Origin: Comamonas serinivorans
GTDB lineage: Bacteria > Pseudomonadota > Gammaproteobacteria > Burkholderiales > Burkholderiaceae_C
NCBI RefSeq assembly: GCF_002158865.1
Contig: NZ_CP021455.1
Coordinates: forward strand, 1,096,835 to 1,160,834
Direction of reading: 5' to 3'
DNA length: 64,000 nucleotides
Under the pieces are notes generated by a model that saw nothing but the letters and a program-made list of their open reading frames with translations, was not told the origin of the DNA and made no database searches. This document shows, piece by piece, positions 1 to 64,000 of the stretch (positions within the stretch are counted from its first letter, which is position 1; each line of letters begins with the position of its first letter). The position numbers and the translations under genes were made by a program.

Positions 1-537
1 GCGCGCTGGGCCAACGTGCAGGACTTCTGCGACTGGATCGTGGGCCGCTGCGGCGGCGAGATCGAGGACGGCACCAACGTGATGAGCGAGCGCCGCAGCG
101 TGCTCGAGGTGGCGCAGACCATCGCCCTCATCACCTCGCTGAAGGAGAAGGAGCAGGACGCCAACCAGATCACGCTGTCCACCCTGCATGCCAGCAAGGG
201 GCTCGAGTGGCCGCACGTGATGCTGGTGGGCGTGGTCGAAGGCCTGCTGCCGTTCCAGAGCGATGCCGAGGGCGCCCCCCCCATGACCGCCCAGCGCGTG
301 GAGGAGGAGCGTCGGCTGATGTACGTGGGCATCACGCGCGCGCAGCGCAGCCTGCAGGTGAGCTGGAGCCGTCAGCGCAAGAAAGGGCGCAGCCACGTGC
401 CGGCCTTGCCCAGCCGCTTCATCGGCGAGATGGCGCTGAACCACGCCACCACCCGCGAAGACCCGCGCGAAAAGCTCAAGGCCTTGCGTGCGGAGTTCGC
501 CAAGCGCGCCGCCAGCGCGCCGCGCGGCAATGCCTGA
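1..537 (+). CDS. ATP-dependent DNA helicase (Rep/UvrD family), C-terminal fragment; 5' end lies outside the window
   Basis: Frame of ORF 16..537 is open from nt 1. Conserved UvrD/Rep C-terminal motifs: LSTLHASKGLEWPHVMLVGVVEGLLPF and MYVGITRAQRSLQVSW. Confidence 0.6.
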   Translation, partial: ARWANVQDFCDWIVGRCGGEIEDGTNVMSERRSVLEVAQTIALITSLKEKEQDANQITLSTLHASKGLEWPHVMLVGVVEGLLPFQSDAEGAPPMTAQRVEEERRLMYVGITRAQRSLQVSWSRQRKKGRSHVPALPSRFIGEMALNHATTREDPREKLKALRAEFAKRAASAPRGNA

Positions 538-594
538 TCAAGGGTATGACTGTGCTTCCGTTGTTTCTACATCGGCAATGAGGCGATACTGCGC

Positions 595-1095
595 ATGATG
601 CATCCCGACGCCACGACCCACACCAATCCCGCTTCGTCGGATGCTCGGGCCACCTTGCGCCTGCACGGCCTGGTGCCTTGCGGGGCCTGGGCGCCCGGCC
701 GCTACGCCAGCGTGAGCCATTTGCGCGACCAATGCGCGTTTGGCCTCGCCTACGAGGTGCAGGCCGATTGGCGCACGCGGCCGCATGTGGTGTACGCCTT
801 CGTCGCCGGCGAGGCGGTGCTCTATGTCGGCGAAACCTCGGCCGGCATGGCGGCGCGCTTTGCCGGTTACCGCTACGGCAACCCCCTGGTCAGCGACACG
901 GACAACCGTGTCAAGCTCGCCCTCACGCGCACCCTGCAGGCGGGCGGCAGCGTGGCCATCTGGGCCACGCAACCGCAGGCCAGCCTCAGCCTGCCGGACG
1001 GCACGGTGTTGACCGTGCCCGCCAGCAAGCCGCTGGAGGAGGTCCTGATCGCGCGGATTCGGCCCGAGCTGAATGTGAAAATGCTCGCTGTCTGA
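595..1095 (+). CDS. hypothetical protein with GIY-YIG-like motif (VVYAFVAGEAVLYVGETS)
   Basis: ORF with high GC3. Motif resembles the GIY-YIG nuclease core. No other homology recognised. Confidence 0.4.
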   Translation: MMHPDATTHTNPASSDARATLRLHGLVPCGAWAPGRYASVSHLRDQCAFGLAYEVQADWRTRPHVVYAFVAGEAVLYVGETSAGMAARFAGYRYGNPLVSDTDNRVKLALTRTLQAGGSVAIWATQPQASLSLPDGTVLTVPASKPLEEVLIARIRPELNVKMLAV

Positions 1096-1112
1096 TTTGC
1101 TGGATCGCCCCC

Positions 1113-1760
1113 ATGCCTCAACCCCACGACACCGCCACGTCCCTGTCTTCGCCCGTCACGTTCACGCGCCTGGTGCGGGCGCGCCTGTGGCGCTGGGCCG
1201 GTTTGATGGGGGTGCTGGGGCTCACGGCCTGCGCCTCGGACGATTTCATGCGGCAGTACCAGGACATCGGCCGCACGACCTTGCCCGCGCTGCCCACGCC
1301 GCGGGCCACGGCCGAACCAGGCACCTGCCGGGACGTGACGCGCATGACCGCCCGCGACCTCTACGGCGAGTGGCGGCTCAGCCTGCTCAAGCCCAACGTG
1401 GGCGGCCACATGCGGCTGTCGCAGCACCCCGAGTTCTCGGAAAGCCTGCGCGGCCACATCGCCTACGGCGACGTGCAGGCCATTGCCTCGGGCGACGTCA
1501 CGGCCGGCCAGTTCGACCTCGACGAGTCTGCGGACGGCAAGCGCATGACCGCCACCTGGTCCGGCAAACTGACGCCCGCCGCCTGTGGCAACGAAATCCG
1601 CGGCACCTGGACCGACCTGGAGCGCGACCAGAGCAGCGCTTTCGTGCTTCGGCGCGTGGGCGGCGCAGCGGCTGCGGCCGACGCCGCCAGCACGCCCGTG
1701 CGCGACGAACTGCCCGATGGCGTGCAGGTGTTGCCGGTGCCCGAACCGTCGCTGAACTGA
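1113..1760 (+). CDS. lipoprotein of unknown function
   Basis: ATG at 1113 in frame of ORF 678..1760. N-terminal signal peptide with lipobox LGLTAC. High GC3. Confidence 0.5.
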   Translation: MPQPHDTATSLSSPVTFTRLVRARLWRWAGLMGVLGLTACASDDFMRQYQDIGRTTLPALPTPRATAEPGTCRDVTRMTARDLYGEWRLSLLKPNVGGHMRLSQHPEFSESLRGHIAYGDVQAIASGDVTAGQFDLDESADGKRMTATWSGKLTPAACGNEIRGTWTDLERDQSSAFVLRRVGGAAAAADAASTPVRDELPDGVQVLPVPEPSLN

Positions 1761-1829
1761 GGCCTCAGCCGGGGCTGCGCGTGGCGCGGCTCCGGGCCGC
1801 GTCGGGCAAACAAACGCGTGGGATGCGGA

Positions 1830-2906
1830 TCAGGCGGCGTGGCCCGTGGCCAGGCTGCTCCGCGTCCTGACCTCGCCCGTTCGCTCGTCGATGGGCAGCA
1901 AGGGCAGGCGATCGCGGTGGTCGCCATACAGGCGCGCCACGCGTTCGTCCAGGCTGGGGTGGCTGGCCAGGCGTTCGCGCCAGCCACTGGCATTCTGTTC
2001 CCACTCGACCAGCAGCAGGTGGGCCATGGGCGCCCACAGCACGTCGCCCAGCGGCAGGCGGTTGGCGCGGCTGACGCTGTGCGTGACCTGCTGCGTCATC
2101 ACCTTGCGCAGCACGCCGCCCAGGCCGTCCACGTCGCGCGTCCACTGCACAGCGTGCGCGTCGGCCAGAAACTCGCGCTCGCGCGAGGCTGCGGCCTGCA
2201 GCAGGCGCGCGCCCAGCCAGCCCACGAAGCCCAGCGCCATGAACAGCCAGCCGATGGCGATCAGCTTGGGCAGCGGCAGGTCTTCGCGGCTGGTGTCGCT
2301 CATCCACTGGCCGTAGGTGTGCACCATGGCCAGGCCGCCCACCATGCCCATGAGCTGCAGGTTGAAGGCGGTGTCGCCCTCGCGCAGGTGGCTGCACTCG
2401 TGCGCCACCAGGCCTTGCAGCTCGCGGCGCGACAGGTGGGTGAGCGCGCCCTGCGTGACCACGATCAGCCAGTCCTTGGGCGTGAGCCCCAGCGCGAAGG
2501 CGTTGATCTCGTCGGCGCGGGGCAGCAGCATGACGCGCGGGCGGCGCATCTGGGCCGACAGCGCCATTTCGCTGACGATGTTGGCCAGCCGCTGCTCGGC
2601 AAAGCTGTGGGCCGTGCGCAGCTCGCGCGCACCCAGCCGCTGCGCCAGGCGCTCGCTGCCCTGGCGGATGACGCCGGCTTCCAGCCACCAGCCGCCCAGC
2701 GTCAGGAACAGCGCAATGCCCACGAAGGGCCAGGCCACCTTGGCGGGCAGGTGAAACGGCTGGCCGCTGACCAGGCTGATGACCCAGGCGCCACCCGCCA
2801 GCACGCCCAGCGGCGCCAGCACCGTGGCGGCGCTGACCAGGGCGAACGCCAGCATCAGCCGGCGCGAGCGTCGGCGGGCGGTGGCCTGGTGATCGAAGAA
2901 GCGCAT
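1830..2906 (-). CDS. M48 family zinc metallopeptidase (HtpX-like)
   Basis: HEXXH motif (HECSHL), N-terminal TM helices, ERVARL C-terminal motif typical of the M48/HtpX family. Confidence 0.8.
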   Translation of the reverse strand: MRFFDHQATARRRSRRLMLAFALVSAATVLAPLGVLAGGAWVISLVSGQPFHLPAKVAWPFVGIALFLTLGGWWLEAGVIRQGSERLAQRLGARELRTAHSFAEQRLANIVSEMALSAQMRRPRVMLLPRADEINAFALGLTPKDWLIVVTQGALTHLSRRELQGLVAHECSHLREGDTAFNLQLMGMVGGLAMVHTYGQWMSDTSREDLPLPKLIAIGWLFMALGFVGWLGARLLQAAASREREFLADAHAVQWTRDVDGLGGVLRKVMTQQVTHSVSRANRLPLGDVLWAPMAHLLLVEWEQNASGWRERLASHPSLDERVARLYGDHRDRLPLLPIDERTGEVRTRSSLATGHAA

Positions 2907-2928
2907 GGCGGCATCAGCAGGTTGTGAT

Positions 2929-2980
2929 GGGGGTATGGGCGAGTTGTCGATTTTGTGTCATCGGAAATATGGCCATACCC
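2929..2980. repeat. small nested-palindromic intergenic repeat (SPR family) copy
   Basis: GGGGGTATGGG...CATCGGAAATATGGCCATACCC. Confidence 0.55.
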
Positions 2981-3122
2981 TGTAAAAAATGGGGTGAAGG
3001 CGTGCCTGGCCGCCGTCACCGGTGCAGGGCCTGGGTGTGTGCCGGGTCCGGCGGAGTCAACGCGTCACCGGCCAGGCGGCCCTGCAGCGTGTGGACCCGC
3101 GCTGCGCAACGGCGCCGCGCCC

Positions 3123-3710
3123 TCAAAACTGCACCTTGACGGGCTGCCGCTCGGCCTCGCTTTGCGTGGCCTGCAGCGCGCTGGCGGGCGTGAAGCCGGC
3201 CAGGCGCGCGACGAGCACCGTGGGCACGACCTGGCTGGCCGTGTTGAAGTCCAGCACGGCATCGTTGAACGCCTGGCGCGCAAAGCCGATGCGGTTTTCC
3301 GTGCTCGTCAGCTCTTCGCTGAGCTCGCGCATGGTCTGGTCCGCTTTCAGGTCGGGGTAGGCCTCGGACACCACCATCAGGCGCCCCAGGGCGCCCCCCA
3401 GCAGGCCATCGGCGGCGGCCAGGCCGGCCATGGCCTGGGCGTTGCCGGGTTCGCGCCGGGCCACCGCGGCGGCCGACTGCGCCTGGCCGCGGGCCGCGAT
3501 GACGGCCTGCAGCGTGTCGTGCTCGTGGCTCAGGTACTTCTTCGCCACCTCGACCAGGTTGGGCACCAGGTCGTGGCGGCGCTTGAGCTGCACGTCGATC
3601 TGGGCGAACGCATTGGCGATGCGGTTGCGCAGCTCGACCAAGCGGTTGTAGGCCATGACGGCCCAGACGATCACGCAAGCCAGCACGGCCGCTGCAATCC
3701 ACCATCCCAT
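3123..3710 (-). CDS. lemA: LemA family protein
   Basis: 195 aa. N-terminal TM helix then the LemA-conserved YNRLVELRNRIANAFAQIDVQLKRRHDLVPNLVE block. ATG confirmed at 3710 on the reverse strand. Confidence 0.8.
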   Translation of the reverse strand: MGWWIAAAVLACVIVWAVMAYNRLVELRNRIANAFAQIDVQLKRRHDLVPNLVEVAKKYLSHEHDTLQAVIAARGQAQSAAAVARREPGNAQAMAGLAAADGLLGGALGRLMVVSEAYPDLKADQTMRELSEELTSTENRIGFARQAFNDAVLDFNTASQVVPTVLVARLAGFTPASALQATQSEAERQPVKVQF

Positions 3711-3775
3711 GTCGCACCTCCTCGATGTCGCCGCACCGTGCGGCGGTTGTGTGTCGGCCTGATGAGTCAGGGTTA

Positions 3776-3800
3776 GACATAACATGACGCATATTATGTC
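3776..3800. promoter_or_regulatory. AT-rich palindrome GACATAA-N11-TTATGTC between lemA and the downstream hypothetical gene
   Basis: Only AT-rich patch in a 350-bp divergent GC-rich intergenic region. Confidence 0.3.
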
Positions 3801-4061
3801 CAGCGAGCCACGCCTGGACAAGCGATTTTCGGGGCAGCCGTCGCGGCAGCGCAGAGCGATCTGTGCGTCACCGCGCGCTCCGTTCATGGCGTCTGGGCAT
3901 CGATGCAGCCGTTTCGCGTTACACGGGTGGTGTCGCGGGCTGTGTGCGCTGCATCGCGGTGCGGCCGCATAGACGCCGTTGGCGGGGTCTGCAGCCGCTC
4001 GGGTTGACCGGAGCCGCCGCCAGGGCCGGTTAGGATGCTGCGCTTTGCACGGACCCGAACC

Positions 4062-4376
4062 ATGAGCTTTGCCGACAACCTGCGTGACCTGCCCGCCATC
4101 GACCACCTGGCCGCCCTCGAGCTGCTGGACGAGGCGGGCCAGGTGGTGGCCTCGATCCCGAACCAGCCCGGCAAGGCGGGTTCGCTCAAGCTGTATGCGG
4201 CCCTGGCCGCCCGCCACGGCGCCATCAACCTGGCCGCCGCCGAAGAAGGCCTGGCCTTGTTCGCCGAACACACCGAGGATGCGCGCCAGCACCCGGGCAG
4301 CCACCCCAACATCGACCGCCTGTTCGAGGTCATCGCCACGGGCAAGCCCCTGTCGGTGCGCCTGTTGCCGGCTTGA
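4062..4376 (+). CDS. hypothetical protein
   Basis: ORF 4035..4376 with good GC3. Internal ATG (MSFADN) chosen. No recognised domain. Confidence 0.35.
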   Translation: MSFADNLRDLPAIDHLAALELLDEAGQVVASIPNQPGKAGSLKLYAALAARHGAINLAAAEEGLALFAEHTEDARQHPGSHPNIDRLFEVIATGKPLSVRLLPA

Positions 4377-4406
4377 GGGGAGCCTCCTCGCGGTGTTTTG
4401 ATTCAA

Positions 4407-4459
4407 GGGGGTATGCGCCCATTTCCGTTTAAAGAAAAACGCAAGTGGATGCATACCCC
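4407..4459. repeat. SPR family copy
   Basis: GGGGGTATGCGCCCATTTCCGTTTAAAGAAAAACGCAAGTGGATGCATACCCC. Confidence 0.6.
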
Positions 4460-4617
4460 ATGCATTGCGTGCGGATAAAGGGTGGCGCCATGCCGTCATG
4501 GCCAGCCATCCCGTCCCGGTGCCTCGGCCCCGCGCATGGGCTCAGGCACTTGGCCAGACGCCGACCCTACGGGCCGCCCGCCAACCGCAGACCCCCCATC
4601 GAGGTGGGTGCCGCCGG

Positions 4618-6603
4618 TCACTCGGGTGAGGGCGTCGGATCAGGGTGCCGCCTGCAGCCGTCAGTCGCCGGCTGCAACAGGTCTTGCACGCGTGCGCGCA
4701 TGGTCTCCAGCGTCTGCGCTTCGGGGGGCATGGCCTCGCCCACGCTCAGGCCCACCGGGCTGAAGGTCCCACGCCGGAATGGCTTGGTCATGGCGCCCGT
4801 GGGTTCGATGCGCGAGAAGTAGCTGCCCCAGAGGTTGGTCAGCGCCATGGGCACCACGGGCACGCTCAGGCCGTCGGCGCGCGCCTGCTCCAGGATCTTC
4901 AGCACCCCGCTCTTGAACGCACCCAGCTCGCCGTCGCGCGTGATGGCGCCTTCGGGGAAGATGGCCAGCAGCTCGCCTTCGCGCAGCACCTGGGCGGCTT
5001 CGACGAAGGCGCGCTCGTAGGCCGCGGGGTCGTCGCGTGCGGGGGCGATGGGGATGGCCTTGGCGAGCTTGAACAGCCAGCCCAGCACGGGCACCTTGAA
5101 GATCTGGTGGTCCATGATGAAGCGGATGGGCCGCGGGCTGGCCGCCATCAGCAGCACGGCGTCGATGAAGCTGACGTGGTTGGCGATGAGCACGGCCGGA
5201 CCGTCGGCCGGGATGTGGTCACGCCCGGTGATGCGGAAGCGGTACACCAGCTTGGTGAGCACCCAGGCGTGAAAGCGCAGCCAGTACTCGGGCACCAGGA
5301 AGAAGATGTAGGCCGCCACCAGCGCATTGGCGATGCCGGTGAACAGGAAGATCTGCGGGATGGAGAAGCCGGCCTGCAGCAGCGCGCCCGCGATCACGGC
5401 CGAGGCGATCATGAACAGCGCGTTGAGGATGTTGTTGGCCGCGATGATGCGCGCGCGGTGCGAGGGCCGGGCGCGCAGCTGGATGAGCGCGTACATGGGC
5501 ACGCTGAACAGGCCGGTGAACATCGACATCAGGCCCAGGTCGGCCATCACGCGCCAGTGCGCGCCCTGTTGCAGAAAGCCGCCCACGTCGAACAGGCCAC
5601 TGGCGGGCGGCGCGGGCAGGCTGCGCGTGGCGAAGAACAGGTCGATGGCGAACACCGTCATGCCGATGGCGCCCACGGGCACCAGCCCGATCTCGACCTG
5701 GTGGCCCGACAGCTTTTCGCACAGCAGCGCCCCCACGCCGATGCCGACCGAGAACACGGCCAGCAGCAGCGAGGCGACGTGGGCGTCGCAGTGCAGCACT
5801 TCTTTGGCAAAGGCCGGAAACTGGCTGAGGAACACAGCGCCGAAGAACCACATCCACGAGATGCCCAGCAGCGAGCGGAACACGGCCAGCTGCTCGTGCG
5901 CCAGGCGCAGGTTGCGCCAGGTTTCGGTCACAGGGTTCCAGTTCACCTGCAAGCCGGGGTCGGTGGCCGGCGACACAGGGATGAACTGCGCCGCAAGCCG
6001 CCCCAGCAGGGCCAGCACCACGCACGAGATGCCCACCCATTCGGGCCCCACCTGCGGCACCACCACCAGCACCCCGCCCACCAGCTGGCCCAGCAAGATG
6101 GCGACGAAGGTGCCCATTTCGACCATGCCGTTGCCGCCCGTCAGTTCGCGCTCGGACAGGTGCTGCGGCAGGTAGGCGAACTTCACCGGGCCGAACAGGG
6201 TGGAGTGCAGGCCCATGAGGAAGGTGCACAGCAGCAGCACCGGCACGTTGGCGCTGAAGAAGCCCCAGGCCGCCAGGGCCATGATGGCCACCTCCAGCCA
6301 TTTGACGAAGCGGATCAGCGCGCGCTTTTCCAGCTTGTCGGCCAGCTGGCCGCTGGTGGCCGAGAACACCAGATAGGGCAGGATGAACAGCGCGCCGATC
6401 ACCAGGCCCGCCATGTCGGCCGGCAGCCAGCTCACCTGCAGCATGTAGGTCACCATCACGGTGAACGCGAACTTGAAGAGGTTGTCGTTCGCGGCGCCGG
6501 CAAACTGGGTCCAAAAAAACGGCGCAAAGCGGCGCTGGCCCAGCAAGGCGAACTGCCCGGAGGGCGCTTGGCCGGCCTGGGCCTGGCGGGTCGATTCGGT
6601 CAT
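4618..6603 (-). CDS. MFS lysophospholipid transporter fused to 1-acyl-glycerol-3-phosphate (PlsC-type) acyltransferase domain
   Basis: 661 aa. N-terminal 12-TM MFS region. C-terminal HVSFIDAV...FPEGAITRDG acyltransferase motifs (HX4D, FPEG). ATG confirmed at 6603 (MTESTRQ). Confidence 0.8.
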   Translation of the reverse strand: MTESTRQAQAGQAPSGQFALLGQRRFAPFFWTQFAGAANDNLFKFAFTVMVTYMLQVSWLPADMAGLVIGALFILPYLVFSATSGQLADKLEKRALIRFVKWLEVAIMALAAWGFFSANVPVLLLCTFLMGLHSTLFGPVKFAYLPQHLSERELTGGNGMVEMGTFVAILLGQLVGGVLVVVPQVGPEWVGISCVVLALLGRLAAQFIPVSPATDPGLQVNWNPVTETWRNLRLAHEQLAVFRSLLGISWMWFFGAVFLSQFPAFAKEVLHCDAHVASLLLAVFSVGIGVGALLCEKLSGHQVEIGLVPVGAIGMTVFAIDLFFATRSLPAPPASGLFDVGGFLQQGAHWRVMADLGLMSMFTGLFSVPMYALIQLRARPSHRARIIAANNILNALFMIASAVIAGALLQAGFSIPQIFLFTGIANALVAAYIFFLVPEYWLRFHAWVLTKLVYRFRITGRDHIPADGPAVLIANHVSFIDAVLLMAASPRPIRFIMDHQIFKVPVLGWLFKLAKAIPIAPARDDPAAYERAFVEAAQVLREGELLAIFPEGAITRDGELGAFKSGVLKILEQARADGLSVPVVPMALTNLWGSYFSRIEPTGAMTKPFRRGTFSPVGLSVGEAMPPEAQTLETMRARVQDLLQPATDGCRRHPDPTPSPE

Positions 6604-6901
6604 GGGGGCTTGGGTCCTGTGACGGCCTGGGGAAATGCGAGTGTGCGGCGCAGATTGTGAAGCCATGGCCGGCCGCACGGCCAGCGCCTGGACAGGCGGC
6701 GACGCCGCCAGGCTTGGTCGGATGCGTCGTCGTCCCCATCGACGCGGCGAACAGCTACGGTGAGTGGAGAGGACCAAGAGGGCAGGCCTGGGGCATTCGC
6801 CTGAGGACAGGGCGGCCACGCCGCCTCGCAGCGTCGCCCGAGGTGCCGGACGCGCGGCGGCCGGTGGACTCGGTGGGCGGCAGCGCGAACGCGACCCGGC
6901 A

Positions 6902-7753
6902 TCAGCGCCGCCGCATGGCCCAGCCGATGGGCACCACCGCCAGCGCCGCCACCGCGTGCTTGAGGCTGTGGCCGGCCACCCAGCCCTGGGTCAGCTCGAA
7001 CACGGCGTGGTCGCCCAGCTCCAGCACCTTGGCGGCGATGTAGGCCAGCACCACCCAAAGCCAGCGCACCCCCAGGCCGTCCGGCCGGTTGGGACTCAGG
7101 CCCAGACCCACCAGCAGCGCCAAGCCGGCGCCTTGCACCAGCGCCCAGGGCGTCATGTTGCCCACCTGCCAAGCCCACAGGGCCGCGCTGGCCGAGGCCA
7201 GCAGCAGCGGCAGCGGCAGCGCGCGACCCAGGCGGGGGCTCACGCGGTCGGCCACAGCCAGGCCGATCACGCCGGCAAAGGCCAGCGACATGCCGAGCCG
7301 GTCCACGGCCAGGCCCGCATCGCCGGGCGCCCAGTGGTAGACGCTGGAGCCCGCGGCCGTGGCGATCAGGCCCAGCACCACCCATCGCACGAGCACCATG
7401 CAAGTATGGTCGGCCATTCGATCATGGATGAAGGTAGATGAACCGATACCCGATGAAAAGATGGCGGCTCGCCGCCACAGCCACAGCGCCGCCAGGACGA
7501 ACGGTGCGTTGCTGAGCACGTCCAGGGCGTGCGGCAGTGCGCCCCAGGCGCGCTGGTCGGCGAAGTCGTGGTAGCCGGCGGGCAAGGGTGCGGCGGGCAG
7601 GCCGGCGGCCAGCACCACGGCGGCCAGCAAGGCCAGCAGCACGAGCCACTCGGCGCGGCGCAAGGGACCGAGGGCAGGGTGGGCGGGTTGGACGACGCCG
7701 GCCACGCCGGTAGACGGGGACGGGCGAGCGGCGGGCGGGCGAGCGTGTGGCAT
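6902..7753 (-). CDS. integral membrane protein (ceramidase-like / unknown)
   Basis: Multiple TM helices, high GC3. Start chosen at ATG 7753 (MPHARPP). Family assignment tentative. Confidence 0.45.
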   Translation of the reverse strand: MPHARPPAARPSPSTGVAGVVQPAHPALGPLRRAEWLVLLALLAAVVLAAGLPAAPLPAGYHDFADQRAWGALPHALDVLSNAPFVLAALWLWRRAAIFSSGIGSSTFIHDRMADHTCMVLVRWVVLGLIATAAGSSVYHWAPGDAGLAVDRLGMSLAFAGVIGLAVADRVSPRLGRALPLPLLLASASAALWAWQVGNMTPWALVQGAGLALLVGLGLSPNRPDGLGVRWLWVVLAYIAAKVLELGDHAVFELTQGWVAGHSLKHAVAALAVVPIGWAMRRR

Positions 7754-7901
7754 TAGGCGCGACAAGGGGTGGACGCAGAAGTGGCCTGCACTGTGCGCAA
7801 GGCGCCGCCAACCGTCGCGTACATTGCGCCTCGGTGGCGCGGCTTCACGCTCAGGGTATCGTCGCACGCGCCCGAACCATCGACACGGAGGGAGGATTTC
7901 G

Positions 7902-8633
7902 ATGAGCACCACGCAGGACCTGGTCACCGCACTCAAACACGAACTGAAGGCCGCGCAGATGACCTATGCGGACCTGGCCAAGGAGCTCGGCATGGCCGAG
8001 TCCAGCGTCAAACGCATGCTGGCCAAAGGCGACATGCCGCTGACCCGCATCGACGCCATCTGCCGTGCGCTCAAGCTCGACTTTGCCGACCTGGCGCGCC
8101 GCGTGGCCGACGCCCAGCCCCTGCTCAGCCAGCTCACGCAGGCCCAGGAGGTGGCCGTGGTGGCGGACAAAAAGCTGCTGCTGTGCGCCATCTGCGTGCT
8201 GAGCCACTGGACGCTGGAGCAGATCTGCGAGGCCTACCGCATCGACGAGCCCGAGTGCATCCGCCACCTGGTGATGCTCGACCGCATCGGCATCATCGAG
8301 CTGCGGCCGCTGAACCGCTACCGCCTGAAGCTGGCCAAGACCTTCCGCTGGCGGCCCAACGGCCCGGTGATGGATTTCTTCCGCGAGAACGTGCTGCTGG
8401 ATTACTACGGCGGCAGCTTCGACCGCGACGACGAGGTGCTGCAGCTGGTGCACGGCACCATCGGCCACAGCATGGGGCCGGTGTTCGTCGAACGCATCCA
8501 GCGCATTGCGCAGGACTTTGCCAAGCAGCACCTGGCCGATCAGAAGCTGCCTGACGACATGCGCGAGGGCTACACCCTGCTGCTGTCCATGCGGCGCTGG
8601 GAATTCGCGGCCTTCACCGCCTTGCGGCGCTGA
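7902..8633 (+). CDS. XRE-family HTH transcriptional regulator
   Basis: N-terminal HTH (TYADLAKELGMAESSVKRMLAKG). ATG 7902 preceded by GGAGGGAGG RBS. Confidence 0.65.
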   Translation: MSTTQDLVTALKHELKAAQMTYADLAKELGMAESSVKRMLAKGDMPLTRIDAICRALKLDFADLARRVADAQPLLSQLTQAQEVAVVADKKLLLCAICVLSHWTLEQICEAYRIDEPECIRHLVMLDRIGIIELRPLNRYRLKLAKTFRWRPNGPVMDFFRENVLLDYYGGSFDRDDEVLQLVHGTIGHSMGPVFVERIQRIAQDFAKQHLADQKLPDDMREGYTLLLSMRRWEFAAFTALRR

Positions 8634-8770
8634 TCGGGGCGCGGCCCTGGACCCGGGTGTGGACCATCCCGCCGGCGGGGGAAGTCGGGCGCCGGGCTGA
8701 CGACCTGCGGGTGCCGCACATCCCGGCAAGGGTGTGAGGTCGCTGCACGGGCCTAGGGTGGAGATGTCGT

Positions 8771-8824
8771 GCAGTATGGGGCGGTCTCCGGTGCAAAGAA
8801 AACGACAGTTGGCGAATACGGGGC
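8771..8824. repeat. SPR family copy (divergent)
   Basis: GCAGTATGGGGCGGTCTCCGGTGCAAAGAAAACGACAGTTGGCGAATACGGGGC. Confidence 0.45.
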
Positions 8825-9263
8825 GAGTGCCGATGAAGCAATCGTGACGGTGGTGGCCCGCAGCTGAGCTGCATTGCAGTCTTGTGGGTCTTGCCCAGTC
8901 GCCCCAGACCAGCGCGGCCGCCAGCGGCCTCGCAGGGCGCTGGCCAGGCCTGCGCGCGGCGTTGAGCATGACGCACCGAGCCGCCAGCGTGTGGTCGCTG
9001 GGGTGTGCCAGAACTGCATTGCAGTCTCATACACAACCTCCAGCCACCGCAAACCGGGTGCGGCCACCTAGACTGGCGCGAGCGGTCAACGGCATGGTGG
9101 GCCCCAGGCCACGTTGAGGTGATACCGGGCCGGCACGAGGGGCTGCATGGCAGTCCCATGAATCGACCCCCAGCACCTGAGCGTGGGCCAGCCCATCGCC
9201 AGACCCAGGTTGCCCGGGCTGCATGCCGGGCGCCCCTCTTTCACCTGTTCCAGCGGAGTTTCC

Positions 9264-9992
9264 ATGAACCCACAGAAAGCTGTGCTCGTCATCGGTGCGG
9301 GCGATGCCACGGGAGGCGCGATTGCCCGCCGCTTTGCGCGCGAGGGCTACATCGCCTGCGTCACGCGCCGCAGCGCCGACAAGCTGCAGCCCCTGGTCGA
9401 GCAGATTCGCGCCGACGGCGGCCAGGCGCATGGCTTTGGCAGCGATGCCCGCCAGGAAGAGGCCATGGCCTCGTTGGTGGCGCACATCGAGCGTGACATC
9501 GCCCCCATCGAGGTGGCGGTGTTCAACATCGGCGCCAACGTGCGCTTTCCCATCACCGAGACCACCGCGCGCGTCTACTTCAAGGTGTGGGAGATGGCCT
9601 GTTTCGCCGGCTTTCTGATGGGACGCGAGGCGGCCAAGGTGATGGTGCCGCGGGGCCGCGGCACCATTCTGTTCACCGGGGCCACGGCCAGCCTGCGGGG
9701 GCGCGACGGGTTCGCGGCCTTTGCCGGCGCCAAGCACGGCTTGCGGGCGCTGGCACAGAGCATGGCGCGCGAGCTGTGGCCGAAGGGCATCCACGTCGCC
9801 CACCCCATCATCGACGGCGCCATCGACACCGACTTCATCCAGAGCAATTTCCCCGAACGCTATGCGACCAAGGCGCAGGACGGCATCGTCAACCCCGAGC
9901 GCATCGCCGAGCTGTACTGGCAGATCCACCAGCAGCCGCGCGACGCCTGGACGCACGAAACCGAGCTGCGGCCCTGGATGGAGCCGTGGTGA
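9264..9992 (+). CDS. SDR family NAD(P)-dependent oxidoreductase
   Basis: TGxxxGxG-like N-terminus (VLVIGAGDATGGAIA) and YxxxK-region motifs. RBS GGAG at 9255. Confidence 0.85.
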   Translation: MNPQKAVLVIGAGDATGGAIARRFAREGYIACVTRRSADKLQPLVEQIRADGGQAHGFGSDARQEEAMASLVAHIERDIAPIEVAVFNIGANVRFPITETTARVYFKVWEMACFAGFLMGREAAKVMVPRGRGTILFTGATASLRGRDGFAAFAGAKHGLRALAQSMARELWPKGIHVAHPIIDGAIDTDFIQSNFPERYATKAQDGIVNPERIAELYWQIHQQPRDAWTHETELRPWMEPW

Positions 9993-10220
9993 GGCCGCGT
10001 GAGCCTGGGTGACGCGCCGATGTGCGCGGGCCGGCGATGATGGCGAACACGGTGGCGTGGCGATCCGCCCATGAGCCTGGACCAGCCCGGCTACGCGGGC
10101 GATGGCCGCGACCGCGTGGCTGTCACCCAGCTGGGCGCGCCGTCTTGGCCGTGGGTGAGGTGGCGTGGTCCACAGGCGCCATCGGCGCGACACCCGTTGT
10201 GATGCAAAGATGAATTAAAC

Positions 10221-10272
10221 GCAGTATGCATGGCTTGCCGTTTGAAGATGAACGGCAATGGCTGCATACTGC
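10221..10272. repeat. SPR family copy
   Basis: GCAGTATGCATGGCTTGCCGTTTGAAGATGAACGGCAATGGCTGCATACTGC. Confidence 0.6.
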
Positions 10273-10293
10273 ACACTGAATGCAGGAGACACC

Positions 10294-10896
10294 ATGAGCA
10301 AGACCGCGGATTTTCTGTTTGACTTCGGCAGCCCCAATGCCTACCTGAGCCACAAGGTGATCCCGCAGATCGAGGCGCGCACGGGCGCGCGGTTCACCTA
10401 CGTGCCCATTTTGCTGGGCGGCTTGTTCAAGGCGGCCAACAACCGCTCGCCCATGGAGGCCTTCGCCGACATCCCGAACAAGCTCGCCTACGAGCGCGTG
10501 GAGCGCGAGCGCTTCGTCAAGCGGCATGCGCTCACCGCCTTCCGCCACAACCCGCACTTTCCGGTCAACACGCTGCAGATCATGCGTGGCGCGGTGGCGG
10601 CGCAGCAGCTCGGCTGCTTCGAGCGCTACGTCGACGTGGTCTACGCCAGCATGTGGGAGCGCGGCGCCAACATGGCCGACGCTGCCGTCATCGCGGCCGA
10701 ACTCACGGCGGGCGGGCTGGACGCGGCGGCCATCCAGGCCGCCTCGCAGGCGCCCGAGGTCAAGGCCGGGCTGCTGGCCAACACGCAGCAGGCCTTCGAG
10801 CGCGGGGCCTTCGGCTCGCCCACCTTCTTCGTCGGCCCGGAGATCTACTTTGGCAAGGACAAGCTGCGCGAGGTCGAAGAGGCGCTGGCGGCTTGA
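10294..10896 (+). CDS. 2-hydroxychromene-2-carboxylate isomerase / DsbA-like thioredoxin-fold protein
   Basis: FLFDFGSPNAYL N-terminus and GSPTFFVG...YFGKDKL C-terminus typical of the HCCA isomerase family. RBS AGGAG at 10283. Confidence 0.8.
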   Translation: MSKTADFLFDFGSPNAYLSHKVIPQIEARTGARFTYVPILLGGLFKAANNRSPMEAFADIPNKLAYERVERERFVKRHALTAFRHNPHFPVNTLQIMRGAVAAQQLGCFERYVDVVYASMWERGANMADAAVIAAELTAGGLDAAAIQAASQAPEVKAGLLANTQQAFERGAFGSPTFFVGPEIYFGKDKLREVEEALAA

Positions 10897-11023
10897 CGCC
10901 GAGCCTTGTTCACGGCCAACGCCGCGGCGTTGGGGCATGGCGCGGCCTGCTGAGGCAGCTCAGCGCCTGCAGCCCCATCACCACGTGCGTGCGACATTCC
11001 ATGAACCCCAAGGAGACACGGAC

Positions 11024-11437
11024 ATGAGCGACATCCATTACCAGGCCGTGCTGCCCGAGGGCTGGCAGCGCCCGCGCGGTTTTTCGCATGGCGTGGTGGC
11101 CCAGGGCAGCAAGCTGCTGCGCATCGCGGGGCAGATCGGCAGCAAGCCGGACGCGCACGGCGTGGAAGCGGGGCTGGATTTCGGCCAGCAGTGGGAGCGC
11201 GCGCTGGGGAATGTGGTGGCCGTGGTGCGCGCCGCTGGCGGCAGCGCGAGCCACCTGGTGGCGCTGCGCGTCTACGTCACCCGCATGGACGACTTTCGCG
11301 AGCACGGCGCCGCGATCGGCGCGGCCTGGTCCACGCACCTGGGCAAGCACTTTCCGGCCATGACGCTGGTGCAGGTGGCGGGCTTGCTCGATGCCCACGC
11401 CACGGTGGAGATCGAAGCCGAGGCCGTGCTGGCCTGA
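11024..11437 (+). CDS. ridA: RidA/YjgF family enamine/imine deaminase
   Basis: 137 aa with conserved YjgF-family blocks (VYVTRMDDF, TLVQVAGL). RBS AGGAG at 11011. Confidence 0.8.
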   Translation: MSDIHYQAVLPEGWQRPRGFSHGVVAQGSKLLRIAGQIGSKPDAHGVEAGLDFGQQWERALGNVVAVVRAAGGSASHLVALRVYVTRMDDFREHGAAIGAAWSTHLGKHFPAMTLVQVAGLLDAHATVEIEAEAVLA

Positions 11438-11929
11438 ACGCTCGCCACGACCGGCGAGGCGCCGACGTGGCGGTTCGTCGCCATCGCGGGAAGCCCCATG
11501 CGCAGCACCAGGTGCCTGGCTGGGCTTGCAGCACTCGGCACCACCGGGTCATTGGCGTCAACGCCAGAGGTGACCGCCACCAGCTGCCTGTGGTTCAGGC
11601 CCTGGCCGTTCACCAGGCCCATACCGGCTTTGCCGGGGCGGTCTGGGCGATGGTGGATGCTGCGGTGGAGCGCCAGCCGGGAAGCGGAACATCACCTTGT
11701 CCCGACTGCTTCGGCGCAGAGCCATGACGACACAGCTGACGTGCGGGGCGGTGATGCGTGACGCGTGACGATGGCCTGTTGGATCAACAGGCAGCCGAAC
11801 TGCAAATCACCACGGCCACCTCCGCCGCTGAGCAACGGAAGTGTTCGTCATGCGGTGAGCGCGTCTGCGTCTGAGATGTCCACGACCTCCCATGCAATCC
11901 GGGGCCGTCGGCCTGGCCCGGGCGACGTG

Positions 11930-12991
11930 TCAGACAGGGGTGCCTGGCGGCCGCTCGCCCTGGCCGTGTGCAGCCTGGGTTGGCGGGATGTGCTGGGCAT
12001 CGGCGGGGGAGTTTGCGCCAGTTTCCGATGATGTTTCGGGTTCATTGACGTAATACTGCTGGCCGCCACCCGACTCGTAGTAAATGCGTGTGAGCAGCTC
12101 GCCAATCAGGCCGGCGGCGACGAAGGTGATGCCCATCAGCACCAGCATCACGCCGACGATGAGCAGCGGGCGCCCGCCGATGTCGTGACCGAACAGCTTG
12201 AGGAGGAACAGCCAGGCCAGGATGAGGAAACCCGGCGTGGCCAGCCACAGGCCCACGCCCCCGAAGGCGTGCAGCGGGCGCTGGCGGTAGCGCATCAGGA
12301 AGACCATGAGGATCAGGTCCAGGATGACGCGGAAGGTGCGGTCGATGCCGTACTTGGACACGCCGCGTGTGCGGGCGTGGTGGCGCACGGGCACCTCGGT
12401 GATGCGGGCGCCGGCATCGCGCGCCAGCGATGGGATGAAGCGGTGCAGTTCGCCATAAAGGTGGATGCGGTCGATGATGTGCCGCCGGTAGGCCTTGAGC
12501 GCGCAGCCATAGTCGTGCAGCTGCACGCCGGTGGCCTGGGAGATCAGGCGGTTGGCGATTTTGGACGGCAGCTTGCGCGAGAGCGCCGCGTCCTGCCGGT
12601 CCTTGCGCCAGCCCGAGACCATGTCCACGTCGGGATCGGTCTCGAGCCGGTTCAGCAGCAGCGGGATGTCGTCGGGCTCGTTCTGCAGGTCGGCATCCAG
12701 CGTGACCACGTAGCGGCCGCGCACGCGGTCGAAGCCCGCCTGCAGGCCGCTGGACTGGCCGTAGTTGCGGGCCAGCAGCACGGGGCGCAGCCAGGGCCGC
12801 GTGCGGGCCAGCTCGAGCAGCAGCTTGCCGCTGCCGTCGCGGGAGCCGTCGTCCACGGCAATCAGCTCGAACGACAGCGGCTGGCTGCGCATGGCGGCCT
12901 CGATGCGCGTGACCAGGTCGGGCAGGTTGTCCACCTCGTTGTAGATGGGGACGACGATGGAGACCTCAGGGGGTGTGGAAATGGGCTGCAT
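11930..12991 (-). CDS. GT2 family polyprenyl-phosphate glycosyltransferase (ArnC/RgtE-like)
   Basis: VSIVVPIYNE...AVDDGSRD...TLDADLQNEPD motifs of ArnC/DPM-synthase-like GT2 enzymes plus two C-terminal TM helices. Start coordinate uncertain by 1 nt. Confidence 0.8.
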   Translation of the reverse strand: MQPISTPPEVSIVVPIYNEVDNLPDLVTRIEAAMRSQPLSFELIAVDDGSRDGSGKLLLELARTRPWLRPVLLARNYGQSSGLQAGFDRVRGRYVVTLDADLQNEPDDIPLLLNRLETDPDVDMVSGWRKDRQDAALSRKLPSKIANRLISQATGVQLHDYGCALKAYRRHIIDRIHLYGELHRFIPSLARDAGARITEVPVRHHARTRGVSKYGIDRTFRVILDLILMVFLMRYRQRPLHAFGGVGLWLATPGFLILAWLFLLKLFGHDIGGRPLLIVGVMLVLMGITFVAAGLIGELLTRIYYESGGGQQYYVNEPETSSETGANSPADAQHIPPTQAAHGQGERPPGTPV

Positions 12992-13159
12992 GGCGGGTGG
13001 ATGAGGCGGGCGATGACGCATGGGCACGCTGGCGAACCGGCGTCCGGTGTCCTGGCGACAGGCCTGGCGCTGCGGGGCAGGTGGATAATCACCGCAAACG
13101 CCGATTGTGCCCATTCCGAGTTCCGTCGCGCGCTGCGCCACCGCCTGCCGCCCACCTCC

Positions 13160-14752
13160 ATGCCCCGTTCGCCCGCTGCTTCCTCAGACGCCGCCCGTCC
13201 GTCCCCTGCGCAGCGGCCCTGGCTGCAAGCCCTGTACGACAACCCCTGGCCCTGGCTGCTGGCCTTTTTGCTGGCCCACGTGGTGTCGCGCGGCGTGATC
13301 TCAACCGGCATGAAATGGGACGAGTCCGAGCAGATTCTCTGGTCGCAGCAGCTGGCCCTGGGCTATGGCGCGCAGCCGCCGCTCTACACCTGGCTGCAGT
13401 GGGCCGTGATCCAGGTGCTGGGGCCGTCGGTGCTGGCGCTGGCGCTGGTCAAGCACGCGGCCATTGGCCTGACCTATGTGCTGGCCTGGCTGGCCGCGCG
13501 GCAGCTGCTCACGGCGCGCGGTGCCTTCTGGGTCGCCAGCGGGCTGCTGCTGATGCCGCCTTTCGGCTGGAACGCGGTGCGCGACCTGACCCACACCGTG
13601 CTCGTCACGGCGATGGCGCTGGGCCTGTGCGGGGCCGTGCTGCGCCTGGTGCAGGCGCCCAGACCGGGCCACTACGCGCTGGTGGGCCTGTTCTGCGGCC
13701 TGGGCATGATGGCCAAGTACAGCTTTGCCCTGAGCATCGGCGCGTTCTTCGTCGCCTGCCTCACGGTGCCGCAGGCGCGGCGCGCCCTGTTTCAGCGCGG
13801 CTGGTGGCTGGCGCCGCTGGTGGGCCTGCTGATCTTCGCGCCCAACGGCTGGTGGGTGCTGAACCATTGGCACGAGGCCACGGCGGCCACCCTGGACAAG
13901 ATGGAGATCTCGCAGCAGGTGTCGGTCTTCACCGGCGCCGCGAACCTGCTGCAGATCACGGCGTCCACGTTGCTGCTGTGGGCCCTGGTGGTGGTGCTGG
14001 CCTTTCGCGGCCAGCTGCGCGCGCCCTTGCCCGCCGACGCCGATGCCCGCTGGCCCTGGCGCAGCTGGGCCTGGCCGCTGCTGGGGCGCTACCTGCTGTT
14101 CGTCGGCCTGGCCATGGTGGCCATGGTCGTGCTGGGCGATGTGAGCAACTTCAAGGAGCGCTGGCTGCTGCCCCTGGTGGCCGTGGTGCCGTTGGCGTTC
14201 TTCGTCTGGCGCCCGTCGCTGCAGGCCGACGACAACCCGCGCGGCGGCCTGTACACCGGGGCGGTGCTGGTGTTCGCGCTGATCTTCTTCGCCATGGCGA
14301 CGGCGCGGCCCTGGGTGGCCGGTGCACGCAACCAGGACAAGCCCGGCGAGGCCGACGAGCTGACTTTTCCGGTGCCCGAGCTGGCGGCCCGGCTGCGCCA
14401 GGCGGGCTACGACGGGCGTGGCGACATCGTGGGCGCCGACCACATGCTGGCGGCCATGATGCGGTCCGAGTTTCCCCAGGTGCAGGCGCGCGGCTGCGCG
14501 CCTTTGCCAGGTCGCACGCCGGCGGCCTGCGTGGCCCAGGCCCTGCAGCAGGCGCGTGCCACAGGGCGGGGCCTGCTGCTGGTGTCGCGTGCCCGTGACG
14601 CGGGCTGGTGGGCCGCAGTATTGCCCCAGACTGGTTACAAAGAGTACGAGAGCATGGCCATACCTTCTTCCAAAATGCCTGTTGACGCGGCACCGATGCC
14701 GTTCCATTTCGTGTGGGTGCCCCCGCAGACCGTGCCGGGGGCGCAGCCATGA
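13160..14752 (+). CDS. GT39/GT-C family glycosyltransferase (ArnT/RgtA-D-like; lipid A/core glycosylation)
   Basis: Around 530 aa polytopic membrane protein with PMT_2/ArnT-like N-terminus ([17 protein letters not shown]...[12 protein letters not shown]). Divergent from the GT2 gene. Confidence 0.75.
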
Positions 14753-15768
14753 GCACGGTGCTGGTCACCGGCGTGGCGGGCTTCATCGGCATGCATTGCG
14801 CGCGCGAGCTGCTGGGCCAGGGCCACCAGGTCGTGGGCATCGACAACCTCAACGCCTACTACGAGGTCTCGCTCAAGCAAGCGCGGCTGGCCCAGCTGCA
14901 GGCGCACCCGCATGCCGCGAACTTCCGCTTCGAGCGGCTGGACGTGGCCGACCGCGACGGCATGGCCCGGTTGTTCGACGCCACGCGCCCCACGCGCGTG
15001 CTGCACCTGGCCGCCCAGGCCGGCGTGCGCTACTCCATCGACCAGCCCGACGACTACACCGACGCCAACCTGCTGGGCTTTGGCAACGTGCTGCAGAACG
15101 GCCGCCGCCACGCCGTGCAGCACCTGGTGTATGCCAGCAGCTCCAGCGTCTACGGCGGCAACGCCAAGATGCCCTATGCCGAGCGCGATGCCGTCGACCA
15201 CCCCATCAGCTACTACGCGGCCACCAAGAAGGCCAACGAGCTGATGGCGCACACCTACGCCCACCTTTACGGCATGCCGACGACGGGCTTGCGCTTCTTC
15301 ACCGTCTATGGGCCCTGGGGCCGGCCCGACATGGCCTTGTTCAAGTTCACGCGCGCCATGCTGGCGGGCGAGGCCATCGACGTCTACGGCCAGGGCCAGC
15401 TGGTGCGCGACTTCACCTTCATCGACGACATCGTCCAGGGGGTGCTGCGCGTGCTGGACAAACCCGCCACGCCCGATGCCCAGTACGACGCCATGGTGCC
15501 CAATCCGGGAACGAGCACGGCCCCATACCGCATCTTCAACATCGGCAACAGCCAGCCCACGGTGCTGATGGACTACATCGCCGCCATCGAGCGCGCCCTG
15601 GGCGTCACCGCCAACAAACGCATGCTGCCCATTCAGCCGGGCGACATGCAGGCCACTTCGGCCGACACGCGTGCCCTGCGCGACTGGGTCGGCTTCGAGC
15701 CCGGCACGCCCGTGACCGTCGGCGTGCAGCGCTTCGTGGATTGGTACAGGGAGTTTTTCCGCACATGA
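14749..15768 (+). CDS. NAD-dependent epimerase, UDP-glucuronate 4-epimerase family
   Basis: GFIG Rossmann motif and [10 protein letters not shown] (YxxxK). Similar to Cap1J/LpsL-type UDP-GlcA 4-epimerases. ATGA start/stop overlap with upstream GT39 gene. Confidence 0.8.
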
Positions 15769-17135
15769 AAGTCACCGTATTTGGCACCGGCTACGTGGGC
15801 CTGGTGCAGGGGGCCGTGCTGGCCGATGCCGGCCACCACGTGCTCTGCGTGGACGTGGACGCCGACAAGGTGGCGGGCCTCCAGGCCGGCCGCATGCCCA
15901 TCCACGAGCCTGGCCTGGAGGCGCTGGTGCACCGCACCCAGCAGCTCGGCCGGCTGGACTTCACCACCGATGCCGCCGAGGGCGTGCGCCGCAGTCCCGT
16001 CATCTTCCTGGCCGTGGGCACGCCGCCCGACGAGGACGGCAGCGCCGACCTGCAGTACGTGCTGGCCGTCGCGCGCACCATCGCCACGCACATGGATGGC
16101 CCCCGCACCGTCATCAACAAATCGACGGTGCCCGTGGGCACGGCCGACAAGGTGGCGCAGGTGTTGCGCCAGGTGCTGGCCGAGCGCGGTGCCGACCACG
16201 TGTTCGACGTCGTCTCCAACCCCGAATTCCTCAAGGAGGGCGCCGCCGTGGCCGATTGCCAGCGGCCGGACCGCATCATCGTCGGCACCGACAGCCCGCG
16301 GGCCGAAGCCCAGCTGCGCGAGCTGTACGCGCCCTTCAACCGCAACCACGACAAGATCGTGGTGATGGACGTGAAGAGCGCCGAGCTGACCAAGTACGCC
16401 GCCAACGCCATGCTGGCGACCAAGATCAGCTTCATGAACGAGATCGCCAACATCGCCGAGCGCATGGGGGCCGACATCGAGGCCGTGCGCCGCGGCATCG
16501 GCAGCGATCCGCGCATCGGCTACCACTTCATCTACCCCGGGGTGGGCTATGGCGGCAGCTGCTTTCCCAAGGACGTGAAGGCCCTCATCCACACCGCACA
16601 AGAGGCCGGCTTCGAGCCCACGCTGCTCGACGCCGTGGAGGCACGCAACCGCGCCCAGCGCGAGGTGCTGTTCTCGAAGATCAGTGCGCATTACGCGGCC
16701 CGGGGCGGGTCGCTGGCCGGCAAGACCGTCGCCGTCTGGGGCCTGGCCTTCAAGCCCAACACCGACGACATGCGCGAAGCGCCCAGCCGCAACCTGCTGC
16801 AGGCCCTGTGGCAGGCCGGCGCCACCGTGCAGGCGCATGACCCCGTGGCCATGGCCGAGGCCCGCCGCATCTTCGGCGAGCGCCCCGACCTGCGCCTGGT
16901 GGACAGCCCCATGGCCGCGCTGCAGGGGGCCGACTGCCTGGCCATCGTGACCGAGTGGCAGAGCTTTCGCGTGCCCGATTTCGACGAGCTGGCCCAGGCC
17001 CTGACAGACCGCATCGTGTTCGACGGCCGCAACCTGTACGACCCCGCCGTGGTCGCCCGCCACGGGCTGACCTACGTGTCGATCGGTCGGCCGGTGCGCG
17101 GTGAGCCCGCCGGAGACTGGCTGAATCCGGTTTGA
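15765..17135 (+). CDS. ugd: UDP-glucose 6-dehydrogenase
   Basis: [15 protein letters not shown]-terminus, GGSCFPKDV catalytic Cys motif. ATGA overlap with epimerase stop. Confidence 0.9.
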
Positions 17136-17143
17136 ACATCAGC

Positions 17144-17196
17144 CAGTATGGGTTGGTTGCCGTTGATGAAAAAACGGCAATGAGCTTATACCCCCA
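17144..17196. repeat. SPR family copy
   Basis: CAGTATGGGTTGGTTGCCGTTGATGAAAAAACGGCAATGAGCTTATACCCCC. Confidence 0.55.
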
Positions 17197-17219
17197 TTCA
17201 AGATGACACAAGGCAAGCC

Positions 17220-18149
17220 ATGAGCATCGGCCGCAGCATTCGCCTGTTCCTGGTGGACGGGTCTTCCAATGGCCTGCTGACCGCAGAAATCATGAACTGG
17301 ACCGGCCACGTGCTGACCGGTCCGCGCAGCAAGCTGGCCGAGGTGGTGCGGCGGCCCGAGTGCGCGCGCACCGGCATCTACTTCCTGATCGGCCCCGATC
17401 CCGACAACGCCTTGCTGACGCGCGTCTACATCGGTGAATCCGACGATGTGGCGGAGCGCCTCAAGCAGCACAACCGGCCCGAAACCCCGGACGGCAGGGG
17501 CGGCAAGGACTTCTGGGAGCGCGTGTGCCTGGTCACCAGCAAGGACATGAACCTGACCAAGGCGCACGCCAAGTACCTGGAGAGCAAGCTCATCGGCATC
17601 GCCACGGCTGCGGGGCGCTGCGTGGTGTCCAACGGCACGGCGCACGACTACGGGGCGCTGCCCGAGTCCGACCGCGCCGACATGGCGTACTTCCTCGACC
17701 AGATCCGCACCGTGCTGCCCGTGCTGGGCTTCGACTTTCTGCACGAGGCGCGACGGGCGCCGTCCACCTTGCCCGTCCCGCCGGTGGCCGACGCGCAAGG
17801 CTTCGAGATGAGCGTGCCGCGCCATGGCATCCAGGCCTTCGCCAAAGAGGTGGATGGCGAGTTCGTGGTGCAGCAGGGCTCGCGCGCACGCGGCAGCTGG
17901 ATCGGCGGCATCAGCGGCTACCAGGGGCTGTTTGAACAGCTGGTGGCCAGCGGCATCCTGCAGGCCGACGGGGCCGACCACTGCCGGTTTGCCGAGGACC
18001 ACGCCTTCAGCAGCCCCAGTGCCGCCGCGTCGGTGGTGTGCGGCCGCATCGCCAACGGCCGCACCAGCTGGCTGGTGCAAGGCAGCTTGCAAACCTATGC
18101 CGATTGGCAGGACGCCCAGCTCAAGGCCGACGGGGCGCCAGCCGAGTGA
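17220..18149 (+). CDS. GIY-YIG nuclease family protein (DUF4357-type)
   Basis: TGIYFLIG...RVYIGESDDVAERLKQH GIY-YIG core. 309 aa. Confidence 0.7.
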   Translation: MSIGRSIRLFLVDGSSNGLLTAEIMNWTGHVLTGPRSKLAEVVRRPECARTGIYFLIGPDPDNALLTRVYIGESDDVAERLKQHNRPETPDGRGGKDFWERVCLVTSKDMNLTKAHAKYLESKLIGIATAAGRCVVSNGTAHDYGALPESDRADMAYFLDQIRTVLPVLGFDFLHEARRAPSTLPVPPVADAQGFEMSVPRHGIQAFAKEVDGEFVVQQGSRARGSWIGGISGYQGLFEQLVASGILQADGADHCRFAEDHAFSSPSAAASVVCGRIANGRTSWLVQGSLQTYADWQDAQLKADGAPAE

Positions 18150-18518
18150 CGCGCGACTGGCTGTGAGGACGCGCTGACGCGCTGGGCAAACGCAGCCATT
18201 GGTGCGCCCCTCACCGCCGGCCGTTCAGGGGGTGCACCGTGTTGCCAACTTGGCGCCTCGCCTTTTTGCCGCGACCGCGCGGAGCAGCTTCCTTCACGGT
18301 CACTTTGCTTCGGCGTCCCGTGACAAGTATGCGCAGGCGAATGGCGCACGCGAGGACACGCGTAGGCGGTACACAGGCCGTGTCAACACAAACCGCGTGG
18401 TCACCTGCGACCACCCCGAGCCGCCGGTGAGGGCTGCGCATCGGCTGCGTGGCCCGCGGGGGCCACGCCGGTTCGCGCCCCGCGGCGGGTGCCAGGCTGG
18501 CGCAGACCCTGGGCCGAC

Positions 18519-19406
18519 TCAGCGCCCGAAGGCGAACACGGCCGGGTCGTGCTTGCTGGGCAGGGCCACGGCATTCGCCTCGGCGTTCGCCCCGCTGGCG
18601 CGCAGCCAGCTGCGCCACTGGCTCACGCTGCCGCTGCGCGTGTGGCCGCCCGGCAGGGTCAGGCCCCAGCTCAGCGACAGCCGCGTGTTGGGCTGCAAGC
18701 CTTGCACCAGCGCCTGCAGCAGCGCGGCGTTGCGGAACGGGGTTTCGATGGCGATCTGCGTTTGCCCGGTTTTGAGCGCGTGCGCCTCCAGCTGCTTGAT
18801 GCGCGTGCTGCGTTGGCTGGCGTCCTGCGGCAGGTAGCCGATGAAGGCAAAGCTCTGCCCGTTCAGGCCGCTGGCGGCCAGCGCCAGCAGCAGCGACACC
18901 GGGCCGGGCAGGACGACCACGGGCACGCCCAGGGCATGTGCGGCCCGCACCACGGCGCTGCCGGGGTCGGCAATCGCGGGCATGCCGGCCTCGCTGATCA
19001 GGCCCACGTCCAGGCCTTGCTGGGTGGGGGCCAGCCAGGCGCGGGCCGCGGCCTCGGTCTGGCGGCCGGCCTCGTGGGTGCCGTCGTGGTCGCCCTGCTT
19101 GTGCGCGGCGCGCGGCAGTTCGCTGATCTGCATCTGCTGCAGCGGCACGGCCAGCGGGCAGACCTCGCCGATGCGTTTGAGCACGGCCCGGGCCGTCTTG
19201 GCGTTTTCGCACACCCAGTGCGTGATCTGCGAGGCGGTGTGCAGCACGCCGTGGGGCAGCACCTCGGTGATGGGCACACCCGCTTCGCAGCCGAAGTCCA
19301 GCGGCGCCGGCACCAGCACCAGGCGCCCCGGCGCACGCGGGCTTGGTTGCTCGCTGGGGGATGAAGAAACTTCGGCAGTATCGGGATTTTCCGTTGAGTG
19401 CGTCAT
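18519..19406 (-). CDS. SAM-dependent tetrapyrrole-methylase-family methyltransferase (RsmI-like)
   Basis: GLISEAGMPAIADPG and VVVLPGPVSLLLALAASG blocks typical of the TP_methylase/RsmI family. ATG confirmed at 19406. Long antisense/overlapping ORFs in the track rejected. Confidence 0.6.
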   Translation of the reverse strand: MTHSTENPDTAEVSSSPSEQPSPRAPGRLVLVPAPLDFGCEAGVPITEVLPHGVLHTASQITHWVCENAKTARAVLKRIGEVCPLAVPLQQMQISELPRAAHKQGDHDGTHEAGRQTEAAARAWLAPTQQGLDVGLISEAGMPAIADPGSAVVRAAHALGVPVVVLPGPVSLLLALAASGLNGQSFAFIGYLPQDASQRSTRIKQLEAHALKTGQTQIAIETPFRNAALLQALVQGLQPNTRLSLSWGLTLPGGHTRSGSVSQWRSWLRASGANAEANAVALPSKHDPAVFAFGR

Positions 19407-19426
19407 CGGTAATGCTAGATACTGGG

Positions 19427-20047
19427 TCAGATGGGCATGCCGACGGCACGCAGCAAGCGGCAGGTGCGGATCAGCGGCAGGCCGATGAGGGCCGTGGGGT
19501 CGTCGTTGTCGATGGCGTCGAGCAGGCTGATGCCCAGGCCTTCGCTCTTGGCGCTGCCGGCGCAGTCGTAGGGCTGCTCGGCGTGCAGGTAGTGCTCGAT
19601 CTCGGCCTCCGTCAGCGTGCGAAAGCGCACGGCCACCTCCGCCACCTCGTGCTGCACAAAGCCGATGTCCTGGCAGACCACGGCCACGGCGGTGTGAAAC
19701 CGCACGGTCTGCCCGCTCATGCGCGTGAGCTGCGCCACCGCACGCTCGTGCGTGCCAGGCTTGCCCAGCGGCTCGCCATGCAGGTCGGCCACCTGGTCCG
19801 ACCCGATGACCGCGGCGTCGGGCCGCTGGCGCGCGACCGCCTGGGCCTTGGCCACCGCCAGGCGCAGCGCCAGGGCGCCGGGCAGCTCGCCCGCCAGCGG
19901 CGTCTCGTCCACCTCGGGCCCGATCACCTCGAAGGGCAAGCGCAGCCGGTGCATCAGCTCGGCCCGGTAGCGCGAGGTGGAGCCCAGCACCAGCGGACGC
20001 GGCAGGTTGAGGGACGAATTGAGGGAGATTTCGTGGACGTGCGACAT
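19427..20047 (-). CDS. maf: Maf-like nucleoside triphosphate pyrophosphatase
   Basis: LVLGSTSRYR, AVIGSDQV, GKPG blocks of the Maf family. Confidence 0.75.
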   Translation of the reverse strand: MSHVHEISLNSSLNLPRPLVLGSTSRYRAELMHRLRLPFEVIGPEVDETPLAGELPGALALRLAVAKAQAVARQRPDAAVIGSDQVADLHGEPLGKPGTHERAVAQLTRMSGQTVRFHTAVAVVCQDIGFVQHEVAEVAVRFRTLTEAEIEHYLHAEQPYDCAGSAKSEGLGISLLDAIDNDDPTALIGLPLIRTCRLLRAVGMPI

Positions 20048-20229
20048 GTGGCGATTGTGCCGCTGAGCGGTGCCGCCGCGCGGTAACGCCACGCGGTAAC
20101 GCCGTGTCGTGCTGTCGAGCCAGCCTGGGGGCGGTTTGCACCCACGCGTGTGGCCCGCGACCGTTCGGCGCCAGGCCCGGCCGCCACGTCCAGCCGGGAC
20201 TACACTGCGGGCCGCGCCCTGGAGGCCCC

Positions 20230-20862
20230 ATGCCCGACACCCACCACCTGATTGCCTTCGCCCTGCTGTCGCTGGGCATGGCCCTGACCCCGGGGCCCAA
20301 CATGATCTACCTGATCTCGCGCTCGATCAGCCAGGGCCACCGCGCCGGCTTGATCTCGCTGCTGGGCGTGGCCGTGGGTTTCCTGTTCTACCTGCTGTGC
20401 GCGGCGCTGGGCATCACGGCCTTGCTGATGGCCGTGCCCTTTGCCTATGACGCGCTGCGCCTGGGCGGCGCGGCCTACCTGCTGGTGCTGGCCTGGCAGT
20501 CGCTGCGGCCCGGCGGCAGCTCGCCGTTTCAGGTGCGCCGGCTGCCTGCCGACAGCCCGCGCAAGCTGTTCCTCATGGGGTTGGTGACGAACTTGCTCAA
20601 CCCCAAGATCGCCATCATGTACCTGTCGCTGTTGCCGCAGTTCATCGCGCCAGGCCAGGGCCACGTGCTGGCGCAGTCGCTGGTGCTGGGGGCCGTGCAG
20701 ATCGTGTTCAGCATCGCCATCAATGGCCTGGTCGTGTTCACGGCCGGCGGCATTGCCGTGTTCCTGGCCACGCGGCCGCGCTGGCAGCTGGTGCAGCGCT
20801 GGGTCATGGGCACGGCGCTGGCCACGCTCGCGGTGCGCATCGCGCTCGATGGCAAGCGCTGA
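20230..20862 (+). CDS. LysE/RhtB family amino-acid exporter
   Basis: 210 aa, 6 TM. LTPGPN motif near N-terminus, NPK motif (LLNPKIAIMY). RBS GGAGG at 20221. Confidence 0.8.
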   Translation: MPDTHHLIAFALLSLGMALTPGPNMIYLISRSISQGHRAGLISLLGVAVGFLFYLLCAALGITALLMAVPFAYDALRLGGAAYLLVLAWQSLRPGGSSPFQVRRLPADSPRKLFLMGLVTNLLNPKIAIMYLSLLPQFIAPGQGHVLAQSLVLGAVQIVFSIAINGLVVFTAGGIAVFLATRPRWQLVQRWVMGTALATLAVRIALDGKR

Positions 20863-20870
20863 CTGGCAAG

Positions 20871-20924
20871 CCAGTATGGGGTGTTGACCGATCTGAAATT
20901 GATCGACGACGGCTGATACCTCGG
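20871..20924. repeat. SPR family copy (degenerate)
   Basis: CCAGTATGGGGTGTTGACCGATCTGAAATTGATCGACGACGGCTGATACCTCGG. Confidence 0.4.
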
Positions 20925-21265
20925 TCCATGGCGGTGCTTGCGAGGGCCATTTGCGCGGACCTCGGTGCTGCTGTCGCTGTGTCGATCAGGCCCCAGCTTC
21001 TGCAGCAGGGCGCGCCAGCTGACGCGGCCGCGGCGCTCGGACCCGCTGTCGGCTTGGCACCAGACCCTGGCCGGATGCGACCTCGAAGCACGGGCGCAGG
21101 GTGCATGAACGGTTGGCCGCCTGGGCGAGCGACACCCCGATGTGCCTCCACCCCTTCGCACTTTGCGCCTGCCATGGCGTGCCCGTCGTGTGGCAAACCG
21201 GCGCCCGGCGTTTGCGGCATGGCGGGCCTGCGGTCGCATCCGGGGCGCCGCCGGAGTGAGGCACT

Positions 21266-21898
21266 TCAGCCGGCCGGATCGGCCTCGCGCCAGGCGCCGG
21301 GGGCCAGGCCGGCCAGCGTGTGCGGCCCGATGGCCGCGCGCACCAGGCGCAGCGTGGGGTGGCCCACGGCGGCCGTCATGCGGCGCACCTGGCGGTTGCG
21401 GCCCTCGCGGATGACCAGCTCCAGCCAGCAGTCGGGGATGTGCTGGCGCACGCGGATGGGCGGGTTGCGGGGCCACAGCGCCGGCGCCTCGGGCAGCAGG
21501 CGCGCCTGCGCGGGCAGGGTGGGGCCGTCGTTCAGCAGCACGCCGTTGCGCAGCGCCTGCAGCGCGGCCTCGCTGGGCACGCCCTCCACCTGCGCCCAGT
21601 AGGTCTTGGCCATCTTGTGGCGCGGGTCGGCGATGCGCGCCTGCAGTGCGCCGTCGTTGGTCAGCAGCAGCAGGCCTTCGCTGTCGGCGTCGAGCCGGCC
21701 GGCCACGTAGACGCCGGGCATGGCGATGAAATCCTGCAGCCCCTGCCAGCGGCCTTCGGGCGTGAACTGGCTCAGCACGCCATAGGGCTTGTTGAAGCAC
21801 AGCAGCCGCGTGGGCTCGCGCGAGGCCGGGCTGGCGCGGCGGGGTGTGCGCGGGCTGCGGGGGGCGTGGCGCGAGGGTGAGGGAGGACGAGCGGGCAT
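21266..21898 (-). CDS. rluE: RNA pseudouridine synthase (RluE/RsuA family)
   Basis: [17 protein letters not shown] catalytic-Asp motif and KTYWAQV block. Arg/Pro-rich N-terminal extension. Confidence 0.75.
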
Positions 21899-22235
21899 GG
21901 TGGGCTCGGTAGCAAGCAAAGGCGGGCCGCGTGCGAGGGCGAAGGCCGTGGCCACGGCCCATGCGGCAGGGGGCCGATCATAGGCGGGGAGGACCTGGCG
22001 GTGTGGCGGCGAGCCGAGCAGGTGTTCGAGCACTGAGCGGACAACGGCAGCGCCCCCGACTTGGCCAGCGGGTCCGTAGGCCGCGCCGGCCTTGGGCTGC
22101 TGGGGTGACCGCACCCAGCGCCTGATGAGCGGTGCGGTGCGACAATCGCAGATTGCCTTGCCCACTGCACCGCGGCAGGCGGCGCCGGCGCTGCATGCGC
22201 TGTCCTGCGCTCGCCCACGCCCGCACCGCCAGACC

Positions 22236-23612
22236 ATGACCCTGACCGCCTTGCCCCTGCGTTTGTCCACCACCCAGGCTGATTTCGAGCAGCGTTTTGC
22301 CGAACGCCTGCACTGGAGCGCCGACCAGGACGCCGCCATCGAGCAGCGCGTGGCCGACATCCTGGCCGACGTGCAACAGCGCGGCGACGCCGCCGTGCTG
22401 GACTACACGGCGCGCTTCGACGGCCTGCAGGCCCAGGCCATGGCCGATCTGGAGCTGACCCAGGCCGACTTCAAGCAAGCGTTCGACAGCCTGCCGGTGG
22501 AGCAGCAGCGCGCGCTGCAGGCCGCGGCCGACCGCGTGCGCCGCTACCACGAGGCGCAGAAAAAAGCCAACGGCGAGAGCTGGAGCTACCGCGACGAAGA
22601 CGGCACGCTGCTGGGCCAGAAGGTGACGCCGCTGGACCGCGTGGGCATCTACGTGCCGGGCGGCAAGGCCGCCTACCCCAGCAGCCTCATCATGAACGCC
22701 GTGCCGGCCCACGTGGCCGGCGTGGCCGAAATCATCATGGTGGTGCCCACGCCGGCCAAGGGCAGCGTGGCCACCGGCGGCAGCGGCGAGACCGGCTCGG
22801 CCGCCCCGCAGCGCGGCGAGCGCAACCCGCTGGTGCTGGCCGCGGCCCACGTGGCGGGCGTCACGCGCGCCTTCACCATCGGCGGCGCCCAGGCCGTGGC
22901 CGCGCTGGCCTATGGCACGGCCACCATCCCCAAGGTGGACAAGATCACCGGGCCGGGCAACGCCTACGTGGCCAGCGCCAAGAAGCGCGTGTTTGGCCAG
23001 GTGGGCATCGACATGATCGCCGGCCCGAGCGAAATCCTGGTGCTGGCCGACGGCAGCACGCCGCCCGACTGGGTGGCCATGGACCTGTTCTCGCAGGCCG
23101 AGCACGACGAGCTGGCGCAGTCCATCCTGCTGTGCCCCGATGCGGCCTACATCGACGCCGTGCAGCGCGAAATCGACCGCCTGCTGCCCGAGATGCCGCG
23201 CCGCGACATCATCGCCAAGAGCCTCAATGGGCGCGGCGCGCTCATCCTGACGCGTGACATGGACGAAGCCTGCGCCATCAGCAACCGCATCGCCCCCGAG
23301 CACCTGGAGGTCAGCAGCCGTGACCCGCACCGCTGGGAGCCGCTGCTGCGGCACGCGGGCGCGATCTTCCTCGGCGCCTACACCAGCGAAAGCCTGGGCG
23401 ACTACTGCGCCGGCCCCAACCACGTGCTGCCCACCAGCGGCACGGCGCGCTTTTCGTCGCCGCTGGGCGTGTACGACTTCCAGAAACGCTCCAGCCTGAT
23501 CGAGGTCAGCGAAGCCGGCGCGCAGGTGCTGGGCCAGACGGCCGCCGTGCTGGCCTATGGCGAGGGCCTGCAGGGCCACGCGCGCGCCGCGGAGATGCGC
23601 CTGAAGCGTTGA
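22236..23612 (+). CDS. hisD: histidinol dehydrogenase
   Basis: Full-length HisD homology including the QAEHD and [13 protein letters not shown] blocks. Confidence 0.9.
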
Positions 23613-23613
23613 G

Positions 23614-23667
23614 GGTAGTACGGGTCAATTCCCGTTGAAAATATAACGATAATGGATGCATACCCCT
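23614..23667. repeat. SPR family copy
   Basis: GGGTAGTACGGGTCAATTCCCGTTGAAAATATAACGATAATGGATGCATACCCC. Confidence 0.55.
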
Positions 23668-23964
23668 TGATGATTTGCCTCTGAATGCCGTTTTGGCGTC
23701 ACAAGCCCGGATGTTCACAGGAGCGGCCTGTCGAAGCCGACGCCTGCTGGCGGGGTGTTCACGCCAACGTTGGGTGGGCCAGGCGCGCTGTCGGTCCTGG
23801 TGCCCGTGGCTGGGCGCGGGTTGCATGGCGCGGGTTGTCGTCGCCAGCCAGCTTGGGCCAGCGGCCCATTCACCCGCAGGGCGCGGGAGATGCGGGGCCG
23901 GGCCATCCGGCCCGGGCGCATCCGTTTTAGGCTTGTGCTTTCCCTGCTGCGACAAGGACTGGCC

Positions 23965-24360
23965 ATGCCCACTCTGCCACGACGCCGTTTCCACACCCAA
24001 CTGCTGGGGGCCGCGGGGCTGGCTGCCCTGCTGACCAGCGCCGCCGCCTGGGCGCATCACGGCTGGTCCTGGGCCGACGGTGACCAGACCACGCTGACCG
24101 GCACCCTCGAAGCCATTGCCATGGCGCCGCCGCACCCCATGCTCCTGGTCAAGGCCGACGGCGTCACCTGGCAAGTCGACCTGGGCAACCCGTCGCAGAC
24201 CGAGCGGTCCGGCTTCACCGGACAGTCGGCCAAGGTCGGCGATGCCATCACCGTGCTGGGCAACCGCTCCAAGGACCACAGCCAGCGCCACATGAAGGCT
24301 GTGCGCATCACGCTGGACGGCAAGCACTACGACATGTACCCCGAACGCCTGGGCCGGTGA
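23965..24360 (+). CDS. secreted hypothetical protein
   Basis: Signal peptide MPTLPRRRFHTQLLGAAGLAALLTSAAAWA. 131 aa. High GC3. Confidence 0.5.
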   Translation: MPTLPRRRFHTQLLGAAGLAALLTSAAAWAHHGWSWADGDQTTLTGTLEAIAMAPPHPMLLVKADGVTWQVDLGNPSQTERSGFTGQSAKVGDAITVLGNRSKDHSQRHMKAVRITLDGKHYDMYPERLGR

Positions 24361-24387
24361 GCCGCGCACCCGCGCACGAGCCTGTCC

Positions 24388-24882
24388 ATGGACGACCTGC
24401 TGAACCTGCTGGCAGCGTGGCCCGGTGCGCGCTGGCTGCAGGGCTCGGGCACCGCCTACCTGGTCGTGAACGCGGCGCACATCCTGGGTCTGGGGCTGCT
24501 GATCGGCGCCATCGTGCCGCTGGACGTGGCCGTGCTGCGCCACAAGCCGCCGGCTGCTGCCGGCACGGCTGCCGAGCGCCTGCGCGTGCTGCTGGACGTG
24601 TTGCCGCGCGCCGCGGCGCAGGGGCTGGTGCTGGCGCTGCTCACCGGCGTCTGGCTGTTCAGCGTGCGGCCGCACGACTACCTGGGCAATGCGGCCTTCC
24701 TGGCCAAGCTGGCGCTGCTGACCCTGGCCCTGCTCAACGTGGCCTGGCAACACCGCGGTCCCGCCTGGGCGGCGCTGCGGCGTGGGGCGCCGTCCACGGC
24801 CGGCCAGCGCCTGCGTGCGGCCCTGTCGCTGCTGCTGTGGGGAGCGGTGCTGCTGGCGGGGCGGTGGATCGGGTTCGTGTGA
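24388..24882 (+). CDS. hypothetical membrane protein
   Basis: Four predicted TM helices. Likely co-transcribed with the preceding secreted protein. Confidence 0.5.
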   Translation: MDDLLNLLAAWPGARWLQGSGTAYLVVNAAHILGLGLLIGAIVPLDVAVLRHKPPAAAGTAAERLRVLLDVLPRAAAQGLVLALLTGVWLFSVRPHDYLGNAAFLAKLALLTLALLNVAWQHRGPAWAALRRGAPSTAGQRLRAALSLLLWGAVLLAGRWIGFV

Positions 24883-25444
24883 GCGACCGGACCCGCCGCG
24901 CGTGATCTGCGGCAGTGGGGACCGGGGTGCCGCCGCGTGAACCGCAGCCGTTCCCGCGGCAAGGCGGGCAACACCCGGCAGCAGGGGAACTCGCCGATTC
25001 ACGAAGGTGCTGCCTGAGCGGCGCCAATGGCTTGCCTGGCGCGGCGGGCGCAGAAGGCACCCGGGGCGCATCCACCGACAACCCCGCGAATCCCTCGCGC
25101 GGCGGCTTGGGAGACGAGCCTGTGCCGACAGGACTGGCACTGCCCAGTCCGGTGGACGACAACGCGACGGCCACCCATCCCCCGAGCCCTTTGCTGGCGC
25201 GAGGTGGCGTCGGCGACGGCGTGCGCCTGGACGCACAGGCCGTCAAGCCGGGGCCTCCTCAGTGCGCCCGATACCGCCCCCTTACGGGCGCGCTGGCATC
25301 ACCTCGACCCCTCGCCAACGGTGGCACGCTGCAGGCCGAGCCCGGCGCAGGGTGGAGACCCGCCACGCGGCCTGTGCCTCGGCGGGAGGGGCAACAGTCC
25401 TGAGGGTTTGATTCACTCTGAACCTGCTGGAGCAGACGCAGACA

Positions 25445-25497
25445 GAGGTATGAGGCTGTGTCCGTTTCAAGGTAAACGGACAGATGGTCATACTCGG
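25445..25497. repeat. SPR family copy
   Basis: GAGGTATGAGGCTGTGTCCGTTTCAAGGTAAACGGACAGATGGTCATACTCGG. Confidence 0.6.
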
Positions 25498-25617
25498 AAT
25501 CCGAACGTATGGTGGCCAGCATCTGATGACCGGGTTGGCGCGCGGGCAGGGCTGCAGCGACCGGGCCTCATGCGGTGGATGTACCCCCGCTACCCCGTCA
25601 ACCCGCGGGGCAGTGGG

Positions 25618-26385
25618 TCAACGCGGGTTGGTGGCGGCGGACGCAGCGGGCAGCGCAGGCGTGGCTGGCGCCGAAGGCGTCGGCGCGGTGCCGGTTGGCC
25701 TGGCGCTGGGCGCGGGCTCGGTGGGCACGTCGGTCACCACGGTCTGCACGCCGGCGGCGGCGTTCGGAAAGTCCTTCAACGCCGCGTTCAGCATGGCCGC
25801 GAAGATGGCGTCGTTGAGCCCGCTGGGGCTTTCGTTGCGGGCGCGGGTTTCGTACACCGTCTGGCCGGTGCTCAGGTTCTGGATCGCCACGCGCAGCTCG
25901 CGCAGGTAGGTGCTGGGCGGCATGTAGGCGCCGCCCCAACCCCATCCCGGGTAGCCGTAGCCCAGGCCAAACCGCCAGCCGGGACGCCACGGTCCCCAGG
26001 GGCCCCAGCCACCCGGGCCCCAGTCGTCGACCCAGGCGGTGCGCAGGCTGGCCGACACCTGCACCGCGAGGCTGGCCGACGCGTCGTCGCGCACGAGGCC
26101 GTGGCGGTCCAGCGCGGCCTGGGTCATGGCCTGCAGCGGCGCGAGGTCCAGCCGCGATTGCGACGGCAGCACGTCGAAACGGTAGCGAGCCCCTTGCCAC
26201 TGCATCGGGGCCGCGGTGCCCGCAGGGGCGCTGAAGGCCTGTACCTCGGTGTTCACACGCAGGGGGCCGCTGGCGCAGCCGGCCAGAACCAGCGCCGCCA
26301 CGAGGGCGCCGGCGCGGACACAGGTGCGCGCGCCCGCGCCCAGGGCGCGCAGCGGAAGCGGGGGGGAAATCGTCAGGGTGACCAT
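25618..26385 (-). CDS. lipoprotein (DUF4136-like), Gly/Trp/Pro-rich
   Basis: Lipobox LAGCAS, WGPGGWGPWGPW repeats. ATG confirmed at 26385. Confidence 0.55.
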   Translation of the reverse strand: MVTLTISPPLPLRALGAGARTCVRAGALVAALVLAGCASGPLRVNTEVQAFSAPAGTAAPMQWQGARYRFDVLPSQSRLDLAPLQAMTQAALDRHGLVRDDASASLAVQVSASLRTAWVDDWGPGGWGPWGPWRPGWRFGLGYGYPGWGWGGAYMPPSTYLRELRVAIQNLSTGQTVYETRARNESPSGLNDAIFAAMLNAALKDFPNAAAGVQTVVTDVPTEPAPSARPTGTAPTPSAPATPALPAASAATNPR

Positions 26386-26546
26386 GGGATGAAGGCGTGA
26401 AGCGGGGCGCAAGGCTGTGTTGGATGGCGCAGTGTGGCCGCAGTTCCACCGTCGTGTCGACAACAGGGTGAACGAGACCGCCGGGCGCGCGAGCCGGCCC
26501 ACCGGAAGTGGGCGTGGTCGCGCAGCGGGTTGGGACAGGCCGTGGC

Positions 26547-27512
26547 TCAGCTTTTCTGTGTCAGCGCGGCCATCTTCTGGTAGCGGGCCAGCTCGCGGCG
26601 CTGGAACTGCAGCATGTCGGCCGGGCCGTAGTCCAGCGTGGTGCCGGGCTTGCCCTGCATCTGCCGCTGCACCGTGGGCGACTTCAGGGCCTGCGCCGTG
26701 GCGCGCGAGAGGGCGTCGACGATGGGGGCCGGCGTGCCAGCCTTGGCCGACAGCGAGCTCCAGACGTAGGACTCGAGCTCGGCGTAGCCCAGCTCCTTCA
26801 TGGTGGGCACATCGGGCGCTTGCGCATCGCGCGTGGCGCCGGTCTGTACCAGGGCTTTGACCTTGCCGGCCTTGATCAGCTCCACGGCGCTGGTGGCGTC
26901 GCACAGGCCCAGGTCCAGCCGGCCGCCAACGAGGTCGATCATCATGTTGGCCGGGCCTTTGTAGGTGATGTGGGTGGCGGGCGCGCCCTCCAGCGAGGTC
27001 ACCCAGGTGGCGAGCAGCTTGTAGCCCTCGGTGTAGTTGCCGATGTTGAGCGGCCGGCCTGCGGCCTTGGCCTGTTGCAGCGCCTGCTTGAGGCCGGCAA
27101 ACGCCGTGTTGGCCGGGGCGACGATGAACGGGGCCGAGATGTTCAGACCATGGACGGGCGTCAGGTCCCTGAAGGGGTCGTAGCTCAGGTCCTTGACGGT
27201 CACGAGGTTGACGACCAGCACCGAGGTCGGCGCCACCAGCAGCGTGTAGCCGTCGGCGGGCTGAGCGATGACGTGGCTGGCGGCGATGGCACCCACCGCG
27301 CCGGGCCGGTTTTCGACCACCACGGGCACCTTGAGGATGCGCTGCAGTTCATCGGCCACGGCGCGGGCGTTTTCGTCGGCGCCGCCACCGGGGGTGTAGG
27401 GCATGACGACCTTGATGGATTTGCTGGGCCAGCCCGATTCGGCGGCCTGCAGGGCGGGGTGGAGCAGGCCGGCACCCAGGGCGGTGCAGGCTTGGCGGCG
27501 AGTGAGGCTCAT
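26547..27512 (-). CDS. Bug/TctC family tripartite tricarboxylate transporter substrate-binding protein
   Basis: Twin-Arg-like signal sequence then Bug-family blocks ([20 protein letters not shown]). Confidence 0.8.
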
Positions 27513-27883
27513 GGCGAGGTCCTTGGCAAAAACCGACGGCTGACGAGGGACGGGCACGGCGGGCATGCCGTGCGCGGGTTCACTGCCCGGCCAGCTTTGC
27601 AAGCCTGGGCGGCCGAGGCTGTGCTTTAGGCGTCAGCGCAGGCCGCAGATGCCGTGCCTGGCCGGTGGCGAACGCCCGCCTGCGGCCGCGGAGCGCGCGG
27701 CGGCCAGGCGGACTAAAATCACCGGCTTCGCACCAAGGAGCGCTGCAGTTGGCCCAGGCCTTGCCTGGCCGGGCCTGTCAGGCTTGGTGCGGAACGTGTC
27801 GCGCCGGCCACGCCTGCGCTGGCGCGTGGTGTCAACGGCGCTCACCTGTTGTGTTGCTTGTCGGTTTTTTGCAGGTGAGTGTG

Positions 27884-30652
<2,769 letters not shown>

Positions 30653-30657
30653 GGTGA

Positions 30658-30712
30658 GGAGTATGGAGTGTTTATCGATGATTCTTCATCGGAAATGGCT
30701 GCATACTCCATG
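30658..30712. repeat. SPR family copy
   Basis: GGAGTATGGAGTGTTTATCGATGATTCTTCATCGGAAATGGCTGCATACTCCATG. Confidence 0.6.
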
Positions 30713-30722
30713 TAGATGATGC

Positions 30723-31343
30723 TCAATCGCTGCGGCCGAATCCGGCGACAGGGTGTCGCAGGCGATCGTGGCGGTAGTCCTCGGCGACCTGTGCCCGCAG
30801 CACCTGCCAGTGCGCGCGGGACACATGCTGGCCCAGCGGCTGCCAGGCCGGGTAAGGGTTGTAGACCGCCACGTCGTCGGGGTACAGAAACGGCTGGAAC
30901 TTGAACGGGATGGGCAGCTGCGGTGCGGGCCCCAGGTTCAGCAGGGCCAGCAGACGCGCACAGCGGCCGCGAATGCGCTGCCAGTGTTCGCCCTCCACAA
31001 AGCCGCGGTGCGAGGTGTGCCAGGCCAGCTCGCGCACCACCTCGCGTTTCAAGGCTGGCGGAAAACGGTGCGCGTCGATCAGCCCATGCAGGCGCGGGTC
31101 GTCCAGCACGGCATCGGCCAGGTTCATCAGCTCGAAGTCCTGCAGCACCAGGGCGCAGAACAGCTGGTAGGCCGGGTTGCTGATGCGGTAGCCATGCTCC
31201 TCATCCAGCGTGATGGCGGCTTGGTGCGCGCCGGGGCTCACTGGCGTCAGCGTGCAGGTGTAGAAGTGCGCGAGCTGGGTGGCTGCTGGCAACTGGCCGA
31301 AGTGCAGCAACGCGTGCAGGTGGTTCAGGTCAAGCATCGGCAT
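30723..31343 (-). CDS. hypothetical protein (206 aa), downstream gene of the SPFH operon
   Basis: Good GC3. No recognised domain. 77 bp downstream of the SPFH gene on the same strand. Confidence 0.5.
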   Translation of the reverse strand: MPMLDLNHLHALLHFGQLPAATQLAHFYTCTLTPVSPGAHQAAITLDEEHGYRISNPAYQLFCALVLQDFELMNLADAVLDDPRLHGLIDAHRFPPALKREVVRELAWHTSHRGFVEGEHWQRIRGRCARLLALLNLGPAPQLPIPFKFQPFLYPDDVAVYNPYPAWQPLGQHVSRAHWQVLRAQVAEDYRHDRLRHPVAGFGRSD

Positions 31344-31420
31344 CCCCAGTCAGCGTCGCGCACAAAGCGTGGCAACTTGAGCGGCACGGTTCACGGTGCC
31401 GCTCATCCAGTGCTCGGCGC

Positions 31421-32581
31421 TCACCCTGGCTGGCGCAGCGTCACCAGGCCGTTCAGCACCTGATCGAGCCCGCCGACGACGGAGATCTTGTCGATGCGCT
31501 CGGCCACGCGCTCCAGCGTTTCCAGCTCCTTCATGCGCAGGGCGACGGGGTTGCCCTCCATCACCTTGGCGGTGTTCAACAGCGAACGCGTGGCCGCCGT
31601 TTCCTCGCGGCGGCGGATCACGTTGGCCTGGGCCGACTTTTCGGCCTCCACGACCTGGGCGAGGATGGTCTTCATCTCGCCGGGCAGGATGATGTCTTTC
31701 ACGCCCACGCTGTCCAGCGCCACGCCCGATTCAGCCAGGCGCTCGCGCACCTGGGCCAGCACGGCGCCATCGATGGCGGCCTTGTTTTCCAGCAACGCAT
31801 CCAGGTTCTGTTCGCCCACGGCGGCGCGCAGGCCGAATTGCAGCTCGCGGTAGACGTGGTCGGCTGGCTTGGGCATGCGCGCCAGCGCGCGCTGCACGTC
31901 GGTGAAGTGCCACACGGCCGAGAGGTTCAGTCGCAGGCCCACCTTGTCACGGGTCAGGATTTCCTGGCCATTCACCTCGGCGATCTGCGCTCGCAGGTCC
32001 ACGGTGCTCACGCTCACCTGACGGTTGAAGCGCCAGAAGCCATGCACGCCTGCCGGCAGCAGCGCTTGCATCTGGCCGTCCAGCGTGAGCACGCCAGCGT
32101 GGAACTCGGGCACCTGCACCAGCAGCACGCCGTCCAGGCCGCGCACGGCGCGCGGGCGCAGTGCCACGCTGTGCAGCTTGGCCAGCAACTCGGCGGGCAG
32201 GCGCGCGTCGGCGCTCAGGTCGACCACGTCCACGCGCTGTTCGCGCAGGCCGCGCCAGAACAGCTGGCGCGTGGACGGCGGCAGGATCTCGACCAGCACG
32301 CCGTCTTCGTGGCGCAGGCCGACCTCGGTTTCGCCCAGCACCACCTGCACGAACTCGCGGGCCAGCAGGGCCGGCTCGTGGGCTACGAAGTAGTCGGCCA
32401 GCTCGTGCTCAAAGCGCGCCGGCGCGTCCGGTTTGCCCAGCGAAAAGCGTTCCAGCGTCACATCGTCCAGGCCTGTGAACACGCGGTGCTTGCCCGGGCC
32501 AAACAGGCCGGCGAAATCGCCATCGCGCAGCAGCAGCGCGCGTTCGTGCTTTTTGACGGTGAAAATGGTGAATCCCAGCAT
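31421..32581 (-). CDS. SPFH/band-7 (slipin-like) domain protein
   Basis: C-terminal half carries the SPFH signature (VGVKDIILPGEMKTILAQVVEAEKSAQANVIRRREETAAT). ATG at 32581 with GGGAGAG RBS. Confidence 0.75.
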   Translation of the reverse strand: MLGFTIFTVKKHERALLLRDGDFAGLFGPGKHRVFTGLDDVTLERFSLGKPDAPARFEHELADYFVAHEPALLAREFVQVVLGETEVGLRHEDGVLVEILPPSTRQLFWRGLREQRVDVVDLSADARLPAELLAKLHSVALRPRAVRGLDGVLLVQVPEFHAGVLTLDGQMQALLPAGVHGFWRFNRQVSVSTVDLRAQIAEVNGQEILTRDKVGLRLNLSAVWHFTDVQRALARMPKPADHVYRELQFGLRAAVGEQNLDALLENKAAIDGAVLAQVRERLAESGVALDSVGVKDIILPGEMKTILAQVVEAEKSAQANVIRRREETAATRSLLNTAKVMEGNPVALRMKELETLERVAERIDKISVVGGLDQVLNGLVTLRQPG

Positions 32582-32609
32582 GTTGCTCTCCCGGTGTGTT
32601 GTTGGTCAT

Positions 32610-32659
32610 GGGTATGGCCGTGTCGTCATTGATGATCAGTCGCAAAAATTGCCATACCC
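32610..32659. repeat. SPR family copy (in 5' leader of SPFH gene)
   Basis: GGGTATGGCCGTGTCGTCATTGATGATCAGTCGCAAAAATTGCCATACCC. Confidence 0.55.
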
Positions 32660-32930
32660 AAGTTCTGTTCAAGGTGCCCAGCTCGCACAGGCTGCGGGCG
32701 ATCGGCGGGGTGCCGGCGCGCGTGGTCGTGCTCCCGGTTGTGTTGCTGGCACTGGCCTGGGCCAGGTGCACGGCCGCACAACCGCGATGGCGGCTGGCGC
32801 GCCAGGCACCGAAGCGCGAGGCACAGGCAGCCTGTGCGGGCAAGGTGCGCCGGGCGGCAGGACCAAGCCATTCGCCAAGCGCCGCCTTGCCAGGGCGGGT
32901 GGGGCTTTCGCCCCCATCCAAGCGGTGCAA

Positions 32931-33045
32931 GCACCGCGGCAATGGGCGGGAATCGAACCCGCAGCCGCCACCGAAGTCGCGGTGTTCAACCATGAACAAG
33001 TCTTGGACCGAAACCAAGCGTCACCTCAGCCCATCCGCGGCATAC
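32931..33045 (-). ncRNA. second tRNA-like structured element (canonical T-arm GCGGG-TTCGATT-CCCGC, anticodon-like hairpin CTTGG-TTTCGGT-CCAAG, extra hairpins, closing CCGCGG stem)
   Basis: Read on the minus strand. Lies about 80 nt downstream of the minus-strand sigma-54 promoter. No CCA or canonical acceptor, so it is not a standard tRNA gene. Confidence 0.45.
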
Positions 33046-33134
33046 CGCCCACCCAAGAACGGGTCTGGCGGGCGGCACCGGGCCGCATGCATGCGGCACC
33101 TCGTGCGGATGACTGCGTCCGACAGCAGGTGTCT

Positions 33135-33150
33135 TGCAGACGCCGTGCCA
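33135..33150 (-). promoter_or_regulatory. sigma-54 promoter on minus strand (TGGCAC-GGCGT-CTGCA), divergent from rtcR
   Basis: Reverse complement of plus-strand tgcagacgccgtgcca. Points toward the second tRNA-like element and the SPFH operon. Confidence 0.6.
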
Positions 33151-33280
33151 ACTTCCGGCCCAGGCCGTTTCCGCGTGGAGGCCGCTGCGCCAATGCCTTG
33201 ATTTGCAAGCGGTTCGGTGCCCCTGGCCCGCTGACCTGCGTGTCAGCGGGCGATCGTCGGTGTTTGCTAGACTGAGGACC

Positions 33281-33312
33281 CTTGATTCATCCGGCGCGTT
33301 CTTGATTCAGCC
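33281..33312 (+). promoter_or_regulatory. two direct copies of CTTGATTCA(T/G)CC upstream of rtcR ATG: candidate RtcR UAS / autoregulatory site
   Basis: cttgattcatcc at 33281-92 and cttgattcagcc at 33301-12. The same motif recurs upstream of the two plus-strand sigma-54 promoters. Confidence 0.4.
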
Positions 33313-34965
33313 ATGAAACCCATTCACGTCATCACCTTCCTGGGCACCCAGCTGGACAGCGGCAACGGTGCCGGCCGCTGGGAGAAGTGGCGGCCCACCG
33401 TGGCGCTGACCCAGCACGAGGACATGGAGGTCGCGCGGCTGGACCTGCTGCTGACCGGGCCCAGCCACCGGGCGCTGGCCGAGCGCGTGCGCGCCGACAT
33501 CGGCACGGTGTCGCCCGCCACCGAGGTCGTGCTGCACGAGTTGGCCGTGGACGATCCCTGGGACTTCGACGTCGTCTACACGCAGCTGTTCGATTGGGCC
33601 CGCGCGCAGGCCTTCGATACCGAGGCCGCGCAGTACTGGGCGCACATCACCACCGGCACGCATGTGGCGCAGATCTGCCTGTTCCTGCTGACCGAGTCGC
33701 GCGTGCTGCCCGGGGTGCTGTGCCAGACCTCGCCGCCCAAGCGGCAGCGCGAGGGCGCGGCCGGTGCCTACACGCTGATCGACCTCGACCTCTCGCGCTA
33801 CGACGCCATCGCCCAGCGCCATGCGGCCGACCAGCGCGATGCAGTGGCCTTCCTGAAAAGCGGCATCGCCACGCGCAATGCGCGCTTCAACGCGCTCATC
33901 GACGAGGTCGAGCGCGTGGCCGTGCGCTCCACCGCGCCGGTGCTGTTCGTGGGGCCCACGGGCGCGGGCAAGTCCTTCCTGGCCCGGCGCATGCACGAGC
34001 TGAAGAAATCGCGCCACCAGATCAACGGCGCCTTCGTCGAAGTCAACTGCGCCACGCTGCGTGGCGACGGCGCGGCCTCGACGCTGTTCGGCCACAAGCG
34101 CGGTGCTTTCACCGGCGCCGCCACCGACCGGCCCGGCCTGCTGCGCGCCGCCGATGGTGGGCTGCTGTTCCTCGACGAAATCGGCGAGCTGGGGGCCGAC
34201 GAGCAGGCCATGCTGCTCATGGCCATCGAAGACAAGCGCTTCTACCCCCTGGGTTCGGACCGCGAGGTGACCAGCGACTTTCAGCTGGTGGCGGGCACCA
34301 ACCGCGACCTGCGCGCCGAGGTCGCCGCGGGGCGGTTTCGCGAAGACCTGTTCTCGCGCATCAACCTGTGGACCTACGAGCTGCCTGGCCTGGCGGGCCG
34401 GCCTGAGGACATCGAACCCAACGTCGACTACCTGCTCACCCGCCATGCGCAAGCCTCGCGCCGCGCGGCCCGCTTCAACGTCGAAGCGCGCCGCGCCTAC
34501 CTGCGCTTTGCGCAAAGCGGCGAAGCGCTGTGGCGCGGCAATTTCCGCGACCTGTATGCCAGCGTGACGCGCCTGGCGACCCTGGCCGAGGGCGGGCGCA
34601 TCACCGAGCCGCTGGTGGTGGCTGAGATCAAACGGCTGCGCTGGATGTGGACGCGCGACAGCGCGGTGGCGGCGCCCGGCGCGCGCGCCTCGGGGGGCTC
34701 GCCGGGGGCGATGGCGGTCGATGCGGCGAGCGTGGACCTGGCCGACTTCTACGACGAAGCGGCCCTGGAGCAGATCGACCTGTTCGACCGCGTGCAGCTG
34801 CAGGGCGTCATCGCGGTGTGCCAGCGCTCGCGCACGCTGTCGGACGCGGGGCGCCAGCTGTACCAGGCCTCGCGGGCGCAACGCGCGGCGTTGAACGATT
34901 CGGACCGCCTGCGCAAGTACCTGGCCAAGTTCAACCTGAGCTGGGACCGCGTCAGCACACGATGA
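33313..34965 (+). CDS. rtcR: sigma-54-dependent transcriptional regulator RtcR (N-terminal CARF-like domain + AAA+ sigma-54 activator + C-terminal HTH)
   Basis: Walker A GPTGAGKS, GAFTGA sigma-54 contact motif, RtcR-specific N-terminal domain (VITFLGTQLD...WRPTVAL), C-terminal HTH. Confidence 0.9.
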   Translation: MKPIHVITFLGTQLDSGNGAGRWEKWRPTVALTQHEDMEVARLDLLLTGPSHRALAERVRADIGTVSPATEVVLHELAVDDPWDFDVVYTQLFDWARAQAFDTEAAQYWAHITTGTHVAQICLFLLTESRVLPGVLCQTSPPKRQREGAAGAYTLIDLDLSRYDAIAQRHAADQRDAVAFLKSGIATRNARFNALIDEVERVAVRSTAPVLFVGPTGAGKSFLARRMHELKKSRHQINGAFVEVNCATLRGDGAASTLFGHKRGAFTGAATDRPGLLRAADGGLLFLDEIGELGADEQAMLLMAIEDKRFYPLGSDREVTSDFQLVAGTNRDLRAEVAAGRFREDLFSRINLWTYELPGLAGRPEDIEPNVDYLLTRHAQASRRAARFNVEARRAYLRFAQSGEALWRGNFRDLYASVTRLATLAEGGRITEPLVVAEIKRLRWMWTRDSAVAAPGARASGGSPGAMAVDAASVDLADFYDEAALEQIDLFDRVQLQGVIAVCQRSRTLSDAGRQLYQASRAQRAALNDSDRLRKYLAKFNLSWDRVSTR

Positions 34966-34966
34966 T

Positions 34967-35019
34967 GGGGTATGGTGTGAATGCCGTTTTCCATGAAACG
35001 GAAATGGCCTGATACTGCC
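34967..35019. repeat. SPR family copy (2 nt after rtcR stop)
   Basis: GGGGTATGGTGTGAATGCCGTTTTCCATGAAACGGAAATGGCCTGATACTGCC. Confidence 0.6.
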
Positions 35020-35133
35020 AAGGCTAAGCATTCCACAATGGGATGATCAACAGCGCGCCCGCCGGCTTGCACGGTGGGGCGCATGCAGCGGCTGGCCCAA
35101 GGCCGGGTGCACGACATGGAGAGGGAGACGCAC

Positions 35134-35802
35134 ATGGCGCAGTACATCGAGGTCATTGGACAGGCCAGCGTGAGCGAAGTGGCCGTGGAGCAGCGCGTGG
35201 CGCTGACGGTGTCGCACCGCGGCAAGGGCGGTGGCATGTCGGACAAGGTGGTGGCGCACAAGGCCACGCAGCAGCGTGAGCGGGTGATCGCCACGCTGCT
35301 GGCCCACGGCATGCGGGAGCACGAATTGCATGAGGGCGGCATGGACAGCGGCACCTGGCACTTCAAGCGCAAGCGCGAGGTGCACCACAGCCACCGCATC
35401 CTGCTGATCTGCGAGGACGACGCGCGCCTGTTTGCGGCCCTCGAGGCCCTGGCGCCGCTGCAGGACGAGGGCGAGCTTGACTTGCAACTGGACATGCTGG
35501 ACGCCCGCTACGAGGTGCCGGCCGGTGCGCTGAGCGGGGCGCAGCAGGCGGCGGTGGCGCATGCCCGTGAGCATGCGAATGGCCTGGCGCAGGCTGCCGG
35601 CGTGGCGCTGGGCGCGGTGGTGCAGGTGCAAGAGCTGGCGCCGGCGCGGGAGCGTTCGGGTGCCTATGGCGAGTCCTGGTATGGCTTGGCCGCCGCAGGC
35701 GGCGCGGCTGCGGCACCGGCCATGACCCTCTTGGCGAGTAACCAGCGCACGCGCACCTTGAGCTACCGCGTGCGCTTTGCGCTGCAGCGGGCTGTGCCCT
35801 GA
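35134..35802 (+). CDS. SIMPL/DUF541-like protein without signal peptide
   Basis: IEVIGQASVSEVAVEQRVALTV repeat-like start. RBS GGAGAGGGAG. Confidence 0.45.
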   Translation: MAQYIEVIGQASVSEVAVEQRVALTVSHRGKGGGMSDKVVAHKATQQRERVIATLLAHGMREHELHEGGMDSGTWHFKRKREVHHSHRILLICEDDARLFAALEALAPLQDEGELDLQLDMLDARYEVPAGALSGAQQAAVAHAREHANGLAQAAGVALGAVVQVQELAPARERSGAYGESWYGLAAAGGAAAAPAMTLLASNQRTRTLSYRVRFALQRAVP

Positions 35803-35882
35803 CGCGCGTCGTTCGCCGCAACGCCTGGGCCGCGGTGGCCTGAATGTCGGTCCGACCGTGCACTGGGCAGGACGTGGGGCCA

Positions 35883-35917
35883 GTGAATCGCCTGCAACGC
35901 CCCTGCAGACGATTCAT
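35883..35917 (+). promoter_or_regulatory. inverted repeat TGAATCGCCTGCA-N7-TGCAGACGATTCA, candidate enhancer (UAS) about 110-140 bp upstream of the sigma-54 promoter at 36026
   Basis: 13-bp arms. Contains GATTCA as in the CTTGATTCAT motif. Confidence 0.4.
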
Positions 35918-36025
35918 GGGCGGGCGTAGAGTTCGCATCGAAAGCGATACAGTGGGATCGTGTTCGGCGGTCATGGTGGCGTGCAGCCCTGCTGTCGCCC
36001 TGGGGTGAAGCGGGATGGGCCGAAC

Positions 36026-36041
36026 TGGCACGGCCGTTGCG
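36026..36041 (+). promoter_or_regulatory. sigma-54 (-24/-12) promoter TGGCAC-GGCCG-TTGC
   Basis: Perfect match to TGGCAC-N5-TTGC. Lies 224 bp downstream of the SIMPL-like gene and immediately upstream of the tRNA-like element. Confidence 0.7.
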
Positions 36042-36058
36042 AAGGATGAGGTGAACGT

Positions 36059-36146
36059 GGGCCCAGGTCTGGGGTGGCGCAAAGCGAGCGCGTCGGACTT
36101 GAATCCGAAGGGTGCTGGTGCAAGTCCAGCCCCCAGACCTGGGCCC
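36059..36146 (+). ncRNA. tRNA-like (Y-RNA-like) structured element with 16-bp acceptor-like stem
   Basis: GGGCCCAGGTCTGGGG (36059-74) pairs perfectly with CCCCAGACCTGGGCCC (36131-46). Interior folds as TG / D-arm GCGC-AAAGCGA-GCGC / G / anticodon-like TCGGA-CTTGAA-TCCGA / variable AGGGT / T-arm GCTGG-TGCAAGT-CCAGC. No CCA. Confidence 0.6.
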
Positions 36147-36422
36147 GCGAAACCCGGGGGCGCGACGGCGCGAGGCAGGCCTTGACGCGGCGGCCGTGTC
36201 GGCAAGGGTGCAGCGAGAAGCGGCTACCAGGCCGGTTGCCACGCATCGCAGCCCGTCGGCCAGCCCGACCGGCAGGGGATGAGGTCAGGTGTGCAACGGT
36301 CTGGCGCAGTTCAAGGAGAACGCCCGACCATGCATCGGGAAGGTGCTGGACAAGCCAGCCGCCAGACCGTTGCGCATGGGCCAGTCCCCGTCCCGATCCA
36401 CACGAACACAGGGAGAGCGGCC

Positions 36423-39320
36423 ATGGGCCAGCACGACGAAGAGCACTCACCGGACGCCGGTGAGCACCCGGTGCCGCCGGCGCATGCGGCATCCGGGCTT
36501 GCCCAGGCGAACCCGGGCTGGGCAGCCGGCCAGCTTGCACGCGCCCGTGCGGCTTTGGCACAGGCACAGGTACAGCGGGACCCGTCAGGGCCCGACGCGG
36601 CCGGCGCTGCGTCATCCGCGGATACCGACGCTGCAGGCCACGCCGTGGCGCGTGCGCTGGCCAAGGTGAATGCCTGGCGCCAGGCCTTGGCCGGCATGGC
36701 CAGTGGCGAGCTGCAGGTGGGGTCGCGCACGCCGCTGCGCAACGTGGCGGCCTGGCTCACGCCGAATGTGTTGCACGGCGGATTCGCCTCGGGCCAGCTG
36801 ATGGCCGGGGGGCGCGCGCAAGCACACGAGACGCACTGGCTGGCGCAACTGGCGGCCGGTCAGCCGCTGGGCAGCACGCCGACCGACTGTGCCCGGATGG
36901 CCACGCTGGCGGCACAGCCCGTGGACCGCAGCACGCTGCCCCAGAAGCTGGACCGCACGCCGCTGAACGACTGGTTCCTGACCGAGGCGGGCCTGCAGCA
37001 GCTGATGCAGTGGCTGGACGACGGCCGCTGGCGCATCGCCGTGCCCGAGGAGGGCGCCTTGCTGGTGGTGGCCTGGCTGCTGAGGCAGGGGCATGACACC
37101 TCGGCGGCCCGCCTGTTGGACACCCTGTCGCCCTACTGGCACCGCGTTCGCTTTTACCCGCAGCCCGCTGCGACGCCCATGCCGGCGCTCGACCGCGTGA
37201 GCCTGCGCAGCGCGCAGGACGTGATGGCGCAGTTGAACCAGCTGCAGACGCCGCCCGCGGTGCTGGCCCAGCACCAAGCCATCCACGTGTGGCGCCCCTT
37301 GCTCGACGAGCTGGTGCTGCTGTGGCTGCAGGCCGTGCCCGGCGCGCTGCACGGCCCTGACGCTGCCGCGGCCCATGGCGAATCCGGGCGAGGTGCCGAC
37401 GGCGCCGTGACGGATGCGCTGCCGCGCCTGCGTGCCGGCACGCGCGAGGCCGAAGGCGGCTTGCCCCTGGCCGAGCCCGACGCCGACTGGCGGCAGCAGG
37501 CGGCGGCCTGGCGCCTGCGGGCGCGCGAGGCCGAGGCGCAGCACACGCGCAGCCGGGCGCACCGCAAGCCCGGCTCGCACGTGGCGCAGTTGTGGGCCAT
37601 GCTGGACCAGGTGCTGCAAGGTCAGGCCCTGAGCGAGGCACAGCGCCGCCGGCTGCGCTTTGTGCTGGCGTGCCAGGTCAGCGCCCATGGCGTGCCAGGC
37701 GATGCGAGGCACCACACCTGGCGCGCCGCGCAACGGGCGCAGACCGACACCGTGTGGCGCGCCCACTGGGCGTACGCACTGGCCGCGCGCGTGCAGGCGC
37801 AGGGCCCCTACGCGCTGGGCGATGGCCTGCCGGATCTGGACACCGCGCTGCAAGCTGCCACGGCGCAAGAGGCACAACAACATGCGCACCTGCCCGAAGG
37901 CACCGTGGTCTGGCCCAGCCTGCGCCGCAAGCTGCGCCGCGCCCACTTGGCCACCGTGCCGCAGCTGGTGCAAGCCGGCATCGTGCCGTCGAGCGAGGTG
38001 CTGGCCAGCGTGCTGCCCGGCACCACGGGCGCACAGCTGGCGCGCACCATGCCCGATGCGGCCAGCGCGCGGCTGCTGGGCGCGCTGTGGCGTGCGTTTC
38101 GCGGGCGACGCTCGGTGCTGCTGCTGAACCACGAGTCGCAGGTGCGCTTTCACGAGCTGCCCTGGGTGCTGCGCTTGCAGCAGCACGCCTGCGTGCCGGC
38201 GACGGCCGCCGGGACCGAGGGCGATTCGGCACATCGCTGGGACATGGCCGGCCTGGCGCGCAGCCAGGCGTTGGCGCAGCTGGATGCGGCCGCGCGCCTG
38301 GCGCTGACGCAATTCCCGCAATCGGCCTTCCCGAACCCGCTGCTGTGGGAGCTTCGCGCGCTGGCCGAGCAGGGTGGCTGGCAGCCGCCGTGGGTCGAAG
38401 ACATCGCGGCCGACATCTTCATGGGCAGCTTTGGGCCCAAGTTCGGGCAGGCCGTGCACGACGCGCTGCCCTGGTTGCAGGGCAGCCTGTATGCGCAGCA
38501 TTTCCAGCTCGACCTGGAGGCGCTGCGCCTGGCCATGGCGCCGGCCGTGGCCTGCCACGCGGCCTTTCAGCGTTACGCCGAAACGCCAGCGGGCTCACCC
38601 GGCAACCCCGCGGCCAAGCGCGAACAACAGGCCTTGCTGCAGCGCTATCACGCGGCGCCCGACCTGCTGGTGGCGCACCTGCGTGCGCGCACGGGCTGGT
38701 CGGCCGACGCCCGCGGCGTGGGCGCGAATGGCGCCGTCATCGAGCAGATGGGCCTGGTCAGCACGGCCAACTTCGCGCCGCTGGCGCAGCGCTTTGGCTG
38801 GGGCGTGGCCGGTGCCGGTTTGCGCGATGCCACGGCCCAGGCGCGCGAGCTCCAGGGGTGGGCGCAGGCCGCACGCACGGGCTTCGAGCGGCTGTGCGCG
38901 GGGCTGGACCTGGGCGTGCGCGAAGCCGGCGCCATGCTGGACAAGCCGCCAACCCAGATCCAGGCGACAAACCCGGCGGATGCCCATGCGGCAGCGACAG
39001 AAGCCCAGGCCGCCGACCGCCTGCTGGCCGAGCGCGTGCGCCGGGCCGCCACCAGCTGGCGCCAGGTCGTGCTGCTGCTGAGCCTGCTGCCCGCCGAGCA
39101 GCAGCGCGCCAACCTGCTGGGCATGCAGCGCCACCTCGCGGCCTGTGACACCCCCGCCAGCCGGGGCGTGACGCGCGCCCTGGCGCCCCAGCTGGCCGAC
39201 CTGATGGCCTGTGTGCAAGGCCAGGCGCGCGACGCCGGTCGGCCACCGTTCCACGGCTGGACCCAGCCAGGGCAGCGGGGCGTGCTGTTCACCCTGCGCC
39301 AGGGCCTGAAGGCCGGGTGA
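36423..39320 (+). CDS. large (about 965 aa) Ala/Leu/Arg/Trp-rich protein of unknown function in the rtc locus
   Basis: Uninterrupted frame with strong GC3 bias throughout. The antisense 648-aa ORF is rejected. Possible starts at 36279, 36330 and 36423; 36423 has the best RBS (AGGGAGAG). No catalytic motif recognised. Confidence 0.6.
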   Translation: MGQHDEEHSPDAGEHPVPPAHAASGLAQANPGWAAGQLARARAALAQAQVQRDPSGPDAAGAASSADTDAAGHAVARALAKVNAWRQALAGMASGELQVGSRTPLRNVAAWLTPNVLHGGFASGQLMAGGRAQAHETHWLAQLAAGQPLGSTPTDCARMATLAAQPVDRSTLPQKLDRTPLNDWFLTEAGLQQLMQWLDDGRWRIAVPEEGALLVVAWLLRQGHDTSAARLLDTLSPYWHRVRFYPQPAATPMPALDRVSLRSAQDVMAQLNQLQTPPAVLAQHQAIHVWRPLLDELVLLWLQAVPGALHGPDAAAAHGESGRGADGAVTDALPRLRAGTREAEGGLPLAEPDADWRQQAAAWRLRAREAEAQHTRSRAHRKPGSHVAQLWAMLDQVLQGQALSEAQRRRLRFVLACQVSAHGVPGDARHHTWRAAQRAQTDTVWRAHWAYALAARVQAQGPYALGDGLPDLDTALQAATAQEAQQHAHLPEGTVVWPSLRRKLRRAHLATVPQLVQAGIVPSSEVLASVLPGTTGAQLARTMPDAASARLLGALWRAFRGRRSVLLLNHESQVRFHELPWVLRLQQHACVPATAAGTEGDSAHRWDMAGLARSQALAQLDAAARLALTQFPQSAFPNPLLWELRALAEQGGWQPPWVEDIAADIFMGSFGPKFGQAVHDALPWLQGSLYAQHFQLDLEALRLAMAPAVACHAAFQRYAETPAGSPGNPAAKREQQALLQRYHAAPDLLVAHLRARTGWSADARGVGANGAVIEQMGLVSTANFAPLAQRFGWGVAGAGLRDATAQARELQGWAQAARTGFERLCAGLDLGVREAGAMLDKPPTQIQATNPADAHAAATEAQAADRLLAERVRRAATSWRQVVLLLSLLPAEQQRANLLGMQRHLAACDTPASRGVTRALAPQLADLMACVQGQARDAGRPPFHGWTQPGQRGVLFTLRQGLKAG

Positions 39321-39710
39321 GCAGGTCGGGTGAGGTCAGGTGAAGCCAGCGGGGCCATGGGGCCCCATCTTCCAGGTTGGCCCGAATGGTGACCGTGGGT
39401 CTGGGTGCCGGTGCTGCCGCCCCAGGCGTTCGCTGTGGGCGCCTGGCGGACTGGCGCCGAGGAACGGAGGAGCTTGCGCGACAATCCGGCATCCGGTCCG
39501 GGCGAGGCTCGCTAGGACATGGCCATGGCGCGCGGCGGTCAGCACGCGGCGGTGTCGGCCCCGCAGCCGCGCGATCCCGGTGGTCGGGTGCAAGTGCCCT
39601 GTCGGCTTGCGTTCCACGCCAACAGGCCTGCTGCCGTGCCTCGTGCCATGTCAACCGTTGCTTGACGGTCGGCGGGCCCCGTGCCCACGCCGTGTTGTTC
39701 AGAAGTACCC

Positions 39711-40454
39711 ATGCCTTTACGCATCGACGAAGCCATCACCCAGCTGGATCACGGCTGGCTCAGCCATTTGAAATCGCAGGGTTACGGCGGCGATGCCTTG
39801 CGCCAGGCGATCGACCTGGTGCTGTACGCCCAACAGCAGGCGGCGGCGCGCAACAGCGCCGAGTTCAAGGCCGCCATCGCGCGCGTCAACCACCTGGTGG
39901 GGGCGGGCATCGCGTGTGACAACAACGGCGACTACCTGTACACGGCCGAGTGGCGCGACCCGGCTTGCGCCGGGCTGGGCTTCGCCATCGAATACGCGGC
40001 CGACCCGGCCAGCTGGCGGGCCGAGTTCCGCATGCCCGGCTGCTGGCCGCACACCGTGGACAACCTCGACATCACCGACACCCGCGCTGTGGACCACGAC
40101 TTTGCGCTCTGGCTGGCGCGCGCCAGTGCCCGCCATTTCACGCACCTGATCGAACGCCAGCTGCCCGAAGGCGAAGCACTGCGCGCGCCCTGTACGGCGG
40201 CCGTGCGGGCCGGCACCTGGGCCGAATTCGTGTGCCTGCACCCACTGCAACCCGTGGCCCGCCTGGGGCACGAGCGGCTGGAGCAGGCCGCCTGGTCGGC
40301 CCAATACCCCAGTGCCGCCCAGCGCGAGTTGCAGGCCCGCTTCGATGTGCAGAGCGCCTTGCTGCTGCGCTTGATCGTGGTTCAGCAGGCAGCATGGGCT
40401 TGGCATGAAGAGTATGGCGACAATCGCGATGACGATTCAACGGGAAGGCATTGA
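39711..40454 (+). CDS. hypothetical protein (248 aa)
   Basis: Good GC3. C-terminus and stop are supplied by an inserted palindromic repeat unit. Confidence 0.45.
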   Translation: MPLRIDEAITQLDHGWLSHLKSQGYGGDALRQAIDLVLYAQQQAAARNSAEFKAAIARVNHLVGAGIACDNNGDYLYTAEWRDPACAGLGFAIEYAADPASWRAEFRMPGCWPHTVDNLDITDTRAVDHDFALWLARASARHFTHLIERQLPEGEALRAPCTAAVRAGTWAEFVCLHPLQPVARLGHERLEQAAWSAQYPSAAQRELQARFDVQSALLLRLIVVQQAAWAWHEEYGDNRDDDSTGRH

Positions 40455-40462
40455 TACTCCAT
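40408..40462. repeat. SPR family copy (overlaps 3' end of the 248-aa ORF)
   Basis: GAAGAGTATGGCGACAATCGCGATGACGATTCAACGGGAAGGCATTGATACTCCAT. Confidence 0.55.
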
Positions 40463-40814
40463 TTGATGTGGCGCTTGCTGAGGGCTGCTTGCCCGACACC
40501 GGAAGGCTGGCGTCGACGCAGGGACATGACGCGTGGCCAGCGGTGCATGGGCTCGCCAGCCGCCCGCACAGCGCCCCCAACCCGCTGACTGGGCGTCCTG
40601 ATGCAGCAGGCCTGGCTCGACCTGCCCGTGCTCTTTCGCCTGCATGCGCAGGCGCGTGGCCAACAGGTGGCGCAGCCCGAGCGGGCCGATGGGGTGTTCG
40701 CCATCCAGGGCACGGCCAGCGCGCAGCCTCACACCGTCCGAGACGGACCGCATCCGGGCCGATTGCCTGTGAAGGCGGGCTTGCAAGGGGCGCTGCATGG
40801 ATCGCTGGCGCGCT

Positions 40815-40828
40815 GGATGAATCAAGCC
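40815..40828 (+). promoter_or_regulatory. GGATGAATCAAGCC (reverse complement GGCTTGATTCATCC), candidate UAS about 110 bp upstream of the rtcA sigma-54 promoter
   Basis: Exact reverse complement of the CTTGATTCATCC copy at 33281. Confidence 0.4.
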
Positions 40829-40934
40829 AGTTTGGCTTGCGGTGGCTGAGCCGTGGCGAGGCGCAGGCGCCCTCGACGCCAAGTGCTTGATCCGGCAAGG
40901 GTTTGCGCGGCTCGCCTGTTGATTTGGCGGGGCC

Positions 40935-40950
40935 TGGCACGCCGCGTGCA
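40935..40950 (+). promoter_or_regulatory. sigma-54 promoter TGGCAC-GCCGC-GTGCA upstream of rtcA
   Basis: GG/GC spacing correct, one mismatch at -14. About 38 bp upstream of the rtcA ATG. Confidence 0.6.
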
Positions 40951-40987
40951 ACGAGGATGGCCACACACAACTCAACTGGGAGCACAC

Positions 40988-42193
40988 ATGCCAACCGACG
41001 ACCAGGTGGAGGCGAAGCCGCGTCACCGTGACCCAGCTCGCACGGCCACCGCCGCAGACACCAAAAGCGTGACCGGCGCAGCGCAGACGGGCCGTGGCGC
41101 AGCCATCGAGATCGATGGCTCGCAGGGCGAGGGCGGCGGGCAGATCCTGCGCACGGCGCTGGCCTTGTCCATGATCACCGGCCAGCCGCTGCACCTGCGC
41201 GCCATCCGCGCCAAGCGGCCCAAGCCCGGGCTCATGCGCCAGCACCTGATGTGCGTGCAGGCGGCCGCGCAGGTCAGCGGGGCCCACATCAGCGGGGCCG
41301 AGCTGGGGGCCACCGAGTTGCGCTTCGCGCCGGGCCCGGTGCGGGCGAGCGCCTACGAATTTGCCATGGCCAGCGCAGGCAGCTGCATGCTGGTGCTGCA
41401 GACCGTGCTGCCGGCGTTGATGCTGGCCGATGCCCCCAGCACGCTGGTGCTGCGGGGCGGCACGCACAACCCCATGGCGCCCAGCTTCCACTTTGTGCGC
41501 GATGCCTTTGCGCCGCTGGTGCAGCGCCTGGGCGCCGGCCTGACGCTGCAGCTGCAGCGGCTGGGCTTTTACCCCGCAGGCGGTGGCGAGGTCACGGCCA
41601 CCATCACGCCTGCGGCCCGCCTGACCCCGTTCGACCTGACCGAGCGTGGCGAGCTGCAGCAGGGCGATGCTCTGTGCCTGACGCCGGGGCTGTCGGGGTC
41701 GATCGCGCGCCGCGAGCTGACGGCGCTGGGCCAGGCCATGGGCTGGGGCGAGGACCGCTTGCGCTTTGGCGAGGCCAGGCAGCACGAGGGGCCGGGCAAT
41801 GCCTTGATCGCCCGCCTGCGCTACGCCCACGTGACCGAGGTGTTCGTCGAGCTTGGGGCCCGCAACCTGTCGTCGGAGCAGGTGGCCGGCAAGCTGGTGC
41901 AGGCCATCCGGGCGTTTCAACGCCGGCCAGGTGCCGCGGTGGGCCCACACTTGGCCGACCAGCTGGTGCTGCTGCAGGCCCTGGCCGTGTGGCAGGCCGG
42001 ACGGACCGGCAGCCAGGCGGATGCGCCCCACGCCGATGTGCCCCAGGCGGATGTGCCGCAAGCACGCTTCTCGTGCAGCGAGGTGACCGAGCACTTGCGC
42101 ACCAACTGCGTGGTGATCGAACGCTTTCTGCCCGTGCGCTGCACGCTGACCCAGGGCCCTGTGTCCCGGGTGACGGTGCGCTGGGCGGGGTGA
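40988..42193 (+). CDS. rtcA: RNA 3'-terminal phosphate cyclase
   Basis: IEIDGSQGEGGGQILRTALALSMITGQP, GSAGSC and FYPAGGGEV RtcA signature blocks. About 37-aa N-terminal extension and an internal ADVPQADVPQ duplication. RBS GGGAG at 40977. Confidence 0.85.
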   Translation: MPTDDQVEAKPRHRDPARTATAADTKSVTGAAQTGRGAAIEIDGSQGEGGGQILRTALALSMITGQPLHLRAIRAKRPKPGLMRQHLMCVQAAAQVSGAHISGAELGATELRFAPGPVRASAYEFAMASAGSCMLVLQTVLPALMLADAPSTLVLRGGTHNPMAPSFHFVRDAFAPLVQRLGAGLTLQLQRLGFYPAGGGEVTATITPAARLTPFDLTERGELQQGDALCLTPGLSGSIARRELTALGQAMGWGEDRLRFGEARQHEGPGNALIARLRYAHVTEVFVELGARNLSSEQVAGKLVQAIRAFQRRPGAAVGPHLADQLVLLQALAVWQAGRTGSQADAPHADVPQADVPQARFSCSEVTEHLRTNCVVIERFLPVRCTLTQGPVSRVTVRWAG

Positions 42194-42365
42194 GTCCCGC
42201 GCGCCAGTCGGGGCACTGAGGCGGGCTGGCGGGGCCCCTGGCCTCGCCGGCCGGGCCCATGCCATCCCGCGCAAGGCCCGCCGGCGCCGAGGTGCCCGGC
42301 GCCGCGCAACGGACGATGCGCGGAGCTAGGGCCGGGGTGAGCGGGATGGGCGACAATCGCGCGCC

Positions 42366-43250
42366 ATGACTGCAGCCAACCCCTCTGCGGATTCGACCGT
42401 GAATTCCAACGCCTACATCCTGACCCTGTCTTGCCCCGACCGCACGGGCATCGTCCATGCCGTTTCGGGCTTTCTGCTGGAGCAGGGCGGCAACATCGAA
42501 GAAGCCGCGCAATTCAACGACCCGGGCACCGGCCTGTTCTTCATGCGCGTGCGTTTTGCCAGTGCCAGCGCGGACTACGAGGCCCTGCGCGCCAAGCTGA
42601 CCGACTTCGCCAAGCCGCTGGACATGAAGCTGCGCCTGTATTCGACCAGCGAGCCCATGCGCACGGTGATCTTCGTCAGCAAGGAAGGCCACTGCCTCAA
42701 CGACCTGCTGTTCCGCTGGAAGTCGGGCCTGCTGCCCATCGACATCCGCGCCATCGTCAGCAACCACCGCGACTTCTACCAGCTGGCCGCGAGCTACAAC
42801 ATCCCGTTCCACCACCTGCCCATGACCCGGGACAACAAGGCCGAGGTCGAGGCCAAGCAGTTCGAGATCATCAAGCAGGAAAGCGCCGACCTGGTGGTGC
42901 TGGCGCGCTACATGCAGATCCTGTCGGATGACCTGTGCCGCAAGCTGGCGGGGCGGGCCATCAACATCCACCACAGCTTCCTGCCCAGCTTCAAGGGCGC
43001 ACGCCCCTACTACCAGGCGCACGAGCGCGGGGTGAAGCTCATCGGCGCCACGGCGCACTACGTGACGGCCGACCTCGACGAGGGGCCCATCATCGAGCAG
43101 GACGTGGCGCGCGTGGACCACTCGCGCACCGTGGAAGACCTGACCGCCATCGGCCGCGACACCGAGAGCCAGGTGCTGGCCCGCGCCGTGAAGTGGCACA
43201 GCGAGCACCGCGTGCTGCTCAATGGCCACAAGACCGTGGTGTTCCGCTGA
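42366..43250 (+). CDS. purU: formyltetrahydrofolate deformylase
   Basis: ACT domain then formyltransferase core (HHSFLPSFKGARPY). Confidence 0.9.
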   Translation: MTAANPSADSTVNSNAYILTLSCPDRTGIVHAVSGFLLEQGGNIEEAAQFNDPGTGLFFMRVRFASASADYEALRAKLTDFAKPLDMKLRLYSTSEPMRTVIFVSKEGHCLNDLLFRWKSGLLPIDIRAIVSNHRDFYQLAASYNIPFHHLPMTRDNKAEVEAKQFEIIKQESADLVVLARYMQILSDDLCRKLAGRAINIHHSFLPSFKGARPYYQAHERGVKLIGATAHYVTADLDEGPIIEQDVARVDHSRTVEDLTAIGRDTESQVLARAVKWHSEHRVLLNGHKTVVFR

Positions 43251-43385
43251 GCGCCTGAACGGGCGTCGTTCGCGGGTTTTGGGGAGTGCGCCGGCACGCC
43301 GGATGCCGGGTGCTCAACGGGGCCTGCATCGCACGCCGCAGCGCCAGCGGTGCGTGTCGTGTCTGGACGAGGTTGATGGGTGTGT

Positions 43386-43440
43386 GACGGGGTATTGGGT
43401 CAGCCCCGTTCATATATCAACGGCGAGTAAGCCATACCCC
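43386..43440. repeat. SPR family copy
   Basis: GACGGGGTATTGGGTCAGCCCCGTTCATATATCAACGGCGAGTAAGCCATACCCC. Confidence 0.55.
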
Positions 43441-43599
43441 TGATTGATTCGGGTGTGGCATTCACGCCATCCAGCGCCGAGGATGAGGCGCTCAAGAGGA
43501 GCACCACCACTGACGCCTGGCCACCCGCGCATCCCGCATGGCGGCGCGTGCAATCGGCCACGCGGCCACGCCGTCGACCTGCCGCGTTGGGCACGCGAC

Positions 43600-44067
43600 T
43601 CAGCGTGCGCTGGATTCGCCGGCCGCGGGCTGCACCGGCCTGGGGCTTGCGCTGTTGGCCGCCGGCACCACGGCAGGCTGCGCGGGCTTGCGTGCGGGTG
43701 CTGGGGCCGTCGCAGCGCGGGCGGCGGGGCGCGTGCCGCCAACCGGCAACTCGGCATACGGGCGCGACAAGCCGTTGGCCAGGCAGTTGCGCATGGCCTC
43801 GCGGCGCAGCTGCGTCGTGTGCTTGGTCGACTCCCCCTGCACGGCGTTCGAGCTGCGGCGGCAATCGCGCTCGATCGCGGCTTCGGCCTTGGCGCGTCGT
43901 TGCAGGCAGGCCTTGAACTCGCTGGGGCGCTGTTCGGCTGGCAGGGCTTGCAACTCGTGTTGGCACATCTGCATGCGCGTGGGCACGTGCCCGGCGGCGA
44001 CGCCGTCGGCCTGGGCGGCGGACCAGGGCAGCGTCAGGACCAACAGAAGCGGGGTGAGGGGTTTCAT
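43600..44067 (-). CDS. secreted Cys-containing protein (PsiF-repeat-like)
   Basis: Signal peptide MKPLTPLLLVLTLPWSAAQA. Two Cys-pair repeats. Confidence 0.5.
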   Translation of the reverse strand: MKPLTPLLLVLTLPWSAAQADGVAAGHVPTRMQMCQHELQALPAEQRPSEFKACLQRRAKAEAAIERDCRRSSNAVQGESTKHTTQLRREAMRNCLANGLSRPYAELPVGGTRPAARAATAPAPARKPAQPAVVPAANSASPRPVQPAAGESSAR

Positions 44068-44729
44068 GGTGACCGCATTGTCTCCGAGTCCCTGGCCGGC
44101 CCGCGTGACGATGCTGGCCGGTGTGGCGTGATGGAAACGGTGCAGGCGGCGCCCGCGCGTGGCCTGTAGATCCAGTGCGAATGCGCGTCGCGGGTCGCTG
44201 CGTGCGCCTCATGCCGACACGCGCGGCCACACAGGCTGTGTGGCTTGTCCTGCGGCTTCAGAGCGCTCAGGTGCATGCGCCGACGCTGATCGCCGGCTTC
44301 CACCGCCTGCGGCTTGGCCCATGCCCCTTAGACCGCGTGGCGCCGATGTGGCCAGCCGTGGGCATTCGACTGGGCAGCCGTTGGCGAGCGGTGCTTGGCG
44401 CGCCGGATGCGATCGTGTGGCTGAGCAGGACCAGTTCGGCAAAGGCGAGTGGCTTGGCACGCCGGTTTGGCATGCTGATTTGCAAAACAGTTGTGAGCAC
44501 GCGCCTGGGGCCTGGCCCTGGGGCAAGATCGGGCGTTTGGCGCGCATGGCCGCGGCGCGTGGGCCCGTGCGGTCATCGCAATGGCTTCGCGGCCGGCTGG
44601 TGTGCCAGCGCGGCGTGGTTCGCTGGGACCGGCGAGGCTGGCGCGGGCAGGCTGCCTGCGACGCCTTGCACTACGTGCGACTTGCGCATGCGGCCGCAGG
44701 CGCGGGTGAATGGGACGAAGGATGTGGGC

Positions 44730-45134
44730 ATGCAGGCCTTGATGGGGTTGATGTGGTTGCTGGTGTTTCAGGCGGGGGGCGAGTTGCTGGCCCAGAGCCT
44801 GGGACTGGCCTTGCCGGGGGCGGTGCTGGGCATGGCCCTGCTGGTGGTGGCCTTGCGCTGGCGCGCGGTGCGCGAGCCGGTGGCGGCCTGTGCCGACTTC
44901 CTGCTCACGCACCTGTCGCTGCTGTTCGTACCGGCCGGCGTGGGGGTCCTGGCCCACATGGGGCTGGTGACGCAGCATGGCCTGGTGCTGCTGGTCATCC
45001 TGCTGGTGTCCACCGCCATCGGGCTGGTGGTGACTGCCGTGCTGCTGAACTGGCTCACGCGCCATGAAGCCGCTCCATCGGCCGTCCCGCCTGGCGCGGC
45101 GTCGCTCCCTTCGTCGACGGAGCAGGGCGGATGA
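44730..45134 (+). CDS. CidA/LrgA family holin-like protein
   Basis: 134 aa, 4 TM. ATGA overlap with the following LrgB gene. Start is one of two adjacent in-frame candidates, uncertain by 1 nt. Confidence 0.65.
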   Translation: MQALMGLMWLLVFQAGGELLAQSLGLALPGAVLGMALLVVALRWRAVREPVAACADFLLTHLSLLFVPAGVGVLAHMGLVTQHGLVLLVILLVSTAIGLVVTAVLLNWLTRHEAAPSAVPPGAASLPSSTEQGG

Positions 45135-45880
45135 CGGCGCTCTCTGCCTGGGCCGGCCAGGCCGCAGCGCTGTGGCACAGCTGGGCGGCCACGCCGCTGT
45201 TCGGGCTCACGCTCACGCTCATGGTGTACCTGGCGGTGCAAACCGTGTACCGGCGCCTGGGCAACCTGACCTGGGCCAACCCCGTGTTCTGGTCGGTGCT
45301 GGTGGTGGCCGTGGTGCTCAGCGTCACCGGCGTGCCCTATGCGCGCTATTTCGCCAGCGCGCAGTTCATCCACCTGTTGCTGGGCCCGGCCGTGGTGGCC
45401 ATGGCCTGGCCGCTGTGGCAGCGCCGCGCGGCCTTGCGCCAGCGCGGCGTCAAGCTGTTGGCCGTGGCGATGGTGGGCGGCGCATGCGCCGCCGGCTCGG
45501 CCGTGCTCATGGCCTGGTGGTGGGGGCTGCCGCGCGAGGTGATCCTCTCGCTGGCGCCCAAGTCGGTCACCACGCCGGTGGCCATGGGCGTGGCCGACGC
45601 GATCGGTGGCATCCCGGCCCTGTCGGCGGTGTTCGCGGTGCTGACCGGCATGATCGGCGCCATTGGCGGCAAGACCGTGTTTGCCCTGCTGCGCCTGCCG
45701 GCCACCAGCCGCGGCGACATGGTGCGCGGCTTTGCCATGGGCACGGCGGCGCATGGCATCGGCTCGGCGCGCGCGCTGCAGGTCAACGCCGAGGCGGGCG
45801 CCTACGCCGGCCTGGCCATGGGGCTGCAATCGCTGCTGGCGGCCCTGCTGATTCCGCTGCTGGTGCAACTGTGGCCGTGA
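45131..45880 (+). CDS. lrgB: LrgB/CidB family protein
   Basis: Polytopic. LrgB-conserved block APKSVTTPVAMGVA. Confidence 0.8.
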   Translation: MTALSAWAGQAAALWHSWAATPLFGLTLTLMVYLAVQTVYRRLGNLTWANPVFWSVLVVAVVLSVTGVPYARYFASAQFIHLLLGPAVVAMAWPLWQRRAALRQRGVKLLAVAMVGGACAAGSAVLMAWWWGLPREVILSLAPKSVTTPVAMGVADAIGGIPALSAVFAVLTGMIGAIGGKTVFALLRLPATSRGDMVRGFAMGTAAHGIGSARALQVNAEAGAYAGLAMGLQSLLAALLIPLLVQLWP

Positions 45881-46192
45881 AGGCGGGTGGTCGGGCGGCC
45901 AGGCGAGCGCGTTCACCGTGGCCGACGTGGCGCGCGGCCATGGCGTCTGCCCCACGCCACTGAACACCACGCCCGCAACCGGGGTGGTGCTTTGATGGCC
46001 CAGGGCGGCGCTGCGCGCAGCATGCGCTCTGCCGCGGTTCGCGTGGGATGCCGCGCCGCCACGAATGCAATTGAGAATGCATGGCATGTGCATGCAGAGC
46101 GCCAATCAGGGGACATTGCGCCGCCGCTTTGTGGACGGCCCTGGGGGCGGGGATACTCTGGGCATTCGGATGAACCCTGAGGAGAATCGACC

Positions 46193-46669
46193 ATGCAAGG
46201 CGACGCCCAAGTTGTGGACTGCCTGATCGCGCTGCTGCGCGGCGAGCTTGCCGCACGCGACCAGTATTTCGTGCATTCGCGCACCTACGAGGACCAGGGC
46301 TTCACCAAGCTCTACGAGCGCCTCAACCACGAAATGGAAGAGGAAACGCAGCACGCCGACGCCATCCTGCGCCGCATCCTCATGCTGGGGGCGCGACCCG
46401 ACATGCGGCCCACCGCCTTCGAGCCGGGCCTGACGGTGCCCGACATGCTGCGCAAGGACCTGGCCACCGAGTACGAGGTGCGCGCCAACCTGCAGGCCGG
46501 CATTGCGCTGTGCGAGGCGCAGCGTGACTTCGTCACGCGCGACATCCTGCTCGCGCAGCTCCGCGACACCGAGGAAGACCACGCTTACTGGCTCGAAAAG
46601 CAGCTCGGCCTGATCGACAAGGTGGGCCTGCAGAACTACCTGCAGTCGCAGACCAGCGCTGGCGTGTGA
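46193..46669 (+). CDS. bfr: bacterioferritin
   Basis: Full-length Bfr homology including haem-ligand Met and di-iron Glu/His residues. Confidence 0.9.
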
Positions 46670-46986
46670 CAGCGCGGCGGGCCTTGGCTGGCTCGGCCAG
46701 CGGGTGACTGGTTGGCGGCGGGGCTTTGTCCCTGACCGCGGGCACTCGACCTTGGCGCGCCGCCGTTCCCTCCACCCGTTCGCTTGTTCAGCGGTGCGCC
46801 ACAGCTGCCGGCGAACACGGTGTTGCCACCTCCGTCAAGGGCAGACTCACCGCCAACACCTCACAGCCCACACCAACCATCTGACCTGTGCAGCCCTTGG
46901 CCATCCGCCACCCGGTGGTTGACGAGCTGTCAGCGTTTGCAACCAGCCATGACACATGTGGGTGCAGTGTATGGCTTTAGGTGTGA

Positions 46987-47039
46987 CCAGTATGGGTTGA
47001 TTGTCGTTGTTCAAAAAACGGAAATGGCCGCATACTGGG
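46987..47039. repeat. SPR family copy (with a partial upstream duplication GTGTATGGCTTTAGG)
   Basis: CCAGTATGGGTTGATTGTCGTTGTTCAAAAAACGGAAATGGCCGCATACTGGG. Confidence 0.6.
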
Positions 47040-47158
47040 TCAGCTGTTGAATGACCTGCGGCATGCCAGACGACCAACCGGTCCATCGCAGCCCGCGCGT
47101 GGGGCCACCCCAGGTGGTCATAATGGCCCCCGTCTCAACTGACCTGGATGCCCTTCGA

Positions 47159-47626
47159 ATGACCAAGTTCCATGTGCCCTTGCTCGCCGCCCTGATGGCC
47201 ACCGCGTTGACCGCCTGTGCGGGCAACCCCGGTGACAAGTCCGCCGCTGCCGCGCAGCCGCAGCCGGCCGCAGCGCCCGCCGCGCCGGGCAAGGCCGTGA
47301 CCACCGCGAGCGGCCTGACCTACCAGAGCCTGAAGGACGGCACGGGCGCATCGCCCAAGGCCACCAACACCGTGCGCGTGCACTACCACGGCACCCTGGC
47401 GGACGGCAAGGTCTTCGACAGCTCGGTGCAGCGCGGCCAGCCGGCCGAATTCCGCCTGAACCAGGTCATCCCCTGCTGGACCGAAGGCGTGCAGATGATG
47501 AAGGTCGGCGGCAAGGCCAAGCTGACCTGCCCGCCGCAGATCGCCTACGGTGCCCGCGGCGCCGGCGGCGTGATCCCGCCCAACGCCACGCTGACCTTCG
47601 AGGTCGAGTTGCTCGACGTCAAGTGA
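47159..47626 (+). CDS. FKBP-type peptidyl-prolyl cis-trans isomerase, lipoprotein
   Basis: Lipobox ALTAC. FKBP core (VRVHYHGTLADGKVFDSS...ATLTFEVELLDV). Confidence 0.8.
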   Translation: MTKFHVPLLAALMATALTACAGNPGDKSAAAAQPQPAAAPAAPGKAVTTASGLTYQSLKDGTGASPKATNTVRVHYHGTLADGKVFDSSVQRGQPAEFRLNQVIPCWTEGVQMMKVGGKAKLTCPPQIAYGARGAGGVIPPNATLTFEVELLDVK

Positions 47627-47909
47627 CGCCTGGCCTGCAAGCGGCAGGCCATGACACAGCCGACCTCAGGGTCGGCTTTTTTGTGGGCGAGCCGGGCGGT
47701 GACGCTGGCTTCGGGTGTGATGCGGTGAGCGCCCTGTGTCACCTCGCCCACGGCTTGCCATGGCGGTGCAGCGGGACTGACCCATCGGCGTCGGGGCTGC
47801 GGCCGTGAAGCGATGGCGGTTGCTGCACCACCGCCTGTGCGCCAGGGGGCGGCTGAGTGGCGGCCCGATGGCCCGGCGCGGGCGGGAACGGGGTTATCCT
47901 CCGCGTCCC

Positions 47910-49190
47910 ATGTCATTTCACTCTCTGGGCTTGAGCCCCGCGCTGGCGCGCGCCGCCGCCGACCTGGCCTTTGACCAGCCCACGCCGATTCAGGCCGAGG
48001 CGGTGCCCGTCATCCTGCGCGGGGCCGACCTGCTGGCGCGCGCGCAGACGGGCTCGGGCAAGACGGCGGCGTTTGCGCTGCCGCTGCTGCAGGCCTTCGA
48101 GATCTCGCCAGACCAGGGCCCGCGCCGCGTGCAGGCGCTGGTGCTGGCACCCACGCGCGAGCTGGCGGCCCAGATCGGCGAGACGCTGCGCAGCCTGGCG
48201 CGGCACCTGGCGCGGGCGCCGCGCATCGCGGTGGTGTTCGGCGGGGCGTCCATCAACCCCCAGATGATGCGGCTGCGCGGTGGCGCCGACATCGTGGTGG
48301 CCACGCCGGGGCGGCTGCTCGACCTGGTGGACCACAACGCGCTGCGTCTCGCCGAGGTGCGCACGCTGGTGCTCGACGAAGCCGACCGTTTGCTCGACCT
48401 GGGCTTTGCCGACGAGCTGGGCCGTGTGCTGGCGCTGTTGCCGGCGCGGCGGCAGAACCTGCTGTTCTCGGCCACGTATGGCGGCGCGGTGCAGGCGCTG
48501 GCCGAGCGCCTGTTGCACGAGCCGGTGCAGGTCACGATCGCAGCGCCTGCAGTGGCTGACGCGCTGGTGCAGCAACGCGCCATCGCCGTCGATGCGGCCC
48601 AGCGCGCACCGCTGTTGCGCCACCTGCTGCGCCATGCGGGCTGGAGCCGGGTGCTGGTGTTCGTGGCCACGCAACATGCGACGGAGCACCTGGCTGCCAA
48701 GCTGCGCAGCCACGGCATCGCCGCCGCGCCGCTGCACGGGCAATTGAGCCAAGGCGCACGCACGCAGGCGCTGGAGGCCTTCAAGGCCGCGCAGGTGCAG
48801 GTGCTGGTGGCCACCGACCTGGCCGCGCGCGGCATCGACATCGCCCAGCTGCCCGTGGTACTGAACTACGACCTGCCGCGCTCCACCGTCGACTACACGC
48901 ACCGCATCGGCCGCACCGCGCGGGCCGGGCAGGCCGGGCTGGCGGTGAGTTTCGTCAGCGCCGAGACCGAGGCCCATTTCGCGCTGATCGAAAAGCGCCA
49001 GGGCCTGAGCCTGACGCGCGAGCAGATTGCCGGCTTTGAACCCACGCAGACCGACGCGCTACCGCTGGCATTGGTCGATGGCACGGGCGGCATCAAGGGC
49101 AAGCGGCCGAGCAAGAAGGACAAGCTGCGGGCCGCCGCCGCCGCCGCAGCAGCAGCAGCCGCCGCCGACAGCCCGCACCAGGCGGACTGA
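47910..49190 (+). CDS. rhlE: DEAD-box ATP-dependent RNA helicase (RhlE-like)
   Basis: Q motif, AQTGSGKT, DEAD (VLDEADR), SAT, HRIGRTARAG motifs. C-terminal poly-Ala tail. Confidence 0.85.
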   Translation: MSFHSLGLSPALARAAADLAFDQPTPIQAEAVPVILRGADLLARAQTGSGKTAAFALPLLQAFEISPDQGPRRVQALVLAPTRELAAQIGETLRSLARHLARAPRIAVVFGGASINPQMMRLRGGADIVVATPGRLLDLVDHNALRLAEVRTLVLDEADRLLDLGFADELGRVLALLPARRQNLLFSATYGGAVQALAERLLHEPVQVTIAAPAVADALVQQRAIAVDAAQRAPLLRHLLRHAGWSRVLVFVATQHATEHLAAKLRSHGIAAAPLHGQLSQGARTQALEAFKAAQVQVLVATDLAARGIDIAQLPVVLNYDLPRSTVDYTHRIGRTARAGQAGLAVSFVSAETEAHFALIEKRQGLSLTREQIAGFEPTQTDALPLALVDGTGGIKGKRPSKKDKLRAAAAAAAAAAAADSPHQAD

Positions 49191-49251
49191 CGCGTAGCGA
49201 GCGTCAGGCCTGCGCGGGCCGGATGTCTGTGTCCAGGCTGGCGCATTGCAT

Positions 49252-49305
49252 GCCAGTATGGGGAAGATGCCGTTGTTAAAAAAACGGGAGGGGCTAGATA
49301 CTGCC
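49252..49305. repeat. SPR family copy
   Basis: GCCAGTATGGGGAAGATGCCGTTGTTAAAAAAACGGGAGGGGCTAGATACTGCC. Confidence 0.6.
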
Positions 49306-49372
49306 TGCTCGCTGCGCCTGCGTGGCATCACGCCGTGCAGCGGTCCGGCGCTTGGCTTGCGATGGCGCCTCG

Positions 49373-50305
49373 TCAGTCGTCCACGTCATCGTCGGGTGCA
49401 ACGCCTTGCGCCGCGGCCTGCGGGTAGATGGCCTGCACGCACGCCAGCCAAGCACGGGCGGCGCGCGAGAGGCGACCGCGCCGCCACAACAGGACCACGT
49501 CCCAGGCCAGCTCGGGCTCGATGAGCGGGCGGCTGGCCACGCGGGCGGGGTCGAAGCGCGCGATGACGTGCTCGAACATGACGCCCACGCCCAGGTTGGC
49601 GGCCACGAGGTCGCCGAGGAAATCCCAGTAACGCGTCTGCAGCTTCACCTCGGGCGTGAAGCCGGCTGCGGCGCAGGCGTCGAGCACGGCCTGGTGCAGG
49701 TGAAAGTCGGACGTGTAGAGGACGAAGGGCTGATCGGCCAGCTCGCGCCAGCGCACGGGCTGGTGGGGGTCGGCAACGGCCGCGGCCGGGAAGACCGCGC
49801 GCGTGACCTGGTGGGCGAGCACCCACTGCTGCAGCTCGGGATCGCGTTCGCCCCCGGGCTCGTCCCCCAGGCCCACCGTCATGTCGACCTCGCCGTCGAT
49901 CACCGCCTGACGCAGGCCGCGCGCGCCCAGCTCGGCCACCTGCAGCGTGACGCCCGGATGCAGCCGGGCAAAGCGCGCCAGCACCGGGGCCATGTAGTGG
50001 CCGCTGGTGGGCATGACGCCGACGGTGAGGGTGCCGCGTGCCATGCCGTCGACCTCGGCCACCTCCTGCTGCAGGCGCTGTGCATCGGCCAGCAGCTGCT
50101 GGCCGCGCGCGAACACGACCTGGCCGGCGTCGGTCAGCCGCACGCCACGGCCCTGGCGCACCAGCAGCGGGCCGCCCAGCTCGTCTTCGAGTGCGCGCAC
50201 CATCTTGCTGATGGTGGGCTGGGTGACGAACACGGCCTGGGCAGCGCGCGAGAAGCTGTTGTGGTTGACGACTTCGACGAAGTAGCGGAGCGCGCGCAAG
50301 TCCAT
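49373..50305 (-). CDS. LysR-family transcriptional regulator (CidR-like; divergent from the cidA-like gene)
   Basis: N-terminal LysR HTH (FSRAAQAVFVTQPTISKMVRALE) plus substrate-binding domain. Confidence 0.8.
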   Translation of the reverse strand: MDLRALRYFVEVVNHNSFSRAAQAVFVTQPTISKMVRALEDELGGPLLVRQGRGVRLTDAGQVVFARGQQLLADAQRLQQEVAEVDGMARGTLTVGVMPTSGHYMAPVLARFARLHPGVTLQVAELGARGLRQAVIDGEVDMTVGLGDEPGGERDPELQQWVLAHQVTRAVFPAAAVADPHQPVRWRELADQPFVLYTSDFHLHQAVLDACAAAGFTPEVKLQTRYWDFLGDLVAANLGVGVMFEHVIARFDPARVASRPLIEPELAWDVVLLWRRGRLSRAARAWLACVQAIYPQAAAQGVAPDDDVDD

Positions 50306-50310
50306 GGTGG

Positions 50311-50336
50311 ATCAATCATTCGTAGGGTGAATTGAT
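50311..50336. promoter_or_regulatory. LysR-type box ATCAAT-N14-ATTGAT in the cidR-like/cidA-like divergent intergenic region
   Basis: Perfect 6-bp inverted arms. AT-rich island in the 85-bp intergenic region. Confidence 0.4.
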
Positions 50337-50389
50337 TTCATGAAAATAAGTCATTTTGAGAATATCAGCGTAAACCCTAGGATGGGGCC

Positions 50390-50899
50390 ATGTCTCAGCC
50401 CCTGCAGAACGCGGACTTGTCGCACACCCACGCCGCACGCGCCGCCAAGGCCGCCCGGGCGCTGACCGGCGTGGTGGCGCAGGTGGCGGTGCTCAGCGCC
50501 ATCTGGGTGGCCATGGAGCAGCTGCGGCTGCTCCTGGGCTGGCGCATGCCGGCGGGCTTGCTGGGCCTGGCGCTGCTGGCCCTGGGCCTGTTCGCAGGCT
50601 GGGTGAAGGCCGATTGGCTGCGGCGGGGCACCAACTGGCTGTTGGCCGACATGCTGCTGTTCTTCGTGCCCGCCATGCTGGTGGTCACCGACTACCCCGA
50701 TCTGGTGCGCGCGCAGGGCTGGCGCATCCTGGCGGTGATCGTGCTGTCCACGGCGTGCGTGCTGGCCGTCACCGCGGTGGCGGTGGACCGGGTGTACCGC
50801 CTGGAGCTGGCGTGGGCGCGCCGCCGGTCCACCCGGCGTGCGCGGCTGAAGGTGCATGGGTATCAGGCTGCATCGATCGATCAACAAACGCAAAGCTGA
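50390..50899 (+). CDS. CidA/LrgA family protein
   Basis: 4 TM small membrane protein immediately upstream of an LrgB-family gene. Confidence 0.65.
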   Translation: MSQPLQNADLSHTHAARAAKAARALTGVVAQVAVLSAIWVAMEQLRLLLGWRMPAGLLGLALLALGLFAGWVKADWLRRGTNWLLADMLLFFVPAMLVVTDYPDLVRAQGWRILAVIVLSTACVLAVTAVAVDRVYRLELAWARRRSTRRARLKVHGYQAASIDQQTQS

Positions 50900-50939
50900 A
50901 GTACTGCGCCATGATGAAACCAAACACCGAGGGCGTGCC

Positions 50940-51644
50940 ATGCTGACCGCCGTGTCCCCGGAAGCGGTCGCCCTGGGCTCGCTGCTGGTCACGGTGGCTT
51001 GCTATGTGCTGAACAAACGCCTCTACCGCGCCTGCCCGCATGTGCTGCTGATGCCGTTGATCGCCACGCCCGCGCTGCTCATCGCGCTGGCCTGTGCGTT
51101 GCAGGTGAGCCATGGGCAGTACATGACCCACACGCACTGGCTGGTCTGGCTGCTGGGCCCCACCACGGTGGCGTTTGCCCTGCCGCTGTACGACCACCGG
51201 CAGGTGCTGGCGCGGCACGGGCTGTCCATCGGCACCGGGGTGGTGGTGGCCAGCGCCGTGTCGATCTGCACCACGGTGTGGCTGGCGCGTTGGCTGGGGC
51301 TGCCGGTGGCGGTGCAAAAAGGCCTGGCTGTGCGCTCGGTCACGACGCCGTTCGCCATCGAGGCCGAGCGCGCACTGGGCGGCCCGACCGACCTGGCCGC
51401 GCTGTTCGTGCTGTTGACGGGGGTGGCCGGCATGTTGCTGGGCGGGTTGGCCCTGCGCGGGCTGCCCCGCGTGCGCGAGCGCCTGGCCGGCGGCGCGGTG
51501 TTGGGCGCGGCGGCCCACGGCACGGGCGTGGCCACGGCGCGCCAGCTGGGCGAGGTGCAGGCGGTGGTCGCGTCGCTGGTGATGATGATCGCCGGGGCGG
51601 TGAACGTGCTGATCGCGCCGTGGGTGCGCCTGGTGTTCTTCTGA
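50940..51644 (+). CDS. LrgB/CidB family protein
   Basis: Polytopic. LrgB-like blocks (RSVTTPFAIEA). Confidence 0.75.
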   Translation: MLTAVSPEAVALGSLLVTVACYVLNKRLYRACPHVLLMPLIATPALLIALACALQVSHGQYMTHTHWLVWLLGPTTVAFALPLYDHRQVLARHGLSIGTGVVVASAVSICTTVWLARWLGLPVAVQKGLAVRSVTTPFAIEAERALGGPTDLAALFVLLTGVAGMLLGGLALRGLPRVRERLAGGAVLGAAAHGTGVATARQLGEVQAVVASLVMMIAGAVNVLIAPWVRLVFF

Positions 51645-51770
51645 CCCGTGTCGGCGTCGGCGCGATGCCGGCAGAGGTGACCGGCAGCTGGCTTTGGCAG
51701 CTTCGCGCTCGACACGGCGGCATGCGCCCCCCCAAAATGTTGTCGTTTGTAACGAAGCGAGGAGGCCGAC

Positions 51771-52634
51771 ATGGGCAACAGGGCATGCGCAAGCGGGGGC
51801 CGGTGCGGCGTGTTGGTCATCGGCGCCTGGCTGGCGGGCAGTGCCGCGGCGGCGGTGGTCACCACGCCGGCCGGGGTGCTGGTGGGGCCGGCCGGCGATG
51901 CGCCGGTGGCCGAGGTCTGGCAGCGCACCAACGTGCGCGTCGGGTCGTCGGCGGGCATCACGGCGGACTACCCGAACGCCAGCACGGCGTCGGGCCTGTT
52001 GACCTCGGACAGCGTGAACGGCAAGGCCGACTGGCAGTACCTGGCCGCCACCCCCTTGGGCCCCCTGAGCAGCTTCCGCTCGGCCACCTACCAGTGGTAC
52101 CGCGACGGCGCCAGCACCGTGGCGGGGCATTTCAGCCCGTTGCTGCGCATGCTGGTCGATGTGGATGGCAACCCGGCCACCACAGACCTGGCCTGGGTCA
52201 TTTACGAACGCGGCGCCATCGATGCCGTGACCCCGGTGCCAACCGACACCTGGGTCACCGAAACCATCGACGGCGACACGCGGGTGTGGGTGCATCAGGT
52301 GGGCTCGACCAACAACCAGGTGCCCTACACGCGGATGGCGGACTTCGCCGCCGGCACGCATGTGCCCGAAGCCGGCGGCACCCAGATCACGGGCGCCAGC
52401 CTGATCCTGGGCTTGCAGGCGGGCATCGGCTCGGGCTGGGACGGCGTGTTTCGCGGCGCGGTCGACCACATCGGCCTGGTGGCCCAGCGCAGCCTGGGGC
52501 CGGACAACTTCGAGCTGGCGCCCCCACCGCCGAGTCCCGCGCCCGCGGCCGTGCCGGCCGCATCGTGGTGGAGCCTGCTGGGACTGGGCAGCCTGCTGGT
52601 CTGCTGGGGCGCGTGGCGCCGCCGCAGGGCTTGA
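51771..52634 (+). CDS. secreted protein with C-terminal IPTL-CTERM-like sorting signal
   Basis: N-terminal signal peptide. C-terminus VPAASWWSLLGLGSLLVCWGAWRRRRA (motif, TM helix, Arg cluster). Confidence 0.5.
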   Translation: MGNRACASGGRCGVLVIGAWLAGSAAAAVVTTPAGVLVGPAGDAPVAEVWQRTNVRVGSSAGITADYPNASTASGLLTSDSVNGKADWQYLAATPLGPLSSFRSATYQWYRDGASTVAGHFSPLLRMLVDVDGNPATTDLAWVIYERGAIDAVTPVPTDTWVTETIDGDTRVWVHQVGSTNNQVPYTRMADFAAGTHVPEAGGTQITGASLILGLQAGIGSGWDGVFRGAVDHIGLVAQRSLGPDNFELAPPPPSPAPAAVPAASWWSLLGLGSLLVCWGAWRRRRA

Positions 52635-52901
52635 TGCACACGGGCTTGGCGTGGCTGGACGATGGCCTGGCCCACCAAGCCGCGCAGGACCTGGCCTCGG
52701 GCGGCGCGGCGTGCGCCCGCGCGCTCGCGTTGGTTCGGCCTCGCGTCCAACCGCCTGGTGCCCGCAGCACCCACCGCACGGCGGGCACAGGCCCGGCGAA
52801 AGCCTGGCCGGATCGGCACGGGAGCCGGCCGCGGCCGCACGCATACCCGTGAAGGCTGGATGAGGGCTGCATTCACTCCCGGGCGTCGTGACCGCCCGGG
52901 C

Positions 52902-53345
52902 TCACGCCAGGTACTGCGCGGCGAACTCGGCGCTGGGGGCAATGGGCGTGATCACGTCGATCAGCGTGCCCTCGGGCCCCTGGGCGATGAAGTGGCGCTG
53001 GCCAAAGGCCTCGCTGCGCAGCGGCAGCAGGATGGGCAGCACCTCGCGCAGGCGCGCCCACTCGGCGTCCACGTCCGCCACCTCCAGGTTCAGCAGCAGG
53101 CCGTGCGCCCGGGCGCCGCGCTGGGCTGCGGGCACGGTGTCGTGGCTGGCGTCCAGCACGGCCAGGTTGGCCTGAGGATTGCCCGCGGACTGCAGGTGCA
53201 CGTACCAGCTGCTCTCGAACAGGGCCTGAAAGTCGAAGTGGGTGCGGAAGAAGGTGGCGGTCTGCGCCACGTGGGCGGTCATCAGCACCGGGTAGAACGA
53301 GCGGATGGGCGACGCGGTGACAGGGCTGGCAGCAGGGGAGGGCAT
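52902..53345 (-). CDS. VOC (glyoxalase/bleomycin-resistance) family protein
   Basis: Paired beta-alpha-beta-beta-beta module pattern. ATG at 53345. Divergent from the TetR gene. Confidence 0.65.
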
Positions 53346-53354
53346 GGCGATTCC

Positions 53355-53400
53355 TTCAAAACATACAATCTGCATGTCTAAAGATTAAAACATACAGGCT
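53355..53400. promoter_or_regulatory. direct repeat AAACATACA-N2-CTGCA x2, candidate TetR operator between VOC and TetR genes
   Basis: aaacatacaatctgca and aaacatacaggctgca in an AT-rich 60-bp divergent intergenic region. Confidence 0.3.
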
Positions 53401-53406
53401 GCACGC

Positions 53407-54000
53407 ATGCAAGACAAGCCCACCCGAACCAACGCCGAACGCACGCAGGCCACGCGCGGTGCCCTCCTCACCGCGGCCCGCGCGCTGTTTGTGCAGCGCG
53501 GGTATGCCGACACCAGCACGCCCGAGATCGTGGCCGCCGCCGAGGTCACGCGCGGCGCGCTGTACCACCACTTCGCGGACAAGCGGGCGCTGTTCCTGGC
53601 CGTGGCGCAGGCTTCGGCGTTCGAGGTGGCCGAGGCCGTGGCGCACGCGAGCGACGGGGCCCCCGATGCCGTGCAGGCCCTGAACCGGGGCGCGCAGGCC
53701 TACCTGCAAGCCATGGCCGAGGCCGGGCGCGCGCGCGTGCTGCTCGTCGAGGCGCCGGCGGTGCTGTCGGCACCCGAGCTGCTGGCCCTGAGCGACCAGG
53801 CGGGTGCCCAGGCCTTGGCGCAGGGCCTGGGCGAGTTGTTTGGCGAGCGGGGCGTGGCGGTGCCCGCCGACGAACTGCATGCGCTGGCCCAGCTGTTGTC
53901 GGCCGCGTTCGACCGCATGGCCCTGGCGCTGGCGCGGGGCGAGGCGGTCGAACCCTATGCGGCCGCCATGCAGCGCCTGCTGGCGGGCTTGGCGGGCTGA
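53407..54000 (+). CDS. TetR/AcrR family transcriptional regulator
   Basis: N-terminal TetR HTH (TRGALLTAARALFVQRGYADTSTPEIVAAAEVTRGALYHHF). Confidence 0.8.
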   Translation: MQDKPTRTNAERTQATRGALLTAARALFVQRGYADTSTPEIVAAAEVTRGALYHHFADKRALFLAVAQASAFEVAEAVAHASDGAPDAVQALNRGAQAYLQAMAEAGRARVLLVEAPAVLSAPELLALSDQAGAQALAQGLGELFGERGVAVPADELHALAQLLSAAFDRMALALARGEAVEPYAAAMQRLLAGLAG

Positions 54001-54052
54001 GGAAGGCCTTTGGCGCGGGGCCGCTGCAGAAGCCGTGCTGCGCCGTTGTGGA

Positions 54053-54108
54053 GGATGAGTATCAGCCCATTGCCGTTCATCAACAAACGGTGATGGGGTG
54101 ATACGGTC
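54053..54108. repeat. SPR family copy
   Basis: GGATGAGTATCAGCCCATTGCCGTTCATCAACAAACGGTGATGGGGTGATACGGTC. Confidence 0.55.
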
Positions 54109-54127
54109 TGAAAATGGTTGAGGCCTG

Positions 54128-55264
54128 TCAAACGCCCATCTGGTCGAGTGCGGCCTGAAGCTGTGCCACGCTGCGGTCCACGTTGCCCCACTTGTCCAGG
54201 CCGAACAACCCGAGGCGGAAGGTCCGGAAGTCCGGCCCTTCGCCGCATTGCAGCGGCACGCCGGCGGCGGCCTGAACGCCCACGGCTGCGAACTTGCGCG
54301 TGTTCTGGATGTCCGGGTCGCTGGTGTAGCTCACCACCACGCCGGGCGACTGGAAGCCCGCGGCTGCCACGCTGGGGAAGCCGCGTGATTCGAGCAGGGC
54401 CCGCACCTGCGTGCCCAGCGCGATCTGCTGGTCGCGCAGCGTGGCCAGGCCGCGGTCGCGCGCTTCGAGCATGGTGTCGCGCACCTGGGCCAGTGCATCC
54501 GTGGGCATGGTGGTGTGGTAGGCGTGCTGGCCATTCACATAGCCTTCGGCGATCTGCAGCCACTTCTTCAGATCGCAGGCAAAGCTGGAACTGGTGGTGC
54601 CGTCGATGGCGGCGCGGGCACGCTCGTTCAGCATGACGAAGGCGCCGCAGGGCGAGGCGCTCCAGCCCTTTTGCGGGGCGCTGATGAGCACGTCGACGCC
54701 GGTTGCCGCCATGTCCACCCAGATCGCGCCCGAGGCGATGCAGTCCAGCACGAACAGCGCACCCACCTCGTGCGCGGCGTCGGCCACCGTGCGCAGGTAG
54801 TCGTCGGGCAGCAGGATGCCGCTGGCGGTTTCGCAATGCGGGGCGAACACGACCTTGGGCTTTTCGGCGCGGATGGTGGCCGCCACCTCGTCCGCCGGCA
54901 TGGGTGTCCAGGGCGCCTGCGGGCCGCTGCCGACCTGGCGGGCCGCGCAGACGGTGGCGCCGCCATTCAGGCCGAAATGGCCCATGTCGAAGATCTGCGA
55001 CCAGCGGAAGCTGAAGAAGCCGTTGCGCACGATGAGCACCTTTTCGCCGTTGGCGAACTGGCGGGCCACGGCCTCCATGCCGAAGGTGCCGCTGCCGGGC
55101 ACGATGGCTGCGGTGTGGGCGTTGTAGGTGGTCTTCAGCGTGGCCAGGATGTCCTGCATGACGCCGATGAAGCGCTGGGACATGTGGTTGAGCGCGCGGT
55201 CGGTGTACACGACCGAGAACTCGAGCAGGCCATCGGGGTCGACGTGGGGCAGCAGGGCGGGCAT
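54128..55264 (-). CDS. class V (AGXT-family) pyridoxal-phosphate aminotransferase
   Basis: Homology to serine-pyruvate/alanine-glyoxylate aminotransferases, including the SAPQKGW PLP-lysine region. Confidence 0.75.
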   Translation of the reverse strand: MPALLPHVDPDGLLEFSVVYTDRALNHMSQRFIGVMQDILATLKTTYNAHTAAIVPGSGTFGMEAVARQFANGEKVLIVRNGFFSFRWSQIFDMGHFGLNGGATVCAARQVGSGPQAPWTPMPADEVAATIRAEKPKVVFAPHCETASGILLPDDYLRTVADAAHEVGALFVLDCIASGAIWVDMAATGVDVLISAPQKGWSASPCGAFVMLNERARAAIDGTTSSSFACDLKKWLQIAEGYVNGQHAYHTTMPTDALAQVRDTMLEARDRGLATLRDQQIALGTQVRALLESRGFPSVAAAGFQSPGVVVSYTSDPDIQNTRKFAAVGVQAAAGVPLQCGEGPDFRTFRLGLFGLDKWGNVDRSVAQLQAALDQMGV

Positions 55265-55706
55265 GGGGGTCTCCGGGTGTGGGGTGGGCAATCGGCGTGC
55301 GGACGGTGCGACCGTGCGCGGTCTGCGCCGCAGGGCGCGCGGTGCGGGAACCTGGGGCCACCGGTTGGTGGCAGCGGCCCGATTCTAGGGCGTGCCTTCA
55401 GGTGCAGCGGCGGCCCGGCTGGGCGGGTTGGGCGGCATGGCTGCGGGCGGGTGCCGCTGTGCAAGGCATCGCCCGGGCGGTCGAGGCATCTTGGCCAGAG
55501 ATGGGTCGGGGCGGTCAGGTCGCGGCGGCTGAGCGATGGCGCCACGCTGGCGATGCTGCACGCCTTTTTCCGTCTCACCTGGGCTGTGCGCGGCCCGACG
55601 TGCTTGCCGCCATGGCGTTCAGCGTGGTGGGCCATTTCGCATCGCCGGCATCGGCGGTATGGGTGGGACGTGTGTGGCGTGAATGGCCAGTTCTGAGGTT
55701 TTGATG

Positions 55707-55760
55707 TGAGTATGGCCTCATTCCCGTTGTTCATTGAACGGGAACGAGGCCATACTCATG
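55707..55760. repeat. SPR family copy (near-perfect 54-bp palindrome)
   Basis: GTGAGTATGGCCTCATTCCCGTTGTTCATTGAACGGGAACGAGGCCATACTCATG. Confidence 0.65.
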
Positions 55761-55796
55761 TGCCATGATTCGCGCCACGCGTCAGCGCGCCGCTGC

Positions 55797-57044
55797 TTAC
55801 AGCCCGGTTTCCAGCGCCAGCAGGTCGTCCACGGTCTGGCGGCGGCGAATCAGCCGCGCCTGGCCGCCATCGACCAGCACCTCGGCCGCCAGCGGGCGCG
55901 TGTTGTAGTTGCTGGACATGCTGGCGCCATACGCGCCGGTGTCGTGAATCACCAGCAAGTCGCCGACCTGCGCGGCCGGCAGCATGCGCGGCAGCACCAC
56001 GCCGCCTTCGCCCTGGGTGAACACGTCCCCCGATTCGCACAGCGGGCCCGCCACCACGCTGGCCACCTCGGCGGCCTGGCTGCCATCCCGGCGCAGCAGG
56101 CCCATGGCGTGGTAGCTGCCGTACATGGAGGGGCGCATCAGTTCGTTGAAGCCCGTGTCGACCAGCACGAAATGCGAGCGGCCCTGGTTCTTGACGGCGC
56201 GCACCTGGCCCAGCAGCACGCCCGATTCGGCCACGAGGAAACGGCCGGGCTCGATCTCCAGGTGCAGGGCATGGCCCACGATGGCCTCGGCCTGCTGACG
56301 CGCGGCATGCCACAGGCTGAAGTAGTGCGCGGTGTCGATGCGATCGCCCCCCGCCTGGTAGGGGATGGACAGCCCGCCGCCGGCCGACAGGGCCTGCAGG
56401 TCCATGCCCGCGGCGCGGGTTTGCTCGACCAGGCCGACCATGGCGCCGCAGACGTTCTGCAGGTGGGCGTAGTCCACGCCCGAGCCGATGTGCATGTGCA
56501 GGCCGACCAGCGTCAAGCCATTGCGCTGCACGGCGGCCAGGGCCGCGGCCAGGTCGCCGTGCCAGATGCCGTGCTTGCTGTGCTCGCCGCCGGTGTTGGT
56601 CTTGTTGCTGTGGCCGTGGCCGAAGCCGGGGTTGATGCGCAGCCACACGGCATGGCCGGGCGAGGCCGCGCCGAGCTGGTCCAGCATGTCGATGGAGCCG
56701 GCGTTCACGGGCACGCGGTGTTCGACCACGGTGGCGAGCGTGGCCGGGTCGAACACGTCGGCCGTGAAGACGATGGGGGCGGGCTCGTCAAACCCGGGCT
56801 GGTAGCCGGCGGCCAGCGCGCGCAGGATCTCGCCGCGCGAGACGGCATCGACCCGGACGCCGCGCTCGCGCATCAGCGACAGGATGTGGATGTTGGAGCA
56901 GGCTTTTTGCGCAAAGCGCACGGTGTCGAAGGCCTGCAGCTGGGCGATGCGCTCGCGGATGGTGGCGGCGTCATACACCCACAGCGGGGTGCCGAACTCG
57001 TCGGCCAGGGCCCAGAGCTGGGCGGCAGAAAAAGGATTGGACAT
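55797..57044 (-). CDS. lysA: diaminopimelate decarboxylase
   Basis: Full-length LysA homology (FAQKACSN PLP-Lys region, GGGLSIPY, EPGRFLVAESG). Confidence 0.85.
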   Translation of the reverse strand: MSNPFSAAQLWALADEFGTPLWVYDAATIRERIAQLQAFDTVRFAQKACSNIHILSLMRERGVRVDAVSRGEILRALAAGYQPGFDEPAPIVFTADVFDPATLATVVEHRVPVNAGSIDMLDQLGAASPGHAVWLRINPGFGHGHSNKTNTGGEHSKHGIWHGDLAAALAAVQRNGLTLVGLHMHIGSGVDYAHLQNVCGAMVGLVEQTRAAGMDLQALSAGGGLSIPYQAGGDRIDTAHYFSLWHAARQQAEAIVGHALHLEIEPGRFLVAESGVLLGQVRAVKNQGRSHFVLVDTGFNELMRPSMYGSYHAMGLLRRDGSQAAEVASVVAGPLCESGDVFTQGEGGVVLPRMLPAAQVGDLLVIHDTGAYGASMSSNYNTRPLAAEVLVDGGQARLIRRRQTVDDLLALETGL

Positions 57045-57232
57045 GGGCAGGTGGCGTGGCGTCGGCCGGTGCAAGGCTGCGTGGCCGGTGAACCCGCGAT
57101 TGTCGCCGCAACGGCGCCAGGGGGCGCCGTGCGGGTGTGTCATTGAGGCGATGCAACAGGCGCCGGTGGCCTGCAGGCCATGGGCGGCATCGGCGGCCTT
57201 GCGCCGTGCGGGCTTGCCTGGGTGTCAGCCCC

Positions 57233-58801
57233 TTATCCGTTGTCGTCGCCGCCCTCGGGCAGGCGCTCGATCCGCACGGTCTTGATGCGCTGGGGATCCA
57301 CCTCGTCCACCGTGAACGCGTAGCCCTGGTGAACCGTGCTGGCGCCGCGCGCGGGCAGCTCACCAAACACGCGCAGCAGGTAGCCGGCCAGCGAATAGGC
57401 CTCGCTGCCCTGCACCAGGCCGTCCACGCCGAGGGTGCTTTCCAGCTGGTGCAGGTCAGCCGTGCCGGCCACGCGCCAGCGCCCGTCGCCGGCCGGCTGG
57501 ATCTCCAGCTGTTCGTCCTCGTCGGGGAATTCGCCGGCAATCGCTTCCAGCACGTCGATGGGGGTGACGATGCCCTTGAGGGTGCCGTCCTCGTCGTTGA
57601 CCAGCACCAGTTGGCCCTTGGCGCTTCGCAACACGCCGATCACGTCGATGACCAGCATGGATTCGGGCACGAACACGGGCTGGCGCAGGTAGCCGTTGGG
57701 CTCCAGCCGGCCCCTCTCTTCGATGGCGCCGAGCAGGTCCTTGGCGCGGGCCACGCCCAGCACCTGGTCCAGCGAGCCCTGGCACACCGGGTACATGCCG
57801 TGCGGCGCGGCCAGCAGCTTGCGTCGGTTCACGGCGCCATCGTCATCGACGTCCACCCACGAGATGTTGGAGCGCAAGGTCATGATGGAGCGCACGTTGC
57901 GCTCGGCCAGGCGCAGCACGCCGCCCACCATGTGGCGCTCTTCGGCCGCGAAGGCCGGTTCCGGGGCATCCGGCTCGGCTCCGCCACCCGCGGTGGCCGC
58001 CTGGGTGGCCTGCGCCGTCGTGCGGTGCCCCAACAGGCTCAGCACGCGCTCGGCCGTGCGTTGGCGCAGTGGCAGGCGCGCCTCGTGCTTGGCCGCGTTG
58101 CGGTTGGCCAGCTGGTTGAAGAACTCGATCAGGATGGAGAAACCGATCGCCGCGTACAGGTAGCCCTTGGGCAGGTGGAAGCCCAGGCCCTCGGCCACCA
58201 GCGACAAGCCGATCATGAGCAGGAAGCTCAGGCACAGCACGACGACGGTGGGGTGCGCGTTGACGAAGCGCGTGAGCGGCTTGGAGGCCAGCAGCATCAC
58301 GCCGATGGAGATGACCACGGCGGCCATCATCACGGGCAGCTGGTCCACCATGCCGACGGCGGTGATCACGGCGTCGAGCGAGAACACCGCGTCGAGCACC
58401 ACGATCTGCGCCACCACGAGCGAGAAGCTCGAGTAGGCGACTGTGGCGGTGGCCTGGTGCTGCACGCCTTCCAGCCGCTCGTGCAACTCCGAGGTGGCCT
58501 TGAACAGCAGGAACAGGCCGCCAAAGAGCAGGATCAGGTCGCGTCCCGAGAACGGATGGCCGAACACGTGGAACAGCGGTGACGTGAGCGTCACCAGCCA
58601 GGAGATCACCGACAGCAGGCCCAGGCGCATGATCAGCGCGAGGCTCAGTCCGATCACGCGGGCGCGGTCACGCTGGTGCGGCGGCAGCTTCTCGGCCAGG
58701 ATGGCGATGAAGATCAGGTTGTCGATGCCCAGGACGATTTCCAGGACGACGAGCGTGGCCAGGCCGACCCAGACGGCCGGGTCGGTCAGTAATTCAAGCA
58801 T
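57233..58801 (-). CDS. TerC-family membrane protein with CBS pair and CorC/HlyC C-terminal domain
   Basis: N-terminal TerC TM region ([16 protein letters not shown]). C-terminal CBS plus transporter-associated domain. Confidence 0.85.
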
Positions 58802-59112
58802 GGTGGGGATGGGTTAGGCGCGAGACCGGCCAGGCCGGCAAGGGCTGCCGGCAGCGGTGCGCACAAGAAGATGGGGGACGACCAGCACGGGATGCTGGCG
58901 GGTGGTGTCGAGCAAGGCCGTCGACTGGGGGGCTCGGCGTCGCTTGACGCAGAAGGAGAGTCCATGCGCAAAATTTTATCGGGGCCTCGAATGTCCCCGA
59001 GAGGCCCGGGCCGAAGGGGGCTTTAGCGGGCCGCCGAAGGCTGGTGCCATCGACCGGATGTCCGACAGGCATGGTCGGTCCTTCTATGCTTGGCCGTTTG
59101 AGCGGATCTCGC

Positions 59113-59703
59113 ATGCACCTTTTTCCACCGGCACACCCCTTGCTCACGCCGCGGCTGCAACTGCGGCGTTTTCGCGACACCGACTTCGCCGCGTATGCCG
59201 CCTACCACGGTGACCCGCAGGTGTACCGCTTTCTGTACCAGGCCGCACCCGAGGCCGACCGGCTGGGAACGCAGTTCGCCGAGGTGTTGCGCGCACCGTT
59301 CGACGGCGATGGGCACGCCTTGCGCCTGGCGGCCGTGCGCCAGGCCGATGAGGCCGTTGTCGGTGAGGTGCTGCTCAAGATCGCCAGCCTCGCGGCCTTG
59401 CAGCTGGAGGTGGGCTACATCTTCAACCCGCGCTTTGGCGGCCAGGGCTATGCGACTGAGGCGGTGCGCGCCCTGCTGAATTGGGGCTTCGAGGGCATGG
59501 GCGCCCACCGGATCTTTGCGCGGCTGGATGCGCTCAACACGGCCTCTGTCAAGGTGGTGGAGCGCCTGGGCATGCGCCGGGAAGCCCACTTGATCCAGAA
59601 CGACCGGTTCAACGGTGTCTGGGGAGACGAGTACATCCATGCGTTGTTGCGGTCCGAGTGGCCGCAGGTGGCTGTGTGCCCTGGCCAGGGCCCAGCAGGA
59701 TGA
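59113..59703 (+). CDS. GNAT family N-acetyltransferase (RimJ/RimL-like)
   Basis: Acetyl-CoA binding motif region (RFGGQGYATEAVRALLNWGF). Confidence 0.7.
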   Translation: MHLFPPAHPLLTPRLQLRRFRDTDFAAYAAYHGDPQVYRFLYQAAPEADRLGTQFAEVLRAPFDGDGHALRLAAVRQADEAVVGEVLLKIASLAALQLEVGYIFNPRFGGQGYATEAVRALLNWGFEGMGAHRIFARLDALNTASVKVVERLGMRREAHLIQNDRFNGVWGDEYIHALLRSEWPQVAVCPGQGPAG

Positions 59704-60055
59704 GGTGTTCGGCCTGGGGCAGGCCAGATGCCGGTCGAGCGACCCGGCCTCGGTCCCGATGATGGGGTGGCGAGGCATCGCAGCGCCATCTTGGGTGACT
59801 ACGCGATGGCATCGCCCATGGCGAACACCCTCTGCATGACGTGGGCGGCCACGGGTGTGAGGCTGCGTCTTGCCTGCGCGACCTGGCCGGGGGTCTGCTG
59901 ATGGATGCCATCGGCGTCGTGGCCTTCGCGCCGGTGCTGCTGGCGCGGCGCTGCTGGGCGTGGCCCTGCTGCTGCAACGCAGATCGCCCGCTCACCCGGC
60001 GCTGCAAGCCTGCTGGGCCGTTGTCCAGCCATCCACATCGCAGTGCAATTCTTGT

Positions 60056-60109
60056 GCAGTATGGGTCAACTTCCGTTTGATTGACATCGGATATGCGGGT
60101 ATACCCATG
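60056..60109. repeat. SPR family copy
   Basis: GCAGTATGGGTCAACTTCCGTTTGATTGACATCGGATATGCGGGTATACCCATG. Confidence 0.55.
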
Positions 60110-60149
60110 TTGATGTGGCGTTTGCGGTGCCCGCCCCGAAGTCGGGTGA

Positions 60150-61547
60150 TCAGTCGCGTGCCGGGGCACCGCCTGCAGCCGGCTCCCCCGTGTCAGCGGC
60201 CCCAGCCTGGGGACCACCGGGCTCGGCATCCATGGAGAAGCCGATCGTCGTGCGGCCCTGGGCGGAATGGGCCGACGCCTGCCCGCCGTGCATGCGCGCA
60301 ACGGCGCTGACGATGGCCAGACCCAGGCCGTGGTGGCGGGCGGCGTCGGTGCGCGCGGCATCCACGCGGTAGAAGCGGTCGAACAGGTGCGGCAGGTGGC
60401 TGGCATCCAGGGGCGCGCCCTGGTTGCTCACCGCCAGCGTCACCTGGCCGTTGCCAGGGACGATGTCGATGCAGAGGTCGGAGCCCGCATCGGCATGGCG
60501 CACGGCATTCGACAGCAGGTTGGACAGGGCGCGCTCCACCAGCGGCTGGTCCAAGGCGCCGACGTGGTCGCCCCGAATCCGCAGGCCCAGACCGGCCTCG
60601 GCCAACTCGGCTTCGTGGTAGCTGGCGACCCGCTGTGCCACCGCAGCCAGGCTGGCGGGTGGGCCGCGCCGTGCGAGCGCCCCGCGGTCGGCCCGGGACA
60701 GGAACAACATGTCCTGAACGATGCTGGCCATGCGGTGCAGCTCTTCGAGGTTGGCGCCCAGCGTGTCGCGCAGGGTGCCCGCATCGCGTTGCCGCCGCAG
60801 GGCAATCTCGGTGCCGCCGATGAGGTTTGCCAACGGGGTGCACAGCTCATGCGCCACGTCGGCGTTGAAGCCCTCCAGCTGCTGGTAGGCGTGCTCCAGG
60901 CGCTCCAGCAGCGCGTTGAACTGCTCGACCAGGGGCCGCAGCTCGTCGGGCTGGCCGGCGAGCAGAAGGCGTTGGTGCAGGGTGTCGGCGCTGAGCTGGC
61001 GTGCCTGGTCGGTCAGCAGCCGCAAGGGGCGCAGGCCCTGCCGCACCAGGACAAAGCCGCCGGCCGAGATCAGCGCGGCCCCGATCACGCTCGCCAGCAC
61101 CAGGATCCAGGCGATGCGGGCCAGCAGCACTTGGTCGTCGTCGATCGACAGGCCGAGTTGGCCGCTCACCCGGGGTCGGCCTGCACCCGGCACACCCGGC
61201 AGGGCGCTCTCGATGGCCCGGGTGCGTTGGGCACGGCGGGGCACGTCGCCCGCTGGCGGGCGTGCATAGAACACCGTGCCGTCGGCGTGGCGCAGCACCA
61301 GCGACATGTCGCCATGCCCGAGCAGGAACTCATCGAGCCGATGGCGCAGGTCCGCCGCGCTGGACTCCGCGAACAGGTGCGCGAGCAGGGTGGTTTTCTC
61401 GTCGAGGAAGCGCGTCTGCCGCGATTCCAGCCCCATCGCAATCGCGGCATAGATGGCGAGGCAGATGGCGGCCAGGCCGGCCAGGCTTTGCAACGCCAGC
61501 CACATCGACAGGCGTCGGCCCAGGGAATGAGGGCTGTGCGCTGTCAC
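60150..61547 (-). CDS. heavy-metal-type sensor histidine kinase (CusS/CzcS-like)
   Basis: Two TM, HAMP, H-box (ADVAHELCTPLA), N/G1/G2 ATPase motifs. GTG start overlapping the response regulator stop. Confidence 0.85.
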   Translation of the reverse strand: MTAHSPHSLGRRLSMWLALQSLAGLAAICLAIYAAIAMGLESRQTRFLDEKTTLLAHLFAESSAADLRHRLDEFLLGHGDMSLVLRHADGTVFYARPPAGDVPRRAQRTRAIESALPGVPGAGRPRVSGQLGLSIDDDQVLLARIAWILVLASVIGAALISAGGFVLVRQGLRPLRLLTDQARQLSADTLHQRLLLAGQPDELRPLVEQFNALLERLEHAYQQLEGFNADVAHELCTPLANLIGGTEIALRRQRDAGTLRDTLGANLEELHRMASIVQDMLFLSRADRGALARRGPPASLAAVAQRVASYHEAELAEAGLGLRIRGDHVGALDQPLVERALSNLLSNAVRHADAGSDLCIDIVPGNGQVTLAVSNQGAPLDASHLPHLFDRFYRVDAARTDAARHHGLGLAIVSAVARMHGGQASAHSAQGRTTIGFSMDAEPGGPQAGAADTGEPAAGGAPARD

Positions 61548-62233
61548 GTCGAACGGGGCTCCAGGACGTAGCCCATGCCGCGAACCGTGTGCAACAGGGG
61601 GTGCGAAAACGGCTCGTCTATCTTGCTGCGGAGTCGGCGCACGGCCACGTCGATCACGTTCGTGCCATGGTCGAAGTTCACGTCCCAGACCTGCTCGGCG
61701 ATCTCGGTGCGCGACAAGACCTCGCCCGTGCGCCGCATCAGCAACGACAGCAGCTGGAACTCCTTGGCCGACAGGTCCAGCCGCCTGCCGTTCCGCGTGG
61801 CGCGCCGGCGGACCAGGTCCAGGTGCAGATCGGCCACGGTCAGCTGCAGCGTGTCGGCCAGGCCCGGCGCGGTCGCGCGCCGCAGCAGCACCTCGATGCG
61901 GGCCAGCAGCTCGGTGAACGCAAACGGCTTGACGAGGTAGTCGTCGGCGCCGGCCTTGAGCCCCTGCACGCGGTCTTCGACCTGGCCCCGTGCGGTCAGC
62001 ATCAGGATGGGGATGTGGGCCCGCGGTGACTGCCGGAGCGCCGCCAGCACCCCCAGGCCATCGATGCCGGGCAGCATGCCGTCCAACACGATGAGGTCGT
62101 GGTGGCCTTCGGTCGCAAGGTGCAGGCCATCGATGCCGTTGTGCGTCACCTCCACCACATAGCCTTCTTCGCCCAGCCCCTTGCGCAGGTAATCGGCCAG
62201 CTTGACCTCGTCTTCGACCACCAGGATCTTCAT
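61544..62233 (-). CDS. OmpR-family response regulator (CusR/CzcR-like)
   Basis: Receiver domain (MKILVVEDE...DLIVLDGMLPG) plus winged-helix output domain. Confidence 0.85.
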   Translation of the reverse strand: MKILVVEDEVKLADYLRKGLGEEGYVVEVTHNGIDGLHLATEGHHDLIVLDGMLPGIDGLGVLAALRQSPRAHIPILMLTARGQVEDRVQGLKAGADDYLVKPFAFTELLARIEVLLRRATAPGLADTLQLTVADLHLDLVRRRATRNGRRLDLSAKEFQLLSLLMRRTGEVLSRTEIAEQVWDVNFDHGTNVIDVAVRRLRSKIDEPFSHPLLHTVRGMGYVLEPRST

Positions 62234-62392
62234 GGCGCGATCCGATCCGTGGCGCGCCTCTGACATGACAGAACTGTCATCTGCCGGACCCGTTCCTGTT
62301 GGGTGCGGCTTCCTACAGTGGCCCCCATGCCTCGTGGCATGCGAGACGCGTTGAGAACACGTCCGCAATTTCCGCTGACAGGAGTGATCACC

Positions 62393-62716
62393 ATGAACAA
62401 GACTTTTTCCATTTTGACCATTGTCGCTGGCGTGCTGTCGGCCCCGGTGGCCGCGCATGCCGCATCGGCCTGGCACGAGGGCAACGGCAACGTGGTTCAG
62501 TTCACGCCCCACCACATCGGCTCCCAGCCGCGGGCCGAAGTGCAGGCCGACACCCGTGCGGCGCGCGAAGGCGGCACCCTGAGCACCTACCAGAGAGCGA
62601 TTCCCGTGCCGGGCAAAAGTTCGGCCAGCCCCAAGACGCGCGCCGAGGTGATCGAGGAGATGCGCACCCAGTCGCCGGAAGCCCGCCAGGCGTACAAGGC
62701 GCTGTACGGCGGCTGA
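62393..62716 (+). CDS. DUF4148-like small secreted protein
   Basis: Signal peptide. Conserved C-terminal KTRAEV...AYKALYGG. RBS AGGAG. Confidence 0.55.
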   Translation: MNKTFSILTIVAGVLSAPVAAHAASAWHEGNGNVVQFTPHHIGSQPRAEVQADTRAAREGGTLSTYQRAIPVPGKSSASPKTRAEVIEEMRTQSPEARQAYKALYGG

Positions 62717-62808
62717 TCGCCGCCGGGGGGGCGCCGACGCGCGCCGCGCTCGCATCGTCCAGGCCTGGCAGACGGCCTGAGACGATCTCCCTACAATCGC
62801 CCTCGCTC

Positions 62809-63246
62809 ATGAACCAGGCATCCCTTCGCAGCGCATCGAGCGGCGGCTCCGCCGCCGCGATGCCGGCTCGCCGTCAGCGGCTGGCCGGCTGGCTGCTGCT
62901 GGCCTTGCTGTGCCTGATGCCGCTGCAATTCAGTTGGGCGGCCGTGGCCCGCTATTGCCAGCACGAGGCCGTGGCCCCGGCTCAGCAGCCCCATGCCGGG
63001 CACCACAGCCACGAGCACCGGGCGCAGGTGGCGGGCGTGGTGTCCAGCCTGCCCGATGCGGATTGCCACTACTGCCATGCCTCGGTGGCGCCGTTCGTGA
63101 TCTCGCAGTACGCGCAGCAGGCGCCCAGTGTGCCGCCCCAGCAGCGGCTGCAGTCCCCCAACCCCGCTTTCCCTGGCTGGATTCCGCCCGGCATCGACCG
63201 CCCCAATTGGCCTTGGACCGACCGTTCCGGCATGGCGGAGGCTTGA
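62809..63246 (+). CDS. CzcI-like His/Cys-rich periplasmic metal-resistance accessory protein
   Basis: Signal peptide. HxxH/CxxC (HHSHEH, CHYCH) metal-binding-like motifs. Directly upstream of an outer-membrane efflux gene. Confidence 0.45.
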   Translation: MNQASLRSASSGGSAAAMPARRQRLAGWLLLALLCLMPLQFSWAAVARYCQHEAVAPAQQPHAGHHSHEHRAQVAGVVSSLPDADCHYCHASVAPFVISQYAQQAPSVPPQQRLQSPNPAFPGWIPPGIDRPNWPWTDRSGMAEA

Positions 63247-63306
63247 GCTTGCTTTGACCTTGGCCATGTCGGATTCACGTTGGTTCGAGACTGAACGGAG
63301 AATTCG

Positions 63307-64000
63307 ATGGGCAAAGTTCGTGTGCCGCTCGCCTGGTTGGCGTGTGCGGCCTTGGCCGGCAATGCGCTGGCGGATGAGGGTCGGCTGGGGGATGCAGCAC
63401 CCCCTGTGCGAGGCGGGTTGAGCGAGCCCGCCCCTGCGCCCGCGACGGGCGCAGGGCTGGACCTGGCGACGGCGTTGCACCGCGCCGAGGCGCGCAGCCC
63501 CGACATGGCGGCCTCACAGCTGGAGGCGGAGGCGACGCGCCACGAGCTGGCGCAGGCGGGTGTTCGGCCCAACCCTGAACTGGGGGTGGACGTGGAGGAC
63601 GCGAACCGTCGCCAGCGCACGACCACCGTGCTGCTGAGCCAGCGCATGGAGCTGGGCGGCAAGCGCGACGCGCGGGTGCAGGCCGCGCGCAAGGCCAGCG
63701 AGCTGGCCACCGTTCAGACGCAGCAGCAGCGCGTGGAAACGCGTGCGGCGGTGACCCGCGCGTTCTTCGACACCCTGATCGCGCAGGAGCGCGTCCAGCT
63801 GGCGCAAGAGGCCTTGAACCTGGCGCAGCTCGGCGCCGCGGTGGCCGACAAGCGCGTGCAGGCGGGCAAGGTGTCGCCGGTCGAGCTGACCCGGGCCCGT
63901 GTGGCCCAGGCGCAGACGCGCATGGCGCTGACCCAGGCGCAGGGCGAGCTGCAGACCAGCCTGCACGCGCTGCATGCGGCGCTGGGCGGCGACACCCGCG
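63307..64000 (+). CDS. TolC-family outer-membrane efflux protein (CzcC/CusC-like), 3' end outside the window
   Basis: Signal peptide and coiled-coil OMF repeats. No stop before the window end, so it is absent from the ORF track. Confidence 0.7.
   Translation, partial: MGKVRVPLAWLACAALAGNALADEGRLGDAAPPVRGGLSEPAPAPATGAGLDLATALHRAEARSPDMAASQLEAEATRHELAQAGVRPNPELGVDVEDANRRQRTTTVLLSQRMELGGKRDARVQAARKASELATVQTQQQRVETRAAVTRAFFDTLIAQERVQLAQEALNLAQLGAAVADKRVQAGKVSPVELTRARVAQAQTRMALTQAQGELQTSLHALHAALGGDTR

Follow-up and report, generated by a model that had tools for sequence, protein, structure and literature searches.

The biological role of RtcA, the RNA 3′-terminal phosphate cyclase, is harder to pin down than that of RtcB. 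In E. coli, rtcA belongs to the rtcBA operon, next to which rtcR is divergently oriented (Genschik et al. 1998; structures 1QMH and 3TUT). The Salmonella operon rsr-yrlBA-rtcBA combines a Ro60 ortholog with the Y RNAs YrlA and YrlB (PMC4201824, PMC7790460), and operons of this type, with rsr, a tRNA-like RNA, rtcB, rlaP, and rtcA, are present in 14 related Burkholderiales loci. In a further RNA, Yrn1 from Deinococcus radiodurans, the 5′ and 3′ ends pair into a long stem, and there are a T arm and an anticodon-like arm whose stem has 5 bp and whose loop has 6 nt (PMC4201824).

Here we describe a locus of Comamonas serinivorans that keeps rtcR and rtcA, together with tRNA-like RNAs and a large protein from an unannotated family. 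It lies in a stretch of 64,000 nt, the whole of which is referred to as the window, and comprises the following features:

30723–31343, minus strand: unk206, a 206-aa gene of the P1 operon (the P1-served genes span 30723–32581)
31421–32581, minus strand: SPFH/Band-7 gene of the P1 operon (Pfam Band_7, 1e-25)
32937–33007, minus strand: tRNA-like element 3, which precedes the SPFH gene within the P1 leader (CM R1, 29.9 bits, E 3e-5)
33135–33150, minus strand: P1, a sigma-54 site facing away from rtcR and orthologous to the promoter of the classical rtc operon
33313–34965, plus strand: rtcR, a sigma-54 activator with a CARF-type RtcR domain (Pfam RtcR, 6.3e-76, plus Sigma54_activat)
36026–36041, plus strand: P2, sigma-54 site TGGCACGGCCGTTGCG, 41 nt before tRNA-like RNA 1
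36057–36149, plus strand: tRNA-like RNA 1, whose cloverleaf lies at 36067–36139 and whose terminal stem is lengthened to about 18 bp
36299–36368, plus strand: tRNA-like RNA 2, in which the D and T loops are shortened (CM R1, 33 bits, E 3.8e-6)
36423–39320, plus strand: unk1013 (NCBI CCO03_04750), a large all-alpha protein of 965 aa from ATG 36423
39681–40454, plus strand: unk257 (NCBI CCO03_04755), a clade-restricted orphan with only nine homologs
40619–40769, plus strand: remnant of a lost p726 gene (SCO0854/MXAN_6230 family), its last 46 or so codons, in two frames
40988–42193, plus strand: rtcA, RNA 3′-terminal phosphate cyclase, from ATG 40988 to the stop at 42193, 401 aa, catalytic residues intact

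The rtcR gene near rtcA is intact, and its product scored 788 bits against NCBIfam RNA_repair_RtcR (cutoff 650). Three sigma-54 promoters of the locus appear to be served by RtcR: P1, whose position matches that in 29 related loci and which is followed by a tRNA-like RNA, the SPFH gene, and unk206; P2, which has a counterpart in locus L082 (at 3313, likewise 41 nt before a tRNA-like RNA) and is followed by the two other tRNA-like RNAs, unk1013, unk257, and the remnant of the 726-aa gene; and P3, upstream of rtcA, which is described below. Synteny by tblastn indicated that the operon starting with the SPFH gene continues into rtcB in relatives, and unk206 had no homolog in any of the relatives' loci examined. 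The gene order in L082 is rtcR, two tRNA-like RNAs, unk1013, unk257, p726, and rtcA, and L089 has the same order from the tRNA-like RNAs onward; unk257 is syntenic, and p726 intact, in L082, L084, and L089. An earlier inspection of the letters and open reading frames (hereafter the sequence-only reading) had taken rtcA for a stand-alone gene; it instead closes a conserved cassette linked to RtcR, which consists of the tRNA-like RNAs, unk1013, unk257, p726, and rtcA.

The p726 protein matched NCBIfam NF041916 (476 bits), and a PDB sequence search with it came back empty. Using p726 of L082 as a tblastn query, we located residues 681–710 at 40619–40708 and residues 711–726 at 40722–40769 of the window; the decay of this gene in C. 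serinivorans explains the 530-bp gap upstream of rtcA. L084, for its part, has rtcR reduced to a remnant and no homolog of unk1013. In view of this decay of the cassette, the Rtc system may be partly vestigial.

The product of rtcA, carried as an identical 401-aa protein in the NCBI annotation of C. serinivorans, matched Pfam RTC (PF01137; 3.2e-74, 249 bits, cutoff 27) and RTC_insert (PF05189; 26.3 bits, cutoff 23) as well as NCBIfam NF003246 (373 bits, cutoff 352) and TIGR03399 (322 bits, cutoff 250), and is 47% identical to E. coli RtcA. Its residues E48, R55, R74, R77, Q85, and H369 correspond to E14, R21, R40, R43, Q51, and H309 of the E. coli enzyme and are invariant in 20 homologs; from the E. 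coli structures, we take His309 to be the adenylylated histidine and the other five residues to be phosphate or metal ligands. The AF2 model of the whole protein has a pLDDT of 87.4. By its sequence, then, the protein is a class I RNA 3′-terminal phosphate cyclase with an intact active site, and is predicted to be active.

In canonical Rtc operons rtcB is encoded together with rtcA, which is not the case within the 64-kb window: tblastn with RtcB from E. coli and three RtcB sequences from Comamonadaceae retrieved no RtcB from it (best E 0.55), and neither genes nor remnants of rtcB, rsr, or rlaP were found there at E values up to 10. The sequence-only reading had likewise seen no ligase partner at the locus. 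It is possible, though we rather doubt it, that rtcB or another ligase for 3′-phosphate or cyclic-phosphate ends lies elsewhere in the genome, perhaps behind an RtcR/sigma-54 promoter of its own: the window is 64 kb of a 4.5-Mb genome, RtcB and RtcA occur together in almost all related loci, with rtcB upstream of rtcA in most of 80, and L094, a locus of the unk1013 family, still combines rtcB, rtcA, and unk1013. RtcA would then prepare ends for RtcB, as in the classical heal-and-seal pathway, and its separate promoter would merely reflect gene shuffling, which we likewise see as conceivable and no better than that. However, the rtcR-divergent operon, which bears rtcB in relatives, ends here after the SPFH gene and unk206 with no rtcB remnant, and in the closest relative, L082, there is no rtcB within the 14 kb around rtcR and rtcA (26-kb contig). 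Because the locus is devoid of rtcB, rsr, and rlaP, the role of RtcA is most likely not the preparation of ends for an adjacent ligase. The idea that sealing is done by one of the uncharacterized proteins gained no support, since unk1013 is helical, with no ligase-like fold or motif, and unk257 is restricted to the clade.

Three elements are of concern for the ends and the variable parts of the cyclase:

40978–40982, plus strand: Shine-Dalgarno GGGAG, as read from the sequence, 5 nt before ATG 40988
40988–41104, plus strand: N-terminal tail, residues 1–39, predicted to be disordered and not conserved
42017–42061, plus strand: 15-nt tandem repeat encoding ADAPH-ADVPQ-ADVPQ, residues 344–358, within a variable loop insertion

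The sequence-only reading had noticed a non-conserved N-terminal extension of about 37 aa and a 10-aa duplication, ADVPQADVPQ, at about 42040–42070, and both are there, with slight changes. In the alignment to E. coli RtcA, residue 40 pairs with E. coli residue 6 (the PDB alignment begins at residue 39/40), which makes the extension about 34 aa long; the duplication is a 15-nt repeat at nearby coordinates (Tandem Repeats Finder: period 15 nt, 2.5 copies, 86% matches, 42020–42057). Placing the insertion by alignment, as had been suggested, showed that the repeat is part of a loop insertion of about 23 aa (residues 334–359, nt 41987–42064) between E. coli residues 296 and 300. Neither segment is special to this protein, however: N-terminal tails of about 20–35 aa, unrelated in sequence, are also present in its seven closest homologs (P0002–P0008) and in several that are more distant, and the same seven carry a low-complexity insertion, variable in length and sequence, at the same loop.

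The only other in-frame starts of rtcA, GTG 41006 and GTG 41069, lack a Shine-Dalgarno sequence, in contrast to ATG 40988, which is why we give the extension as about 34 aa; with a start at GTG 41069, it would still have 7 aa or more. We consider it unlikely that the extension is a start-codon artifact and that translation starts at GTG 41069 (V28), in which case the protein would exceed E. coli RtcA by only about 7 aa. Such an artifact would agree with the lack of conservation of the tail, for which AF2 predicts no structure (pLDDT below 50 for residues 1–33), and with its GC3 of 0.74, lower than the 0.91 of the rest of the gene. Yet this GC3 is well above the 0.58 of the non-coding in-frame stretch upstream, GGGAG is at optimal spacing before ATG 40988, the inferred transcription start is only about 27 nt upstream of this ATG, and the called starts of the seven closest homologs are also 20–35 codons upstream of the conserved IEIDG motif.

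That transcription start, near 40961, is deduced from P3, which lies in the intergenic region with two other elements:

40818–40826, plus strand: TGAATCAAG, a candidate UAS to which RtcR may bind, 117 nt upstream of P3
40879–40892, plus strand: block GCAAGTGCTTGAT, which lies some 55 nt upstream of P3 and is invariant in a four-sequence alignment
40935–40950, plus strand: P3, sigma-54 (−24/−12) promoter of rtcA, TGGCACGCCGCGTGCA (TGGCAC-GCCGC-GTGCA), 53 nt before the ATG

P3 has GG at −24 and GC at −12 with canonical spacing, and one mismatch from TGGCAC-N5-TTGCW. The number of sigma-54 motifs in the window is at the level of chance (five sites vs. 4.2 expected from shuffled sequence; not significant), so the case for P3 rests on its conservation and position. 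In L082, L083, and L084 a sigma-54 site occurs 49 nt before the ATG of rtcA, and a four-way alignment that includes L089 shows TGGCAY-N5-GTGCA unchanged 49–53 nt before the ATG in all four clade members, inside otherwise diverged intergenic DNA; the RtcA proteins of L082, L084, and L089 are only 68–69% identical to that of the window. None of 80 rtcB-linked loci, by comparison, has a sigma-54 site upstream of rtcA (up to two mismatches, within 400 nt), whereas the same scan of the rtcR-divergent region found one site in each of the 29 Burkholderiales-type loci (within L002–L035) that have a divergent rtcR. On these comparisons P3 is a clade-conserved feature and no chance match, and the dedicated sigma-54 promoter proposed by the sequence-only reading is thereby borne out.

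That reading had also predicted a UAS for rtcA, for which the 9-mer TGAATCAAG is a candidate: it has only three exact copies in the 64 kb, all of them 117–159 nt upstream of P1 or P3 (those of P1 at 33281–33289 and 33301–33309, that is, 139 and 159 nt upstream). Five of the 18 TGAATC hexamers in the window sit 115–160 nt upstream of P1, P2, or P3; P2 has only TGAATCG-type variants of the motif, and an inverted TGAATC pair at 35884 and 35911. We know of no experimental definition of the RtcR binding site, and the sequence comparison supports that P3 and the rtcR-proximal promoter share an activator-type upstream motif. It speaks against TGAATCAAG as the RtcR site that it is not obvious in more distant relatives, where AGCTAGT/TTCTAG-type motifs occur near rtcR instead. 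In the reverse complement of the block GCAAGTGCTTGAT, ATCAAGCACTTGC, the IHF consensus is represented by its ATCAA-N4-TT core; the rtcR-divergent promoters of relatives have a WATCAANNNNTTR-type site at the corresponding relative position, and an exact IHF consensus is found near P1, at 33191–33203.

It remains to weigh whether the match at P3 is fortuitous or inactive, with rtcA transcripts stemming either from P2, by read-through, or from an unrecognized sigma-70 promoter in the decayed p726 region. The chance-level motif count would allow this, and the stretch from unk257 to rtcA showed no intrinsic terminator, so that read-through from P2 could occur. Against it, both promoter elements of P3 and the GCAAGTGCTTG block are invariant over four diverged relatives in which the flanking intergenic sequence is not, the site is missing from all 80 control loci, TGAATCAAG is common to P1, and a scan of 30500–42500 found no sigma-70-like site upstream of rtcA, its single match being on the minus strand at 31716. 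We therefore regard a fortuitous P3 as very unlikely, and P3 as the promoter from which rtcA would be transcribed.

The idea that the tail and/or the ADVPQ repeat is functional, for instance as a docking peptide for the CARF domain of RtcR or for unk1013 that retargets RtcA in a system without the ligase, strikes us as highly improbable, for although tails and insertions are present in the seven closest homologs, with rtcB-less contexts in L082, L084, and L089, but absent from most of the rtcB-linked homologs of about 345 aa, and although direct binding of RtcA to the RtcR CARF domain has been reported (PMC9650030), neither segment shows sequence conservation within the clade, predicted order is low in both (mean pLDDT about 63 for residues 341–350, the block that includes the repeat loop), C. 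serinivorans alone has the repeat, which bears the signature of recent slippage, and tails are also found sporadically in the unrelated homologs P0063, P0068, and P0072. As judged from the alignments, the ADVPQ duplication is a private slippage event in an already hypervariable loop, and both tail and repeat look like neutral, ordinary variable features. The tail would be a disordered, fast-evolving appendage and the repeat a replication-slippage expansion in a surface loop, with no change of catalysis to be expected. Alone, they do not merit follow-up; the wider locus is more interesting.

The tRNA-like RNA 1 scored 52.8 bits against the Rfam tRNA model and 68.9 bits against CM R1, with an MFE of −68.7 kcal/mol (z −6.4); in Rfam it matched the generic tRNA only, at 36068–36138, and no Y RNA or other family. 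Its anticodon loop, CUUGAA, has 6 nt rather than 7, ARAGORN returned it as 'tRNA-???' with a two-base anticodon, and a similarly defective loop occurs in L082 and L087. We rejected it as a canonical tRNA, which would have a 7-nt loop and a three-base anticodon. The terminal-stem sequence of tRNA-like RNA 2 is the same as that of RNA 1, and RNA 2 has counterparts in L082 and L089; at the position of element 3, tRNA-like genes are present in L004, L012, L022, L027, and L029. The cloverleaf is reinforced by covariation, with 97.4% of the cells paired and compensatory changes in 12 of 18 pairs. RNA 1 has the tRNA-like domain and the long stem of joined termini that mark a Y RNA; the other mark, a neighboring or binding Rsr/Ro60 (TROVE) protein, is absent, with no Rsr encoded in the window.

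The gene downstream of these RNAs, unk1013, belongs to an unannotated family of some 1,800 clusters, and neither unk1013 nor unk257 nor unk206 had a match in Pfam, NCBIfam, or PADLOC. A tRNA-like RNA directly precedes the unk1013-family gene in nine of the 11 contexts examined, and the family has been linked to Rtc genes twice, independently; in L094 the pair is part of a canonical rtc operon, the order being rtcR, then rtcB, rtcA, a tRNA-like RNA, and the unk1013 homolog. We also considered whether the tRNA genes before unk1013 homologs are mere integration sites of mobile elements, which we judged unlikely because the RNAs are always on the same strand, 0–90 nt before the start codon, and often in tandem, and because they resemble one another and several have defective anticodon loops. 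The idea that unk1013 might be a divergent form of Ro60 was discarded: its hhalign probability of matching an alignment of 13 Rsr sequences was 0.2%, and a fold search showed no relation between the two.

We propose that RtcR, acting through the upstream TGAATCAAG-type site and probably assisted by IHF-type bending at about −55, would activate P3 for the transcription of rtcA, and that P1 would drive the tRNA-like leader, the SPFH gene, and unk206, and P2 the two tRNA-like RNAs, unk1013, and unk257, followed by the decayed p726. RtcA would convert RNA 3′-phosphate ends to 2′,3′-cyclic phosphates, its substrates being broken tRNAs and possibly the operon's own tRNA-like RNAs. The CARF domain of RtcR has such cyclic-phosphate ends as its ligand, so positive feedback on the entire regulon would arise from an rtcA with a separate promoter. 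Together, the tRNA-like RNAs and unk1013 probably constitute an RNA-protein module that takes the place of Ro60 and Y RNA in the classical rsr-yrlA-rtcBA operons. Taken as a whole, we hold the chances of this explanation to be evenly balanced. More tentatively, and with doubt prevailing, the unk1013 family with its one or two upstream tRNA-like RNAs might be an unrecognized Rtc-linked RNA-protein module, a parallel of Ro60/Y RNA with an unrelated fold, that in the clade of C. serinivorans has replaced Ro60 and RtcB altogether; rtcA would have been kept under its own RtcR promoter because cyclic-phosphate ends, possibly on the tRNA-like RNAs, signal to RtcR rather than being ligated.

A lineage that keeps rtcR and rtcA, the latter with its own RtcR-type promoter, and has dropped rtcB from the locus amounts to a natural experiment, which supports a view of RtcA as a generator of the signal for the CARF domain of RtcR, beyond that of a helper of the ligase. 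Likewise, a family such as that of unk1013, with no Pfam or NCBIfam model and repeatedly found behind tRNA mimics, is a concrete candidate for a new factor that binds tRNA mimics in the bacterial response to RNA damage.

Compared with the E. coli rtcBA system, the locus has the same enzyme family with all the catalytic residues, an RtcR with the CARF and AAA+ sigma-54 domains, and the same type of promoter. However, by annotation a single sigma-54 promoter in E. coli drives rtcB and then rtcA, whereas here rtcA has a private promoter across rtcR, the locus is without rtcB, and there are three apparent RtcR promoters; the cyclase also differs by its tail of about 34 aa and its loop insertion of about 23 aa. 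With the Salmonella system it shares an RtcR/sigma-54 operon in which non-coding RNAs that mimic tRNAs stand beside a large RNA-associated protein and rtcA, although it has neither Ro60/TROVE nor RtcB, and unk1013 is unrelated to Ro60 in sequence or fold. Moreover, the terminal stem of the RNA from the window is a perfect helix at the acceptor position, whereas the acceptor-like stem of YrlA is a closed stem-loop with no free end. The layout of tRNA-like RNA 1 is the same as that of Yrn1, but Yrn1 has no full D arm and is defined by its binding to Rsr, while in the RNA described here the cloverleaf is complete and an rsr partner is missing. Lastly, the SPFH-type rtc operons of Comamonadaceae (L004, L012, L013, L021, L022, L027, L029, L031, and L033) also have rtcR divergent from a sigma-54 promoter, of which P1 is the ortholog, a tRNA-like RNA, and the SPFH/Band-7 gene; in these relatives the operon runs on into rtcB, sometimes rlaP, and rtcA, whereas in the window it ends with an unrelated 206-aa gene, and rtcA is found at another place with a promoter of its own.

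The gene rtcA, in a window of about 70% G+C, extends from ATG 40988 to a stop codon at 42193, and its 401-aa product is identical to a Comamonas serinivorans NCBI protein. This product is an RNA 3′-terminal phosphate cyclase according to Pfam (RTC, 3.2e-74, plus the insert domain) and NCBIfam (NF003246, 373 bits; cutoff 352), and shares 47% identity with E. coli RtcA. Both the adenylylated histidine and the phosphate/metal ligands (H369, E48, R55, R74, R77, Q85) are kept and invariant across 20 homologues, so the enzyme should be active.

Features of the rtc locus (window positions)
32937–33007, minus strand: weak tRNA-like element 3, in the leader between P1 and the SPFH gene; perfect T arm, poor acceptor stem
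33135–33150, minus strand: P1, the rtcR-divergent sigma-54 promoter
33313–34965: rtcR, 6 kb upstream of rtcA; Pfam RtcR CARF-type domain and Sigma54_activat; NCBIfam RNA_repair_RtcR, 788 bits
36026–36041: P2, sigma-54 site
36057–36149, plus strand: tRNA-like RNA 1; 72-nt cloverleaf at 36067–36139, 41 nt after P2; Rfam tRNA, 52.8 bits
36299–36368, plus strand: tRNA-like RNA 2, from the covariance model; more degenerate, with the terminal-stem sequence of RNA 1
40935–40950, plus strand: P3, sigma-54 site TGGCACGCCGCGTGCA, one mismatch to the consensus
5 nt before ATG 40988, plus strand: Shine-Dalgarno sequence GGGAG of rtcA

The sequence-only reading had assigned to rtcA a sigma-54 promoter of its own, P3. 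The count of such motifs does not by itself prove it, with five sites observed in the window vs. 4.2 in shuffled sequence, and the case rests on comparison. The motif TGGCAY-N5-GTGCA is found 49 nt before the rtcA start in the metagenomic relatives L082/L083, L084, and L089, whose RtcA is only 68–69% identical to that of the window; in the four-way alignment upstream of rtcA, conservation is confined to both promoter elements, to a GCAAGTGCTTG block some 55 nt upstream and, farther up, to a GCGCT...AT block. None of 80 related loci fetched with RtcA as query, almost all with rtcB, has a sigma-54 site (up to two mismatches) in the 400 nt upstream of rtcA, whereas the same scan retrieved one divergent site 95–215 nt from the rtcR start in all 29 loci with a divergent rtcR (among L002–L035). 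Because the site is conserved in relatives and absent from the control loci, and the scan works near rtcR, comparison identifies the predicted private promoter of rtcA as a real, clade-specific feature. A further sigma-54-like site (CGGCACACCCCTTGCT) is located at 59129–59144 (+), distant from the rtc locus.

An upstream activator site (UAS) had also been predicted for P3. Within the 64-kb window, the 9-mer TGAATCAAG has three exact copies vs. about 0.06 expected, as estimated from base composition: one copy is 117 nt upstream of P3 and two are 139 and 159 nt upstream of P1, all oriented as their promoter. The hexamer TGAATC occurs 18 times in the window, and five of these copies fall 115–160 nt upstream of one of the three sigma-54 sites. 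An exact IHF consensus (WATCAANNNNTTR) occurs only once in the window, between the P1 motifs and P1, relatives contain an IHF-type site of the same kind at about −60, and the invariant block upstream of P3 carries the ATCAA-N4-TT core of this consensus on the opposite strand. To our knowledge, no RtcR operator has been experimentally defined. We infer that TGAATCAAG, present upstream of both P3 and P1, is a candidate RtcR site; more distant relatives have other motifs beside rtcR.

Gene order, established from frame-specific G+C and family searches, is metH, an unknown 206-aa gene (−), an SPFH/Band-7 gene (−), P1, rtcR, a SIMPL/DUF541 gene, P2, unk1013 (an uncharacterised helical protein), unk257 (an unknown 257-aa protein), a 530-bp gap, P3 with rtcA, and purU. 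The gap (40455–40987) holds what is left of a 726-aa gene (p726), its last ~46 codons split between two frames. L082, L084, and L089 retain p726 intact, and the gene scores 476 bits, under the 600-bit cutoff, against NCBIfam NF041916 (MXAN_6230/SCO0854 family). The order in L082 is rtcR, two tRNA-like RNAs, homologues of unk1013 (53% identity) and unk257 (68%), p726, and rtcA; L089 agrees with it beginning at the tRNA-like RNAs. The cyclase had been described as stand-alone, with no ligase partner; indeed, neither rtcB nor rsr nor rlaP, remnants included, was found in the 64-kb window, but by these gene orders rtcA stands at the end of a conserved cassette. P3 is older than the loss of p726.

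Decay took the other direction in L084, where an rtcR remnant of only 23 codons is detectable (945–1013) and no unk1013 homologue was found on the 7.8-kb contig. The SIMPL/DUF541 gene (35074–35802, +) occurs between rtcR and P2 solely in C. serinivorans; this position is without a gene in L082, and homologues are absent from every fetched rtc locus. Elsewhere in the window, the metH ORF start (GTG 27665) is probably too far upstream, because a SAH riboswitch (Rfam RF01057, 48 bits) occupies 27729–27850 (+), just ahead of this B12-dependent methionine synthase gene, and the segment 5794–5915 (−) matches Bcj11 (RF02835, 69 bits), a family of Burkholderia small RNAs.

The non-conserved N-terminal extension and the tandem duplication noticed in RtcA are both present, and are ordinary features. 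Alignment to the E. coli crystal structure begins at residue 39/40 (E. coli residue 6), and among the in-frame starts ATG 40988 alone has a ribosome-binding site, which GTG 41006 and GTG 41069 lack. The tail has a third-position G+C of 0.74, compared with 0.91 for the remainder of rtcA and 0.58 for the non-coding sequence upstream read in the same frame; it is probably translated. Tails of 20–35 residues, unrelated in sequence, occur in the seven closest homologues (P0002–P0008) and several more distant ones, and residues 1–33 have a pLDDT below 50 (AlphaFold), which points to a disordered, freely evolving tail. The duplication consists of 2.5 copies of a 15-nt unit at 42020–42057 (Tandem Repeats Finder), encoding ADAPH-ADVPQ-ADVPQ, inside a ~23-residue insertion (334–359) between E. 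coli residues 296 and 300. In the predicted model, the helix from the ADQL motif is extended to residue 342 and followed by a loop (343–357; mean pLDDT 63 for residues 341–350) that runs into the strand and helix bearing His369. The seven closest homologues contain insertions at the same place, differing in length and sequence, and none has the ADVPQ repeat, which is a slippage event peculiar to this genome, in a surface loop that was hypervariable beforehand.

ARAGORN assigns no identity to tRNA-like RNA 1 because its anticodon loop has six bases (CUUGAA); its flanks lengthen the acceptor stem to ~18 perfect bp (MFE −68.7 kcal/mol, z −6.4). The covariance model was built from seven tRNA-like elements, and RNA 2 sits 55 nt before the best unk1013 start. 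At the position of element 3, clearer tRNA-like genes occur in five relatives (L004, L012, L022, L027, and L029), with predicted anticodons that include one stop anticodon and two-base anticodons. Across 13 tRNA-like RNAs the cloverleaf is 97.4% paired, with compensatory changes in 12 of the 18 pairs, values that no shuffled or slid control approaches, in an alignment fitted to the model, which somewhat favours pairing.

The product of unk1013 (CCO03_04750, hypothetical per NCBI) has no match in Pfam, NCBIfam or PADLOC, and its family comprises 1,840 representative clusters (E ≤1e-3). The NCBI start, GTG 36645 (891 aa), drops the conserved family N-terminus NPGxAxGQL, and a start at 36279, which gives the longest ORF, would overlap with tRNA-like RNA 2; ATG 36423 (965 aa; Shine-Dalgarno GGGAGAG) fits better. 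Family genes are directly preceded, on the same strand, by a single tRNA-like element or two in tandem in nine of 11 contexts from different phyla, and several of these elements have anticodon loops of 5 or 6 nt. The nine contexts are all three close ones and six of the eight distant ones (L087, from Promicromonospora, L090, L091, L093, L094, and L095), the distant contexts without them being L085 (Myxococcus) and L092.

tRNA-like RNAs before unk1013 homologues (contig positions)
L082: 3354–3549
L089: 44–224
L087: 9856–10000
L091: 5822–5977
L094: 2900–2973
L095: 2843–3059

The metagenomic L094 (1–5337) contains rtcR beside rtcB, rtcA, a tRNA-like RNA and an unk1013 homologue, in that order, and is a second, independent link of this family to the Rtc system. 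Of all these leads, the recurrent pairing of a tRNA mimic with the unk1013 family most deserves follow-up.

Induction needs RtcA when breaks carry a 3′-phosphate, and extra RtcA by itself increases operon expression (PMC7790460). In C. serinivorans, RtcA might make the activating ligand, which would amplify and sustain expression from P1, P2, and P3 in a positive feedback loop; this is the simplest reading because the locus keeps rtcR and rtcA, the latter with its own RtcR-type promoter, and no rtcB. The effector side would then comprise unk1013, unk257, the SPFH operon and the tRNA-like RNAs, and we give the overall picture an even chance. The main rival, an rtcB unlinked to this locus and serving the classical pathway, is compatible with an absence that concerns the window, and we consider it rather unlikely. 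The original observation is confirmed and its interpretation supported in part; the surrounding locus changes how rtcA is interpreted.

The layout of tRNA-like RNA 1 is that described for the Deinococcus Yrn1 Y RNA, in which a long terminal stem is combined with a T arm and with a 6-nt loop on a 5-bp stem (PMC4201824); unlike in the Yrn1 setting, a Ro60 gene is absent from the window. Two gene orders beside rtcR are usual in related rtc operons: the first, in 14 loci, is rsr, a tRNA-like RNA, rtcB, rlaP, and rtcA, and the second is a tRNA-like RNA, an SPFH gene, further genes, rtcB, sometimes rlaP, and rtcA. In 17 relatives (L003, 9104–9973, and 16 other loci) a RlaP gene (PF10127, RNA repair pathway DNA polymerase beta family) fills a 0.9–2.6-kb spacing between rtcB and rtcA; in this order (Burkholderiales) the two genes are therefore often non-adjacent, without a separate rtcA promoter. 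The P1 operon of C. serinivorans resembles the second type in its tRNA-like element followed by an SPFH gene, but ends before rtcB; the regulatory architecture of the locus is a novel variation on the known Rtc system.
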